DNA of 57,973 nucleotides from a virus (taxonomy: Duplodnaviria; Caudoviricetes). This document shows positions 1 through 57,973 of the stretch, one piece after another. Numbering within the stretch: the stretch's first letter is position 1; every line of letters starts with the position of its first letter. The stretch covers positions 1-57,973 of the IMG/VR virus record IMGVR_UViG_3300032086_002841; one strand, 5' to 3'. The translations under genes and the position numbers were made by a program. The notes below the pieces were generated by a model, which did no database searches, was not told the origin of the DNA, and saw only the letters and a program-made list of their open reading frames with translations.

Positions 1-91
1 ACAAAGCCTGAATCAGAAGATCCAATAGATCAACTACAAAGCGATGTGGATGATGAATCTACCTACGAAAGTATAGTAGTAGGAGAGGCAA
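1..91 (+). repeat. Terminal inverted repeat, left copy (91 bp)
   Basis: 1-91 is the exact reverse complement of 57883-57973; the match ends at 92 (G versus A). Confidence 0.95.
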
Positions 92-196
92 GGTCTTTTA
101 GTATACAACAAGGGCTGTGATATTTATTTAACCTTGCCCACTCACTTACATTATGTGACTGAAATTATCAGCGACATAATTATTTTAACACACTAA

Positions 197-1408
197 TTAA
201 AGTAGTGCATCCTCTCTCAAAGAATAACCTTGACGATCACTCCATGTCTTAACCATAGTTAATAAGGTAGTCCATGTAGTGTCAGCACTTGCAAACTTAC
301 GAACTTCTTCGTGATCATTACATCCTCTGATGCAGAAATCTACAAGTTCTTCGCCAATACTATTCCAACAAAGCAAAGCCTTATCAAAATCAAACTGACT
401 CTCTAGAGATACAAATACTCTAAAGGCACTCAATAGTGGCAATAAAATACCATTATTTAGTATGTAAGTTGGATATTCACCACCAAACTGAATTGTTTGG
501 AATTGGTTAGTAGTAGGAGTTTTTCCTCTATATTTAGTCAATGCTAAAGGTTTAACTCCACTTGATAGTAATTTTTGTGCCGTAGGATTGTTATTGATTA
601 TTGTATCAATACTTGCCTGCATTACATCTCTAAGTCTGAGAATATCAGGTAGAGAGGCAGTCATCAGCTTGTATCTGAGATTGTTCTCTTTAAACTCTCT
701 TCTTATGACTTGTGCGTTACCATAAGCCATCTTAGGTATAGCAGGTTCTTTCCAATCAAAGTCGTTAACATTAGGCATCAACGCTTTCATCATTTGGATC
801 ATACCAAGAACAGTTTGAACACCTGTATCATTTTGGTAATAAGACACATACTCTTCTGTATATGGTGTATCTTTCAACACTTTTTTCATAAGGTTGAATT
901 TACCTGCAATATTCATGTGTGAATCTTCATTCACTTCAACATTGTTGTTCAACCCATATACAATTCTTAACTTACTCTCTTTAGTAAGCCCTGTGTAGAT
1001 CGTGACAGGAACTCTTTTAGATTCTGGTAAAGATCCATCTTCAAAGCATTCAACGATTGCTTTCATTAGATGTTGACCATTACCTATACCTTCTAGATCA
1101 CTTGCACGATCAGACATAGTAATTTCTAACATATCATCTTTAACTTTTACAGTATTTGCAAACAAATATATACCATTTGCTGCTAGATGAAACACATCAG
1201 GATTTGCTGTGTCTTCGATTGCCTCTATTAATGACTCATCCGATTTAGGTTTTGTGTCCCTTGGATTTGGATGATTCTTTATTGTTTTCTCTTGTGCTAG
1301 AGAAATTGCGAATACATTCGCTTGATATGTTTTGATAGATCTATCAAAACGATCTGGTGTGGTTTTTACGCCACTCTCTGTACGAACAGAGATTGTATAA
1401 TTAGCCAT
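197..1408 (-). CDS. AIPR-family (ParB/DndB-like superfamily) protein
   Basis: Motifs FHLAANGIYL, GIGNGQH and IVYGLNNNVEV match the AIPR pattern (NNGI...NGxQT...NxQ); AGGAG SD upstream. Confidence 0.65.
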   Translation of the reverse strand: MANYTISVRTESGVKTTPDRFDRSIKTYQANVFAISLAQEKTIKNHPNPRDTKPKSDESLIEAIEDTANPDVFHLAANGIYLFANTVKVKDDMLEITMSDRASDLEGIGNGQHLMKAIVECFEDGSLPESKRVPVTIYTGLTKESKLRIVYGLNNNVEVNEDSHMNIAGKFNLMKKVLKDTPYTEEYVSYYQNDTGVQTVLGMIQMMKALMPNVNDFDWKEPAIPKMAYGNAQVIRREFKENNLRYKLMTASLPDILRLRDVMQASIDTIINNNPTAQKLLSSGVKPLALTKYRGKTPTTNQFQTIQFGGEYPTYILNNGILLPLLSAFRVFVSLESQFDFDKALLCWNSIGEELVDFCIRGCNDHEEVRKFASADTTWTTLLTMVKTWSDRQGYSLREDALL

Positions 1409-1422
1409 GCTAATCTCCTATT

Positions 1423-1476
1423 ATCTTACGGATCCCTTCGGAACCCTACAAACGATACTTTCAGTACCGATAAGAT
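1423..1476 (-). ncRNA. Candidate structured 5' leader (three-way junction) of the AIPR gene
   Basis: AUCUUAU/GUAAGAU closes two hairpins, CGGUACU-gaa-AGUAUCG and GGGUUCC-gaa-GGGAUCC; it lies between a TTGATT-N16-TAAAAT promoter and the SD. Confidence 0.45.
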
Positions 1477-1507
1477 GATTTTAGAATATATTCGTTTTAA
1501 ATCAAGG

Positions 1508-2350
1508 TTATTTAGGAAAAAAATAACTATCGTAATAATGACGATCCATAACATTTAAAAGATAGTCTGCATCATGATCAGATAGATAATCTGTGAAGTC
1601 TTTCCTGGTACCCTTGTCTTTTATATCGTTCTTATATAGATGACATATCAATGGTTCATTTATATTTGGATATAGCAGTTCAAAACCTTTTCTTCTTAGA
1701 TTTACAGTTTGAATAGGCTCTTCTGAAAAGAATATTGATTTTTCGTGTATACCTGAATACTTACCCCATTCATATGTTCCAAAAGCAAAATTAGCACAAA
1801 AAGCTGTTTCTATAAAAAGTTCGTCTGTTTCAGGATATACTGTCATCCATTGAGGATTTAGCCAATCATTTATAAGTTTTTCATGAGTATATCTTTTAAG
1901 CAATAATTTACCCAGATCTACAGGAACTCTGCTGTTCTCTTCATACACATAAGGCGCTGCATAACCTGTCAGGATTGTTTTAGAATTTTGAAACTGTATA
2001 AGCTCTTTAAGTGTAGTGTCCCACGAGAATGGAAACCATGAGTGTGAATCTATTTGCAATACATACTCTTCATTTTCATACATACTATCAACAGTTGCTC
2101 TTGATTTACCAACACCTAACAAATATTGACTAAATTTAGTTGTAATTATTCTAAATTTACACCCATGTTTCTTAAATTCTTCTATATTACTTTGCAGATC
2201 TATGCTACTTTTACTGTCTTTATAATGTAAATATATACCAAAACGAAGGTTTTGTGGTTTGTCTGCCTTTGTTATAGCATCATATATAGTAGGTACTAGT
2301 TCCGTATCATCTAAGGAACATATTTTTATAAAAATACTAGCAGGATCCAC
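1508..2350 (-). CDS. GT60-type polypeptide GlcNAc transferase (Skp1 Gnt1-like, PF11397-like)
   Basis: SIFIKICSLDDTELVPTI, LRFGI, SRA, YVLQIDSH..F...WD..L and ANFAF motifs. Start moved to GTG 2350 because small ORFs occupy 2337-2541. Confidence 0.75.
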   Translation of the reverse strand: MDPASIFIKICSLDDTELVPTIYDAITKADKPQNLRFGIYLHYKDSKSSIDLQSNIEEFKKHGCKFRIITTKFSQYLLGVGKSRATVDSMYENEEYVLQIDSHSWFPFSWDTTLKELIQFQNSKTILTGYAAPYVYEENSRVPVDLGKLLLKRYTHEKLINDWLNPQWMTVYPETDELFIETAFCANFAFGTYEWGKYSGIHEKSIFFSEEPIQTVNLRRKGFELLYPNINEPLICHLYKNDIKDKGTRKDFTDYLSDHDADYLLNVMDRHYYDSYFFPK

Positions 2351-2474
2351 CTTCACAACACGCCACCACTTTCTGATTAAAACCTGGACACCTATAATTA
2401 TAGCAATATAATCCTGCATGTCTTTCGAAAAGTGTATGATTACATATTGGACATACAGGATCACTCTTTGCCAT
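2337..2474 (-). CDS. 45-aa Cys-rich zinc-finger-like protein
   Basis: Hand-translated MAKSDPVCPICNHTLFERHAGLYCYNYRCPGFNQKVVACCEGGSC; packed against its neighbours. Confidence 0.65.
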   Translation of the reverse strand: MAKSDPVCPICNHTLFERHAGLYCYNYRCPGFNQKVVACCEGGSC

Positions 2475-2541
2475 TGGCAAAACCCCACCAAAATAAACAA
2501 TTAATAAGAATTATTCCTGTAAATAAATAGAAGATATCCAT
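2461..2541 (-). CDS. 26-aa hydrophobic peptide
   Basis: MDIFYLFTGIILINCLFWWGFANGKE; TAATG overlap with the upstream ORF, GAGG SD. Confidence 0.5.
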   Translation of the reverse strand: MDIFYLFTGIILINCLFWWGFANGKE

Positions 2542-2693
2542 TATTCCTCTTCTTGTACAGGATTGTCTAAAAACACCACTTTAATTGACATTTGACAATT
2601 AGTTGGTGATTGATCACACATCCACTTATTTTGTTGTATATGTTTGAGTGGCGTATTGCACTCAATACATCTATTGATTCTTTTTCTGCTCAT
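2541..2693 (-). CDS. 50-aa zinc-ribbon-like protein
   Basis: MSRKRINRCIECNTPLKHIQQNKWMCDQSPTNC...; AGGAG SD. Confidence 0.6.
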   Translation of the reverse strand: MSRKRINRCIECNTPLKHIQQNKWMCDQSPTNCQMSIKVVFLDNPVQEEE

Positions 2694-2814
2694 ATAAAAT
2701 CTCCTGTACTACTTCTCCAAAATATTTAAAAAATCTTGTACTCATTACTGCTATCCATGTTAAAAGACCGATAGATGTAAGAGATATTGTTAAAACTAAT
2801 ATTATTTCTGTCAT
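2671..2814 (-). CDS. 47-aa single-pass membrane protein
   Basis: MTEIILVLTISLTSIGLLTWIAVMSTRFF...; GGGAG SD. Confidence 0.55.
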   Translation of the reverse strand: MTEIILVLTISLTSIGLLTWIAVMSTRFFKYFGEVVQEILYEQKKNQ

Positions 2815-2837
2815 TAGAACTCCCTTCTGGGACTAAT

Positions 2838-3032
2838 TTACATAACTGCTTGAACTAGAACTACTAAAGCAGATACAGCTACTAGCCATCCACTTAATTC
2901 AGCTCTAGATATTTTTGAATTTACTTTCTCGTGTAATTGATCGATTCTATCGTTGATTCTTTCCTGCCCATCTAATACAAGCATAATTAATTCCTTCTGT
3001 GTAAGACCATTAGGACTTTTATGCTCACTCAT
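2838..3032 (-). CDS. Small coiled-coil protein with C-terminal TM helix
   Basis: Heptad segment ERINDRIDQLHEKVN followed by a hydrophobic C-terminus. Confidence 0.6.
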   Translation of the reverse strand: MSEHKSPNGLTQKELIMLVLDGQERINDRIDQLHEKVNSKISRAELSGWLVAVSALVVLVQAVM

Positions 3033-3290
3033 TTAAAACTCTTCTTTTTTGCCACCAAAGGCTTCATTTATTTCTTCTATTGTTAGTTTACCATCATCTA
3101 AAAATCCACGAGCTAATGCTTCTGTGACTTTGGCGACACCCAAAGATCCGGCTAGAAGCACAGAGCTAAGGGTGTCAATACCTATAATTGATCCGGCACC
3201 TATGATAGCTAGTCCATTTGCAACGAACACAGCCACCATACGAGCCAAAACCATTTTGACTTTTTCTAATTTAGTCAAACCATTAGGCAT
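3033..3290 (-). CDS. Membrane protein (holin-like)
   Basis: Two hydrophobic helices and a DDGKLTIEEINEAF tail. Confidence 0.6.
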   Translation of the reverse strand: MPNGLTKLEKVKMVLARMVAVFVANGLAIIGAGSIIGIDTLSSVLLAGSLGVAKVTEALARGFLDDGKLTIEEINEAFGGKKEEF

Positions 3291-3331
3291 TAATTACCTC
3301 CACACCCACAGTTAGATCCACAACATTCCAT
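3290..3331 (-). CDS. 13-aa Cys/Gly micropeptide MECCGSNCGCGGN
   Basis: Fills the gap between two genes; starts 2 nt after the upstream stop and overlaps the downstream gene by TAATG; paralog at 19531-19605. Confidence 0.55.
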   Translation of the reverse strand: MECCGSNCGCGGN

Positions 3332-3333
3332 TG

Positions 3334-3657
3334 TTAATCTCTCAATCTGATAGTCACTAACCATATAACTATAGATACGACTATCGCTATACCTACAATA
3401 TCTTGTGCGCTACCTGTAAGCGTAAACCATGCGATGAAAAAACCAAGCAAAGTAAACACCTGCGCAATAGACTCCTTTATTGCATCGATAGACCATTTAC
3501 TTAATACTTTTAAAATAGAAGGAATCTTTTTAATAAACCTAATAAATTGTCTATAAGACCATTTGAGGGATATTAAAGAACCCTTTACTGCTTTTAGCAT
3601 AAAGTAATATGGCATACCCAATACATCGTAAAAAAACTTAAAAACTTTTTTGATCAT
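3334..3657 (-). CDS. Membrane protein
   Basis: Basic amphipathic N-terminus and two C-terminal TM segments. Confidence 0.65.
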   Translation of the reverse strand: MIKKVFKFFYDVLGMPYYFMLKAVKGSLISLKWSYRQFIRFIKKIPSILKVLSKWSIDAIKESIAQVFTLLGFFIAWFTLTGSAQDIVGIAIVVSIVIWLVTIRLRD

Positions 3658-6443
3658 TAAAATCTCCTAATCAAAGCACCTGCTTGCGCAATTATCTGCG
3701 AAGCAATAATGACAGGAACGACCACTTCTTGTGCTTTCTCTTTTTGGTCGCTAGTCATATCAGCGCCCAACTCCCCCAGATCCATCTCTCTTATGTCTAT
3801 ATTAACAGACACAAGTTCACCTAATGGATTTTCCAAGAACGCCTCTACTTGGACTTCTGTAACAACATCAGCTAATGTATAGTTTTCAACATCTTTGTTT
3901 GCTATAGCTCTATCAACATATTCGTTAACTGCTTCTTGTATATTTACTTCTTTTGCAGCTGATTCAGCAATTTTTTCTACATCCTCAGCAGCAGTTTCCT
4001 GATCTGTAAATCCAAGAACTTTACCAACTTCTTTCTTTTCCTCAGTAGACAACTGAGCTACAGTTTCAACTTTGGTAACTTCCTGGACAACAGCTTTAAC
4101 AACAGCTTTAGTTTCTTTGCTTGCGTTACCTAAGTTCTGAACATTTGCTTTAGCTACCTCTTTGACAACCTCTACTTTTTTCTCAGTAGGTAGTTCTTTA
4201 ACGACTTCAGCAACTTTGGCTTCATAAACTTCTTGAGCTTTTTCTTCGGCTGCAACAACTTCTTCTTCAGATAAACCTTCAGTTTCAACAGGTTCTTCTT
4301 CTACTATTTCAATAACAACTATTTCTTTAACTGCATTTTCTGTTTCTTCGACAATAACAGCTACTTCTTCGTCTGTGAGTTGTACCTCTGGATCTCCCTC
4401 CTCACTAGGTAGTGAGTCAATCTCCACTTCGTCAAGTTCGGTTTCTTCATCAGCAAAATCTTCTTTAATTGGGATCGTTGTTGTAGTAGTAGTCGTGGTA
4501 CTAGGAGTAACAATAACAATTTCTTCCAACTCAAATACTTCTTCTTCATATTCAATAACCTCTAATGTGTCTTTTAATTCTATTATAGTATTTACTAAGT
4601 CGTCTAATGATTTTTGTTCCTCATCAGTTAAATCTTCTCCATCATCAGTTGTGTTGAAATCTGTAAGTGAATCTTGAATTTCTTTCTGAATACGAGCTTG
4701 TTCTTCTTCAAGTTCTTTCTGAATACGAGCTTCTTCTGCTAAACGAAGTCTTTCCTCCTCTTCTAAACGAAGACGCTCTTCTTCTTCAGCTTTTTCTTGA
4801 GCAATACGCTCTTCCTCGGCTATGCGCTCTTCTTCAGCAATACGGGCTAACTCAGCTTCATAAGCCTCTTGAGCTTTACGATCTTCTTCTTCTTGAGCCA
4901 AACGCTCTTGTTCAGCTTCATAAGCTAATTGAGCTTCGTATTCTTTTTGCTTTCTATCTGCTTCGGCTTGTGCGTCAGCGTCATCTTGTGCTTTTTGATT
5001 AAATACTGTTAGTGTCGGTTCAGTACTGTAGCCACTATAAACATTGTTAGTAGAAGAAAAGGCTCGAATGCTAAAAGTATATTCTCCATTAGGAATGCTT
5101 GCATAAGGTATAGTGTACTCTGTTTCTGAAATGTTATAGACAACTGTTTCGTTCTCAGCACTTGTTCTAAAGTAAAGCTCATAAGTATCAGCAGTTTGAT
5201 TACCTGTATTAGGTGCGTCCCAATCTACAACTACACCAACATTATAAGTTTGTGATACTACAGGATTCATAGGTGGTCCAAGAGTTGCTACCCATTGTGT
5301 TGTTTGAAAATTATTACTATCACTATCAGTACAAGATTCTCCATTATCTAAATCTCCACACACACTAAACACCCAATAAAATGTACCTGTTTGTATATTC
5401 GATTTATCTAGATCGTATTCTCTTAATGCTGTATCAGTAATAATTACTCTTGTCCAAGTTAAATTGTCATAACTGTAATTTATATGAAAAGAGTGTGCGT
5501 CTACACTACCATCTGTGTATTCCCAGCTAAACATTACATCTTCGCCACTATAGTTTACTGATACACTTGTAGCGTCATCTGGTGTAGGTGGAGGTGGGAC
5601 TGTATAGCTAGCTACATTAGACCAATTAGAATATCTAGCACTTGTATCGTTATCAGACCTTATCTTTACATAAAGAGTACTACCTACTCCCCAATCAGTA
5701 AAAACTGCTGATAAATAAGTTTGTGTAAAGGTATATGATGTATTTAAAGCGTTACTATCGCCAACATTACCTGTTGCAACTGCATAGTTAGTACCCACAA
5801 AGTTGTCATCACTAAAAGCTATCGCATATCTCTCTGGATCATATTCATAGTTTATATTTGGTGCAGTCCAACTTATGGCTACATCTCCAGAAGAATTTGT
5901 AGCTGTTGTATTAGTCGGATCACCTATGCCATCAAGTATCTTAGGATCATCACAAGCGTCTGTTCCTGTAGGTGCAGACCAATCTGTTTGATTAAATTCA
6001 AAAGGAGGACCTGCATAAAGATTCCAAGACTTTTCAGTAGAAAGTTCAGAAAAACTGTAATCAGTTATGTTATTTGCTCTAACTCTATAATAAATATTAT
6101 TTCCAGCAGGATCATTAAAGTAATACTTTAAATTATCAAGACTAAATGCGTAATACTGCCAAGTATTATCTTGATGTCCAAAAGAGGTAGTAACACAAAA
6201 GCTATTTGTTTCTGTTATACCACTACTTGTACTAAAAAAGATTGTATAGCTTTCTGGTGGACTAGCTTCTGCACCATCAGAACCTAGTATACCAATAGTA
6301 AATGTACCTGCGTTAACATCATTACTAGCATTAGTATCATAAGGTGTTTGTGTATCGACATGATAAGCCATAGCAATAGGAAATGGATATACAAGCAGAA
6401 AGACTATTAATATACGAGCTAAGGTATTGAATTTACGAAGCAT
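3657..6443 (-). CDS. Large exported protein: signal peptide, fibronectin-III-like repeats, TolA-like coiled coil, acidic linker, C-terminal hydrophobic anchor
   Basis: N-terminal hydrophobic leader; ISWTAP/VDWDAP and Y.FSIRA FN3 motifs; EEERIA repeats; VVVPVIIASQII C-terminus. Confidence 0.7.
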   Translation of the reverse strand: MLRKFNTLARILIVFLLVYPFPIAMAYHVDTQTPYDTNASNDVNAGTFTIGILGSDGAEASPPESYTIFFSTSSGITETNSFCVTTSFGHQDNTWQYYAFSLDNLKYYFNDPAGNNIYYRVRANNITDYSFSELSTEKSWNLYAGPPFEFNQTDWSAPTGTDACDDPKILDGIGDPTNTTATNSSGDVAISWTAPNINYEYDPERYAIAFSDDNFVGTNYAVATGNVGDSNALNTSYTFTQTYLSAVFTDWGVGSTLYVKIRSDNDTSARYSNWSNVASYTVPPPPTPDDATSVSVNYSGEDVMFSWEYTDGSVDAHSFHINYSYDNLTWTRVIITDTALREYDLDKSNIQTGTFYWVFSVCGDLDNGESCTDSDSNNFQTTQWVATLGPPMNPVVSQTYNVGVVVDWDAPNTGNQTADTYELYFRTSAENETVVYNISETEYTIPYASIPNGEYTFSIRAFSSTNNVYSGYSTEPTLTVFNQKAQDDADAQAEADRKQKEYEAQLAYEAEQERLAQEEEDRKAQEAYEAELARIAEEERIAEEERIAQEKAEEEERLRLEEEERLRLAEEARIQKELEEEQARIQKEIQDSLTDFNTTDDGEDLTDEEQKSLDDLVNTIIELKDTLEVIEYEEEVFELEEIVIVTPSTTTTTTTTIPIKEDFADEETELDEVEIDSLPSEEGDPEVQLTDEEVAVIVEETENAVKEIVVIEIVEEEPVETEGLSEEEVVAAEEKAQEVYEAKVAEVVKELPTEKKVEVVKEVAKANVQNLGNASKETKAVVKAVVQEVTKVETVAQLSTEEKKEVGKVLGFTDQETAAEDVEKIAESAAKEVNIQEAVNEYVDRAIANKDVENYTLADVVTEVQVEAFLENPLGELVSVNIDIREMDLGELGADMTSDQKEKAQEVVVPVIIASQIIAQAGALIRRF

Positions 6444-6457
6444 TCTCTCATTACTTC

Positions 6458-6796
6458 CTACCTCTTCCCACCATCATATTCTACGGCATGACCTTTAGAA
6501 ACCATCTCTTTATTTATGTTTATTTCTTCGATATATAGCTCACCAAGTATACGACCATACTTTCCAGATCCATATGACTTCATTTCTACATCTTGATCTT
6601 CTAATCGATCAATAAGCCACTTTTTCGCAGCCAACCCTCGTTTTTTCTCTTCAAGATCTCTTGTTCGTGATTCTGGCGCATTAATGCCCACGAGTCGTAC
6701 ACGACATTTATGCCACACATTAAAACCCAAATCAATTCTAACATCTACTGTATCTCCATCTACTACTCTTAATACTTCTATTTTATAATAATACAT
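6458..6796 (-). CDS. Thermonuclease (SNase-like)
   Basis: RVVDGDTV, RVRLVGINAPE and GKYGRILG motifs. Confidence 0.9.
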   Translation of the reverse strand: MYYYKIEVLRVVDGDTVDVRIDLGFNVWHKCRVRLVGINAPESRTRDLEEKKRGLAAKKWLIDRLEDQDVEMKSYGSGKYGRILGELYIEEININKEMVSKGHAVEYDGGKR

Positions 6797-6814
6797 TTTA
6801 CCTCATGAATGATA

Positions 6815-6834
6815 GAGGGGGCGTAAACCCCCTC
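6815..6834. terminator. Intergenic hairpin after the holin
   Basis: GAGGGGG-cgtaaa-CCCCCTC. Confidence 0.5.
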
Positions 6835-6873
6835 AATCTTTATTGCGCACCAATTATTTCGTTTCCGAAATAC

Positions 6874-7098
6874 TTATCCCTTAGGAATGTTAGACATAAA
6901 TTTGAAAGGTGCCTCTTCTAATACATTTTGTAATGCTGAAAAGAATGCTGCACCTGCTGCTACTACTGCGCCTTCCATGACTGACATATCTAGCCAACCA
7001 CTTTGTGCTGCAACTATAACACCAAAGCCTGCTTGCAAACCTGTTCTAACTGCTCTTACTAAGGACACTTTAAAAGCGTCTGTTAATAACCATTCCAT
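6874..7098 (-). CDS. Holin (r1t-like)
   Basis: RAVRTGLQA motif, two TM helices, AGGAG SD, directly after the lysin candidate. Confidence 0.7.
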   Translation of the reverse strand: MEWLLTDAFKVSLVRAVRTGLQAGFGVIVAAQSGWLDMSVMEGAVVAAGAAFFSALQNVLEEAPFKFMSNIPKG

Positions 7099-7108
7099 TG
7101 AAAATCTC

Positions 7109-7903
7109 CTAACTTTCTTTTGCAAAAGAAATGTCCCAGGTCTTTTTACCTAAAACACCATCTTGTTGTAGCCCAAACTCTTCTTGAAGTTCGAGTACCT
7201 TTTTCCTTGATCCATTTCCATACCAACCATCAGGACTTAAACCAACAGCTATTTGCCATGCTTTTAGTTCTTCTGATTTCATCATAGGTACTTGTACCTT
7301 GAAGTATGTATTAGGCCATTGAGGAAAATCTTTTGAAAAATCGTATACTTCTGTTTCTTTTTTTTCTTCTACAGGGCTTTTTGAATATACAGGATCAGAT
7401 CCTGAAATAGTTTTAAAATCTTGCCCTTCTATGTAATCAAAATCAATATATTTTACTATTACTTTTTCACCTGATAAGATAGCATCTCTCACAATCGGAT
7501 AGACATCGGTGTACGCATCACGACTTGAGCCGACAAATCCGTCAGGTTTCACTTTATTGCTAGTTTGTGAATTTCCTAAAATTAGACAGCCGCTAGTGCT
7601 TGAATCGTCATTTCCTGTGTGCCAAAGGATCCACTCGAAATTAGGCACATCATTAACATAAATCATTCCTTTATGCCAATCAGCACCATACCTTTGTAGG
7701 TAGCGTGAGTGAAAACCACCTTCAGTACGAAGTGTTAGTTCATAAATACCGGCAGGTATTCTTGTTTCATGTTTTACTTTGACATCTCTAAATTCATCTT
7801 CGACTGTATAGCAAAGAAATTTTCGTTTATTATCTGTAGTATCAAAAAGCAAACCACTTGTAGAATCTGCTTCAGAACTGAATCGGATTACCTCTAATAT
7901 CAT
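7109..7903 (-). CDS. DUF5675 domain + C-terminal peptidoglycan-binding domain (endolysin candidate)
   Basis: FLCYTVED, TRIPAGIYEL and HTGN....TSGCLILG; C-terminal GLSPDGWYG and GLQQDGVLGKKTW PG-binding repeats. Confidence 0.75.
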   Translation of the reverse strand: MILEVIRFSSEADSTSGLLFDTTDNKRKFLCYTVEDEFRDVKVKHETRIPAGIYELTLRTEGGFHSRYLQRYGADWHKGMIYVNDVPNFEWILWHTGNDDSSTSGCLILGNSQTSNKVKPDGFVGSSRDAYTDVYPIVRDAILSGEKVIVKYIDFDYIEGQDFKTISGSDPVYSKSPVEEKKETEVYDFSKDFPQWPNTYFKVQVPMMKSEELKAWQIAVGLSPDGWYGNGSRKKVLELQEEFGLQQDGVLGKKTWDISFAKES

Positions 7904-7912
7904 ATCTAGACC

Positions 7913-7942
7913 ATTTTAGATGAGTAGTATCTTGTTTTAGGT
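7913..7942 (-). promoter_or_regulatory. Promoter CCTAAA-N17-TAAAAT
   Basis: One of five intergenic copies of CCTWAA-N17-TANNNT with identical spacing. Confidence 0.55.
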
Positions 7943-7944
7943 AT

Positions 7945-9186
7945 TTAACAATTATATGGGAAAAATTTTAGATTATCCCAAAAATACATCTTTTGTTCTG
8001 AAGATACAGTAAAACTAACCTGTGCAGGTGGCGACCAATCTCCTGATATATCTTTATACCACTCTGATCCACCATCAATAGAAGGTGCCTGCATAAACCA
8101 TCTACCATGATTAGAAATGCAAAAATAGTGATGAAAGTGACCTGTAACGACCATATCGCTATCCCCTATCGGTTGTTTGCCCATACATTGACCTGCAAAC
8201 CACTTAATTCCTTTATCAAAAGCATATCTACCTGTTTTAATTGAAACTCCAGATCTAAATTGATGACCATGAGCAAACCCAATAACTTTACCTGATACAT
8301 CAACAGTTGCAGATAATTCGCTGTTAGGTATGTAAAAACTAACATGACCGAATGCTTTTTTATTTTGTCCAACTATTTCTTGTACTTGTTCAACTATTGC
8401 TACATCATGGTTATCTGCAAAATCAGTATAAGATTTTCCGTTATTACGATTTTCTCCGTGATTTCCGGCTATTGCGCAGACGACAACATTATCAAACAAT
8501 GGCGACCACTCAGTTAGAGCTTTTACCATAATTCTACGAGCTACCTTAACCTGGTCCCTAAGATTGAGCTGAACTCCAAAAGTTTGTGTGTCGTAATGCC
8601 CATTACAGTTTTCGATAATATCACCTAAGGATATGACATAAAGATTCTTAATTTTCTTTCCATTTTTCCTTAGCTTTTGTACATGATCTACGAAATCAGG
8701 AATCATTTGGTTAAGTCTTTCAACTATTGCTACTGTACCATCTCCATCTGGTTTTCCTAATTGCCAATCTGACCAACAAAAGACTATTGAATCATCTTTA
8801 TCTACTTTAGGAAGTTTTGGTTTTTTAGCTTTTTTAACTTCTTTCAGTAGTAGATCATAGTCAGGATCATCTTCATTAATCTTTGTTCTAGATTGTATTT
8901 TGGCTTTATAGTAAAAAAGCCTTGTTCCTCCATCAGTCGGACTATCCCATGACCTTACCTCTACCGGCTCTATGACTTCATATTTTTGAGGATCTAACTC
9001 TAATTGAGTAAGAATATCATCATATATGTTGATGTCATTCCTAGTCTGAGGCTCTGATATTATTTCACCCTTATTACCTTTTAGCTTATAGCTTGGTTCC
9101 CATCCTTTAGGGTGATGATTATCAGACTTTTTCTTTTTACTCTCTAGATCAGATTGATTCTTGTTATATTCATCAAGACTTGACAT
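7945..9186 (-). CDS. Calcineurin-like metallophosphoesterase
   Basis: SDWQLG, LGDIIE, GNHG, HGH and GHFH motifs. Confidence 0.85.
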   Translation of the reverse strand: MSSLDEYNKNQSDLESKKKKSDNHHPKGWEPSYKLKGNKGEIISEPQTRNDINIYDDILTQLELDPQKYEVIEPVEVRSWDSPTDGGTRLFYYKAKIQSRTKINEDDPDYDLLLKEVKKAKKPKLPKVDKDDSIVFCWSDWQLGKPDGDGTVAIVERLNQMIPDFVDHVQKLRKNGKKIKNLYVISLGDIIENCNGHYDTQTFGVQLNLRDQVKVARRIMVKALTEWSPLFDNVVVCAIAGNHGENRNNGKSYTDFADNHDVAIVEQVQEIVGQNKKAFGHVSFYIPNSELSATVDVSGKVIGFAHGHQFRSGVSIKTGRYAFDKGIKWFAGQCMGKQPIGDSDMVVTGHFHHYFCISNHGRWFMQAPSIDGGSEWYKDISGDWSPPAQVSFTVSSEQKMYFWDNLKFFPYNC

Positions 9187-9406
9187 AGCGATCCATTGTA
9201 TTTTTAAGTTGTGTACGGATAGTGTCAATCATTAGTGGACATCCTTTTTTTTCAGATAACCACTTAGCAGCACGAAGTGCCGGTACACCATCTTTTACCC
9301 CTTGACATGCCTCTATCCATGCAGCCCTGTTAGACTCTGATTGTTCTCTCCAAGGGATTGTTCCAGGTTTTTTACCCTGCTGTGCATACTCTTGTAAACT
9401 AGACAA
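9173..9406 (-). CDS. Small protein coupled to the metallophosphoesterase
   Basis: ORF overlaps the downstream start; predicted helical, possibly HTH-like. Confidence 0.6.
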   Translation of the reverse strand: MSSLQEYAQQGKKPGTIPWREQSESNRAAWIEACQGVKDGVPALRAAKWLSEKKGCPLMIDTIRTQLKNTMDRYVKS

Positions 9407-9407
9407 T

Positions 9408-9632
9408 TTATTCTTCTTCTTGAGTTTCTACTTTTTGCCCTGATATGCTTGTAAGTACCTGTTGTAAACTTTGATTTTGAACTTTAAGTTCAGAATTTCT
9501 AAGTTCTAAGTTCGCAATTTTTTCAGCAGTATCAGCCAACATAGCTCTGAATGTTTTATTCTCTGCCATTGTTTTATTAACTAGATCTGCTGTTTGTTCA
9601 GGAGTTAACTGCTGCTGTTGATTTTCAGCCAT
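9408..9632 (-). CDS. Small coiled-coil protein
   Basis: Heptad pattern KIANLELRNSELKVQNQSL. Confidence 0.6.
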   Translation of the reverse strand: MAENQQQQLTPEQTADLVNKTMAENKTFRAMLADTAEKIANLELRNSELKVQNQSLQQVLTSISGQKVETQEEE

Positions 9633-9705
9633 AACCATTCCTTTCATAAATTAATACAATAATTATAACATTATTATATACACGAAAAGTGACAGAATCT
9701 ATCTT

Positions 9706-9855
9706 TTAAGAGATATTATTTTCTCTACAACCACATACACAATCATTTAAATCATATACATGAGTGACAGATTTTTGATCAATAGTTTTTGGAGTTCTGT
9801 CTGTTATTCTACTTTTTTTAAGAAGTTCCCATTCTAAATTGTAATTATTAACCAT
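9706..9855 (-). CDS. 49-aa protein with C-terminal CVCGC
   Basis: Hand-translated MVNNYNLEWELLKKSRITDRTPK...DCVCGCRENNIS; directly after the ferredoxin. Confidence 0.55.
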   Translation of the reverse strand: MVNNYNLEWELLKKSRITDRTPKTIDQKSVTHVYDLNDCVCGCRENNIS

Positions 9856-9861
9856 AATACT

Positions 9862-10107
9862 TTATGGTACTATAAAAATACATTCTCCAGGGCATTCTTC
9901 AGCTGCCTCAACAACAAGATCTTCTTTACCTTTAGGAACTTCTGCTTGTCCCTCTGATCCTTGAGAATTGCCATCTGCGTAAGAAAATACCTTATCGCCC
10001 TCTTTCACATAAGCAAGTCCATCATTTTTCATAGCAAAGACTTCAGGGCATATTTCAGCACATAATCCGTCACCTGTACATAAATCTTGATCTATCCAAA
10101 CTTTCAT
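9862..10107 (-). CDS. fdx: Actinobacterial-type monocluster ferredoxin
   Basis: KVWIDQDLCTGDGLCAEICPEVF ... AAEECPGECI (CxxDxxC...CP). Confidence 0.9.
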   Translation of the reverse strand: MKVWIDQDLCTGDGLCAEICPEVFAMKNDGLAYVKEGDKVFSYADGNSQGSEGQAEVPKGKEDLVVEAAEECPGECIFIVP

Positions 10108-10121
10108 AGATACATATTACC

Positions 10122-10862
10122 TTATTTCTTGTTCCGTCTTGTCATATCTCTATATCCACCAGTAAATTTACTTCTTAATTTGAAAGATTCATCATTTATT
10201 GCTTTATGATCTTTTTGTTCAAATTCTGTTACATCAAGTCCAATTTTTTCTCTTTTAAATGGTATAACATGCAAAAATGGATCACCTCTTTTTAATATAG
10301 TGTCACCCTCACTATGCCATATGCTAGGAAAGTTAACTTGATGGAATGTGTCAGTTTCCACGATGCCAGGTATCAAAGTAAAGTCTTTATTAGGATGCAT
10401 CTGTGGTGCTAAGAATAAAGTTGACCAACCTGGAGGTGTCCAAAAAAACCACGGACTTGTAAATTTTACAGGTTTTTTGTAATCTGTTTCGGCAAAAGGA
10501 TATGTAGGTAATTGATCAAAATTATGAAATTCTAAATGACTACTATTAGAATTTATTTGGTTAGTTTCAAAATGAAATACATCTCCTTGCCTTTGAACTA
10601 ACATATCATACCAAAATGGAATTATGAAACCCTCTGTAAAGTAATCAACAACTGCTGGACATTTTTTAATACTATGAGAACTATAATCTCTTAACATTGA
10701 ACCCATTTTAGGAAAAGGTTGAGTATCAAGTCTAGGAACATCTAAACTTAGCTTTGTAAACCACTCTGGTATCATTTGACCTGCTGGTACAGGTGGTGCT
10801 AATTCTACAAGTGGTGCGTCCATTGTAGAAAAACGCATATTTTTTTCTTTTATAAATTTCAT
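10122..10862 (-). CDS. CP-motif jelly-roll protein (DUF6065/dUTPase-like fold), paralog 1
   Basis: IKKCPAVVD..TEGFIIPFW.D, KF.SPW...TPPGWS, PGIVETD and IPFKRE motifs. Confidence 0.6.
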   Translation of the reverse strand: MKFIKEKNMRFSTMDAPLVELAPPVPAGQMIPEWFTKLSLDVPRLDTQPFPKMGSMLRDYSSHSIKKCPAVVDYFTEGFIIPFWYDMLVQRQGDVFHFETNQINSNSSHLEFHNFDQLPTYPFAETDYKKPVKFTSPWFFWTPPGWSTLFLAPQMHPNKDFTLIPGIVETDTFHQVNFPSIWHSEGDTILKRGDPFLHVIPFKREKIGLDVTEFEQKDHKAINDESFKLRSKFTGGYRDMTRRNKK

Positions 10863-11365
10863 ATTTTCTTTTTAAAAAACCAATGATCTGGCTCTGCAAA
10901 ATGCAAGAAAATCATACCAACATTATTCCAATCAGGATTTGGAAATTCAGGTCGCCAATGTTCCTGATCTTCCCCATAAAAAGCTAGAGCTTCATTTTCC
11001 TCTAATTTATATTCAACATCTTCGATTATTAATGGCCATTGAACATTTTGATATAAACAAACATCTAATGTATATGTACAAGCATTAGTGTCTGTGTGCT
11101 TAAACAACTTCGCCTCAGGTCCCTCATAATGAGCTAGCAAAGAGTATGTGTATTCTAATGTATCAGAGTTAAATATTTCTCTTGCTTTATCTACCATTGG
11201 CTCTGTGTATTCTTTTAATTCTGGTAAATCACGATCAGCTATTTCATATCTACCAAATTCTTTAAAATATGGAAATTCTTTATATTTGTAATGCAATAAA
11301 GATTTTAATGTATTAAATGTATGATGATCGAATAGATCCTTAACTAATTTTACTTCTTTCTCCAT
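10859..11365 (-). CDS. 2OG-Fe(II) oxygenase
   Basis: LFKHTD (HxD), distal HWR and IFLHF. Confidence 0.75.
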   Translation of the reverse strand: MEKEVKLVKDLFDHHTFNTLKSLLHYKYKEFPYFKEFGRYEIADRDLPELKEYTEPMVDKAREIFNSDTLEYTYSLLAHYEGPEAKLFKHTDTNACTYTLDVCLYQNVQWPLIIEDVEYKLEENEALAFYGEDQEHWRPEFPNPDWNNVGMIFLHFAEPDHWFFKKKI

Positions 11366-12177
11366 GATTTACCTTTCAATAACTTTTTAGGTCGTCTTTC
11401 TAAAGCGTCTGGATATAAAGTATTAGTATCTCGCCTATTTACTGCTGATCCTACAATCATATTCCATCTTTCGCTAAATGTTTCGTTCCACTCTACCCAT
11501 TCTACCTTCACAGGCTTTGAAAATAGTAAATTAAACATAACTGTGTCATGATTAAGTTCTAAAGTATCTTGACTAAGATCAGTCCACTCAAAAGCCCAAG
11601 ACAATCCTCTTGACCATCCGTATATAGGCATAAAACCAGGTACTAATGATATAGGTAAATTTTTACCTGAATTTCTATCTGATGGAATAACATCTAACCA
11701 AACATCTGGATCATCAGTAAAAAACATAAAAGGCATAGTTATCTGCATAACAGGTTTATCAGGACTAGCCCACGCTTCTTTTTCTTCAAGTATAATTTCT
11801 TTAAATGGTCCATGATGTTTAACTGCACCATGATAGTTCGCAGACATACTGTAGCCGTTAAACCTATCTATTTCATCAGCAAATTGATTTTTTGACAAAT
11901 TAACTTTTACATAACTAAAAGGAAAATACATTTCATACATACGATTTCGCATATATTGTGTAGAAACACAACCATTTGGTGCTTTTACAAATTTTCTTGG
12001 CTGACCATAATTTATAATCGGTATTGAACTAGTGTCCTCAATTTCTTTTCCAGGTGAATTAGCTAAAGGTTTGGGTATCGTAAAAGCAACTGTAGGTAAA
12101 TTTCTATTACTTTCTCTAAGTGGTTTACTCCATATTTTGCCATAATCAGGTATTTTTATTGGACATTTACTCATCAA
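11350..12177 (-). CDS. Divergent jelly-roll protein of the oxygenase cluster
   Basis: NGCVS, PFMFFTD, LVPGF.PIYGWSRGLSWAFEW; typical companion of phage oxygenase clusters. Confidence 0.5.
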   Translation of the reverse strand: MMSKCPIKIPDYGKIWSKPLRESNRNLPTVAFTIPKPLANSPGKEIEDTSSIPIINYGQPRKFVKAPNGCVSTQYMRNRMYEMYFPFSYVKVNLSKNQFADEIDRFNGYSMSANYHGAVKHHGPFKEIILEEKEAWASPDKPVMQITMPFMFFTDDPDVWLDVIPSDRNSGKNLPISLVPGFMPIYGWSRGLSWAFEWTDLSQDTLELNHDTVMFNLLFSKPVKVEWVEWNETFSERWNMIVGSAVNRRDTNTLYPDALERRPKKLLKGKSWRKK

Positions 12178-12985
12178 TTACTCCTTCTTGTTTCCATATT
12201 CGTTTATTTTGTTGTGTTAACCATCTATAAAAACCATTTTGCCTAGTTCTTTCGGCAGCCCTAACCTTATTATAATACTTTTCATCAAGCTGATCCATTT
12301 CTGCGACTTGTATTTTTGGTAAAGTTTCTCTTTTAAATGGAATAACCTGTACCAAAGGCATGCCTTGTCTAAATATTTTTTCGCCTGTACCATGATATAA
12401 AAATGGTATATTCATTTGATGATAACTATCTGTTTCTACAATAGATGGTAAAACTTCTATATCTAAATTTCTGTGATACCACGGATCCATAATCATAACT
12501 GACCAACCAGGTGGAGTAATAATATCCCACGGATTATCAAATTTTAAAGCTGTATAAAATGTATGATCCATCATAGGCATACTACCTATTGCCCTAGAGT
12601 CATGAAAAGTTATTGTTTCTTCAAATGCGTGTTTGTTATACCAATTTAAACCTGTACTTTTATCATGATGTATTTTAAGATCTAACCACAACGGAATAAT
12701 ATATCCCTCGTGCATTATATCTTTTACTGTTGGACACTTTTTTAAAGAATTATCTTTATAAGGAACTGTATTCCAACTGTCATCTTTACCCTCGCCATGT
12801 TCTCCATCACGCATTTCTGTCCACTCACGCTGTAAGTTTTTATACCACGCAGGTATAAACTCTTTAGCAGGTCGAGGAGGTGCTAGATCGATATACTCAG
12901 GTTTTTTTGTTAAAAATTTAATAGTATCAAATTCTAATTTATGTTTCTTTTCTTCTAAAAATCTGTTGTACTTTTTCCCCATCAT
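12167..12985 (-). CDS. CP-motif jelly-roll protein, paralog 2
   Basis: LKKCPTVKD...GYIIPLWLD, KF.NPW..ITPPGWS, IVETD and IPFKRE. Confidence 0.6.
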   Translation of the reverse strand: MMGKKYNRFLEEKKHKLEFDTIKFLTKKPEYIDLAPPRPAKEFIPAWYKNLQREWTEMRDGEHGEGKDDSWNTVPYKDNSLKKCPTVKDIMHEGYIIPLWLDLKIHHDKSTGLNWYNKHAFEETITFHDSRAIGSMPMMDHTFYTALKFDNPWDIITPPGWSVMIMDPWYHRNLDIEVLPSIVETDSYHQMNIPFLYHGTGEKIFRQGMPLVQVIPFKRETLPKIQVAEMDQLDEKYYNKVRAAERTRQNGFYRWLTQQNKRIWKQEGVIDE

Positions 12986-12992
12986 CTACCTG

Positions 12993-13700
12993 TCATTCTA
13001 ACAACAAAGTAGCTGACATCACAGCTCTTAAGTGTTCTTCAGGTTTGTCTGTGACCATTGTTTTATATGTTATTTCATCTCCATCTTCCCAATGGATAAT
13101 TTTTATAGAATTAAAGTTTTCTTTTAAATAAGTTATTACAGTATTTATATTCAAGATCTGATCTGGTTTCCAATCCATAACTACTTTTGTTCCTGCATTA
13201 TTAGACAATGTAGTTTCTGCACCTACAAGAACATCATATTCTTTGCCATTTGCATAAACTATCATTAGATCTATATCAGATAAATTTAAGCTATCAACAG
13301 TTATTACATCTACAGCCTGTGAAGAATCTCCAAACACCATATCTAGTATGCCACCTGATTTATTGTCTTCAAAGAAATACATAGTACCTGTTCCATTTTC
13401 ATCAGAGCATGCTTTGTTGTAGTTTTCAGCAGCATTATAGTTTGCATCTAATATTGCATAGCGATCAGAGTTGGGTTCTATATTTACTGTTTCAACACCA
13501 TCTCCTTCTAATATTCCTGTTGCTACACCACATCCTGCACCTACAATTACAGCTTTTGTAAAGTTAGTTCCGTTATCAACTAGATAAAACTCTAGTGAAG
13601 GATTTATATGACCTAGTGTTGATGCCTTACGATATTCAGATTTATCTGTTTCATCAATATTAATTACTATTCCATTTCTAAAAGTGTGTGATTGTGCCAT
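12993..13700 (-). CDS. FkbM-like methyltransferase (divergent)
   Basis: IVGAGCG, IEPN, NKACSD, ITVDSL and E.DVL.GA..TL; the usual KIDVEG is replaced by IVYANG. Confidence 0.65.
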   Translation of the reverse strand: MAQSHTFRNGIVINIDETDKSEYRKASTLGHINPSLEFYLVDNGTNFTKAVIVGAGCGVATGILEGDGVETVNIEPNSDRYAILDANYNAAENYNKACSDENGTGTMYFFEDNKSGGILDMVFGDSSQAVDVITVDSLNLSDIDLMIVYANGKEYDVLVGAETTLSNNAGTKVVMDWKPDQILNINTVITYLKENFNSIKIIHWEDGDEITYKTMVTDKPEEHLRAVMSATLLLE

Positions 13701-13716
13701 GTTTATATCCTACTAC

Positions 13717-14406
13717 CTAAAAACTAATATTTACACCTTCTGGGATATACATTGGTGGTAATCCATCAAAGTCTATTTGGTGACCTAACCATGTAACTAT
13801 AGCGTACTTAGTACCCTCTAAAACAGGCATTGCCTTATGTGAATAAGCGTAATTACTAGGAAACAAAACTAAAGCAGGTTTATCTGGTTTAACCATTTCG
13901 TCAAAGTGACTAAAATAAGTTCCACCACCCTTGTATTCAGTTGGATTTAAAAGTATTAAAGCCGATAAATGTCTAGGATTGTGAGGTGCATAATCACAAT
14001 GAGCTTTATATTCCTGACCACCTTGATACCTTAAAAGTGTATAACCCTCATCAAAGTGAATATTTACTTCATACTTATCACAATACTGCTTTACATAGAT
14101 CTGTAATTTATTAGCTAATAATTCCTGTATATTTTTAAGATCTCTTATGTAATTATCTTTACCATCTTTTATAGCGTCCCTAACTATTCGTGCTTCACCT
14201 GGTAAATTAGCATTTTTACTTATTGGGAATAATTGATTTGTTCTAATATTCCCACCTTTGTGACCTTTTCCAATTCCTGCATCTTCAAAACTCATTTTAA
14301 AATCAGGATCTTTGTCTATGTTTTCTATTGCGTCTATAATCTTTTTTGCCTGATCTTCTGTTAAAAAATCATCATATATCTCAACACAACCCATAACTTG
14401 TTTCAT
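13717..14406 (-). CDS. Prolyl-4-hydroxylase-like 2OG-Fe(II) oxygenase
   Basis: LLRYQGGQEYKAHCD, GGGTYF and LFPSNYAYSHKAMPVLEGTKYAIVTW. Confidence 0.88.
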   Translation of the reverse strand: MKQVMGCVEIYDDFLTEDQAKKIIDAIENIDKDPDFKMSFEDAGIGKGHKGGNIRTNQLFPISKNANLPGEARIVRDAIKDGKDNYIRDLKNIQELLANKLQIYVKQYCDKYEVNIHFDEGYTLLRYQGGQEYKAHCDYAPHNPRHLSALILLNPTEYKGGGTYFSHFDEMVKPDKPALVLFPSNYAYSHKAMPVLEGTKYAIVTWLGHQIDFDGLPPMYIPEGVNISF

Positions 14407-15119
14407 AATATTTGCCTCCTTGTTAAATTTTCTGCTGGCACACCATCTAGAAATGAATCTATATCAAATCCACTTGAACATGCAACTAGAAAAGCTGATT
14501 TCCTACCATCTAATAAAGGTGTTGTAGAGTGAGAAAATACAAATGCACTAGGCATTATAACAAGACTTCCTGCTGGTGGTTTATAAGAAGGACTATCAAA
14601 ATAACGAAAATCTAAAGCGCCACCTTTATGATCATCTGTCAAATATGTCAAACAAGTAATCCTCCTTAAAAAAGGTGCGTTCCAAAATCTACCTGTTTCA
14701 GGATTTCTTGTTGATCTATTATCGCCATGATAATTCATGTGCTTAGGTGGTTTATAAGTGATGTATTGATACTGTTCCATCCAATGTATTTCATCCTTTA
14801 CATCAGGATATATTTCACAATATTTATTAATTTTATCTAATGTATTTCTTTGAACTTGAAAAAAAAATTCTACACTTTCTTTTTCACGAAATTCTGTTTC
14901 TGGATCAAATCTTATAGGACCATTTGCATTTCTAACAGTTTCATAATTACCACCTCTATCAAAATCATTATTTTTTATTACAATATCTTTCCATCTATCT
15001 ACTTCTGAGTTCATAATATCTACTACACCATCAGGAACTTCTAAACAATTTTCCCAAGAAATAACACCAGGTACTATTTCCTTGTATTCAACTTCCCTCC
15101 AAAGTTTTTCTAAAACCAT
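14403..15119 (-). CDS. Prolyl-4-hydroxylase-like 2OG-Fe(II) oxygenase
   Basis: MNYHGDN, LTYLTDDHKGGALDF and IMPSAFVFSHSTTPLLDGRK. Confidence 0.85.
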   Translation of the reverse strand: MVLEKLWREVEYKEIVPGVISWENCLEVPDGVVDIMNSEVDRWKDIVIKNNDFDRGGNYETVRNANGPIRFDPETEFREKESVEFFFQVQRNTLDKINKYCEIYPDVKDEIHWMEQYQYITYKPPKHMNYHGDNRSTRNPETGRFWNAPFLRRITCLTYLTDDHKGGALDFRYFDSPSYKPPAGSLVIMPSAFVFSHSTTPLLDGRKSAFLVACSSGFDIDSFLDGVPAENLTRRQIL

Positions 15120-15589
15120 TATTCTTCTTCTTGATCGCTATGGAATACTGATAATTCTGCTTCTTTAAATAATTCACCATTCTTAGTAAAACGCAAGTTA
15201 TACCAACCAACATTTAGTCTGATATGTTCTGTTTCGTAAATTTCTAATCTTTTGTTAAAGTTTAAATTGTGAGATTCTACTTTGTTACTATCTGCTTTAG
15301 GATTTTCGTAATCTTTTTCCCATACTTCTAAAACAAATGTTGGATCTGTTTCAAAAATACCAAAATCGTCTACAAGTCGGTAAATTAAATAATCTGTATC
15401 AGAACAGGTTTGTGGAGTATATATTTCTTGAAATTCTGGTATTTTAAAAGCATGTGCCTCATTTTCATTAATGACATACTTTTGATTGTTATCTGATAAG
15501 CCGTGATGTATTTCTTGGAATTTTCCAAACCATTCATGTTTATAGTCATCTATATTATGATTTTTAGGTACAAAATATACCTTTCTCAT
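15119..15589 (-). CDS. Hypothetical protein
   Basis: Operon-packed ORF with GGGAGG SD. Confidence 0.7.
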   Translation of the reverse strand: MRKVYFVPKNHNIDDYKHEWFGKFQEIHHGLSDNNQKYVINENEAHAFKIPEFQEIYTPQTCSDTDYLIYRLVDDFGIFETDPTFVLEVWEKDYENPKADSNKVESHNLNFNKRLEIYETEHIRLNVGWYNLRFTKNGELFKEAELSVFHSDQEEE

Positions 15590-15607
15590 AATTCCTCCCT
15601 TATTGCT

Positions 15608-16528
15608 TTATACTAAATTAGGTCTGGTTGTAAGTAATTCTTTTAAATAATCTACAGTTGGTCCTAAAACTTCAGACTTTCCAGCTTTGTAAGTTGCTGT
15701 GTCAGCGAGAAAAGCATCTTCATCAAAGTCTGCTGGTACTTCTCCTAACTTATAAAGACTGTTAGCAATAGCTTTGTCGATCATTTGTAGTGCGTCAGCT
15801 TTTTCTACTGCTAAAGCATCTGCGTCTATTGATAATTGCATATCTTCTCCTATAGTGTAAGTTTTACCACATAAGTATAGCATTAAATAACTCATGGTTG
15901 AGTCCATATCTAATGTCATCATTGTCGCAACATTATCTTGAACACTTTGTGGTATTTCTATTGTAGTTGAATTTTTGTAAGTATTGAATATTTTATAATG
16001 CGACCATAAAAGATCTTCACCCTGTTCACCATGTTCTACAGTATCATGTAAAAGATCATCAGATACATTATTTGAATTATTGCCAATAGGTGTTATTTTT
16101 TGAGCTACTATTCCTTGAAAAAAAGTATCTCTGTATAGATATGGTTTATCTTCTTTAACATAAACTACATCATACATATTTTCAGTTAAGGTGAATTTAT
16201 ATCCAGATTCTAAACATAAACCACAAACAGCACCACAAGGAACAGTATTTCCCTCGCAATCTTCTGCATTGTAATTAGTCAAAAAATCTTTTCTACGAAT
16301 AAAAAAATCACAATATTTTGCCCCATTTAGATCAATGTCTGCATAACCAAAACTACCTTCAGAGGTAAATTCAATTTCAGATCTTGGTGCTTCGTGATAA
16401 AAATCTTCATAAGTATTTTCTGGGAATAGCAAATTTGGATCGCCCATGTGTCTACCAGGCATATACCAAAGAGTATAATTGTCGTAGTCTTGATCTTCTC
16501 TACTGTAATAAACTCTGACAGTAGACAT
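15608..16528 (-). CDS. Hypothetical protein with a C-x6-C-x3-C-x2-C cluster
   Basis: EDCEGNTVPCGAVCGLCLE; helical C-terminus. Confidence 0.7.
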   Translation of the reverse strand: MSTVRVYYSREDQDYDNYTLWYMPGRHMGDPNLLFPENTYEDFYHEAPRSEIEFTSEGSFGYADIDLNGAKYCDFFIRRKDFLTNYNAEDCEGNTVPCGAVCGLCLESGYKFTLTENMYDVVYVKEDKPYLYRDTFFQGIVAQKITPIGNNSNNVSDDLLHDTVEHGEQGEDLLWSHYKIFNTYKNSTTIEIPQSVQDNVATMMTLDMDSTMSYLMLYLCGKTYTIGEDMQLSIDADALAVEKADALQMIDKAIANSLYKLGEVPADFDEDAFLADTATYKAGKSEVLGPTVDYLKELLTTRPNLV

Positions 16529-16530
16529 TA

Positions 16531-17211
16531 TTATACCTTAAATGTTTTGACTGTTCCGTCAGCATATCCTGTGACATCTGTCAACACACCTGTTAATGGT
16601 ATATCCTGAGAAATTATAAAAATTACTCCACCACCTGTTGTGGTTTCTCCTGTAGCCTTAATAGTTCCATATCCTTGTATTTTTCTAGCACATAAAACTA
16701 CAATTCCTCCACCATGACTTACGCTATCTCCTGCACCACCTTGTAATGCGACAGGAGTTGTTTGACCACCATGTACAATTACTCCTCCAACTGCTATATC
16801 CGGATGATTAAAGTATTCTGCACCTACTGTAGGCGCTGTAGCTGTATATCCATTACCATTTCCACCAAGAGAGTTTGTGACTGCTGCACTCGCGCCACCT
16901 CTAAGAGTTCCTGATGTAGAAACACCACCAATTCTTCCTATTGTTGTATCTGATTGGTTAGTGGAAGTAGCTGCCATAGCTAATGTATTTCTTACAAAAA
17001 CTCTATATCCTGCTGTGTCTAATGCAATTCCTGGATCTATTGTCAAATTGTTATAGTGCATATCTCTTGTTAAAGATGTATTAGAACTTATTTGTACATT
17101 TCCATCCATACCAGATCCATAAATAGAATCAGGAATAACATCAAATTCGGTATAATCTATCTCTGGCTCTCCGACCTCTCTTATATTTCTTCTATAATAT
17201 CTTCTGCCCAT
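16531..17211 (-). CDS. Gly-rich virion/fibre protein (paralog of 17213-18547 without the insert)
   Basis: IYGSGMDGNV, LTRDMHYNNLTI, GYRVFVR and GGGIVVL are shared with the next gene. Confidence 0.7.
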   Translation of the reverse strand: MGRRYYRRNIREVGEPEIDYTEFDVIPDSIYGSGMDGNVQISSNTSLTRDMHYNNLTIDPGIALDTAGYRVFVRNTLAMAATSTNQSDTTIGRIGGVSTSGTLRGGASAAVTNSLGGNGNGYTATAPTVGAEYFNHPDIAVGGVIVHGGQTTPVALQGGAGDSVSHGGGIVVLCARKIQGYGTIKATGETTTGGGVIFIISQDIPLTGVLTDVTGYADGTVKTFKV

Positions 17212-17212
17212 A

Positions 17213-18547
17213 TTAAGCCCCCGGATCCGTGTCTGTTGCTGCGATATTGTATACTGTCACAACAGATCCTGCTGTAGCAGTTCCAGATCCACCTGTTCCT
17301 GCCGCTGCTGCCAATGTTAAACCACTTGGCAATGGTTTTGTTCCTGTAATTAAAATTAATGCGCCACCACCAGCATTAAAAGCTGTTGATGCAGTTCCTT
17401 TAGTTCCCCCTGCACCACCTGGGTGATAGTTTGTTGGGTTAGCAGCATAGTTAGTTGCGTTAGTATTTCCACCATAAGAATATCCATAAGAATATCCATA
17501 AGAATAGTTATTACCTGGATATGAATAATTATTACCAGGATGTGTATTTGTATTACCTGGATATGAATATTGATTACCAGGATGTGTGTGTGCATAATGG
17601 TAATGGTAAAAACCACCAGCAAAGTTGTTTATCGGTGGTCCTGGATGCCAATGGTAATGTGTATGAGATGAAGATGGATTAGATCCATAATTTGTTGGAT
17701 TTGATCCATAGTTAGTAGGATTAGATCCATAATTTGTTGGATTTGATCCATAGTTTGCACCTGAGTTTGATCCATAATTAGTAGGGTTTGTATTACCAGG
17801 ATAAGAATAATTATTTCCAGGTGTTTGTGCGTCTGGCGCTGGTGCGCCATCTGTTCCATCAGAACTAGCTGTTGAATCATCTGCGTCAGCTCTAATTGTT
17901 CCGTCACCTGAAATTGTTTTTGCTACAACTAAGACCACTCCACCACCTACTGCGCCTGTGCCTGCTGTCGCAGCATTACCATCTGCGCCTCGACCACCTC
18001 CTGCACCAACTGTTTGATAATTAGCCCAGTTAGTGTCAGATCCATCAGTTCCTGAGGTTGCATTTGCTGTAATTGTTCCTTCAGTTCCACCAGATCCACC
18101 ACTTAAAAATTTAAAAGAGCTTGTAGCTTGATCAAACTTTTGTCCTGCTAAAGCAACTGATAGATTAAAGAAATCAGATTCACCATCAAAAAAAGTATTA
18201 CCTGCGTGTTCTTCATCTGTTTGTTCTGAAGATCTACCACCTAGAGTGTCTGTAGCGTCTATACCTTTACCAAATCCACCTTTTAATGTTCCAGTATTTG
18301 TTTTGTTTGAATATCTACCAATTTTAGAAGTTGAGTCTGTAAATGTTAAAGTTCCTCTAACAAATACACGATAACCATTAGTATCTAATGTAACACCAGA
18401 GTTTATTGTAAGGTCGTTGTAATACATATCTCTAGCAAGAGTTGTATTAGATGCTAATGTGACATCACCATCTTGACCAAACCCATATATTTCATCACCA
18501 CCTAGTCTGTCCAAAAAAATTGGCTCAGGTATTTGTATTTCAGGCAT
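17213..18547 (-). CDS. Gly-rich virion/fibre protein with an Asn/Tyr/Pro/His repeat insertion
   Basis: IYGFGQDGDV, LARDMYYNDLTI and GYRVFVR; start at MPEIQ by TAATG coupling. Confidence 0.75.
   Translation of the reverse strand: MPEIQIPEPIFLDRLGGDEIYGFGQDGDVTLASNTTLARDMYYNDLTINSGVTLDTNGYRVFVRGTLTFTDSTSKIGRYSNKTNTGTLKGGFGKGIDATDTLGGRSSEQTDEEHAGNTFFDGESDFFNLSVALAGQKFDQATSSFKFLSGGSGGTEGTITANATSGTDGSDTNWANYQTVGAGGGRGADGNAATAGTGAVGGGVVLVVAKTISGDGTIRADADDSTASSDGTDGAPAPDAQTPGNNYSYPGNTNPTNYGSNSGANYGSNPTNYGSNPTNYGSNPTNYGSNPSSSHTHYHWHPGPPINNFAGGFYHYHYAHTHPGNQYSYPGNTNTHPGNNYSYPGNNYSYGYSYGYSYGGNTNATNYAANPTNYHPGGAGGTKGTASTAFNAGGGALILITGTKPLPSGLTLAAAAGTGGSGTATAGSVVTVYNIAATDTDPGA
17418..17821 (-). repeat. 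Coding tandem repeats: NYGSN(PT) x5 and PGN(N/Q)YSY x4 around a His-alternating segment
   Basis: 21-bp degenerate DNA repeats with synonymous variation. Confidence 0.85.
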
Positions 18548-18876
18548 TAGCTTACCTCTACACCAGAAACATGTATATTGACTGAAGTTGCTGCTGAACA
18601 TTTTGCAGCGACTGAAGCAGATGCCGGTATAACCATAGCCAAGTCAATGACTGAGGTTGTATTAGCCGAAACAGTAATATCGCCAAATACGATATGTTGA
18701 TCTCCTGTTGTGTCCCCTGAAGGAATAACTTTGATTTCTACTGTTCTGTCAGTTGCTGTATAGTTCGACAACATTATTTGCTTTATGATACATTTATTAG
18801 AATTGCTGAAAACTTGTGTTTCAGATGTTCCTAATGCTGTGACCTCTGCTAACTCTGCTGCATTATATACTGCCAT
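18547..18876 (-). CDS. Small virion structural protein (beta-rich)
   Basis: Paralog-like to 20404-20733; lies among fibre genes. Confidence 0.6.
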   Translation of the reverse strand: MAVYNAAELAEVTALGTSETQVFSNSNKCIIKQIMLSNYTATDRTVEIKVIPSGDTTGDQHIVFGDITVSANTTSVIDLAMVIPASASVAAKCSAATSVNIHVSGVEVS

Positions 18877-18884
18877 TTATTCTC

Positions 18885-19340
18885 CTATAATCCCATCCAG
18901 ACCAACGCCTCATTAGTAAAGAGTTGAACCGGATTAATTTTCTTCATTGTTGTATCTGAATTATCATATAAGATAACCAGATCATTATCTTCATCTACAT
19001 CTACAGATGTTCCATCTGCAAGTCTTGTAGCATCTAAAGCTATGTCAACTGCACCTGATGTTGCACCACCTGATATACCTGAAGTTGTACTTGTTGTCAC
19101 ACCTGTGACATCACCAATATCTAATTGTAACCAAGCACTTGAAGTTCTTACTTCTAAACGATCATCATCAGTATTGTATATAACCATACCTTCAGTAGCA
19201 GTAGTTATTGCATCTCTTTGCACTTCTGTATATGCAGGTATTAGTGGACCACCATCAACATGACCATCTTGAAATTCTTTTAGACCTGTACTATCAGATC
19301 CTGTCATAGCTACTCTAATTAGTTGTTGTCTATCAGCCAT
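18885..19340 (-). CDS. Tail-fibre-associated protein
   Basis: TEVQRDAI..ATEGMVIYNTD motif, which also occurs at the end of the 2313-aa fibre. Confidence 0.65.
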   Translation of the reverse strand: MADRQQLIRVAMTGSDSTGLKEFQDGHVDGGPLIPAYTEVQRDAITTATEGMVIYNTDDDRLEVRTSSAWLQLDIGDVTGVTTSTTSGISGGATSGAVDIALDATRLADGTSVDVDEDNDLVILYDNSDTTMKKINPVQLFTNEALVWMGL

Positions 19341-19342
19341 AA

Positions 19343-19531
19343 TTAATTACTTTCCTTAAATTTCTCTGAGTCGAGCTTTGCGTTTACTATTTCACTAAGC
19401 GTTTTCCCACCAACATTATTATATTCTAAACTTTCCTGATCTATGGCTTTTAACTCACCTAAAGTAAAAATAGTCCATACACTAGCCCAACCTAGACCAA
19501 AACCTGCTAAAAATGATATAAATACTTCCAT
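19343..19531 (-). CDS. Small membrane protein
   Basis: MEVFISFLAGFGLGWASVWTIF N-terminal TM helix. Confidence 0.55.
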   Translation of the reverse strand: MEVFISFLAGFGLGWASVWTIFTLGELKAIDQESLEYNNVGGKTLSEIVNAKLDSEKFKESN

Positions 19532-19605
19532 TAGTTTGCACCACATTCGCAATTTGAACAGCAACATTCATCTCCTTCTACTCCTGTATGAGGATCATTT
19601 GACAT
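19531..19605 (-). CDS. 24-aa Cys micropeptide MSNDPHTGVEGDECCCSNCECGAN
   Basis: Overlaps the upstream stop; TAATG coupling downstream; C-terminus matches 3290-3331. Confidence 0.55.
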   Translation of the reverse strand: MSNDPHTGVEGDECCCSNCECGAN

Positions 19606-20395
19606 ATATTCTTGCACCCCCTCTACTAGCTAACCAAGCCTTATGTGTTGTTGAATTGTAATTATCTCCGTGAAACATATATTCGCCAGAACCAGTAGTG
19701 CTTCCGTGTGCTGGTGTGGCATCTGTGCTTACATTGATCCATGGATCTTCTGCTTGGCTAGCGCTTCTAAACATAACATAATATCCTGTAGCACCACTAA
19801 TACTTGTAGCAAAATTTGAATCATTTGTTATTGCACCATTTTGTCCTAAGTCTATTCTGTCTAAACTAGCAGCAAACCAATCTCCAGAGTTTGTCACCCA
19901 CATAATCTTTGTCACACTACCTACTGTTCCATCTCCTGCTAGATCAAATTTAATATTTCTCCAATATGTACCACCATTCGTAGTAGGTATTGCACCAGAA
20001 GTATCAAATGTTCCAACAGAATAATCTAAAGGTCTGCTATTTGCGTCATCATACCAACTTACAGTAGTGTTCCATTGTCCAAAAGAAGTTGTACCACTAT
20101 GCGCTGCTGCAAACATTTGCCACCCACCACCATTTGTTGTCATATCGCAATATGCTTGGAAAGTTGTTCCCTGTGAATCTTTTAGCCAATATGTTCCACT
20201 AGAACGAGTAGGATCAAGTGTCAATATTTCAGCAGCAGAATTAGCAGCTGCACTCTCTTGTGTTCCAATAGGAACAGCATAAAATCCTGATTCATTTAAC
20301 ATCATTTGCTCATTTGTTTCAAAACGAGCTGAAGCTGTAGCTGTGCTACTTAAATATCCTGTAGGAAATTTACCTAAAAATCCACCTCTACTCAT
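19595..20395 (-). CDS. Fibrinogen-like (lectin-type) domain protein
   Basis: SGTYWLK...FQAYCDMTTNGGGW motif; start at MSRGG with AGGA SD. Confidence 0.75.
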   Translation of the reverse strand: MSRGGFLGKFPTGYLSSTATASARFETNEQMMLNESGFYAVPIGTQESAAANSAAEILTLDPTRSSGTYWLKDSQGTTFQAYCDMTTNGGGWQMFAAAHSGTTSFGQWNTTVSWYDDANSRPLDYSVGTFDTSGAIPTTNGGTYWRNIKFDLAGDGTVGSVTKIMWVTNSGDWFAASLDRIDLGQNGAITNDSNFATSISGATGYYVMFRSASQAEDPWINVSTDATPAHGSTTGSGEYMFHGDNYNSTTHKAWLASRGGARIYVK

Positions 20396-20403
20396 ATTTA
20401 TCC

Positions 20404-20733
20404 TTATGTAATCTCGACTACTGAAACAACTATTTCTGCATCTGAAGCTGCACCTGCCCAAGCTCTAATTTGATCGCCAGCTTCTAAAACGAGCTTGCCA
20501 CCGATAGGATTAAAACTTGAATCAGCAGGAACAGATATTGTATGAGCTAATGCTTTAGCAGTTGTTGTAGAACTATCGTAATAATCTACATAAACATTTA
20601 CAGCATTTGCGCCATCAACATTTGCTATTTGACATAGTAAAACAACAGCAGTTGTGCTTGCTGGACATTGATAAATCGATGTATCAGCAGTTGTTCCTAA
20701 ATCAGCATTGACAGACTTATAACTTTCAGCCAT
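20404..20733 (-). CDS. Small virion structural protein
   Basis: IYQCPASTTAVV, ANVDG and KLVLEAGDQI pattern, common in aquatic phage tail regions. Confidence 0.65.
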   Translation of the reverse strand: MAESYKSVNADLGTTADTSIYQCPASTTAVVLLCQIANVDGANAVNVYVDYYDSSTTTAKALAHTISVPADSSFNPIGGKLVLEAGDQIRAWAGAASDAEIVVSVVEIT

Positions 20734-20734
20734 A

Positions 20735-23700
20735 TTAATCTCCTAATATAAAGTAGTTTGCTAGACCTGAACTACCACCACCAACTTCGATCCAGCTACT
20801 ACCATCATATACATTTACTTTCGAGGTAGTGGTATTAAATATTTGTTCCCCACCTGTCATACCTGTAAGAGCATCTCTTTGAGTTGTTGTGAGGTTAGGT
20901 AATTTGACAGGTACAGAGAAATCAGCAGCAGTAGCATCTATTTTTAATCTTTCGCTACCTGCTGTGTGCATTTCTATTTCATCATTATCAGAATTAGAAC
21001 TTTCTACTCTAACAAATGTATCTGTATCGCCATCTCTAAATGTTGTCGCAGAGTTTGAAGTTCCTGTAATGTTAATTGGATCAACAGTTCCATCTGCAAG
21101 TGTTAGATCAAGGTCTGTTGCTGATGTTCCAACATTTGTAAACTGTATAGGATCAGAACTACCATCAGCTAAAGTAAGTGGCATTTCATCATTTACACTA
21201 AATGTTGCACTAGCAGCAAAGTTTGATTTCTGTACTTTTTTCAAAGCACCTGCACTACCATCGTAAACTACTATTAAGTCTGTTTCAGCAGGAGATGTAT
21301 CTTCTGTTAAAGTTGTAATTGCACCTGTGGTAATACCTGTAGCATTACCCTCAAATGTTCCTGCAACAAAAGTTTCAGATCCAACTGTCCACTTGTCTAT
21401 TGATTCGTCCCAAATTAAAGTTTTGTTAGCATCGTCACCTCTCTCAATTTCAATACCACCATTTTCTGAAGCAGAACCGGTTGCATTAGAATTGAGAACA
21501 ATTTGATTATCAGCTAAGTTTATTGTTTCTGTATTGACAGTAGTGGTAGTCCCTGAAACAGTTAAGTTTCCACTTACAGTCAAGTCATTAAAAGTCACAT
21601 CAGAAGTTGTAGCTACTGCCTGGCCGATACTTATAGCACCTGAAGATATTGATACTCCTGTACCACCTGTTACATAACTATCTATCTTTGTTTGGACTCT
21701 TGAATCTGTATAGTAGAGATTTGTTGTTCCTTCACTAAGGTCATCTGTATCTTTTGCAGCAAGTCTTGTATCAAAAGCTGTATTGACTCTAGCATCTGTG
21801 TAGTAAAGATTTGTAGATCCCTCTCCTATATCATCTGTATCAGCAGTAAAGTTAACGAATGCAGAGCCGTTGTATTTTATTAATTGACCATTAGATGGAG
21901 AAGTTATAGTTGTGTCTGTTAAACCACTTAATGTAGCTGTGACATCTCCAGGTTCAAACCTTGAGTTAGATGAACTATAAACTAGTGCTTGTCCATCTGA
22001 AACAGAAGTAGTAATTACATCGCTTAAATCTGCAATAGATACTGTACCAAAGTCAATATCTATTTCATCATTAGCTGTGTCGTTTGTAACAGTAATCTTT
22101 GCTGATCCTGCATTGATGCCTCTAAATTCAAGATCTTCTCCTGTTTTTTGTTTGAATACTCCGATACCAGCAACATTGGCGTTAGAAGCTGTGTTTACTT
22201 CACCAGATCCAGACAATCCTGCGAGTGATGAAAGAACAAAACCACCAGAAGTATCGCTATAAGATATAACTTTTGCGTCATCGCTTGATGTTGGATCGCT
22301 AAATAATACATCGTTTAAATCGTTTATATCGGCAGCAGCAATTCTTGCGTCTGCTCTAGCGTTAGTAAAGTAAAGGTTAGTTCCACCTTCAGCAAGACTA
22401 TCTGTAAAGCTAGGTATATCAGCTGTATATGCAACTGTTCCAGACTCGTTCTTAAATGTGACAGTTCTGTCAGCAGTTGGATTAGCAACTGTTAATTTTG
22501 TTTCAAAACCATTTAAAGAACTACCTTCAAATTTAATAGTTCTACCTGCGTGTAAGTGCATACCATCATCAGTAAACTCTGCAACATTAGATGAACTTGT
22601 AGTTATTACTAAAGCACCTTTGCTACCAAGAGCATCTATTCGACCAGATATAGTTGCATACTTAAAGTCACCACCATTACCTGAACCAGTTGAATTACCA
22701 TAAAAGTTTATTGTTCCTAATGTGTCGCCTGCACCACCAATGTCTGTTCCACCAGCAGCAGGACTATCGCTATCTGTATAAAAATCTAAATGTGGTCCAA
22801 AGTAAGTATTGCTACCACTAGCATATAATCTTGTTCCTGAACCAAAAATAGGTGTATCTGTATTAACCCAAGCTGAACCATTGTAAGCAAGTATTTCGTT
22901 TGTAGCTAAAGAACTTATTGTTGTATCACTTAAACCTGTAAGACTTGAAGTGACATCACCAGGTTCAAATTCACTATTGGTTGCGTTCCATACTAGAGCT
23001 TGACCACTTGTAGGTGCAGATGTTGTTATATCTACATCTGATAAATCACCGACACTTGCAGCTGATATTCTTGCATCAGCTCTTGTATTTGTGAAATATA
23101 AGTTTGTACTACCTTCTGTTAGGTTATCTGTATCTTTTGTTCCAAGTTGTGTATCAAATCTAGCATTTGTGTAATAAAGATTTGTAGAACCTTCGCTAAT
23201 ATCATCTGTATCGTGATTAGAAACATCGCTTACTGTTCCTGTGACATTACCTGTTAAGTTTCCTGTAAATGTAGAGTAGATACTTCCTGCGTCAAATCTT
23301 TCTGAGCCAACAGTCCATTTATTATCTGTTTCTTCCCAAATTAAAGTTACATTAGTATCACTACCACGCTCTATTTCTATTCCTGCATTTTCTGAGGCAC
23401 TACCTGTAGCGTTGCTGTTTAGAAGTATTATATTATCAGCAAGATTGATTGTTTCAGTATTTACTGTTGTAGTAGTACCACTAACAGTCAAATCTCCAGA
23501 TACAGTTAAATCATTGAAGGTAACATCAGAAGTAGTTCCTACTGCCTGTCCAATAGCAACTTCTCCAGAAGATATTGTTACACCAGTCCCTGCTGTTATA
23601 TGTGCTTGTACTTCTGAAGCACTTGGACCTGTATATGTAATTACTCCTGTGCTTGAGTTATAGGATAGTGATCCGTCACCACCACTATCTGTGACTGATA

Positions 23701-26700
23701 CTGAAGATCTAGCTCTTGCGTCTGTGTAGTATAAGTTAGAAGAACCTTCAGTTAAATCGTCTGTGTCACTCGCAGATAGTGATGTTCCTTGTACAGAAAC
23801 TACTGCATCTCCACCCATTCCTGAGTGTGCAGAACAATAATAATAAAGTGTGTCAGGCGTAGCTGCATTGACAATTATTTGAGTATAAGCGCCTGAAGAA
23901 CCTGGAGATCCGTTTGTTGTGACATTGGTTGTGTAAGAAGATCCTGAATTATGAGTACCATCTTTAGTTGTAGATAGTACTAATGGATGTCCTCCGTTAG
24001 AACCATCACTTTGATCAAATCTGTATGTTATTCCAGGTATTAATTGAATACTTGCAGCAGTTTCTCCATCTAAGTGATATTTATTACCACTTACATTCGC
24101 TACTGTAACTGCAAATTCAATGATTGGAGTGTTATCTTCAAAATTTATTGTTTTATTGGTTATTGTGTCTGTGCTAGTCGGAGTAAAATCTGCTGTCAAA
24201 GATCCTGAAGAATAAGTTAGTCCAGATCCAATTTCATTTTCACCAATTAACTCAACCCAATTACCTGCATGTGCATAGTAGGCTCTGCCTGTTGCGTGAA
24301 CATGAGCAAACATACCATGATAAGTTGATGCACTTGGTAAGTCACCTACATTTGAATATATGTTTGCAAATAGGACTTTTTGTCCATTCATATCTAGATC
24401 AGAAGTATTATCGAAAGCTATTGTGCCTGAGCTAAAGCTGATGTTTGTACCACCACTAAAACTTGATAGTGTAGTAAATGCTGATGTAGAATTATCGTAA
24501 TTAGCTAAATCATTATCTACTACAAAGTCAAAATTATTATTTGTGTCATCATAAGTTACAGTTATAAGAGTTTGTGTACCCATTGTTAGTGCAGTACCTA
24601 AAGCATCCTGCGCTCTTTCATTTGTAAAGTAAAGATTTGTAGAACCCTCAGACAAATCATCTGTATCATTATTTGATAGATTATCTTCAGTTGCTGCAAT
24701 AGTAAGTGTTCCTGCTGTGTCGTCATAAGTTAAAGTTATGTTTGATCCTGCTGTTAATAAAGCGTTTACTTGATCATCAACTCTTTCATTTGTGAAATAT
24801 AAATTAGTCGATCCTTCAGTTAAATCATCTGTTGTAGCAGCAGCAATCCTAGCGTCTGCTCTCGCATCTGTATAATATAAGTTTGTTCCTTCGGTTAAAT
24901 CACCAGTATCTTTTGTTCCTAATCTTGTATCAAATCTAGCGTCTGTATAATAAAGGTTTGTACCTTCTGATAGATCAGAGGTAGATTTACCTGTAAAAGC
25001 TGTGTCAAATCTTGCTGTAGTGTAATAAAGGTTAGTTCCTTCTGATAAATCTGAAGTACTGTGGTTAGCAATACTAGATACTGTACCTGTAACATCACCG
25101 GTTAAGTCACCTTCAATGTTTGCTAATAATGTACCTAATGCATAACCTGTTCCGGTTATGTCTACAGTTGTAGTAGGTTCACTTTGCAACCCATGAAACA
25201 ATCTAAACTTGTCAGATTGTGATGCGTCCCAAACTAAACCACCATATTTTGTTGTAGAAGATTGTACATACTTACCATAAAAACCAAAATCAGCAGAGTT
25301 TCCTGTGTTATTATCAGCATATCTAACTAGTGGATCATCAATAGTGACTGTAGTTGAATTAACTGTAGTAGTAGTTCCACTAACTGTTAAATCTCCTGTA
25401 ATAGTTGCATCACCATCAATGCTTATTGCACTAGAAGTTATGTCGTCAGATGTTAAAGTTCCGTCTACTTGAACATTATTAAATTGAACATTGTCAGTAG
25501 TTCCTACTGCTTGCCCAATACTAAATTCACCTGAAGAGTAAGAAATTCCTGTGCCTGCTGATAAATGTGCTTGAACTTCACTTGCGCTAGGTCCTGTATA
25601 AGTTATAACACCTGTTGATGAGTTATAAGCTAGTGATCCATCTCCACCTGAGTCTGTGACTGAAACAGATGCTCTTGCTCTACTATCTGTGTAATAAAGA
25701 TTACTTGAACCTTCTGTTAAATTGTCAGTTGTTTTTGTTGCTAATCTTGTATCAAACCTTGTATCGGTATAGTAAAGGTTCGTTCCTTCTGATAAATCAC
25801 TTGTACTAAATCCTGATAGAGATACAGTTGCGTCTATTGCACCATCATTTGCGTCATCGTATGTAAAAGATATTCCTGTATGACTACCATTAGTAACTAA
25901 TTGATCTCCAACAACATCTTGTACTCTTTCTGTTGTATGGTAAAGATTTGTACCTTCTGCTAAATCTGTAGTTGTATTATTTGATAAATCATCTTCAGTA
26001 GCAGCGATAGTAAGAGTTCCACTTGTGTCATCATAAGTCAAGGTTATGTTAGAACCTGCTGTTAATAAGTTTGCAACTCTATCATCAACTCTTTCGTCAG
26101 TAAAGTAAAGATTTGTTCCTTCGCTTAAATCACTTGTAGATTTACCTGAGAAAGCAGAATCAAACCTTGCAGTTGTATAGAAAAGATTAGAACCTTCTGT
26201 TATATCCCCTGTATCAAATTCTGAAAAATCTAGAGCTAATGTTAAAGTGTTAGCAGTATCATCATAGGTAGAGGAAAGACCTGTACCACCTACGACTAAT
26301 CCATTTACTATATCTTCAAGGGAATCTTCAACTTCAGTTAAATCAACAGATAAAGTTAATTGATTGTTTGTATCATCGTATGATATATCGATACCACTTG
26401 TTGTGGAATCAATAAGCAAAGCACCTACTCTGTCATCTACTCTTTCATTTGTGAAGTATAAGTTAGTGCTACCCTCTGATAAATTATCAGTATCTTTTGT
26501 AGCTAGTCGAGTATCAAAAGCACTATTAACCCTTGCATCTGTGTAATAAAGGTTAGTACTGCCTTCTGATAGGTCGTCTGTATCGAATGATGACATTGTG
26601 ACAGCTACAGTAGGTGTTTGTGCCTCACCTGAAGTAGCGCTTACAGATATACCTGTTCCTGCAACTAAATTTTGTACAAAGTCACCAACTGTATCAGTTG

Positions 26701-27676
26701 CTAAATCTATTGGATCATTTACCCAAGAAGATCCGTTATATCTTAAAACATCTCCATTAGCTAAACTTGTAAAACCTACATCACTTAGATCTGCGATACT
26801 TGCTGCTGTAATCCTGGCATCAGCTCTTGCATTTGTATAATATAAATTAGTAGAACCTTCTGTAATGCTGTCCGTATCAAACTCAGTAAAATCTACTGAA
26901 CCTGTAATAGTCCCAGATCCTTCTGTAAGTGTTATTCCTGTGCCACCTGTAAATGTGACTGTGCCACCTAATGCAACATCGGTTGAGTTAGATCCATCTG
27001 TGACTGTTATAGAACTATTACTAAATGCAGAGTTTGGAATATTAGTAAATGTGTTAGATGCACCACTAAGTGTTTTGTTTGTAAGTGTATCTGTAGAGGT
27101 TCTTGTTATTATTTCGTCATATGACTGATTCTCTCCTAAAACCCAACGATTTGTAGATACATCATAAAATATTCTTGCATCATCAGTATCTGAAGTTTCT
27201 ACAATAATACCTGCATCAACTTCGCTGTTACCTGTGTTAAGTTTTACGAAAGCATCATCAACTACAATGACTTCTGCTGTTGTATTTAAAAACTCTCCCT
27301 GAACATCAAGATTGCCTTGAATTGTAACTGATCCTGAGGTAGTCAAACCTGTAAATGTTGGGCTATCTCCTGTACCTAAACCTAAACTATCTCTTGCAGT
27401 TGATCCTGACTCAACAATCCATTGTGTACCATCTGATACAATAAACGAACCATCTGAATGTACTAGATTTCCTAATGTTGTTAAATCAACATCATATGCT
27501 TGTACATTAGAACCAATCTGTAAACCTAGACCAATTCTAAGATCTGCTAAAGAAGAGTAAGATCCACCTGTACCACCATCAGATAAACCTATAAAATCTG
27601 CTGATTGAAATTCAGCAAAACCATCAGGATTACCATCCCCATCATAATTCAGCCTTATTGGATCTTTTTCTGCCAT
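20735..27676 (-). CDS. Giant repeat-rich tail fibre (2313 aa)
   Basis: About 19 copies of TDDLSEGSTNLYYTDAR; repeated GDLTVSGTTTTVN modules; internal YYCSAHSGM domain. Confidence 0.85.
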   Translation of the reverse strand: MAEKDPIRLNYDGDGNPDGFAEFQSADFIGLSDGGTGGSYSSLADLRIGLGLQIGSNVQAYDVDLTTLGNLVHSDGSFIVSDGTQWIVESGSTARDSLGLGTGDSPTFTGLTTSGSVTIQGNLDVQGEFLNTTAEVIVVDDAFVKLNTGNSEVDAGIIVETSDTDDARIFYDVSTNRWVLGENQSYDEIITRTSTDTLTNKTLSGASNTFTNIPNSAFSNSSITVTDGSNSTDVALGGTVTFTGGTGITLTEGSGTITGSVDFTEFDTDSITEGSTNLYYTNARADARITAASIADLSDVGFTSLANGDVLRYNGSSWVNDPIDLATDTVGDFVQNLVAGTGISVSATSGEAQTPTVAVTMSSFDTDDLSEGSTNLYYTDARVNSAFDTRLATKDTDNLSEGSTNLYFTNERVDDRVGALLIDSTTSGIDISYDDTNNQLTLSVDLTEVEDSLEDIVNGLVVGGTGLSSTYDDTANTLTLALDFSEFDTGDITEGSNLFYTTARFDSAFSGKSTSDLSEGTNLYFTDERVDDRVANLLTAGSNITLTYDDTSGTLTIAATEDDLSNNTTTDLAEGTNLYHTTERVQDVVGDQLVTNGSHTGISFTYDDANDGAIDATVSLSGFSTSDLSEGTNLYYTDTRFDTRLATKTTDNLTEGSSNLYYTDSRARASVSVTDSGGDGSLAYNSSTGVITYTGPSASEVQAHLSAGTGISYSSGEFSIGQAVGTTDNVQFNNVQVDGTLTSDDITSSAISIDGDATITGDLTVSGTTTTVNSTTVTIDDPLVRYADNNTGNSADFGFYGKYVQSSTTKYGGLVWDASQSDKFRLFHGLQSEPTTTVDITGTGYALGTLLANIEGDLTGDVTGTVSSIANHSTSDLSEGTNLYYTTARFDTAFTGKSTSDLSEGTNLYYTDARFDTRLGTKDTGDLTEGTNLYYTDARADARIAAATTDDLTEGSTNLYFTNERVDDQVNALLTAGSNITLTYDDTAGTLTIAATEDNLSNNDTDDLSEGSTNLYFTNERAQDALGTALTMGTQTLITVTYDDTNNNFDFVVDNDLANYDNSTSAFTTLSSFSGGTNISFSSGTIAFDNTSDLDMNGQKVLFANIYSNVGDLPSASTYHGMFAHVHATGRAYYAHAGNWVELIGENEIGSGLTYSSGSLTADFTPTSTDTITNKTINFEDNTPIIEFAVTVANVSGNKYHLDGETAASIQLIPGITYRFDQSDGSNGGHPLVLSTTKDGTHNSGSSYTTNVTTNGSPGSSGAYTQIIVNAATPDTLYYYCSAHSGMGGDAVVSVQGTSLSASDTDDLTEGSSNLYYTDARARSSVSVTDSGGDGSLSYNSSTGVITYTGPSASEVQAHITAGTGVTISSGEVAIGQAVGTTSDVTFNDLTVSGDLTVSGTTTTVNTETINLADNIILLNSNATGSASENAGIEIERGSDTNVTLIWEETDNKWTVGSERFDAGSIYSTFTGNLTGNVTGTVSDVSNHDTDDISEGSTNLYYTNARFDTQLGTKDTDNLTEGSTNLYFTNTRADARISAASVGDLSDVDITTSAPTSGQALVWNATNSEFEPGDVTSSLTGLSDTTISSLATNEILAYNGSAWVNTDTPIFGSGTRLYASGSNTYFGPHLDFYTDSDSPAAGGTDIGGAGDTLGTINFYGNSTGSGNGGDFKYATISGRIDALGSKGALVITTSSSNVAEFTDDGMHLHAGRTIKFEGSSLNGFETKLTVANPTADRTVTFKNESGTVAYTADIPSFTDSLAEGGTNLYFTNARADARIAAADINDLNDVLFSDPTSSDDAKVISYSDTSGGFVLSSLAGLSGSGEVNTASNANVAGIGVFKQKTGEDLEFRGINAGSAKITVTNDTANDEIDIDFGTVSIADLSDVITTSVSDGQALVYSSSNSRFEPGDVTATLSGLTDTTITSPSNGQLIKYNGSAFVNFTADTDDIGEGSTNLYYTDARVNTAFDTRLAAKDTDDLSEGTTNLYYTDSRVQTKIDSYVTGGTGVSISSGAISIGQAVATTSDVTFNDLTVSGNLTVSGTTTTVNTETINLADNQIVLNSNATGSASENGGIEIERGDDANKTLIWDESIDKWTVGSETFVAGTFEGNATGITTGAITTLTEDTSPAETDLIVVYDGSAGALKKVQKSNFAASATFSVNDEMPLTLADGSSDPIQFTNVGTSATDLDLTLADGTVDPINITGTSNSATTFRDGDTDTFVRVESSNSDNDEIEMHTAGSERLKIDATAADFSVPVKLPNLTTTQRDALTGMTGGEQIFNTTTSKVNVYDGSSWIEVGGGSSGLANYFILGD

Positions 27677-28857
27677 TATTCACCCATGTTTATATCTTGT
27701 GTTTCTGTGCTACCATTTGCTAATGTTGATGTCAAAATCAAAGACTTTCCGTCTGTAGTCGGAGGCATTACAATCCTAGATAGTGTTGATCCATCAGATT
27801 GCAAAACTTCAACAGCTCTTGTACTCATAGCTACTGTAGAACCTCCACCATTAACTGATGCTGTAGTAGTTACAGGTATAAAATGATTTTTTAAAGGAAC
27901 ACCACTACCTGAACCTCCACTAAGCACTAATGGCATTTTACCACTATGACTATGAGTTATCGGTATCTTGGCATTCAAAGTAACAGATCTAGCACTTGAG
28001 TCAGTAATAATATCTAACTTACCATCTCTTTCAACTCTAGTAATTGAAGGACTTGCTGTGTCTAAACTTAAAGTATCTGTTGTACTAGCAGCTGTAATAG
28101 TAGTCTGATTTGGTGCAGAAACACTCTTAAATATATCTTGAGTGCCTGTACCTGATGATGTGGATGCTATTGTGATTTGATCGTTGTTAGCATCTGCGCT
28201 AAGGGTAATTCCTGAACCTGCAATAAAAGTTAAAGTATCTGTTTCTCCGTCTGCCTCTAAATTTGATCCACTAGCAGATCCAGATCCTGAAGTTACTGCA
28301 AATGTTGAAAATGCATTAGCAGCAGTATTTGTATTTGATATTGTTATTTTTTTAGGACTAGAACTAGTATTAGTTGATATTCCAATACCAGATCCTGCCT
28401 CAAATTCTATATTTTCAGATGTAGAACTAGCAGATATTGTAGTTGATCCATTTACGACTATTCCTGCAAAGGCATATTGAGTATTATCTATAGTTGTCCA
28501 AGAAATATTACCTAATCCATCTGTTGTAAGAACTTGACCTGAATCACCATCTGCACCTGCTATTCGTAATTTACCTGATAGGATATCTACTCTTTGTGAG
28601 CTGTCAATTTTTAAAGCCTCTACGCTAGCAGTACCAAGTTTAATGTATGTGCTTGACGCAGTAGTACCTATAGATAAATTACCATCAGATACAAGTGTTT
28701 GACCATCCATGTATAGATTGTCATTTAAAGAAACTATTTGTACTGTGGCATTCGAGAGAGTGTAGCCCTCTCCTGAGGAAGATGAGTCAAAGAAGTCGTC
28801 TTGAGTAGTGAGATTATTTATCTCTAGTGTTGATCTACTGTGAGTTGTTAAGGACAT
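27676..28857 (-). CDS. Ser/Thr-rich tail/fibre protein
   Basis: GQVLTTDGLGNISW and repeated DTLTF.AGSGI modules. Confidence 0.7.
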   Translation of the reverse strand: MSLTTHSRSTLEINNLTTQDDFFDSSSSGEGYTLSNATVQIVSLNDNLYMDGQTLVSDGNLSIGTTASSTYIKLGTASVEALKIDSSQRVDILSGKLRIAGADGDSGQVLTTDGLGNISWTTIDNTQYAFAGIVVNGSTTISASSTSENIEFEAGSGIGISTNTSSSPKKITISNTNTAANAFSTFAVTSGSGSASGSNLEADGETDTLTFIAGSGITLSADANNDQITIASTSSGTGTQDIFKSVSAPNQTTITAASTTDTLSLDTASPSITRVERDGKLDIITDSSARSVTLNAKIPITHSHSGKMPLVLSGGSGSGVPLKNHFIPVTTTASVNGGGSTVAMSTRAVEVLQSDGSTLSRIVMPPTTDGKSLILTSTLANGSTETQDINMGE

Positions 28858-29095
28858 TTCTTATCTCCTGTATGTCGTATGTACCTCCCAAATCTTCATA
28901 AGCATCTGTTAGTATTTTTAATGCTCGTTTTCTCTCATCTACTTCATACTTCCATTCTGCATAATCAGGGTGATCTTCAGAATATGAAATTACAAGCAGA
29001 GAAAATAATGTCCCCTCGCCATCAAAAATTTGATTGAGGAGTAGTCTTTTCTTTGCTTTATCGTCAAATATTTTAAACTCATGTGATTCTGGCAT
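28835..29095 (-). CDS. Small acidic protein (fibre-chaperone-like)
   Basis: Shares MPxxHE(F/Y)xIFD...YExLGGT(Y/F)D with 30107-30322. Confidence 0.6.
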   Translation of the reverse strand: MPESHEFKIFDDKAKKRLLLNQIFDGEGTLFSLLVISYSEDHPDYAEWKYEVDERKRALKILTDAYEDLGGTYDIQEIRNVLNNSQ

Positions 29096-29114
29096 AATCT
29101 CCCTTAATACTTTA

Positions 29115-29144
29115 ATAATACTTATTTAATTAATAATTTAAGGT
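29115..29144 (-). promoter_or_regulatory. Promoter CCTTAA-N17-TATTAT
   Basis: Copy of the recurrent motif. Confidence 0.5.
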
Positions 29145-29150
29145 AATTGA

Positions 29151-29342
29151 CTAACCTTCAAGCTCTGTTAGTTTAGCTTTTAGATCTGTAATTCTTGCTG
29201 TGACTTCAGCTATTTCTGCATCATGAACACCATCAGTATTTGATAGTTCCATTTCAAATATTCTCTCTTCTTCATTCTTAATTCTTGCTTGAACAAAGGA
29301 TATTTGATCATCATTTGATAAGTATTCGTATGTATAAGGCAT
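29151..29342 (-). CDS. Small coiled-coil protein
   Basis: Helical heptad pattern; AGGTAG SD. Confidence 0.65.
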   Translation of the reverse strand: MPYTYEYLSNDDQISFVQARIKNEEERIFEMELSNTDGVHDAEIAEVTARITDLKAKLTELEG

Positions 29343-29363
29343 AACTAAATACTACCTACCTTT

Positions 29364-30110
29364 TTAAAATCTTTGAGTAATTGATCTGTATGCGTTTTTA
29401 AATTTAGTAGAAAGCATATTTTTTTGTGCAGTATCTTCATATACTTGCTTTTTGCTCATTTGCCCTACATCTAAGTTGAAATTTTCTCTTTTAAATGGAA
29501 TAACCTGTAAAAAAGGAGTTCCTCTATCTATAATTAAATCTTTTGTTGTGTGAATTATTGTAGGAAAATTAACATGATGATATTTGTCAGTTTCTACAAT
29601 TCCTGGTAGCACAGTAAATCTTTTTTCAAACTGGTAAGTAGGTGTCATAAACATTACTGAATATCCTGGTGGTGTATATATTCGCCAAGGATTTACAAAC
29701 TTCACACCTTCAGGAAAATCTGCTTTTCTCAAATCCCAATTATAAATTTGATTATTAGGATGAAACTCTATTCCATAAGGAAAATTTTTGTTATCCCATT
29801 CAAGTTCATTCTTATTTCTTTGCAGTAGGTAATCGCACCACATAGGAATAATAAATCCTTCAGTTATAAGATCTATAATAGCTGGACATCTTTTGACTGT
29901 ACCTTGACTCCATTTTTTTGATGTTTCACCAGTCTTACCAAATTTATTAGGATAACCATTTGGATTAGGTGGGGATTGTATGTCATCATCCATACTTTTA
30001 AACCATTTAGGTAAAAAGTAATTAGATTTTTGAACAGGGGCAGATATTTCAAGACCAGCAACATCGGTCTTAAATTCTATAAATTGTTTTCCTCCCAAAG
30101 AAAATTTCAA
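29364..30110 (-). CDS. CP-motif jelly-roll protein, paralog 3
   Basis: TVKRCPAIIDLITEGFIIPMWCD, KFVNPWRIYTPPGYS and LPGIVETD. Confidence 0.6.
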   Translation of the reverse strand: MKFSLGGKQFIEFKTDVAGLEISAPVQKSNYFLPKWFKSMDDDIQSPPNPNGYPNKFGKTGETSKKWSQGTVKRCPAIIDLITEGFIIPMWCDYLLQRNKNELEWDNKNFPYGIEFHPNNQIYNWDLRKADFPEGVKFVNPWRIYTPPGYSVMFMTPTYQFEKRFTVLPGIVETDKYHHVNFPTIIHTTKDLIIDRGTPFLQVIPFKRENFNLDVGQMSKKQVYEDTAQKNMLSTKFKNAYRSITQRF

Positions 30111-30322
30111 TCGAAAGTTCCACCTAACGCTTCATATTGATTAATTTTTTCAGTTAGTTCTGATTCGATTTCATCAATAACATCTTGATCTGGACTTTCT
30201 AGTTGAGATACTAAATAGTGTTGATGCTCATAGGCTTTTATTTCATGAGATAATCTTGCTAATTTATCTGCATCGCTTTCCAAGTCTGTTGCTGCATCAA
30301 ATATTCTATATTCGTGTGGCAT
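30107..30322 (-). CDS. Small acidic protein (paralog of 28835-29095)
   Basis: MPHEYRIFD...YEALGGTFD. Confidence 0.6.
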   Translation of the reverse strand: MPHEYRIFDAATDLESDADKLARLSHEIKAYEHQHYLVSQLESPDQDVIDEIESELTEKINQYEALGGTFD

Positions 30323-33300
30323 TATACTCCTTCAAGTTCATCTATTCTAGCTTCTAGTAATTCTATCTTAGCAGATAATTCCTGAACAGATTTAACTAAT
30401 GGTGGTATAAAATCTGTTGGTCTTATGTAACCTACAGGATTTGACTCATCTAAAGTATCTTGTTCATCTTTATTTCTAGGATTATATGTCAAACCAGAAA
30501 AAGCATTGTTAGATCCTGTTTGATCAAATACTGCTTGTTTTACTTCATCTACAATAAAACCTTGTTGTATGTTTGTATATATATCTCTAGCTACGATTGC
30601 ATGCTTATCAGTTGGATCTAGTAAATCATCTAAATAATCTGATGTCCAATCAAACTCTCTTGGTTGTAGTCTTTTAATAAATTCTAAACCTAATGAAGTA
30701 TCATCAATGTTTGTTTTAAATCTTCTATCAGAAGATAAGTGACCAGATATATAAGCATTATAGTGACTGTTAACTGCTGCTGCTATAGCAGCACTATGAG
30801 AGCTATTACTATTTTTATGAGAGTTAAAATTACTAATGTGGTTTAGGTAATCGTTATAGTAAACATAAGTTCCATGAGCAGTATTACTATTAAAGTGGCT
30901 TTCATTACCTGTCAGATAACCACTATGACTATGATGACTTCCATCTACATCTGCATTTGTAAAATAGTTATGAGAGTTATGTAGTGCAGAGTTATTAGCT
31001 TTATTGTTAAGTGCTGAGTTGATTGTGTTATATAAGTTAAATGCACCAGCAGCAGAAAAAGCTGTATTGTAAGCAGTCACATTATTGTTGTAATTAGAAG
31101 TTATTGCATTTATATTATTTGTACCATGAGAGTGATTATCATTTGTTAATACATTTGTATTACCTTGTGTAGTCACATCAGCTAATGTAAGTCCATGTGC
31201 AGTTCCTGAATTACCTACAGTTTGTGCTATGTGATTAACCATTCCTGTAAAGGAAGTGTTTGTATTTAAAACTGTATTAGTTGCATGAGAGTGGTTAGTG
31301 TCTGATAAAACTGTTCCTGAATTAGGGAAACTTATATTACCATGTGAGTGTCCACCTACTGATTGCCATTGAACTCCATTAGTTGTGTAAGTTAAAACAT
31401 CACCAGAACTTGCATTTGCGCTACCACCTATATGTAATTGGGTGCTGTTTGGAATATGTAATGTAGGTGAACTTAAAGAAGATCCTTCAATGTAAAGGTT
31501 TTCTTGTTTTAGTGTTGTGTCACCCTGACCTGTTACACCACCAGCTTGTATTGTTATGTCATCACCAGAGTTATATCCTCTTATAGTAAATCTATCTGCG
31601 TTTGTTGCCTCAATAAAAGCAACTGTTCCTGAGTTGTAAATAAAATCTACTGCTGCACCAGATCCTGCACCAAACCTTAATCTATTTGCACCTGTGCTTG
31701 ATTGTATATATGCTGAAGATCCTGCTGATAAGTTTTGATCTACTGTACCACTTATAAGACCTCTAGCAGTAATGTTGTTGAATACTGCATCTCCATCTGC
31801 ACCAATTTCAAATCCTGTTGTAGGATAATTTGAAGTTGTCAGAACATCACTATTAATTGTTATACCACCAACAGTTCCGTCTGTTATGTCATCACCATCT
31901 TGTAAAGGTGTAAAGTTTAATTGACCTGTGGTAATACTGTTTGTAGTAATATTTCCACCATCAATAGTTGTTGATCCTGAGTTCACATCACTTGCTGCAC
32001 CACCAACTGCTATAAAATCAGTATCAAGTCTGTCTGAAGATAAAGTACCTGCTGTAATGTCACTAGCGTTTAGTGATCCTCTAATAGTTGCATTTTGAAA
32101 CTCTGCTGTTCCATCTGATGTTATAGCCCAACCTGTAGATCCTGACACATAATTAGATGATTTGATTATAGAATCATTACCGGTATCACCACTAGCATCA
32201 AGAATAATTGTTTGACCTGATATCGTACCTGCTGTGACTTTTCCTGCTGAAACATCTGCAACTTTTAGATCTGTAATTGCTGCGTTAGCTATTAATGCAT
32301 TTGTGACAGCTAAGTTTGCAATATTTTGTGAATTAACTAAATCTGCATTACCACTTTGCTCATCAGAAGGTTCAGATTCATTACCTGAGCTATCAACTGC
32401 TGTGACTCTAAAATAATGCGTATCGGCATTATCCAGATCAATGTACCCTACAGCAGCTATTCCATTTTGTATATGAGCAGAAGAAGCTAGTAGTTCTCCA
32501 ATTTTAAATCCTGATTGTACGACTTTTTTAGTAGATGAATTGTATTCAAGATTAAAACCTTGCGTTGTAGATCCATAAATATTTAAATGACTTATATCTT
32601 TTGCTAAAGTGAAATCTACAACAGGGCTTACTGCACTACCACTACTATCTTTAGCTTGACCTAAGTTATGAACAAACTGTACTCTTAAAGGGTTAGATGC
32701 TATTGTTGCAAAAGTATCAGGTTTATTTGGTGCGCCTGCATCAGCAGGAGTTTGTACTGAAGTTATAGTAGTGAAAGAACTATCAAATCCTGATAAGTCT
32801 AAAGCAGCTACGCCTACTTCGTAATATAAATTAGGGGAAAGATCATAAATAATAAATTCTCTAGTGCTAAAAGATACTGCTGAATAAACATACTCAGTTG
32901 CTTGTGTGTCATTACTATCAATAATATTGTTTCCATCACTATCTTGTACTACTCTCCAACGAAGTCTATATTGATCACCATCGGTAATTGTACTTCCGTC
33001 TTCATTAGTTGGCTCTTGCCATGTCATTTTTATAAATGCTTTTGAAATACCATTACCATCAGAATATGTTCCTGCAACAGTTGTTAAATTACTTGGCGCG
33101 CTTGGTACAGACTTATCATGACCACCAACTTGATCTACTGAATACCCACTAAATCCTAAACTTTCACTTATGGTTGGTGCAACATCTCCTATTTCTAGTT
33201 GCACATCTCCTTCTTCCCAAAGACAATAATCTGTAAGTTCTAAATAAGTACCATCTGACTTTCTATAAAAAACACCATATCCTGACTTGATAGGCCATGT

Positions 33301-34386
33301 TATTCCTAAAATACGAATTTTTGTTGGATTTAATACTTGTCCTTGATAAACAGTTTCGAACAAGCTAGATCTTCCATCAGTAATTCTATCTGCCTCTGTA
33401 TCAACAAAACCTATATCAGGATCAAAAATAAATATTTTATCACCGACTACGAAGTCACCTGCTATGTCGTACTCATCTAAAGAAACATTTAATTGTTTTT
33501 TAACTAAATTTAATTCATTCAAATAAGCACTTGCTCTGTCTGCTTTCAATCCTGCTTGTGTTTGTGGTTCAGAAATATATTGAGTTCTTAAAAGATCTTC
33601 TCCAAATAAATCATTGTATGGGTTTGATGAAACTGTAGCATTACCAATGTTTGCTTCTTTACCATATTTGCTACCAATTAATTCAACAGAACTTACAAAT
33701 TCTGACGCATCATACTGAGCAACCAAACTAGTAGTAGATAAACCTGTAATGTTTGGATCTTCACCTGTTTGACCTCTAACAATTATTGCTGTTGGATCAG
33801 TACTGTGTCCTGAAAATAAAGTTGCTGACGGTCCTGCATCTAATAAACCTTTTGTACTAATTTTAAATTCTACTCCTAAATCTTGGCATATAAATTGAAG
33901 AGCTTTCAAAACTGATTCTGTGTAATGTTTACCTGTGTAGGTAGAGTTGTCAGTAGGTTCTGTTATTGTTCCTTTTCTGATAGGACCTTGTGAACCATTT
34001 TCTTGCCTTAAAATACCTTTAGGAGTTCCTGTACCATCTAATGTTTGTTCTAAAGTTTTATTGTTATAAGCTCTAACACCTGATGCACCACCTGTTTGTG
34101 CTATAGGCATACCTCTAGTATCACCATCACCTAAATATGCAACTAGTCCTTGTCCGTTAACAAGTACTGTAGATTCATCACCCATTTCCAATGAATACAC
34201 AATGCCTGTGTATCTTGCAGAATCCAAAAGAGTTGAATCACTAAATTCTTGTACATTTAAGTCACCAGGAACTATAACAATGTGTCCCCATGCATCTATT
34301 TGATTTATTATGTTATTTGGCGTAGTTTCTTTATTAAGTGTCAGATTAAACTGACCTGGTGCCATTAACTTTTCTGTGACACTCAT
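30322..34386 (-). CDS. Central tail/tail-tip protein with FN3 domains, a His/Asn-rich stalk and a C-terminal S74 intramolecular chaperone
   Basis: FN3 motifs (TWQEP, YFRVTAVD.SGNES); SSDRRFKTNI..LGLEFIKRLQP and PLVKSVQELSAKIELLE. Confidence 0.85.
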   Translation of the reverse strand: MSVTEKLMAPGQFNLTLNKETTPNNIINQIDAWGHIVIVPGDLNVQEFSDSTLLDSARYTGIVYSLEMGDESTVLVNGQGLVAYLGDGDTRGMPIAQTGGASGVRAYNNKTLEQTLDGTGTPKGILRQENGSQGPIRKGTITEPTDNSTYTGKHYTESVLKALQFICQDLGVEFKISTKGLLDAGPSATLFSGHSTDPTAIIVRGQTGEDPNITGLSTTSLVAQYDASEFVSSVELIGSKYGKEANIGNATVSSNPYNDLFGEDLLRTQYISEPQTQAGLKADRASAYLNELNLVKKQLNVSLDEYDIAGDFVVGDKIFIFDPDIGFVDTEADRITDGRSSLFETVYQGQVLNPTKIRILGITWPIKSGYGVFYRKSDGTYLELTDYCLWEEGDVQLEIGDVAPTISESLGFSGYSVDQVGGHDKSVPSAPSNLTTVAGTYSDGNGISKAFIKMTWQEPTNEDGSTITDGDQYRLRWRVVQDSDGNNIIDSNDTQATEYVYSAVSFSTREFIIYDLSPNLYYEVGVAALDLSGFDSSFTTITSVQTPADAGAPNKPDTFATIASNPLRVQFVHNLGQAKDSSGSAVSPVVDFTLAKDISHLNIYGSTTQGFNLEYNSSTKKVVQSGFKIGELLASSAHIQNGIAAVGYIDLDNADTHYFRVTAVDSSGNESEPSDEQSGNADLVNSQNIANLAVTNALIANAAITDLKVADVSAGKVTAGTISGQTIILDASGDTGNDSIIKSSNYVSGSTGWAITSDGTAEFQNATIRGSLNASDITAGTLSSDRLDTDFIAVGGAASDVNSGSTTIDGGNITTNSITTGQLNFTPLQDGDDITDGTVGGITINSDVLTTSNYPTTGFEIGADGDAVFNNITARGLISGTVDQNLSAGSSAYIQSSTGANRLRFGAGSGAAVDFIYNSGTVAFIEATNADRFTIRGYNSGDDITIQAGGVTGQGDTTLKQENLYIEGSSLSSPTLHIPNSTQLHIGGSANASSGDVLTYTTNGVQWQSVGGHSHGNISFPNSGTVLSDTNHSHATNTVLNTNTSFTGMVNHIAQTVGNSGTAHGLTLADVTTQGNTNVLTNDNHSHGTNNINAITSNYNNNVTAYNTAFSAAGAFNLYNTINSALNNKANNSALHNSHNYFTNADVDGSHHSHSGYLTGNESHFNSNTAHGTYVYYNDYLNHISNFNSHKNSNSSHSAAIAAAVNSHYNAYISGHLSSDRRFKTNIDDTSLGLEFIKRLQPREFDWTSDYLDDLLDPTDKHAIVARDIYTNIQQGFIVDEVKQAVFDQTGSNNAFSGLTYNPRNKDEQDTLDESNPVGYIRPTDFIPPLVKSVQELSAKIELLEARIDELEGV

Positions 34387-35618
34387 GATTTTACTAAGCG
34401 CACAGTTTCAAATACATTATCAAGATATTGATCTCTTATCTTATCTTTAGTATCTATTGAACTAGCGCTATCCCCATCAAACTCATAACCAATAAAGAAT
34501 TTCATTGTTGCAGTATTGGATGTAGTTTCAATTCCACCATTAGTTGCGTCCACATCAAAGTTCTGAGGTGAACCTAAAACTATTCTGTTTCCATCAGCAT
34601 CTGCATTAGTCATATAAGAATAAGATGTAGCATCTGTGTAAGGTACAGTAGCTGTTGGCTTTATATTAAATTGACCTGATGACCATTGTGTTGCAACACC
34701 TGAAAAATGCCTTGCACCTCTTCTAAGTGTTATATCGAATGTAAGTCTTTGATCTCTAGCAGTAGCATCATAATAACTTGTAAGTCTAATAGTGGCTACT
34801 TCAGGTTCGTTTTTTAGAATCTGTATAGATCTCCAACCTTGCCACTCTGTTTCACTTGTGCCTCTCGATATTGCGAATGTATGTGTAGATTTATAACCAT
34901 CTCCGTCATAACACTTAGTGACAAATCTGCTTTCAGTCAAAGTATTATCAAATGTCATTTGAACTAAACCATTTTGTAATTTGACTGATGATGGAGAATT
35001 ATTTGGAGATTCAAGCCCACATCTTAACCTTGTGATATCACTTACATCATCACTATAAACTTCACAGGCATTTTTATAAAAGTCTGAAGGATCTACTAAA
35101 TATTTAGCATTATAACTTCTTATGCTAGAACCAAACTTAACTTGTAGATCTCCATCTTCTCCAGATCTAATAAAATTAGTTGGATCTGATGAATGACTGT
35201 GAGAATAATGATTAGTAGGTGGTGCGTATATCTGTGCTGTAGTAGATGTTATGGAGTGATCATTTTCAATCAATGCACCTGAAAATTGTGTTTCAAATTC
35301 TATTTCACCCATATTACCTAAGTATTCAAGATCTATAGAGTAGTCATATCCACCAACCATAACTCTGTTAGTGTTTACTGATGCACTATTTACTTTCACA
35401 TATCCTTCTAAAGAAGTATCACCTTGCCAAATAAAAGGAACTGTATAATATCCATTAGCACAAGATAAAAGCTCATCTCTTAAATATTTAACTTCTGCTA
35501 ATGTATCTGCAACAAATTTTCCATTAATACTTAAAGATCTAGTATTACCACTTCTCGAATCTGTTAATTGTGATGGAGAAGTAAATGTCAATCTTCCTAT
35601 AGTTATTGTGTTAGCCAT
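34383..35618 (-). CDS. Minor tail protein (distal-tail-like)
   Basis: Position after the tape measure; beta-rich sequence. Confidence 0.6.
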   Translation of the reverse strand: MANTITIGRLTFTSPSQLTDSRSGNTRSLSINGKFVADTLAEVKYLRDELLSCANGYYTVPFIWQGDTSLEGYVKVNSASVNTNRVMVGGYDYSIDLEYLGNMGEIEFETQFSGALIENDHSITSTTAQIYAPPTNHYSHSHSSDPTNFIRSGEDGDLQVKFGSSIRSYNAKYLVDPSDFYKNACEVYSDDVSDITRLRCGLESPNNSPSSVKLQNGLVQMTFDNTLTESRFVTKCYDGDGYKSTHTFAISRGTSETEWQGWRSIQILKNEPEVATIRLTSYYDATARDQRLTFDITLRRGARHFSGVATQWSSGQFNIKPTATVPYTDATSYSYMTNADADGNRIVLGSPQNFDVDATNGGIETTSNTATMKFFIGYEFDGDSASSIDTKDKIRDQYLDNVFETVRLVKS

Positions 35619-35718
35619 AATATCTGCACCTCATACATTCTTCATAATTTATTTTAAACATATATTCTCCACATTTGATACAAGGCTCTAAATCTTTACC
35701 TGATTTATTGTCAATCAT
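35611..35718 (-). CDS. 35-aa zinc-ribbon peptide
   Basis: MIDNKSGKDLEPCIKCGEYMFKINYEECMRCRYYG; ATGA overlap upstream. Confidence 0.55.
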   Translation of the reverse strand: MIDNKSGKDLEPCIKCGEYMFKINYEECMRCRYYG

Positions 35719-35822
35719 ATCTTACAAGCATCCCCACAATCTTCGTCAAACTCGTCTGATATATCTATAAATACAGGATTATCTGTAAACATATCTTTAG
35801 GTAGTGTAAAATCTTCTTTCAT
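35715..35822 (-). CDS. 35-aa acidic peptide ending DCGDACKI
   Basis: MKEDFTLPKDMFTDNPVFIDISDEFDEDCGDACKI; overlaps both neighbours. Confidence 0.6.
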   Translation of the reverse strand: MKEDFTLPKDMFTDNPVFIDISDEFDEDCGDACKI

Positions 35823-36208
35823 TACCTGTTCGCCTCCAACCAACTAATTCTGTCTTTTAGTTCTCTAATTTGTTGTATGTCTTGTTCTTGATCCATAAGT
35901 TGTGATTCAAGACGAATAACTTGTCTTTTAATTTCGTCCCATTCCCATTTTTCTATTTGCACATATTGATTAGTGTCATTAGCTACTTCTAATTTCTGCA
36001 CTTTCTCAAACAGAACAGCTATATCGCCTTGTACAAATGTGCTTTCTCTAAGCATTTCAAAATCTACTTCTACTTGATTCATTCTGTCATCTATGCCTTG
36101 AAGTGTATTGACTATATCACCAGCAGTTGAAAGACCTGTTCCTATGGTTCCCATAAGAGCTATAGCTGTAGCTATCAAACCTAAATTATCTTTTATTTTA
36201 CTTAACAT
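35822..36208 (-). CDS. Membrane-anchored coiled-coil protein
   Basis: N-terminal TM helix followed by heptads. Confidence 0.65.
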   Translation of the reverse strand: MLSKIKDNLGLIATAIALMGTIGTGLSTAGDIVNTLQGIDDRMNQVEVDFEMLRESTFVQGDIAVLFEKVQKLEVANDTNQYVQIEKWEWDEIKRQVIRLESQLMDQEQDIQQIRELKDRISWLEANR

Positions 36209-39200
36209 TATCTACCTCTCAAACCTGTTCCCACAACACCTTCTCTGTCTAATTTTGATAGTGCTTTTCTAATTTCTATAGCAGCTTTTCTAGCTTGTAT
36301 TGGATTAGAAGGAACTCCTGTGACATTTACATTCAAATTATTTACAGTAATACCTGTATGTCCTACATTTCCTATAGGAGTGATATCGACTCCACCACCT
36401 GGTATTGCTCTAATTAACTCTGGTCCTGCCTCTCCTACAATTCCTAAGCCAGATCCTAGATAACCACCTTTTGCATACATAGGTATTCTTCCACCTTTTG
36501 CATAACCTGTTTGACCACCTAAATCAAAAGATCCGTCTGCGCCAATTTTTAGTTTTACTTCATCTTGTGCGCTAGCTCTAAAATTATCCCAAGCACCTTG
36601 TACAGCATTGACAGTAGTCATAGCCTCATCACCATTAACATTTATTTCTATTTCTTCTTGTTCTATTTTTAGATTTGTGTCAAAAAACTTCTTTGCAATA
36701 CCATCTACTGAATCACCAAATTTTTTACCAAGTGTATCTGCTAATTCTTTTGTTTTGCCTGTTACCTTTTCAACAATACTTGCATCAATACCTAAAACTT
36801 CTGCAAGTTCTTTAAACATATCAAATGCCTCTGGTCCCATTTGTAACAGTTCGAATGCATCCATACCAAGAGAAAATAAATTTTGGGCTTGACTCATTTG
36901 TTCATTTTTTATTTCCTTATTAACTTCTGCAAGTCTGTTGGCTCTTGCGTTTTCTGCATCTTCTAATTCTTGTTGAGCTAGTTGATATTCAGCTAATGTA
37001 ATCACACCTTCTTCATATGCAATTTTTGCCCATTCTGCTTTATCTCTTGCCTCGTCAAGATTTTTAGTTTGTTCAGCAGTATTACCTTTAAGAAGTTGCG
37101 TTCTTTCTTTTATTAGATCATTGATTTTGTCTTCGTTATCTAAATAGCTTTGCTGTGCGTTAAATAAACCAAACTGACTACCAAATGCACTTTTCATAGC
37201 TGATGTTGCATCTCTTACAGATTGTTCAATAAGATTTACAAGATCTATAGTTTTGCCTTTCCATGATTTCTCTAGTGTTGGGTAGTTATCTTCAATACCT
37301 TTGACAAAACCAAGCATCATAAATTTACCTAGTTCCATAGTTACTCTTGATGGAGATTTAGTACCTGTCACATCGTAAGCTAGCTGAACTGCATTACTAA
37401 ACACAGTTTCAATAGTCTTTGCAAGTTCAGGTTCTTGTTCTTTTAATCCTTTGATAAATCCTTTGATATAATCATTACCTAACTGTGTTGTTTTTGGTAC
37501 GATTGCATCGGCAGCACTATCAGTACTTTCAAACAATGCATCTTTTAATTCTTCTGATTCTGATAGACCTAGTTTTTCTAACATAACTTCTCTCAAGTTA
37601 AGTTGATCTGTATTATCTAATAACTCCTGTAATACACCTGAAAATTGTGGTCCTAGCTTTGAAAACTCTAAAGCTACATCATCAAAACCTTCATTTTTTA
37701 AATATGCTATTTGCTGTTCAAATATTTGTGATAATTGTATTTTTTCTGCTAGAGCTTGGTTAATTTCTTCCCCTGTTTTCATAGCTAGCCCACCAATACT
37801 GTCTAAGCTAGTAAATAATGATTCTGCACTTTCAAGAGTATTTGATGCGATTCTGTCAAATATATTTTCTCTTTGCTCAACCTCAAAATTAGTATCACTC
37901 ATTGAATCTTGAAGATTTTGCTCGTTTTCAATAAGTTTCATCATATTTGAAATTTGTATTCTTTGGAAATCGTGTTCGACTTTTGTGATACCTAGCCTTT
38001 CCATAGCCTGCTCTTTCAAGTCTGCCATTCTTTGTCTTTCTTGTTCTTGAATAGCAGGAAGTAATTTAATAAATAGATCATGTTGTATTTTATACTGCTG
38101 TTCTTGACCAGCTAATATTGCATCATATTCTTTTCTAAATTTATTTAACTGACCTTTTTTGAGTGCTTGTAAAAATGGTAAAGCCTCTTCTTCTGTAAGT
38201 CTTACTCCATGTACATCTACGATAGCCTCAATCATTTGTTGTAATGCATCAGTAGAGTCTTGATCAACTTTTAGATCTATAATCTTTGCAGAACCCATAC
38301 TGCTAAATCCTGAGGAGGCTTGTCTTAAGGCTTCTATATTTGCTATTTGATCATCTATTTGTTTCTTAGCCTCATTGAAGTTTGCATGTTCACCGAAAAA
38401 CATATCTAACACATCTGCTTCTATTGCATTCTTCTGCGTGTCAGTAAGATCTTCCATAAGAGCTTTAAAGTCTGTATTAGCTCTTATTACAGCTTTTAGT
38501 GTGCTTTCTGTTATTTTCCCTGCATTACTAAAGTAATCTAATTCCCTAGCTAGCTTTCCTACTTCACCTGCTGATTCTGCTACTTTCAAACCAAACAATG
38601 AGAAGAGTCCTGTTATAGCTGTGACTGCAATTCGTATTTTGCTACCTACTAAAAATTTAAAAGCTACTTGTACAAATTTTAATTGACTTGCTACTTTCAT
38701 TAAAGTTGCACCAAATCCTATTAATAGTGCCATTAATGAATTGAAAGCAAAATTAGATTCAGTAAGACCTAATATCATTTTCTGTATTGTATTGTTGAAA
38801 GAAGTAGCAACAGGTAGTAAATTGTCACCGATCTGGATTTGTAATTCGTTAAATAAGTTTTTAGTTACTTGTAATTGAGATTCTAAAGTTTCAAATCTTT
38901 TTATAGCTTCTTCTGTAGCTGCCATATTTTCATCAAATGCTTTGTTTGCTGTTGTGATGGCATCTGCCAAAACTCCCTCAGCCTCAGCAAGACCAAGAAT
39001 TGCTAGCATCGTTCTACGCTGTGAAAGACCTAATTCATCTAAGATACCTATAACATCTGCACCTGATTCATTCAGATTATTTAAACCTTCAATGAAAGCC
39101 TGTGTTGCCCTGGCAGGATCATCTTCGAAAAATGCAGCAAAAGATTCTTCTGTTGTATCTCCTGTAGTCGCAGCTACTTTCGCAAATAAATCTAAGTTTT

Positions 39201-39939
39201 CTCCACCTTGAATTATTGCCTGGTTAATAGACTGAAATACACGAGCTACAGCAGTACCACCTGCTTGTGCAGGAACACCAATAGCTTGTAGTGCTGCTGC
39301 AAATGCTAAAGCATCTTGTGTAGTAGCACCTACTTGAGCTGCTGCCTGTGCAATACGAAGAACAGTAGTCATGATTTCGCCTTCTGTAGCAGCGAAGTTG
39401 TTTCCAAGATCTACTATTGTTGACGCAACATTTGAAAAAGTTTCACCATTTGTCTGAGCAATAGCATCAAGTCTAGCTAAACCTAAAGCAGCATTTTCAA
39501 CTGTTAAGTTAGTAGTAGTTGCAAGTTCACCAACAGTTTTTATGAAGTCAGGTAAGTTTTCTACTGCAACACCTAATTGACCACCTAACTCACCAATTCT
39601 ATTTAGATCATCCGTACTAACAGGAGTGACAGATGACATGTCTTTAATTTTTTGAGCTAAATTATCAAATTGTTCTTCGGTTGCCTCTACTGTTTTTCTT
39701 ATTCCGGCAAAAGATGATTCAAAAGCCATTGAGGCCATAGTAGCTTTGAACAACTCCATTGTGATTGCGCCAACACCAATTATGGCTGTTGTCGCTATTC
39801 TGTTAATTTTAGCTGTATGTTCTTTAGCTGCCCTAGCTGCGTCAGCTGCTGCGTCATCAGTTACTTCTTTGACTTTTTGAACACCTTGATTGACAGCTTG
39901 TATATTGACATTAACTTGACCTGCTAATACCGGTGGCAT
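36208..39939 (-). CDS. Tape measure protein (TP901 family)
   Basis: FESSFAGIRKTVEAT, GGQLGV, LGNNFAATEGEI and C-terminal GIVGEAGPEL; 1243 aa, helical. Confidence 0.92.
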   Translation of the reverse strand: MPPVLAGQVNVNIQAVNQGVQKVKEVTDDAAADAARAAKEHTAKINRIATTAIIGVGAITMELFKATMASMAFESSFAGIRKTVEATEEQFDNLAQKIKDMSSVTPVSTDDLNRIGELGGQLGVAVENLPDFIKTVGELATTTNLTVENAALGLARLDAIAQTNGETFSNVASTIVDLGNNFAATEGEIMTTVLRIAQAAAQVGATTQDALAFAAALQAIGVPAQAGGTAVARVFQSINQAIIQGGENLDLFAKVAATTGDTTEESFAAFFEDDPARATQAFIEGLNNLNESGADVIGILDELGLSQRRTMLAILGLAEAEGVLADAITTANKAFDENMAATEEAIKRFETLESQLQVTKNLFNELQIQIGDNLLPVATSFNNTIQKMILGLTESNFAFNSLMALLIGFGATLMKVASQLKFVQVAFKFLVGSKIRIAVTAITGLFSLFGLKVAESAGEVGKLARELDYFSNAGKITESTLKAVIRANTDFKALMEDLTDTQKNAIEADVLDMFFGEHANFNEAKKQIDDQIANIEALRQASSGFSSMGSAKIIDLKVDQDSTDALQQMIEAIVDVHGVRLTEEEALPFLQALKKGQLNKFRKEYDAILAGQEQQYKIQHDLFIKLLPAIQEQERQRMADLKEQAMERLGITKVEHDFQRIQISNMMKLIENEQNLQDSMSDTNFEVEQRENIFDRIASNTLESAESLFTSLDSIGGLAMKTGEEINQALAEKIQLSQIFEQQIAYLKNEGFDDVALEFSKLGPQFSGVLQELLDNTDQLNLREVMLEKLGLSESEELKDALFESTDSAADAIVPKTTQLGNDYIKGFIKGLKEQEPELAKTIETVFSNAVQLAYDVTGTKSPSRVTMELGKFMMLGFVKGIEDNYPTLEKSWKGKTIDLVNLIEQSVRDATSAMKSAFGSQFGLFNAQQSYLDNEDKINDLIKERTQLLKGNTAEQTKNLDEARDKAEWAKIAYEEGVITLAEYQLAQQELEDAENARANRLAEVNKEIKNEQMSQAQNLFSLGMDAFELLQMGPEAFDMFKELAEVLGIDASIVEKVTGKTKELADTLGKKFGDSVDGIAKKFFDTNLKIEQEEIEINVNGDEAMTTVNAVQGAWDNFRASAQDEVKLKIGADGSFDLGGQTGYAKGGRIPMYAKGGYLGSGLGIVGEAGPELIRAIPGGGVDITPIGNVGHTGITVNNLNVNVTGVPSNPIQARKAAIEIRKALSKLDREGVVGTGLRGR

Positions 39940-39940
39940 T

Positions 39941-40276
39941 TTACATCTCTTCCTTAGCTACATTCTTTTGATCATGTATTAATGTATCAAGAGATGTAGC
40001 AACTCTTTCCCTGTTGCGACCTCTCCTCTTATCAAGTTCTTTTTTCCACCAACCTTTGGGTGGTTCATCTGATAAGCCTTCTTCACCATCATTTAAAAAT
40101 GCTTTATACTGTGGTGCGAAGAATAAAGATTGATCTATAGGCATTGTACCAAGTAATCTGTAAAATTTACGCCATTCAATTTCCAAAGGATTTGAGATGT
40201 TATATAGTCTTTGGAAATCTGACTCGACAGCAGTCCAATTATCTAGGATATCTACTATCTTATAACTTATTTTGGG
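39941..40276 (-). CDS. Tail assembly chaperone, -1 frameshift extension (GT-like)
   Basis: The -1 frame is open from the slippery site: ISYKIVDILDNWTAVESDFQRLY...IEWRKFYRLL. Confidence 0.8.
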   Translation of the reverse strand, partial: PKISYKIVDILDNWTAVESDFQRLYNISNPLEIEWRKFYRLLGTMPIDQSLFFAPQYKAFLNDGEEGLSDEPPKGWWKKELDKRRGRNRERVATSLDTLIHDQKNVAKEEM

Positions 40277-40629
40277 TTATCACCCTCACCTGTTTCGCCA
40301 TCAATCTCTACTTGTGTTTCTTCTGTGACGACATCTCCACCCATCCCATATTCTGCAAGTAAAAAGTTTGCAATTTCTTGTAGCTGATCAAAGCTAACTT
40401 CTTCTTTTAGTTCTTCTAAATTGTCCCCACCAAATATTGATTCGAACCAATCTAGTAGATTAGATGCTTGAAGCGAGCCATCGGCATTTAGCCAACTCAT
40501 TTGACTTAAAACTACACTTGCACTTAAGAATGCTGGGAATGTGTATTCCTTGCCATTTATCTTAATTACAATAGGTTCTAAGTTGCTCGCTTCTTTTGCT
40601 GCATCAAAGTCTTTATAACGCTTAGTCAT
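40267..40629 (-). CDS. Tail assembly chaperone (G-like)
   Basis: Lies between the major tail and tape measure genes; ends NPK-stop at the slippery heptamer. Confidence 0.85.
   Translation of the reverse strand: MTKRYKDFDAAKEASNLEPIVIKINGKEYTFPAFLSASVVLSQMSWLNADGSLQASNLLDWFESIFGGDNLEELKEEVSFDQLQEIANFLLAEYGMGGDVVTEETQVEIDGETGEGDNPK
40270..40276 (-). other. Programmed -1 frameshift heptamer C-CCA-AAA
   Basis: XXXYYYZ heptamer in frame, immediately before the TAA stop. Confidence 0.85.
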
Positions 40630-40655
40630 ATTTTCCTCCTATCTAAAAAGCATTA

Positions 40656-41312
40656 TTAGTTAACTGCACCATCTGTGGATGCATTTGTGTTATCTACAAT
40701 ACGGAACATATTTTCTTTTCCGTTTGTTGTTCCCACGGATGTTGAGCTTGAATCTGGTACCAAGATCTTAAATTCAACGGCAAGCAACACCTTTTGAGGT
40801 GCTTTTTGGTGTGCCATTGAAAAAGCACCGACATTAACTGCTCTAGGAATATGGAAATGCCTTATTGCGCCTCCTGGTCCTTCTGTGACTAAAACCATAG
40901 ATTTCTCTGTGAAGTCATCAGTACCTGGAGGTGTAAGAACATCAAATCCTGAAGCAAAATTTGTTGTGTCGTCTTCGGTAATGGTTCCACCACCGAATGC
41001 TTCTTTAAGACCGGTTAAACTTGCTTGTGAAAGCGTACCTGTCAAACGAATCTCTTGTGCTGTTTTAACAGACTTAATAGGATCAATTTCTTCTGCGACC
41101 ATAATGTCTTCGAAGGTCTTGTCATATTCAAGAGTCCATCCATCTTCGGAATATCCAACATCAGTCCAAGCTGAATCCAGATCAGCCCATGCTGTTGTAG
41201 TTGTGCTATCTTCTGTAGGGAAGGCTGTGCCTTTTGCACCTACATAAAGAACACCTGTTCCGATGAGAACATCAGATATTGAACCTGAAGTGTTATAACT
41301 TGTTGTAGCCAT
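40656..41312 (-). CDS. Major tail (tube) protein
   Basis: WTDVGYSEDGWTLEY motif and gene position. Confidence 0.85.
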   Translation of the reverse strand: MATTSYNTSGSISDVLIGTGVLYVGAKGTAFPTEDSTTTTAWADLDSAWTDVGYSEDGWTLEYDKTFEDIMVAEEIDPIKSVKTAQEIRLTGTLSQASLTGLKEAFGGGTITEDDTTNFASGFDVLTPPGTDDFTEKSMVLVTEGPGGAIRHFHIPRAVNVGAFSMAHQKAPQKVLLAVEFKILVPDSSSTSVGTTNGKENMFRIVDNTNASTDGAVN

Positions 41313-41359
41313 AAAGTTCTCCTAACTTATACTTACTAATAATATGTTTGCAAACATAT

Positions 41360-41668
41360 CTATTCTTCTTCTGACTTATACCAATCATCAGAAATTTCTT
41401 CTTCAGCTACTTCATCGCTAACTTCTTTTGTGTTGTCCACTAAAGAAGTAGTCTGACTGACAGGAACGACTTCCCAATCCTCGTCCTGTGCTATGAGTCT
41501 AGGTATACTGAACTCATCCCATAGACGACCTTTGGATTCTTGTAGTCTTTTCCAATCAGTCCCATTAACTTCCGTCCATTCATTCTTGGTAAATGTTACA
41601 CCCAATATCTCATCGCCGATTGCATCAGCAGGATATATCGGATTAACTTTAACTTTATATTTTGCCAT
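41360..41668 (-). CDS. Hypothetical protein
   Basis: GAGGT SD and its own promoter. Confidence 0.7.
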   Translation of the reverse strand: MAKYKVKVNPIYPADAIGDEILGVTFTKNEWTEVNGTDWKRLQESKGRLWDEFSIPRLIAQDEDWEVVPVSQTTSLVDNTKEVSDEVAEEEISDDWYKSEEE

Positions 41669-41688
41669 AATATTTACCTCTGTAGGTA

Positions 41689-41718
41689 ATATTAGATGAT
41701 GATTTATAGATTTAAGGT
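41689..41718 (-). promoter_or_regulatory. Promoter CCTTAA-N17-TAATAT
   Basis: Copy of the recurrent motif. Confidence 0.55.
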
Positions 41719-42194
41719 TATTCCGAGTATCTGTAAGTCATATCAATAGACATATCAAATACTGCTACTTGTAATTCTCTAGATTCAGATCTTATTGGTG
41801 CAGTAGCTACATCAAGACTATAAATATGTGATTTAGTTCCACCTGAAGTTGTGACTTGTATATTAGATTCTATAAAGCATTCTTTATAGATTATTTGAGC
41901 TATGTCGCTTGCAGTTCCAAAATCAGGTTCAGGTTTAGTTCCATCATTTCCCCATCTTCCTGCATAAACTAAAACTCTCATAGCTGCTAAACCAATACCT
42001 GTTTGAGATGAAGAATCAAGCAAACCATTACCTTCTGCTCTTATAACTACAAAAGGTAATGTAGCCTCAGCAGGTAATCTAGTAGCTATTCTTGTGCTTA
42101 CCTGATCAGTAATACTAGTTTTGCTTAACATCCATGCTCTGAATACTATTTCAGGATCTGGTGGTAAATTTGTTAAATTAGTTATTCCTGGCAT
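41718..42194 (-). CDS. Tail terminator / tail completion protein
   Basis: RIATRLPAEATLPFVVI motif and gene position. Confidence 0.7.
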   Translation of the reverse strand: MPGITNLTNLPPDPEIVFRAWMLSKTSITDQVSTRIATRLPAEATLPFVVIRAEGNGLLDSSSQTGIGLAAMRVLVYAGRWGNDGTKPEPDFGTASDIAQIIYKECFIESNIQVTTSGGTKSHIYSLDVATAPIRSESRELQVAVFDMSIDMTYRYSE

Positions 42195-42202
42195 AATATC
42201 TC

Positions 42203-43183
42203 CTAAAAAGGTACTCCAGGTTTAGGTACATCGGTTTCACCCTCTAAACCCACATCGACATGGTTGTAGATGCTTATTTCATAAGCATCGTTTGGTGGTC
42301 TTTCCGGTTGAAAATCTAAATAACGACTTGCATTAGGATTTTTTTTCCTATTAACTACAACTTCAAAAGAACTTTGATCTGGAAAGTAATGTTTCAGACC
42401 ACCTAAAACAGATTTACCGAACCAACCAAAGTTTCTTGCAGGTACAAACTTTGTAGGATTCCATTTGTAATAACCACCATAGTTAGTTTTCCACCAATAT
42501 GGTGCTTGGTCTGCCTCCCTAACACCACCACCTTTTGAAGAACCGATGGTTATTTTTCCTAGTGCTATACCATTTCTAGATGCATATATTCCTCTAAAGA
42601 TAATTGAGTTATGTAAGTTTCCTGTAGCTTTTGGTGCTGCTAAACCACCACCAACAGAATGCATACCTAACATGTTATATTGTATGTCAGACATTAGCTC
42701 AGGTAATGAAAACTCTTGTATATCTAAACCCATTTGTCCATATTTTTTCATAGCTCTAGATAACTCTTGATTTATTCTTCCACCTTGCGCTCTGTTGATT
42801 GATCTTTTTACTGCTGATGTCATTACATTACCATTATGCTTATATGTATAAGTATCTTTTTGTTTTGTGTTGAAATAGTTTTGAACTTTCATAGTCGCAA
42901 TTCTTCCGTAATATCTGTTTGCAACACGAGTTGCTACACCCATATTTTGTGGAATCAATGACTGACCAGCTCTACCTGTAATTCTACCTGCAAATCTTCT
43001 TTGCAAACGAAGACCAACACCTTGTCCACTAATAGATTTTACATCAGCAAATAATCTTGCATACTGCAAACCTAATCCTCTAATAGGTCTAAGTTGCTTA
43101 TCTAAAAAATTAACAGATAAAACATCACCTGCAACAATAGATGATTTATAAAATAAAGATCTAAATTGATTTGCAACTGACAT
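42203..43183 (-). CDS. Basic neck/tail-completion protein (HK97 gp10-like, extended)
   Basis: APKATGNLHNSI motif, position, Arg-rich N-terminal half. Confidence 0.55.
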   Translation of the reverse strand: MSVANQFRSLFYKSSIVAGDVLSVNFLDKQLRPIRGLGLQYARLFADVKSISGQGVGLRLQRRFAGRITGRAGQSLIPQNMGVATRVANRYYGRIATMKVQNYFNTKQKDTYTYKHNGNVMTSAVKRSINRAQGGRINQELSRAMKKYGQMGLDIQEFSLPELMSDIQYNMLGMHSVGGGLAAPKATGNLHNSIIFRGIYASRNGIALGKITIGSSKGGGVREADQAPYWWKTNYGGYYKWNPTKFVPARNFGWFGKSVLGGLKHYFPDQSSFEVVVNRKKNPNASRYLDFQPERPPNDAYEISIYNHVDVGLEGETDVPKPGVPF

Positions 43184-43518
43184 TAGGAAGTTCTCCTAAG
43201 CCTACATCTTTTCATTACTAAATTACCATGTCTATTTTTGTACTCATTTATACCAAGTACTTCGTAATATTTTGAACTTATATTTACTCTGTGTGAATTT
43301 TTAATATCTATAGATGAAGGTATATACAAGTCAAATTCATCAAGAAGCATTTCTGAATTATCTTCTTCTTCTTGTGATCTAGTAGTTTCTAACCTACCTT
43401 TAGTGGTAGTAAGAGTTGACCAACTATCAGAATAAAGACCTCTTTCATCTACTGAACTTGTAGATCTTGATTCTATAGTCACATCATCATTTAAGTATGT
43501 TTTGAAATTATAAGACAT
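43183..43518 (-). CDS. Head-tail stopper (SPP1 gp16-like)
   Basis: VTIE....DERG....W and RV.I..KYYEV patterns. Confidence 0.75.
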   Translation of the reverse strand: MSYNFKTYLNDDVTIESRSTSSVDERGLYSDSWSTLTTTKGRLETTRSQEEEDNSEMLLDEFDLYIPSSIDIKNSHRVNISSKYYEVLGINEYKNRHGNLVMKRCRLRRTS

Positions 43519-43548
43519 ATCTGTACTTTACTAGAAATTTGCTTAATT

Positions 43549-44082
43549 TTAGTTATCTAATTTTTGTCGTAATTTTTCTAACTTTTCTTTTTTCTTTTGT
43601 ATTTCTTGTAATTTACCTGATGGATTTTTAATACAAACATTACAAATTTTTTGTCTTCCGTCTTTATATTTTTGTGTTTTACCAAAACTATCAATTTTTT
43701 GTAATTCACCACACTTAGTACATTGTTTTTCTGTAGGGTTCCAAGATTGATCTTTTATATATTGTTGTGCATGAAGTACTCCTAACCAGATCGCAGGATC
43801 TTCTTTACACCAAGTCATAAATTTTTCCAAACCTATTGGCAAGTCATCATATAGATCTCTTACAGTCAAACTATGTTCTCCAGAATATAATCTATCAATT
43901 ACTATTCTTGCAATACCATGATCAATAGATGATATTGGTGGAAAACCACATTGTTCTCTTAATTGCCTAACTCTTTCATGTGAACATTCCCATTCATCAG
44001 CCCAATGTGATAGTGGTTTATAAGGATCGTCATTAAATAATTTGTAAGCCTCTTCTACGCTTGGTATTCTTCTACTCGGCAT
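43549..44082 (-). CDS. DNA-binding protein (HTH-like + CxxC/CxxC zinc finger)
   Basis: ADEWECSHERVRQLR (sigma region 4-like helix); KQCTKC...ICNVC. Confidence 0.6.
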   Translation of the reverse strand: MPSRRIPSVEEAYKLFNDDPYKPLSHWADEWECSHERVRQLREQCGFPPISSIDHGIARIVIDRLYSGEHSLTVRDLYDDLPIGLEKFMTWCKEDPAIWLGVLHAQQYIKDQSWNPTEKQCTKCGELQKIDSFGKTQKYKDGRQKICNVCIKNPSGKLQEIQKKKEKLEKLRQKLDN

Positions 44083-44362
44083 TTTTCCTCCTTCTAGTTA
44101 AACCCCTCTCTTTACGAATTTTCCTTCTTTCTCTTTCGGATAGTCCACCCCATATTCCAAATTTTTCTGCGTTCACTATTGCATATTCTAGACAATGTTC
44201 TTGAACTTCACATGCATTACACAATTCTTTTGCTTTTCTTGTTGATGCACCCCTATCAGGAAAAAATATATCTGGATCAGCATCTTTGCAGTTGGCATCT
44301 TCTTGCCACCACAATTCTTGAAGTCGTAAAAGATTGTTTAAGGATTCTTCCCTATATTCCAT
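44072..44362 (-). CDS. whiB: WhiB-family Fe-S transcription factor (WhiB2-like)
   Basis: WQEDANC..ADPDIFFP, AKELCNACEV...CLEYA and FGIWGGLSERERR. Confidence 0.95.
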   Translation of the reverse strand: MEYREESLNNLLRLQELWWQEDANCKDADPDIFFPDRGASTRKAKELCNACEVQEHCLEYAIVNAEKFGIWGGLSERERRKIRKERGLTRRRKNAE

Positions 44363-44508
44363 TGTTCACCCTGTATAATTTCGTAAAATTTGTAATTTAC
44401 TAATTCTTCGTATTCAACTCTCTCACGAGCAAATTCGTTTAGATGAACTGATAGCAATCCATGAAAATTCAAAAATCCTACCAGGAATGTGTATGTAACA
44501 AGATCCAT
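44338..44508 (-). CDS. 56-aa hypothetical protein
   Basis: MDLVTYTFLVGFLNFHG...; fills the gap with overlaps at both ends. Confidence 0.55.
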   Translation of the reverse strand: MDLVTYTFLVGFLNFHGLLSVHLNEFARERVEYEELVNYKFYEIIQGEQWNIGKNP

Positions 44509-45146
44509 TAAACAAACACCTGTTTTTTATAAGGTGAAAGTAAAACTTTGTCTGATTCTTTTAACAAGTTCCCATCAAAATATAACATTGGATCAGCGAA
44601 CTTTACGCTGAGATCCCCAATGCGTTCTTCTTCTACTATTGCCATACTCGCCCCATTTGTCGAATCTGATAAATGAGTGTTTGCAGCACCGGTTGATGCT
44701 TGACTACTCAAATTCATAGCCGACAGTATTATTCTTGCAGATATCCTGGCGCTTGTAAACTTTATATCTTCAGGAATTGTTGAATAACCTGCATTATAAG
44801 AAACAGATATATTTTTTGGTTTAGCGCCTGACCAACGACCTAGAACTCTTTCAACTCGACCATTAGAATGAAATACATAATCATTTGTATTACCTTCTGA
44901 TAATGCATTACCATCTTCTGTTATAGAAGAAATAGAATTTACAGGTATATGCTTAAGGTTGAGTTCACGCAAGTTATCACCGAATAATGTTTCAGTTTGA
45001 TCTGCTACCTCAATATCATATCCTAGATAAGTTTTAATTACCTGATCTGCAAAAGGTATAATATTGTTTGTAATTGATGTTTCTAGAGCAGAAGCAAAGT
45101 CGATCTGGACAATAGCCTCAACATCAGATACAGTACAGAGTGCCAT
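44508..45146 (-). CDS. Head-tail adaptor (gp6-like)
   Basis: ADQVIKTYLG, LKHIPVNSISSI and VSYNAGYSTIPEDIK. Confidence 0.85.
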   Translation of the reverse strand: MALCTVSDVEAIVQIDFASALETSITNNIIPFADQVIKTYLGYDIEVADQTETLFGDNLRELNLKHIPVNSISSITEDGNALSEGNTNDYVFHSNGRVERVLGRWSGAKPKNISVSYNAGYSTIPEDIKFTSARISARIILSAMNLSSQASTGAANTHLSDSTNGASMAIVEEERIGDLSVKFADPMLYFDGNLLKESDKVLLSPYKKQVFV

Positions 45147-45156
45147 GAGCTACTCC

Positions 45157-45399
45157 TTACTTATTATCTGAAGGTTTAACAGCTTTAGTTTCTACTTTTT
45201 TCTTTGGTGCTTCTTTTTTCTTTGGTGCTGCTTTCTTGATATAGCCAATTTCTTTTAGCCATGACTCAGGATAAGACTTACCTGCACCAGCGAGTTTAGA
45301 AGCGTTTGACTTAGGAAGTTCAGCTTTTGGACCTTCAAAAAATGAACCATCCCCTAGTTGCCAAAGATCTTTCTCTAGTGTTATAAATTTATCTGACAT
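45157..45399 (-). CDS. Small Lys-rich protein after the capsid gene
   Basis: KKAAPKKKEAPKKK...ETKAVKPSDNK tail. Confidence 0.7.
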   Translation of the reverse strand: MSDKFITLEKDLWQLGDGSFFEGPKAELPKSNASKLAGAGKSYPESWLKEIGYIKKAAPKKKEAPKKKVETKAVKPSDNK

Positions 45400-45407
45400 A
45401 ATGATTA

Positions 45408-45437
45408 ATCCTAACTTATTTCTGCCTTATTTAAGGT
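45408..45437 (-). promoter_or_regulatory. Promoter CCTTAA-N17-TAGGAT
   Basis: Copy of the recurrent motif, just downstream of the capsid terminator. Confidence 0.55.
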
Positions 45438-45452
45438 CTTTGTGTTTCATTA

Positions 45453-45479
45453 AATATGGGGGCATATAGCCCCCATATT
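45453..45479 (-). terminator. Hairpin terminator after the major capsid gene
   Basis: AATATGGGGGC-atata-GCCCCCATATT. Confidence 0.7.
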
Positions 45480-45496
45480 CTAAGATTTAAATGCTA

Positions 45497-46735
45497 TTAA
45501 GCACTTGTGATCTTGTGGAAAGCCTCTTGTCTGTAGACAGGGAATCCAACACGCATAGTAGCTCTGATAACCATGATGTTCTTTGTAAAGTTTTCACCAT
45601 GACTGTCGCTAACTGCGATGTCCATACCTTGCCTCATGACAACATGAGCTGCTTCACCACCACCGAACTTACCAACTAGGATTGTTCCTTCAGCTATTGC
45701 TGTTGAAGGGACAACTTTTAATCCCCATAGTTGATTAGCTACAGCACCTGCATATCCTCCTGCACTTGTAAAGACAGGGGCTTTTGCAGTATACCCTGCT
45801 GATGATGTTCCAGCAAAGTCTTCATCTAACTGAAGTACGATCTGTGACCAATCATTAGGGTGCATAACGATAGCATCTGGCTCTGTGAATGCATTTACTC
45901 TAATATCAGTAATTGCACCATAGATTGCGCCAATTCTACCAAGACCACCGGCATATGATCCGTAAGCTGTTTCGCCTACAGATGATTTACCTGCATCCAA
46001 TAATCCTTCAAGGTTTGGAGATGTTCCATCACCTGCGATTAATTGGCTATCTAGTCTTAATCTCATCATTGTTTGTAGTCTTGAGTTCAAATATGACTCT
46101 AAACCACTTACATCTTGCATTAACTCATCTGTAACAGGTATGTTAACGCCAAGTTTTGAGATTGTTGCTGTTCTCTCGGTGAAAGCTAATGCTGCTTCAC
46201 CAACTGCTGCGGCTTCTGCTGCCTCAGCTGCATTGTTTGTGAAAGTAGTTTCTTCCAAATAAACAAATGCATTTTGATCAGTTGTGATTTGATCAAAAAG
46301 GTTGATTACTGCATTAGGATCACGAAGAGCTGTTTCTAGTACACCACCTTGTCTTAATGACTCTGGTGGATATCCTGTTGTAGTTAAATTAGTTTTTAAC
46401 TCAAAAGGGATTGTGCTTTGAATATTCTTAGCACCATTTTCAACATAGCCTTTGTAGGCTGCTGATTTCATGACTTCTGCACCAAAGGATCCTTTTTTTG
46501 GTTCTTCTGATGGGTTAGGCATGCTTGCTACTGCTTCGCCTGAGATGTCTAGTTTAGACTTTGCCTCAGCGACTTTAAGATCATCTCTTAAAGATGCAAG
46601 TTCTTCATTTCTTTCAATGATTGCTTGCTTTTGCTCTGGAGTAGCACCTGCTTCTTGATCTTTTACATCTTCGAAAAGACTTTTAAGTTCAGCAGATTTT
46701 TCGACTATGCTATCACGGACTTTTTTTACATCCAT
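45497..46735 (-). CDS. HK97-fold major capsid protein
   Basis: N-terminal coiled-coil delta domain; IPVTDELMQD, AIVMHPNDW, LWGLKVV and FTKN..VIRA..R. Confidence 0.95.
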   Translation of the reverse strand: MDVKKVRDSIVEKSAELKSLFEDVKDQEAGATPEQKQAIIERNEELASLRDDLKVAEAKSKLDISGEAVASMPNPSEEPKKGSFGAEVMKSAAYKGYVENGAKNIQSTIPFELKTNLTTTGYPPESLRQGGVLETALRDPNAVINLFDQITTDQNAFVYLEETTFTNNAAEAAEAAAVGEAALAFTERTATISKLGVNIPVTDELMQDVSGLESYLNSRLQTMMRLRLDSQLIAGDGTSPNLEGLLDAGKSSVGETAYGSYAGGLGRIGAIYGAITDIRVNAFTEPDAIVMHPNDWSQIVLQLDEDFAGTSSAGYTAKAPVFTSAGGYAGAVANQLWGLKVVPSTAIAEGTILVGKFGGGEAAHVVMRQGMDIAVSDSHGENFTKNIMVIRATMRVGFPVYRQEAFHKITSA

Positions 46736-46738
46736 AAT

Positions 46739-48322
46739 TTACTCCTCAATATTATCTTCTTCTTGTATTTCAATGTCGGTCATAATAGATTCAGCTAAGA
46801 TCTCTTGACTTTCTAGCCAAAGACCATCTAGTTCATTATCTAATACTTCTTCTGTAGGTAATTCAGCCTCATCAACAGGATCTTCAACTGTTCTTTCATC
46901 GCCTGTATCAACTTCCGGTTCTTCAGCAGGTTCTGTAGTTTCGGCAGTTGCCTCTACTTCTTCTTCTGCTACTTCTTCGGTAGTTTCTTCTGCTACAGGT
47001 TCTGAAACTTCAGTTTCAAGATCTTCTGTTTCCTGGACTTCATCTACTACTGCTGTTGCATCTTCCAACGCACCCTCCGATCCAAATTCATCTACGAATT
47101 TGTCTATTTCTTCAAAAGCGTCTTGTACGCTTTCTTGAACTGCTCTGAGAGCTTCGGTTGCTGAAACTCCCAACTTCCTTCCATTCTTTTGCCTAAGTTC
47201 TCCTATAGATTGAACTCTGGCAACGAGGTGATTTAATGCTGCAAGCACATCTTTTACCTCATCAGAAAAGCGTTTACCTTGCACGCTGGCACTCTTTTCT
47301 GAAACTTTTAAATCTTGAACTTTCTCAGGATCTGGTTCAATTAAATTGTCCTTCACCTTTTTCATTTTTTCTGCTACTTCTCTTACTAGATCAACCCACC
47401 ATTGTGGAAGATCTGCATTTTCATCTTTAGGAATAGCTGCAAGAATATCTTTCATATCGTTTGCAATATTTCCTAAAGCCTCCATAGCTGCATGTTGTTC
47501 TGTATGAGTTTTTGCATTCTTTTTCATTGATGCCTCATAGTCTTCATGTGTAGAACATGGCATGTAAAACATTTGATCATTACTTTCAACAGTATGTGAT
47601 CCACTACAACCAAGTTGTTTAGCCCTATCTTCTGCTTCTTCGGCTGACATAAAAAGATCACCTTGTGGTTTTGCTTTTTCTTGATCAGTAGAATCTTCTT
47701 TAGCCATCTCTTTGGCACATTTTCCTGTTTTATCATAATCACATTTTCCGTAGCCTTTTTCTTCTTCTAGACCAGGTTCATCTTTAGAAAAACTATCGTG
47801 ACCAAGAACACCTTTTTCATCTGAATTTTCTTTAGTGCTTTTTATAGCCATTGTGAATGTTTCTTGGTTAGCACCAACTAGTACAGGACTGACTTCATAT
47901 ACTTCTAAATCTTTTAGATATCTGACATCTTCGCCTTCGTCATTTGCGTCTTTTTTAAATTTTCCATATTCAGAATCCATGACTCTAAAACCAAAAGACC
48001 ATTGTTGTAGATCTCCCATTGACTTGACTAAGTTGTAAGCCTCTTTACCGGACTCGGTGTCCATAAAGAACTTACCTTCGAATGTTGCCATGTCATTATC
48101 TTGTTTGATCTTGCCTTTACCTATTGGCATATCCCATTTGTGCGCCCAAACCATTGGTACATCACCTGAATTAAAACCTGACTTGATAGCACCTGGTAAT
48201 ACAACATCACCATCGCTATCTATATTATTGAATACTGAAAATACTGCTTTGACTTCGCCTAAAGATTCTTTATCTTCTTTAAGTTCAAAGTCAATGTTTT
48301 TAACTTCTTTTTGCTCGGACAT
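46739..48322 (-). CDS. HK97 prohead protease with insertions and an acidic C-terminal extension
   Basis: FSVFNNIDSDGDVV.PGA, WAH, WSFGF and EVSPVLVGAN; DUF3721-like AEDRAKQLGCSGSH...YMPC. Confidence 0.9.
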   Translation of the reverse strand: MSEQKEVKNIDFELKEDKESLGEVKAVFSVFNNIDSDGDVVLPGAIKSGFNSGDVPMVWAHKWDMPIGKGKIKQDNDMATFEGKFFMDTESGKEAYNLVKSMGDLQQWSFGFRVMDSEYGKFKKDANDEGEDVRYLKDLEVYEVSPVLVGANQETFTMAIKSTKENSDEKGVLGHDSFSKDEPGLEEEKGYGKCDYDKTGKCAKEMAKEDSTDQEKAKPQGDLFMSAEEAEDRAKQLGCSGSHTVESNDQMFYMPCSTHEDYEASMKKNAKTHTEQHAAMEALGNIANDMKDILAAIPKDENADLPQWWVDLVREVAEKMKKVKDNLIEPDPEKVQDLKVSEKSASVQGKRFSDEVKDVLAALNHLVARVQSIGELRQKNGRKLGVSATEALRAVQESVQDAFEEIDKFVDEFGSEGALEDATAVVDEVQETEDLETEVSEPVAEETTEEVAEEEVEATAETTEPAEEPEVDTGDERTVEDPVDEAELPTEEVLDNELDGLWLESQEILAESIMTDIEIQEEDNIEE

Positions 48323-48474
48323 ATAGCGCTACCTGTTCTCCTATAAATTTATATTTACTTGTGATGCGCTTTTATTAAGAATAACGCATATTTAGTACTT
48401 TAGTGGTTTTTAACTACATATAGTGTATTTGCGTAGTTGCCAACAATCTATTGCCAATATGGTATAATTGTTAC

Positions 48475-48714
48475 ATGCTTGAGGATGATATAAAACTTTT
48501 GGCAACTTTGCATATCACATCGGGAAGTTTTCCTTTGAAGGTAAAGTCTGATCGATCTGGTGTTGTCGAAATTTTTGGAAAATCAGTAGAAGTATTCTTG
48601 GAGAAGAATAAACTTAAGGTATCAGACAATATTAGTGCTAAACAATTTAAGGGTGGCGCTAAAGAAAGAGATTATTTACTAGAATGGCTAACACTAAATC
48701 TGATGGAAGTCTAG
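48475..48714 (+). CDS. Opposite-strand hypothetical protein (leaderless)
   Basis: TGgTATAAT-N6-ATG at 48460-48477. Confidence 0.65.
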   Translation: MLEDDIKLLATLHITSGSFPLKVKSDRSGVVEIFGKSVEVFLEKNKLKVSDNISAKQFKGGAKERDYLLEWLTLNLMEV

Positions 48715-48896
48715 ATGAATTTAAAATGTTCATAGATACATTGGCAAAAGTCAACAAACCATCAAGAAATAAAATTATAACCGATTGGTTGGCTTTCTTA
48801 GATCACGACAATCAAGTTCGTTTGATTAACAAACTTAAAGATCGTGGTATAGAATATCAACCAAAAGAAAATACTAGATATTTTGAAAACAGTTAA
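48684..48896 (+). CDS. Opposite-strand hypothetical protein
   Basis: Overlaps the previous ORF; its stop abuts the portal stop. Confidence 0.6.
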   Translation: MANTKSDGSLDEFKMFIDTLAKVNKPSRNKIITDWLAFLDHDNQVRLINKLKDRGIEYQPKENTRYFENS

Positions 48897-51533
48897 TTAG
48901 TTTCTAAAGTCTTTTATTTTTCTTAATTTGGATATTGGTTGGGTAACTGACCTGTCAGTTTTCTTATGAGAACCATCTTCCATAATTGCCCATACCATCA
49001 TTGTTGCTTCTTTTTTATTATTATTTACTGAAGTAACTATTCCATGAACAGTTGATGGTGGATCTGGATCTTTATTAATTGACCAAGAAACAGGATCTCC
49101 TACTTTTACAGAATCTGCTTTTTCAGATCTAGCTGAGTTCATCTCAACTTCTGCTTGGACTTCTGCTTCTTCAGTAGATACATTAATTTCTTGTATTATA
49201 CTTTCTGCATTCTTTTTAGAACTTAAAGGATGATTGCTAGGCAGTAAGTCAGTATCATATGGTTTTCTTTTAAACTTTCCTGTTCGCAAAGCTCTTAATA
49301 GCCCATTCACTCTGGCCATCGCCCATTGTTGAGGTGAACTTACATTACCTCTTACTGATCCTGGATTATTTTGATATGCTGCTAAACCTCTGTTGTAAGA
49401 TGCAGTAAGCATTCTTAGTGTTGCTCTGTATTTTGGATCTTTAGCATTATGTTCATCAGCTTTCTTTTTAAGAGAATCTCTTACAGCTTGACTCAATGCT
49501 TTACCTTCTATTTCAGAAAGCAATTCTTCTTGAATTTTTCTTCTTTCACGAATTACTTTTTTATATTCATTTACAACTTTTTTCATAGCAGGGACACCAG
49601 ACTTTGTGACACCACCCCACTTCATGACAGCGATACTTCCGTTAAGCCTAGTATTTCCTGCATGACGATTCATAAATCTTTCTCTTCTTTTAACCCAATT
49701 TAAAACAGATTCTGATCTATCTCCAGATCTATACTTTGTCCATCTGTTAAAAGCATCATTACCTGTAAATGAAGTTGGAGGATTACCACCGGTACCTGCT
49801 CTTCTCCAAATCTCCGGCCAATCTTCTTTTAAGTTTTTCACATAGTTGTAATCAGGAAATTGTTTATGTTGTGAGTTTGAAATAGAAATAGTTTGATTAT
49901 CACCTGATCTTGGAAAGTTTGTAGCTTTAGGTGCTTTTTCAGATTTTTTCATTCTATCTAAAGCACTTCTTGCTTCTGACTCATCATCATAACATTCAAT
50001 AACATCATTATTTTCGTGATCTAATATGCACCAAGCACCATTAGGCATTTGAGCAACATACTTCATTTCTTCTTGATCAAGATAAGTTGGTGTAGGAATA
50101 ATACCTTGTCTTAAAGAATCTACGGCTGCTAAAGTACTAGTCATAACTTTTTCTTCTAGATCCTTAATAAGCTGTTTCATATCTTGCATATCTTGATTCG
50201 GCTCTTCTTCTGTTTCTTCTGCAACAGGAATTGTAGGATCAAGTGGTCTTTCAACCATGTTCAAAGGTCTTAAATAAATATCATGTGTTTGGTCAGCATC
50301 TAGTCCTGCTTGTTTTCTAGCCTCAGCTATCGTAATCCAACCACCTTGTACAGCAGTATTCATTCTTTTGTAAACATCATCTTTGTCTTGTGATAAAGCT
50401 CTTACATCATCTAAGTTGTACATAACTTTTAGATCTTCAGCATCGAAATCTTTTCTAAGTAATTGATGTGTTAATTCTGATGCAACTGATTTCCACAAAG
50501 GAACAAGTTTTTGTTCTGTAAAGAACTCTCTTAATTCTCTAGTGTTGTTATAAGTTGCTGCATCAAGACCTGCACCAAGTCCAGCTAAGATTGCAGGAAC
50601 GCCAAGAACAGCAGAAACTCTTTCTTCAGGAAGTTTTCTTAATTCAGTTAAATTCATTTGATCTGGAGAAAATGAAACAACTTCAACATTCATAGAGCCA
50701 CTTAGTACCATAGGCGCACCTCTATTTTTACCACCAAACTTTTGTTTATACATAGCAGAAATTGCTTCTGCCTCTTCTTTGGATGGACCTCCCATTGAGT
50801 CATCTTTAGGCGAGAGGATAACACCTGGTACAGCCATGTTATGTAAGAGTGCTGCTGCATATTGTCCTGCTGCCTCATCGCCCAAGATTTCTCTTAATAC
50901 CGATTTTAAAGGCGCAAAACCTCTTCTATGGTTATTTGGATCAATACCATTTCGTATATGCACTATATCGTTAGTTGGGACGACTATACTATTACCCCCA
51001 AGTCCACCATGAGGACTATATTTGAAATGTGTAATTAAAGTATCTTCATCACCTTTTGGCTCTACAAGGTTTGGCATCAATGGTACGAGTTGTACCACAT
51101 TACCATCAAGATTTCGGTTTTTGTATAAAAAAGCATCACCATAAGCAGAAAGAGCAACGACAATATAGTGAGCTAATAAGTTGCCTGATGTAAAAGGATT
51201 CGGTCTATCTAAAAGTTTTGATAATGGATGTTTACTAACTATTTCTTTATCGGCATCAGATTCTTTTATTACTAATGCTCTTGGTTCTGCAAAAGAAGTT
51301 GCAAGAACATTCAAACAGGCTACGACTGCTGAATTATTAGATCCATCTCCGATGTCATCTAGTTGAGAAATAGGCCAATAACCTGAATCTGTGTTATATC
51401 CGTAAACTGCTCGATCTAAACTTGTTTGCTGATTGTATCTACTATTTTTTTGTACATTTTGTACTTGTCTTTGTGTAGGACTATTTAAAAATTCTACTGT
51501 CCTACGAAAAAATGATTTTTGTTCATCTGCCAT
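48897..51533 (-). CDS. HK97-family portal protein with a ~440-aa multi-domain C-terminal extension
   Basis: HPLSKLLDRPNP, YGDAF, DIVHIR, N.AVPG..L, VLGVP..LAG and GWITIAEAR. Confidence 0.92.
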   Translation of the reverse strand: MADEQKSFFRRTVEFLNSPTQRQVQNVQKNSRYNQQTSLDRAVYGYNTDSGYWPISQLDDIGDGSNNSAVVACLNVLATSFAEPRALVIKESDADKEIVSKHPLSKLLDRPNPFTSGNLLAHYIVVALSAYGDAFLYKNRNLDGNVVQLVPLMPNLVEPKGDEDTLITHFKYSPHGGLGGNSIVVPTNDIVHIRNGIDPNNHRRGFAPLKSVLREILGDEAAGQYAAALLHNMAVPGVILSPKDDSMGGPSKEEAEAISAMYKQKFGGKNRGAPMVLSGSMNVEVVSFSPDQMNLTELRKLPEERVSAVLGVPAILAGLGAGLDAATYNNTRELREFFTEQKLVPLWKSVASELTHQLLRKDFDAEDLKVMYNLDDVRALSQDKDDVYKRMNTAVQGGWITIAEARKQAGLDADQTHDIYLRPLNMVERPLDPTIPVAEETEEEPNQDMQDMKQLIKDLEEKVMTSTLAAVDSLRQGIIPTPTYLDQEEMKYVAQMPNGAWCILDHENNDVIECYDDESEARSALDRMKKSEKAPKATNFPRSGDNQTISISNSQHKQFPDYNYVKNLKEDWPEIWRRAGTGGNPPTSFTGNDAFNRWTKYRSGDRSESVLNWVKRRERFMNRHAGNTRLNGSIAVMKWGGVTKSGVPAMKKVVNEYKKVIRERRKIQEELLSEIEGKALSQAVRDSLKKKADEHNAKDPKYRATLRMLTASYNRGLAAYQNNPGSVRGNVSSPQQWAMARVNGLLRALRTGKFKRKPYDTDLLPSNHPLSSKKNAESIIQEINVSTEEAEVQAEVEMNSARSEKADSVKVGDPVSWSINKDPDPPSTVHGIVTSVNNNKKEATMMVWAIMEDGSHKKTDRSVTQPISKLRKIKDFRN

Positions 51534-52811
51534 TTAATATGCACTCCATCCTCTTGTGTACTGTGCGCTTAAAACTCCATAAGCTATGGCATCCACTATG
51601 TCGTCATGACTGCCCACAGGGAATGTCATCAATTCTCTTTCTACTTCTATCAAATAAGGTGCGCCATATTTGAAAAGAACATCTCCTGCTTCCATTCTCG
51701 CTGCTAAAGGCATAGCCCTGCTAACTTTATCTTTGTCAGCTCTTAATTCCTTTACAGCTAAACCTTCTCTTCTAGCAAACTGTATGAGCGAAAGCTGAAA
51801 GCCAGATCTTTCCATACCAACCCATTGTAAATCATATTCTGCCATTTTTTGTCTTATTCGAGGCACAATATCAGGTGCCTCCATGCGTTCACGAACAACA
51901 TCTAAAATCAAGATCTTGCCTTTTGGCGAAACGGCAAAACACGCAATAACAGTATAGTCGGCACCTTCTTCGATTGAGGTAGCAAGGTCTACTGTGGCAA
52001 ATTTTGTACAATCTCGTAAATCTATACTTTCTCCTCTTGCAAATATTACTCCGTCTTTTTCTTTGTAATATTTAAGCCAATCAGGTTTCAACAGTCCTTG
52101 ACCTGCTTCTACAAATTCTGCCATATATTCTTGAGCATAAACAATAGATCCAACTTCTGTTTTAGCTTGTTCTACTTCTTCACGATCAATCATAGGATTT
52201 GTATAAGTTGGAAATTGAAATCTGTCCCAATTTGGTTTATTTTCTGCAAATTCCCATAATTCATAAAACCAATTATTCATACCCATTGGCGTGCTAATAA
52301 ACAAAGCACCACCTTTTCTTTCAGTCAATGTAGGTCTTAATACTTGATGCCAAACATCAGGCTTTACGAATGCTGCCTCATCCATAACTAAGAAATCCAA
52401 ACCTTCACCCCTTAACCTATGAGGACTATCTGCTGATCTTACTGCTATAGATCCACCTGAATGTGGAAACTTAACTTCCATGTTTACTAATGATATTTCA
52501 GGTTCTATTTCAGAAGGAAATGATCTAGCTGATTCTTGTATATCTCTCCAACCAACACGAGCTATAGTGTAAGTAGGTGCAACCCACCAAGCCCTTTTCC
52601 CCTGCAAAGCTATTTCTAAACATAATTGCACACCAAGTCTTGATTTTCCAAATCGCCTACCTGCACATAGTATTTTCCAACGAGCATCACTATCTGCGAC
52701 TGCTTGTTGTGCATCATGTAAAGGTGGGAATATTGGATTTATTTCAACAGAATCATCAATTTGCGACTCATGACGATCCGTGTGATAAAAATCTTCATTT
52801 AATTCACCCAT
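51534..52811 (-). CDS. terL: Terminase large subunit
   Basis: AGRRFGKS (Walker A), LVMDEAAF (Walker B), ISTP, VDLA and HDDIVDA. Confidence 0.95.
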   Translation of the reverse strand: MGELNEDFYHTDRHESQIDDSVEINPIFPPLHDAQQAVADSDARWKILCAGRRFGKSRLGVQLCLEIALQGKRAWWVAPTYTIARVGWRDIQESARSFPSEIEPEISLVNMEVKFPHSGGSIAVRSADSPHRLRGEGLDFLVMDEAAFVKPDVWHQVLRPTLTERKGGALFISTPMGMNNWFYELWEFAENKPNWDRFQFPTYTNPMIDREEVEQAKTEVGSIVYAQEYMAEFVEAGQGLLKPDWLKYYKEKDGVIFARGESIDLRDCTKFATVDLATSIEEGADYTVIACFAVSPKGKILILDVVRERMEAPDIVPRIRQKMAEYDLQWVGMERSGFQLSLIQFARREGLAVKELRADKDKVSRAMPLAARMEAGDVLFKYGAPYLIEVERELMTFPVGSHDDIVDAIAYGVLSAQYTRGWSAY

Positions 52812-52830
52812 GGGAGAATCATAACAGATA

Positions 52831-53925
52831 TTATTTGGTTATATTCTCCAATATAACAATATGAGCTGATTTCTCTAACAACTTCTTATTCTCTATAGCA
52901 TCTAGTTCTTCTTCTCTAGTGTATACAGTTTTGTTTTGAGTATTTATAATATTTCTGACTTCGTAGTCATATTCTTCATAAACAAGTTCAAAGATATTTT
53001 CTAAGAACATATCTTGTATAGGTGTTGTGATCAAGATAAGTTTAGATCCATTCTTTGTAGCAACTCCTAAATTACTAAGCTGATGTCTTATAACTTGACC
53101 GGCTACTTCTGAATCATCATATTCATCAAGAAAATCTAACATGTTAAGTATCACAACATCTGCATTGTTTACTTCTTCAGGATAGGCATCGAATATAACA
53201 TTCAAAACTTCCACACCCTCAAGATCTGGATATGGCATAGTCATAGGTGTAAATGTTTTAGACTCGTAACCAAATAAATCTCTGCAAAGATCTCTTGTTG
53301 TTCCATAGCTATCTGTTAAATCAACAATGAAGTTTCCAGGTTCTGCATACCAAAATAGTAAGTTTGCGATCATTTGAGGTGGAGTTTTTGTTTCTATATC
53401 TAAACCAAAAGCATTATTTGGTTTTCCAAAAGACCAAAAAGAAGTATATTTTATGTTTATACCTGCTTCTTCCATTCTCTCAAAGATGTCTTGTTCTCCG
53501 GAATCTAATTCCAACATCTTCATCTTTTTAATTTCTGATTTCAAATTCCTTACTGTGTAACCTCTAACAGCAGAATCATTTAAAAAAGCATCTTGTTTTT
53601 GAGGATCTAAAGGTGCAACTTCTTTATGATGTGACCAAGAAACACTAGGTAATCTTCTTGCAGGTTCTATTCTGCTTGCAACATATGCTGCATTACTAAA
53701 TGTCTGATAAGCAATACCAAGTTCTAGTGCTTGGGATGCCATCTCTCCATATTTGCGTTCTCCGTAGTTCCACCAATCTCCTAGCCACCACATAATATTT
53801 TGAGTTGTATCTACTAGTTTTTTACCAACTGCTACCCACTCTTCATATGATAAATTAGGATCAAGAAATAATTGAACCCTATCTGTTTGTATTTGAATTT
53901 CTTTGTTCTCTCTCATAACATTCAT
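52831..53925 (-). CDS. LmbU-like N-terminal domain fused to a degenerate DNA methyltransferase domain
   Basis: WWLGDWWNYGERKYG and SWSHHKEVA, then PPQMIANLLFWY..PG..IVDLTDSYGTT (altered DPxxGSGTT); no DPPY. Confidence 0.55.
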   Translation of the reverse strand: MNVMRENKEIQIQTDRVQLFLDPNLSYEEWVAVGKKLVDTTQNIMWWLGDWWNYGERKYGEMASQALELGIAYQTFSNAAYVASRIEPARRLPSVSWSHHKEVAPLDPQKQDAFLNDSAVRGYTVRNLKSEIKKMKMLELDSGEQDIFERMEEAGINIKYTSFWSFGKPNNAFGLDIETKTPPQMIANLLFWYAEPGNFIVDLTDSYGTTRDLCRDLFGYESKTFTPMTMPYPDLEGVEVLNVIFDAYPEEVNNADVVILNMLDFLDEYDDSEVAGQVIRHQLSNLGVATKNGSKLILITTPIQDMFLENIFELVYEEYDYEVRNIINTQNKTVYTREEELDAIENKKLLEKSAHIVILENITK

Positions 53926-53968
53926 TTTACTATTTTAAAAAGCTAGTGTGACAAATTTTTATTTTTTC

Positions 53969-54014
53969 CAGGATTGGCGTAGGGAAAAAACAAATAAAAA
54001 CCTACGCAATCCTG
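53969..54014. other. Long intergenic hairpin
   Basis: CAGGATT(G)GCGTAGG-17 nt A-rich loop-CCTACGCAATCCTG. Confidence 0.55.
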
Positions 54015-54020
54015 TGTGTA

Positions 54021-54341
54021 TCAAACAATATGTGAAGAAAAACTAGATTTTAAATTTCCTACATTTACATTAGATCTAACCTCAGAAACAGGTTCACCAT
54101 TTCTAAAAGCTATAAAAGTTGGTACACCGAATATATTGTATTTTTGTACTACTGATGATGCACCATCAATGTCTAGAGAAACAAATTCTACATTCTTCCC
54201 ATCCCATTCTTCAGATAGCATCTCGACTGAAGGTGTTATTTCTTTGCACGGAATACACCAATCAGCTTCAAATTTTACTATTGTAGTAAGATCTCTATCG
54301 ATTGCTTCTTGGAATGAATTTGTATCTATTTTTCTTATCAT
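54021..54341 (-). CDS. Thioredoxin
   Basis: VKFEADWCIPCK and GVPTF. Confidence 0.9.
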   Translation of the reverse strand: MIRKIDTNSFQEAIDRDLTTIVKFEADWCIPCKEITPSVEMLSEEWDGKNVEFVSLDIDGASSVVQKYNIFGVPTFIAFRNGEPVSEVRSNVNVGNLKSSFSSHIV

Positions 54342-54398
54342 AGTGAAACAACTTTACCATAAAACTAATTTTTGATTTGTCTTTAGTATCATATTTAT

Positions 54399-54530
54399 AT
54401 GAAAATTTATACAGTACAAAAAGATAACGCACCTAACATGAATCGTAAACAGAGAAGAATGTTAGCTAAAAAAATTAGAAAAGATTTAGCTATAGAATCT
54501 AGTAATCGAAAGAAAGCAAATCTTCAATAA
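54399..54530 (+). CDS. 43-aa basic protein with an NRKQRR motif (leaderless)
   Basis: TATCAT-N6-ATG; MKIYTVQKDNAPNMNRKQRRMLAKKIRK... Confidence 0.55.
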   Translation: MKIYTVQKDNAPNMNRKQRRMLAKKIRKDLAIESSNRKKANLQ

Positions 54531-54540
54531 TTGTTTAGGT

Positions 54541-54607
54541 AAAAAAGAAAAGGCTATCCCCTAAGAGATAGCCGATGATGGGAGGAAGTCGGTTTAGTAG
54601 CCGACTT
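54541..54607 (-). ncRNA. Candidate ~65-nt small RNA with an anti-SD linker
   Basis: Promoter, 5' hairpin, CCUCCCAUCAUC linker, terminator hairpin and U tract; no ORF. Confidence 0.55.
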
Positions 54608-54611
54608 AAGT

Positions 54612-54641
54612 ACTATACATCATTCGACATTGATTTTAGGT
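54612..54641 (-). promoter_or_regulatory. Promoter CCTAAA-N17-TATAGT
   Basis: Copy of the recurrent motif, positioned to drive the candidate sRNA. Confidence 0.55.
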
Positions 54642-54645
54642 AAAT

Positions 54646-54674
54646 AAAAAGCAGGTGTCTTGGCACCTGCTTTT
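54646..54674. terminator. Bidirectional intrinsic terminator
   Basis: AAAAAGCAGGTG-tcttgg-CACCTGCTTTT. Confidence 0.8.
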
Positions 54675-54748
54675 CATCAGTAGTTCAACGAAAGGCTTTT
54701 TCTTTGAACATCTTACTATGGACTACCATAGATGAATACTACTTAATT

Positions 54749-54943
54749 CTACTTCTCTTCAAATTTTTTGCAAATAGATAAATATAAATTTACAAGATCA
54801 TCTGCATCTTGGACCAGGTTGATTCCTTTGATCCTCATGTAGTTGAATTGCTTTAGTACTACTTCTTTTAAATCAGCATCACTAATTAGTTCATCTATAG
54901 CATCTTCTCTTTTAGTTCCTGGAGGAAAGTTAAAATCTGCCAT
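54749..54943 (-). CDS. Hypothetical protein
   Basis: TAATG-coupled to the upstream ORF. Confidence 0.65.
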   Translation of the reverse strand: MADFNFPPGTKREDAIDELISDADLKEVVLKQFNYMRIKGINLVQDADDLVNLYLSICKKFEEK

Positions 54944-55107
54944 TATATTGTCCCTTCTGGCTTTATGCCTGTTATGTCTTCACCTTCTATAGCCTCAACA
55001 TGAGGAATATAGAAATGTAAATCATCTTCTAAATTTTTATAAAAGTCACTAATTGCATCATCATCATTTTCTGCATCAATATAAAAAATAATTTTGTATT
55101 CTTTCAT
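54943..55107 (-). CDS. 54-aa acidic hypothetical protein
   Basis: MKEYKIIFYIDAENDDDAISDFY... Confidence 0.55.
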   Translation of the reverse strand: MKEYKIIFYIDAENDDDAISDFYKNLEDDLHFYIPHVEAIEGEDITGIKPEGTI

Positions 55108-55116
55108 AAGAACATA

Positions 55117-55341
55117 TTAGTCTTCAAAATACTGATCGTACAGTTTTAGATCTTCAATTTCTTCAACAGTTGAATAAGATGACACATCTAAATAATATTT
55201 AATTTTGTGTTGTTTTATCAAATCTTTTTGTGAATCTTGTTTAAAATCCCAAATATTTTTAACTATTTCCTTTGCTTGCTCTTCTGTATCACAATCAATA
55301 ATGTAATCTTCAGTAGAATGAAAACTAATCATTATTTTCAT
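55117..55341 (-). CDS. Hypothetical protein
   Basis: Strong AGGAGG SD. Confidence 0.65.
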   Translation of the reverse strand: MKIMISFHSTEDYIIDCDTEEQAKEIVKNIWDFKQDSQKDLIKQHKIKYYLDVSSYSTVEEIEDLKLYDQYFED

Positions 55342-55352
55342 ATTCCCTCCTA

Positions 55353-55431
55353 TATCTATTCTACTCTATTCTATTCTACTCTATTCTACTCTATTCTAGG
55401 GCGTGACAGTCACGAAATGTCACATGTGACA
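55353..55431. repeat. CTA(T/C)T pentamer array plus GTGAC/GTCAC inverted repeats (origin-like)
   Basis: About 8-9 pentamers, then CGTGACAGTCACG and TGTCACATGTGACA palindromes, beside an AT-rich tract. Confidence 0.7.
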
Positions 55432-55544
55432 AAATAGTTTTTACAAAATTTTAAAAGCCTAATTTTATTGAGTTTTTAAAAATTTACTTTTGTAGGTAAA
55501 ATTTGTTACAAATATGTTAAATATATTTTAAAAGCACTTTTTAC

Positions 55545-55558
55545 CGAACAAATGTTCT
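55545..55558. promoter_or_regulatory. LexA (SOS) box-like site CGAAC-AAAT-GTTCT
   Basis: Matches the GAAC-N4-GTTC Actinobacteria/Firmicutes consensus, in a non-coding AT-rich region. Confidence 0.5.
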
Positions 55559-55616
55559 ACTATGGACACTTATGGATTATTTTATAGGATTTTTATTAGG
55601 TTATTTTTTGAAAGAA

Positions 55617-55721
55617 ATGAGTTCTTATCTTAAAAAACTAAGTAAATGGGATAATGAAGTTCGTTCTACTTGGGATCAAGAGTGGGATTTCATCTCATAC
55701 AATGAGGATGACCTACCTTAA
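55617..55721 (+). CDS. 34-aa peptide ending NEDDLP
   Basis: MSSYLKKLSKWDNEVRSTWDQEWDFISYNEDDLP; convergent with the MTase. Confidence 0.4.
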   Translation: MSSYLKKLSKWDNEVRSTWDQEWDFISYNEDDLP

Positions 55722-57311
55722 AAGCTCATTATCAAAAACTACTGTATCTTCTTCTATTGCTCTTTTTAACAATCTACCTACAAGCTCTGCACATTCCGGT
55801 ACAACTGCATTTCCAAGAGCTTTTAATCTAGCTACACGATCTGGATATTCCTCAAGTGTTCTCGGCATCCCAAATTCCCATGCAGCAAAATCTTTAACTT
55901 GATCTCGCATGTTTCTAAATATTTCTAAAGGTAAAGTTTTTCTGTCACCTGTTTTAGATCCTGTTAGAACTGTGCCATATGTATCTTTGTGATCTCTAGC
56001 TGATGCAGTAGGGAACTTTAGATCATTGTGCCAATCTTCTTCTACTATTGTTGTCATCTCTTCATCAAACTGTAAAGGGATTAGGTAAGGCTTGATCATT
56101 TTCCAATGTTCTATTGTCGGATAACTAAATCCTGAATTGTCATATCGGAACCAATGATCTATTTTTGAACCTGGTATAGTGTCATTAAATCTATTCTTTA
56201 TATCTTTAGCTGATGTGACGGATCTTAAATAATCAACAAATTCTTTTTGAGGAGGTAAGTTTGGTCTGTTTACAATTTTTTCGTCATACTCTTCTAATAG
56301 ATCTGGATTGTCTTTTATTTGTTCCATAGCAACTTCTACTGCTAAAGATACTTGTACCGGCTGTCCTGAAGGTCTTGTGTTTTTACCTTGTATGATTTTG
56401 CTAGCAGTTTTAAGTGCATTTGACTTATCCATAGTTGTTGGAGTTCGCCAGGTGTTTGGATCTTTACTCCAAACATTTTGCATGCCTAATCTAGCCATCC
56501 ATCTGGGAAACCCATAAGACGAGTCACCCATCCATAATTCAGCCTCTTGCCTTGAAATCTCGGATTCTCCCTTAGATTCCCTGTCGATGATCTTTTGGAC
56601 TTCTTCTCCTTGTCCCCCCTGTACAGAACATTCTCCAATGCCTCCCCTGTTCTCGGTGGTAAGTGATCCATCGTGTTCGGAGTTTCCCAATTCGTTACTT
56701 GAACTTTGTCTGCTAGGTTCAATGACCTGTCCTCTCCTCCGTTCTTGGCTATCCTCCTCCCCTTCTCGTTCAGCTCTAAATCTCTGTGTTCGTTGTCCTG
56801 TGTCGAGGGTGTCGGCCAGGCTGCCAACTCCGAAGAATCTTTTTCTAAGGTGTGGCGCACCAACTGATCTTGCTGATACAATAGACCATTCGAAGTTATA
56901 TAACCTGCTTTCGGCAATATCTGTAATAACCCTTTCAAAGGCTTGCCCTTTGTTTGCTGTAAGTAGTCCTGGGACATTTTCCAAGATGAAGTATCGTGGT
57001 CGTAGTACATCAAGAAATCTCCAAACTTCGTCCCATAACCATCTTTCATCGTTTACTCCTTTTCTTTTTCCTGCTGTAGAAACCGGCTGACAAGGAAAAC
57101 CTGCTGTAATTATATCTACCTTAGGTAGTGATTCAGGATCTATTTCCTCGACTTTTTGCTCTAAAATTTGTGTGTTAGGATATCTTTTTCTTAAGACTTG
57201 GCAACAATATGGATCCATTTCTACCATCCAACTTGTTTGATCTACAAGTCCAGATCGTTCAAGGCCATATTCTAAACCACCTATACCTGAGAATAAACTT
57301 CCTACCTTCAC
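55713..57311 (-). CDS. DNA (cytosine-5)-methyltransferase, alpha polypeptide
   Basis: SLFSGIGG (I), GFPCQ (IV), ENVPG (VI), PHLRKRFF (VIII) and LKALGNAVVP (X); no motif IX in this frame. Confidence 0.92.
   Translation of the reverse strand: MKVGSLFSGIGGLEYGLERSGLVDQTSWMVEMDPYCCQVLRKRYPNTQILEQKVEEIDPESLPKVDIITAGFPCQPVSTAGKRKGVNDERWLWDEVWRFLDVLRPRYFILENVPGLLTANKGQAFERVITDIAESRLYNFEWSIVSARSVGAPHLRKRFFGVGSLADTLDTGQRTQRFRAEREGEEDSQERRRGQVIEPSRQSSSNELGNSEHDGSLTTENRGGIGECSVQGGQGEEVQKIIDRESKGESEISRQEAELWMGDSSYGFPRWMARLGMQNVWSKDPNTWRTPTTMDKSNALKTASKIIQGKNTRPSGQPVQVSLAVEVAMEQIKDNPDLLEEYDEKIVNRPNLPPQKEFVDYLRSVTSAKDIKNRFNDTIPGSKIDHWFRYDNSGFSYPTIEHWKMIKPYLIPLQFDEEMTTIVEEDWHNDLKFPTASARDHKDTYGTVLTGSKTGDRKTLPLEIFRNMRDQVKDFAAWEFGMPRTLEEYPDRVARLKALGNAVVPECAELVGRLLKRAIEEDTVVFDNELLR
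56486..57049 (-). CDS. Nested alternative-frame MTase beta polypeptide (start uncertain)
   Basis: The +1 frame carries WPTP/WETP repeats and the motif IX-like RLNYGWVTRLMGFPDGW. Confidence 0.75.
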   Translation of the reverse strand: MKDGYGTKFGDFLMYYDHDTSSWKMSQDYLQQTKGKPLKGLLQILPKAGYITSNGLLYQQDQLVRHTLEKDSSELAAWPTPSTQDNEHRDLELNEKGRRIAKNGGEDRSLNLADKVQVTNWETPNTMDHLPPRTGEALENVLYRGDKEKKSKRSSTGNLRENPRFQGKRLNYGWVTRLMGFPDGWLD

Positions 57312-57429
57312 GAAATTAGTATAACAATTACTTTGCTTATATACCAGGATATGATATATTTATATCACATATCGGAAATCGAAAAATATTGGCTATCGCC
57401 AATTCTTTTATTTCCTTCATGTCTGTACT

Positions 57430-57458
57430 AAACAAGCCCTCTTCGGAGGGTTTTGTTT
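57430..57458. terminator. Hairpin terminator (UUCG loop)
   Basis: AAACAAGCCCTC-ttcg-GAGGGTTTTGTTT, directly after the terS stop. Confidence 0.8.
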
Positions 57459-57973
57459 TATGAGCTGTACTTTATATTGAAGGTGATCGCTTTTTTCTTA
57501 GATCCTTCGATCTCTTCAGCAGATCGTTTTCCCCATTCTTTAGGGTTTGATCGTTCTAAGAACCATGCACTTGCTTGCCAAACACCATTGTTTGCTGCAT
57601 CTGTGATAACTGCAAGGTGAGAAATTTCTCCCTCGACTCTCGCCTTTTTTATAGACTCCCAAAACTCCCATAATTCCAAATCATCGGCATCTTTTATACG
57701 ATCTGGGTTGCCGTTACAAGCATCATCTATCTCAAAAGCGCGTTGTCGCCACCTATAAAAGGTAGTTTCGCTAATTCCTGCATAAACTGCTGCCTTTTTT
57801 TGAGATAAGCCAATCTTTAATGCTTGTGACAATTTCTTCCTGGTTGGATCATCAAGTTTAGAAGGTCTACCTCCCAAACTGTTTGCCTCTCCTACTACTA
57901 TACTTTCGTAGGTAGATTCATCATCCACATCGCTTTGTAGTTGATCTATTGGATCTTCTGATTCAGGCTTTGT
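57458..57973 (-). CDS. terS: Terminase small subunit / HTH DNA-packaging protein, 5'-truncated at the contig end
   Basis: GRPSKLD, AAVYAGISETTFYRW and WQASAWFLER..P.EWG; the frame is open to the end of the window. Confidence 0.75.
   Translation of the reverse strand, partial: TKPESEDPIDQLQSDVDDESTYESIVVGEANSLGGRPSKLDDPTRKKLSQALKIGLSQKKAAVYAGISETTFYRWRQRAFEIDDACNGNPDRIKDADDLELWEFWESIKKARVEGEISHLAVITDAANNGVWQASAWFLERSNPKEWGKRSAEEIEGSKKKAITFNIKYSS
57883..57973 (-). repeat. Terminal inverted repeat, right copy
   Basis: Reverse complement of 1-91. Confidence 0.95.

Follow-up and report, generated by a model that had tools for sequence, protein, structure and literature searches.

A probable two-subunit phage DNA (cytosine-5) methyltransferase with its second chain nested in the +1 frame of the first

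The window, which is the whole stretch of DNA analysed here, comprises all 57,973 nucleotides of the viral record IMGVR_UViG_3300032086_002841 (Duplodnaviria; Caudoviricetes). Close to one end, a gene for a cytosine-5 (C5) DNA methyltransferase encloses a second open reading frame (ORF) in its +1 frame, and recognition-like modules are found in both frames. This raises the question of whether the two frames encode the two chains of one enzyme and, if so, what the modules contribute to it. Both ORFs were found where the initial annotation had placed them, the smaller one nested inside the larger, and every string that it quoted is present. The larger ORF, referred to as alpha, and its main parts are as follows.

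55713..57311, minus strand: alpha, an ORF of 532 aa with a GTG start; C5 DNA methyltransferase large subunit
56832..57293, minus strand: block of alpha catalytic motifs I to VIII, from motif coordinates, the Pfam alignment and the M.HhaI alignment
57276-57293, minus strand: alpha motif I
57087-57101, minus strand: alpha motif IV, with the PCQ cysteine
56967-56981, minus strand: alpha motif VI, ENV
56832-56852, minus strand: alpha motif VIII
56547..56822, minus strand: alpha linker, residues 164-255; a charged, low-complexity read-through of the beta modules
55797..55886, minus strand: pre-X segment AAWEFGMPRT and motif X, LKALGNAVVP; invariant alignment columns, and the chief surface with which the beta tail is predicted to make contact

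Alpha carries the signatures of the C5 family. The Pfam profile PF00145 aligns with alpha over residues 1-231 (E 2.3e-47; positions 1-232 of the 324 in the profile), TIGR00675 matches with 143.6 bits (cut-off 100.65, E 1.1e-41), and alignment to M.HhaI chains was used to assign the motifs, of which I (FxGxG), IV (the PCQ cysteine), VI (ENV) and VIII occur in that order. The PF00145 match corresponds to motifs I-VIII only. Motif X is nevertheless present in the same frame, its GNAVVP (residues 500-505) being invariant in 19/19 aligned relatives, and the initial description of a main frame with motifs I-VIII and X is thus confirmed. Equally accurate was its description of the main frame as low in information after motif VIII: residues 164-255, in which E, G, R, S and Q abound, stay open, are little conserved in the alpha alignment and show no selection in the alpha frame. 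Alpha is not a canonical single chain, in which motifs IX and X both follow the variable region. Because a motif IX-like sequence is encoded by the +1-frame ORF and motif X by alpha, the locus is a C5 family member in the form of a split enzyme. Inspection of the alpha start context revealed no visible Shine-Dalgarno (SD) site upstream of the GTG.

The nested ORF, referred to as beta, has the following parts.

56486..57049, minus strand: beta, an ORF of 187 aa lying wholly inside alpha, +1 frame; coordinates include the stop codon
57056..57062, minus strand: beta SD sequence AAAGGAG, 6 nt 5' of the beta ATG
56831..57049, minus strand: N-terminal part of beta (residues 1-73), on DNA that also encodes alpha motifs V-VIII
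56696..56818, minus strand: beta module Q (WPTPSTQD..ADKVQV), beta residues 78-118; a cassette found in only some relatives
56561..56689, minus strand: beta module M (WETPNTMD..NLRENP), beta residues 121-163
56489..56551, minus strand: beta motif IX-like tail GKRLNYGWVTRLMGFPDGWLD, beta residues 167-187; near-invariant in beta alignments

Several lines of evidence bear on whether beta is a gene. The stop-free run in the +1 frame is 188 codons long; among 5000 synonymous-codon shuffles of alpha, the mean run was 55 codons and the maximum 142, and since 0/5000 reached 188, a chance opening of the frame is excluded. In the window's other 29 long genes (14482 codons), the longest +1 run is 97. Additionally, the GC content is 0.48-0.50 at 56500-56900, compared to approximately 0.25-0.39 in segments outside the overlap. 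Related IMG/VR loci were fetched, and after three of the 29 were set aside as cut by contig ends, beta was open in all 26 of the loci covering the region (alpha identity 49-70%). The same frames are present in 63/64 loci of a second set, which is biased in that it was fetched via a beta-frame protein. The position of the beta ATG is fixed across related loci. Of the 20 loci listed, 15 have AAAGGAG in front of it and 5 have a close variant of that sequence; in the window, this SD sequence overlaps the alpha codons for K-G-V, past motif IV. Beta is also called as a protein in metagenomes, at identities of up to 96%. Beta matched no Pfam or NCBIfam family, and a consensus scan for an internal beta promoter returned 8 sites versus 7.1 expected, none of them convincing. 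Beta is very likely a real gene.

The pattern of diversity changes where beta begins and again where it ends. Third-position diversity in alpha is 0.434 before the overlap versus 0.118 within it, a fall of approximately 3.7-fold, and in sliding windows the step from ~0.40-0.46 to 0.16-0.12 is located exactly at the beta ATG. Past motif VIII, the beta-frame diversities at the three codon positions are 0.149/0.105/0.323, and the third position is therefore the most variable. The corresponding values are 0.061/0.012/0.264 for module Q (computed on the four sequences that carry it) and 0.144/0.072/0.366 for module M. After the beta stop, the alpha frame is normal again, with third-position values of 0.379 in the alpha module designated T (0.188/0.074/0.379 for its three positions), 0.405 in a helix-turn-helix (HTH)-like domain and 0.414 at the C-terminus. 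Overall, both frames are under purifying selection wherever each is meaningful, and between motif VIII and the beta stop only the beta frame is under selection.

The initial annotation had proposed a structure prediction of alpha together with beta as a check. The predicted complex has an ipSAE of 0.87 in all three runs, compared to 0.00 for the best of 3 controls. That mark is reached by 116/157 solved complexes and 2/215 mismatched pairs, counts that are only approximate here because the complex alignments were self-built. The runs share at least 69% of their contacts, and the partner pLDDT is at least 64. Predicted contacts join beta residues 47-66 to alpha residues 136-149, and beta residues 168-186 to alpha residues 478-506, motif X included. 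The head of module M (beta residues 119-126) also contacts alpha in the model, and it is the only beta module head with confident contacts. Resemblance to solved single-chain C5 methylases may account for part of the score. A 64-sequence beta profile had no match among PDB chains even at E<=10, and the label "motif IX" is thus one of position and short motif (LMGFPxGW) alone; the same IX-like motif precedes motif X in a single-chain relative, P0028. Beta folded alone (mean pLDDT 60) gave no VIA match with Z>=2, which is uninformative on its fold. As a second subunit, beta is supported by the conservation of its ORF, ATG and SD sequence, by the frame-specific selection and by the predicted complex, in line with the heterodimeric reading first put forward. 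These are computational observations, as is the dual coding itself.

It is therefore likely that the locus encodes a two-subunit phage C5 methyltransferase built like M.EcoHK31I, in which modules of both chains would take part in DNA recognition. Alpha would supply the catalytic core (motifs I-VIII), the read-through linker, a cassette of one W-x-T-P module and a small HTH-like domain, a further module and motif X. With an SD sequence and a +1-frame ATG of its own, beta would be translated separately, probably from the mRNA that also carries alpha; it would dock on alpha near motifs VII-VIII through its N-terminal part, and its IX-like tail would pack onto alpha motif X. The two beta and two alpha modules together would form the DNA-recognition part, and activity would depend on both chains. 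The alpha gene sits between terS and terL, and no restriction-enzyme-like neighbour was found among the neighbouring ORFs by Pfam and PHROGs. The enzyme would most likely methylate the phage's own DNA before packaging, thereby shielding it from host restriction.

The known system nearest in design is M.EcoHK31I (E. coli, YGGCCR). According to PMC2836561 and PMC3404938, its beta chain is encoded wholly within alpha in another frame, its activity needs both chains, and the beta N-terminus matters for association; initiation at internal starts restored its activity (PMC2836561). Similarly, beta is fully nested in the other frame of alpha here, and alpha has motifs I-VIII as well as X; as a counterpart to the role of the M.EcoHK31I beta N-terminus in association, beta residues 47-66 form a predicted docking contact. 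The beta tail may supply motif IX: it carries the short IX-like motif and is predicted to pack on motif X, but the beta profile matches no solved C5 methylase at E<=10. However, M.EcoHK31I serves a cellular restriction-modification system as its methylase, whereas the present gene is an orphan in a phage. PMC3404938 assigns the M.EcoHK31I recognition domain to the alpha chain and motif IX alone to beta, whereas two recognition-like modules are in beta here, a difference that speaks against the present reading. Unlike M.EcoHK31I, alpha here also has the unselected read-through after motif VIII, an extra module, the HTH-like domain and a final module. The analogy drawn in the initial annotation holds in architecture (nested beta; I-VIII plus X in alpha), and by architecture the locus would be of M.EcoHK31I type.

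A different split is known from M.AquI, a two-chain C5 methylase whose second chain has motifs IX and X (PMC3404938). Mycobacterium phage Hoot also has two chains (gp84/gp83), with the second gene in the +1 frame and a 179 nt overlap with the first, and the P-T-P heads and IX-like motif seen here recur in its second chain. In both M.AquI and Hoot, alpha stops after motif VIII and the second chain carries IX and X. In contrast, motif X is in alpha here and alpha reads through the entire beta, which departs from the M.AquI-type split; because motif X is kept in alpha, beta is fully nested.

The arrangement is not a rare one: it is widespread in phages and annotated as two CDS in some GenBank records. 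The nested pair is also present in distant phages, including Microcystis phage Mwe-JY08, Acinetobacter phage ABMM1 and Paenibacillus phage Leyra, and the window's beta matches Leyra-type GenBank pairs by tblastn. In Leyra, both CDS (LEYRA_61/62) are annotated in GenBank, and they share the family and the architecture seen here: nested in the +1 frame of an alpha of 345 aa (motifs I-VIII plus X) is a beta of 234 aa, which carries three W/x-T-P heads and ends in an LMGFP tail. All of the Leyra modules are in beta, and its alpha, unlike that of the window, is without a module or HTH-like cassette. The basic nested design is thus already known, in that GenBank annotates such pairs in Paenibacillus phages. 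A beta profile search returned 2452 cluster representatives at E<=1e-3, a lower bound on the number of beta-like clusters; 37 of 40 sampled representatives have no Pfam family, and the nearest ESM Atlas clusters are labelled "hypothetical protein". In the passages searched, two phage-genomics papers list these nested methylase genes with no mention of the nesting. A literature search found no paper describing the nested arrangement in phages; subscription journals and REBASE, which lay outside the search, may describe it.

The modules are what varies. Alpha resumes after the beta stop with three further elements.

56331..56450, minus strand: alpha module T (WRTPTTMD..SLAVEV), alpha residues 288-327; first part of a ~150-aa cassette
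56040..56264, minus strand: HTH-like domain, alpha residues 350-424, with an HWFRYD core at 56082-56246 (alpha residues 356-410)
55917..56015, minus strand: alpha module A (FPTASARD..TLPLEIF), alpha residues 433-465; directly before motif X

The modules had been described as four repeats divided between the frames. Their strings are all present, but the four modules (~40-48 aa in length) share only a head motif of 8-10 residues, and a profile-profile comparison of beta with the C-terminal part of alpha aligned 10 columns, the head, at 7.9% probability. As only the head aligns, these are modules with a common head, and their identity as repeats of one unit is not demonstrable. In this clade, beta carries 1 to 4 modules, the sets observed being [Q,M], [M,S], [S] and [M,K,Q,S]; the beta of distant relatives has up to 6 matches to the head pattern, and P0028 has 15 heads in one chain. 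Module T is present in 11/19 aligned alphas and shares 46% identity with a segment that a related locus, L034, encodes in its beta frame, and module A is one of three alternative types at the last module position in the alphas of this clade. What appears to be new is that, judged by sequence, the modules are cassettes whose number and type vary between relatives, and that the ~150-aa cassette of one module plus the HTH-like domain is in alpha here and in beta of a sister clade (L034).

The HTH-like insert was accepted in part. Its AlphaFold2 pLDDT is 74-94, and VIA-align gave weak matches (Z 3.3-4.8 over model residues ~63-137), of which most of the 50 rows are Xre/Cro/cI/C-protein domains; support for a five-helix HTH fold of the Xre/Cro/cI type is thus weak but consistent. 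However, the domain had no Pfam match at E<=1, and the alpha C-terminal model returned nothing from the PDB by Foldseek at E<=0.001. An insert in a PF01555 (N6/N4) methylase shares 47% identity with it over 73 aa, and the apparent occurrence of the same HTH-like domain in an N6/N4 methylase is likewise new.

How the modules would act allows more than one reading. Multispecific C5 methyltransferases of Bacillus phages (SPR, phi3T, rho11s) are single polypeptides in which tandem domains give multispecificity. They are likewise phage-borne, with short variable modules in tandem between motifs VIII and IX that differ, cassette-like, from one relative to another, although their modules are in one polypeptide and those described here are spread over two overlapping ORFs. 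One reading, to which a nearly even chance is given, is that the modules jointly make up a single composite recognition domain, which reads one target sequence, so that cassette changes alter that one specificity; it contests only multispecificity and is compatible with a two-subunit enzyme. The similarity of the modules, confined to a head of ~10 residues, is consistent with it, as is the limitation of confident contacts to a single beta module head (119-126), which alternation between modules would fit equally. One target is also usual for characterised C5 methylases (PMC3404938). In contrast, the clean gain and loss of cassettes at the W heads, from 1 to 4 in the beta of this clade and up to 6 in distant relatives, argues against a composite domain, and the 15 heads of single-chain P0028 are hard to fit into one recognition domain. 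Several features, namely the presence/absence combinations, the three alternative types at the last alpha position, the 15 heads of P0028 and the module length of ~40-48 aa, point to a second reading, in which each module is an independent target-recognising domain and several sequences, up to four here, are methylated. This second reading is a tentative one, since neither the beta profile against PDB nor the beta-alone model showed sequence or fold similarity to characterised recognition domains, and similarity between modules stops at the head.

Two other readings deny beta a separate existence. In one, a ribosomal frameshift would fuse the frames, for instance by a -1 slip from beta into alpha at G GGT TTC (56505-56513): GGGTTTCCC, near the beta end, does have the form X XXY YYZ in the beta frame and gives G-F-P in both frames. 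However, the heptamer GGGTTTY is found in just 23/57 distinct related contexts, on which grounds fusion at GGGTTTC was rejected, no shift site is apparent after motif VIII, and beta has its own conserved ATG and SD sequence, with constraint starting exactly at that ATG; a frameshift is thus very improbable. Slighter still is the chance that the +1 ORF is a remnant of a single-chain methylase disrupted by compensating frameshifts, whether these are sequencing errors or mark a pseudogene: relatives that carry VIII, modules, IX and X in this order on one chain do exist (P0028) and one database protein (P0071) reads alpha residues 1-87 fused to the beta frame, but the same frames in 26/26 independent contigs contradict this concern of the initial annotation, and alpha is open across the entire overlap with purifying selection on each frame where it is meaningful.

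An antisense ORF (56587-57090, plus strand, 167 aa) was considered as a third gene and rejected. Its open run ranges from 65 to 190 codons in 21 relatives, and is so variable that it is regarded as a by-product of stop-poor composition.

Long same-strand overlapping genes with both products demonstrably selected are rare. Under the proposal made here, both would be chains of a single methyltransferase, whose family is large and unnamed. Routine gene callers retain only one of two such ORFs, and phage methylases of this type are consequently annotated as complete with half of the enzyme missing; if alpha alone were expressed to find the methylation motif, probably nothing would be seen. If the modules are specificity cassettes, they would be a natural toolkit to read or redesign methylation specificity, and a case study of domains moving between overlapping reading frames. 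A wider and more doubtful proposal concerns a very large, unnamed family of two-chain phage C5 methylases, in which each module would be a target-recognising cassette that acts independently and, as the chains have overlapping reading frames, could be placed in either of them. If this is true, then a common pool of cassettes would let phages put together combinatorial, multispecific anti-restriction methylases, up to ~1.1 kb of DNA would be read in two frames, and beta, not alpha, would be the main specificity subunit in the EcoHK31I-type design.

The methylase gene of the window holds two nested reading frames, alpha and beta, with the following features.

55713-57311, minus strand: alpha, 532-aa ORF
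Alpha residues 7-12: motif I, FSGIGG
Alpha residues 71-75: motif IV, GFPCQ
Alpha residues 111-115: motif VI, ENVPG
Alpha residues 154-160: motif VIII, HLRKRFF
Alpha residues 496-505: motif X, LKALGNAVVP
56486-57049, minus strand: beta, 187-aa ORF in the +1 frame, entirely within alpha
Beta residues 1-73: N-terminal region
Beta residues 78-118: module Q, WPTPSTQD..ADKVQV
Beta residues 121-163: module M, WETPNTMD..NLRENP
Beta residues 167-187: tail, GKRLNYGWVTRLMGFPDGWLD

Alpha residues 1-231 matched positions 1-232 of the 324 in the PF00145 profile (E 2.3e-47), the TIGR00675 cut-off was also passed, and M.HhaI chains could be aligned to residues 5-162. The motif IX part of the PF00145 profile matched nowhere in alpha, and residues 164-255 are rich in E, G, R, S and Q. 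Beta, which carries an IX-like motif, matched no Pfam or NCBIfam family and only weakly matched phrog_1008, 'DNA methyltransferase' (E 1.5e-9). The initial annotation of a two-frame C5 methyltransferase, with motif X in alpha and the IX-like motif in a nested +1 frame, is upheld. The stop-free run in the +1 frame of alpha extends over 188 codons, compared with a mean of 55 and a maximum of 142 for the longest run in 5000 synonymous-codon shuffles of alpha, and with 97 in the other 29 long genes of the window (14,482 codons). GC content is 0.48-0.50 over the overlap versus approximately 0.25-0.39 in windows elsewhere, as is expected where two frames must both avoid stop codons.

Alpha, used as a query against viral contigs, retrieved 29 loci (full-length matches were 49-70% identical); 26 of these span the region, and L010, L030, and L031 are truncated where their contigs end. 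In all 26, the +1 ORF is open and ends with an MGFP or MGYP motif, and the position of the beta ATG is identical. Of the 20 loci listed, 15 have AAAGGAG 6-8 nt ahead of this ATG and five have a close variant of it. On short metagenome contigs, gene callers predicted beta as a protein in its own right (identity up to 96%). Selection was assessed from mean pairwise differences among 25 distinct sequences.

Mean pairwise difference at codon positions 1, 2, and 3
Alpha frame, upstream of the overlap: 0.186, 0.086, 0.434
Alpha frame, overlap beneath motifs V-VIII: 0.105, 0.020, 0.118
Beta frame past motif VIII, overall: 0.149, 0.105, 0.323
Beta frame, module M: 0.144, 0.072, 0.366
Beta frame, module Q (the four sequences bearing it): 0.061, 0.012, 0.264

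In sliding windows, third-position diversity of alpha falls from approximately 0.40-0.46 to 0.16-0.12 precisely at the beta ATG, and therefore constraint on alpha silent sites begins with beta. Past motif VIII, it is the beta frame that sets the diversity pattern; in this part of the overlap, the alpha frame is merely kept open, as unselected read-through. The earlier reading of alpha after motif VIII as low-information sequence agrees with both this pattern and the residue composition. Beyond the beta stop, the alpha pattern is ordinary: third-position values are 0.379 for module T, 0.405 for the insert, and 0.414 near motif X.

Other explanations for the second frame were also considered. 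Translation of GGGTTTCCC (56505-56513, minus strand) gives G-F-P in the alpha as well as the beta frame, and the G GGT TTC within it is of slippery-heptamer form for a -1 shift from beta into alpha; such a slip is unlikely, as GGGTTTY is kept in just 23 of 57 related contexts. A 167-aa antisense ORF (56587-57090, plus strand) within the dual-coding stretch is not conserved: its open run varies from 65 to 190 codons among 21 relatives, and it is therefore probably a side effect of a composition poor in stops and richer in GC. Frameshifts due to sequencing error or pseudogene decay are at odds with the comparative data.

Joint structure prediction of alpha and beta, put forward in the initial annotation as a check, gave an ipSAE of 0.87 in three runs with each chain given its own alignment, and the best of three controls scored 0.00; the ipSAE mark is attained by 116 of 157 solved complexes versus 2 of 215 mismatched pairs. 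Contact agreement between the runs was at least 69%, and the partner pLDDT was at least 64. Confident contacts link beta 47-66 with alpha 136-149, around motifs VII-VIII, and beta 168-186 with both alpha 478-506 (the pre-X segment and motif X) and alpha 10-15 (motif I). The module M head (beta residues 119-126) also contacts alpha in the model. The prediction supports alpha-beta binding, although part of the score may reflect likeness to single-chain C5 methylases, since solved structures of these exist. The contacts fit a passage of PMC2836561 that reports weaker association of M.EcoHK31I after N-terminal truncation of its beta. Together with the 26/26 conservation and the frame-specific selection, the predicted complex favors the M.EcoHK31I-like heterodimer suggested at the outset.

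The W-x-T-P-headed modules vary between relatives. Within the clade of the window, beta contains modules Q and M in the window, L003-L006, and L009, M and S in most loci, S alone in L024, and M, K, Q, and S in L029. The W heads are the sites of beta insertions and deletions, and in these comparisons the modules act as cassettes. In all alphas of the clade, a single module of one of three alternative types stands shortly before motif X, and the ~150-aa insert composed of module T and the HTH-like HWFRYD domain is present in 11 of 19 aligned alphas and missing from the other 8. In a sister clade (L034-L056; e.g. L034:1767-2888), beta is 330-381 aa long, with module M, module T, the HWFRYD domain, Q and/or S, and the IX motif in that order; alpha reads through beta, such that about 1.0-1.1 kb is open in two frames, and has no module and no W-x-T-P head whatever. 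The alpha cassette of the window is 46% identical to the beta-frame segment of L034 (E 2e-43), and thus one protein segment belongs to alpha in one lineage and to beta in another. Such a swap makes sense only if alpha and beta join in one enzyme.

For the fragment containing module T and the insert, the AlphaFold2 model had a pLDDT of mostly 66-94 (fragment residues 8-143), and the remainder of the alpha C-terminal fragment was poorly modelled in isolation. Foldseek returned no match for the fragment model and Pfam none for the insert. VIA-align of alpha 350-424 gave weak matches (Z 3.3-4.8), the 50 rows being mostly Xre/Cro/cI-type HTH domains, with restriction-modification controller proteins among them. 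The 73-residue insert core shares 47% identity (E 2e-19) with a mid-protein, HWFRYD-like insert (residues 226-295) of P0194, a 442-aa metagenome N6/N4 methylase (PF01555). The insert is therefore a small mobile domain common to unrelated phage DNA methylase classes, and most likely binds DNA.

Comparable arrangements occur in other phages. In tblastn searches of phage genomes, three unrelated groups had a C5 methylase gene that beta matched in its alternative frame: Microcystis phage Mwe-JY08, Acinetobacter phage ABMM1, and 48 Paenibacillus phage records. In GenBank, Paenibacillus phage Leyra has a 345-aa gene and a nested 234-aa gene, both annotated as 'DNA-cytosine methyltransferase'; the nested pair has thus already been noticed by annotators, and literature searches found no paper describing it in phages. 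In Mycobacterium phage Hoot (L033, 1201-2200), gp84 contains motifs I-VIII followed by a stop, and gp83, which begins in the +1 frame and overlaps gp84 by 179 nt, contains motif X together with P-T-P heads and an IX-like motif. The Hoot pair is an M.AquI-like split, midway between the single-chain and the nested arrangement. Another 78 loci were obtained via a beta-frame protein and are hence biased towards beta presence; 64 have the alpha N-terminus, and 63 of these 64 have a nested +1 ORF with an IX-like motif.

With a cut-off of E<=1e-3, the beta profile matched 2452 cluster representatives out of 1.84 billion; with E<=1e-10, the number was 193. No Pfam family was found in 37 of 40 sampled representatives, and one had nothing beyond a sub-threshold match to an unrelated small SHOCT-like domain. 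In the ESM Atlas, the closest clusters are labelled as viral 'hypothetical proteins'. In P0028 (metagenome, 1214 aa), a C5 methylase on a single chain, 15 W/F-x-T/S-P heads stand between motifs I-VIII and an LMGWP (residue 1119), and motif X follows (residue 1176); P0028 is a candidate hyper-multispecific enzyme. In P0071 (metagenome, 376 aa), alpha residues 1-87 (motifs I-IV) run straight into the beta frame, with five heads and LMGYP; this may reflect a true frameshift in the gene, a fault in assembly, or an artefact of gene calling.

The window record is complete (57,973 bp), with inverted terminal repeats at its ends, and has the gene set of a tailed phage on the minus strand (small and large terminase, portal, protease, major head protein, and tape measure). 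The methylase gene is placed between terS and the small-ORF run preceding terL.

57458-57928: terS, adjoining the methylase gene
57437-57450, minus strand: terminator-like hairpin, terS/methylase spacer
57388-57403, minus strand: terminator-like hairpin, terS/methylase spacer
51534-52811: terL, separated from the methylase gene by a series of small ORFs

Both hairpins fall within the 146 nt that separate terS from the start of the methylase gene (57312-57457). Alpha starts with GTG without a visible SD site, and beta with ATG and AAAGGAG; the hairpins and unequal start signals may fix the alpha:beta ratio. The large ORF closest to the methylase (364 aa, 52831-53925, minus strand) had no PHROG family (E<=1e-5) or Pfam match. 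No PHROG family was found at E<=1e-5 for the minus-strand ORFs of 928 aa (3657-6443), 462 aa (17213-18601), and 403 aa (197-1408). Elsewhere, a 2313-aa structural protein (20735-27676, minus strand) matches phrog_697 in 10 separate stretches and is therefore a highly repetitive tail or fibre protein.

Passages of PMC3404938 describe characterised C5 methylases as monomers nearly throughout, with M.AquI and M.EcoHK31I as exceptions, and a passage of PMC2836561 places EcoHK31I beta in the other frame within alpha, where it provides motif IX. The window locus has this same architecture and, as far as can be predicted, functions likewise. In contrast to M.EcoHK31I, it is phage-borne, its beta contains recognition-like modules, the middle of its alpha is unselected read-through, and its alpha has gained a module-plus-HTH cassette. 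The nested, conserved frame and the modelled interface come directly from the comparisons and structure predictions; from there, we infer beta translation, its requirement for activity, module function, and the biological role. A single transcript would carry alpha and beta and both would be translated from it, beta by internal initiation at its own SD site and ATG. The beta strand 47-66 and the IX-like helix would complete the alpha fold beside motifs VII-VIII and X, and the recognition part would be built from modules of both chains. The four modules quite possibly form one composite specificity; several specificities, as first envisaged, are a more tentative reading. The resulting enzyme would methylate phage DNA late in infection, and host restriction would thereby be evaded.
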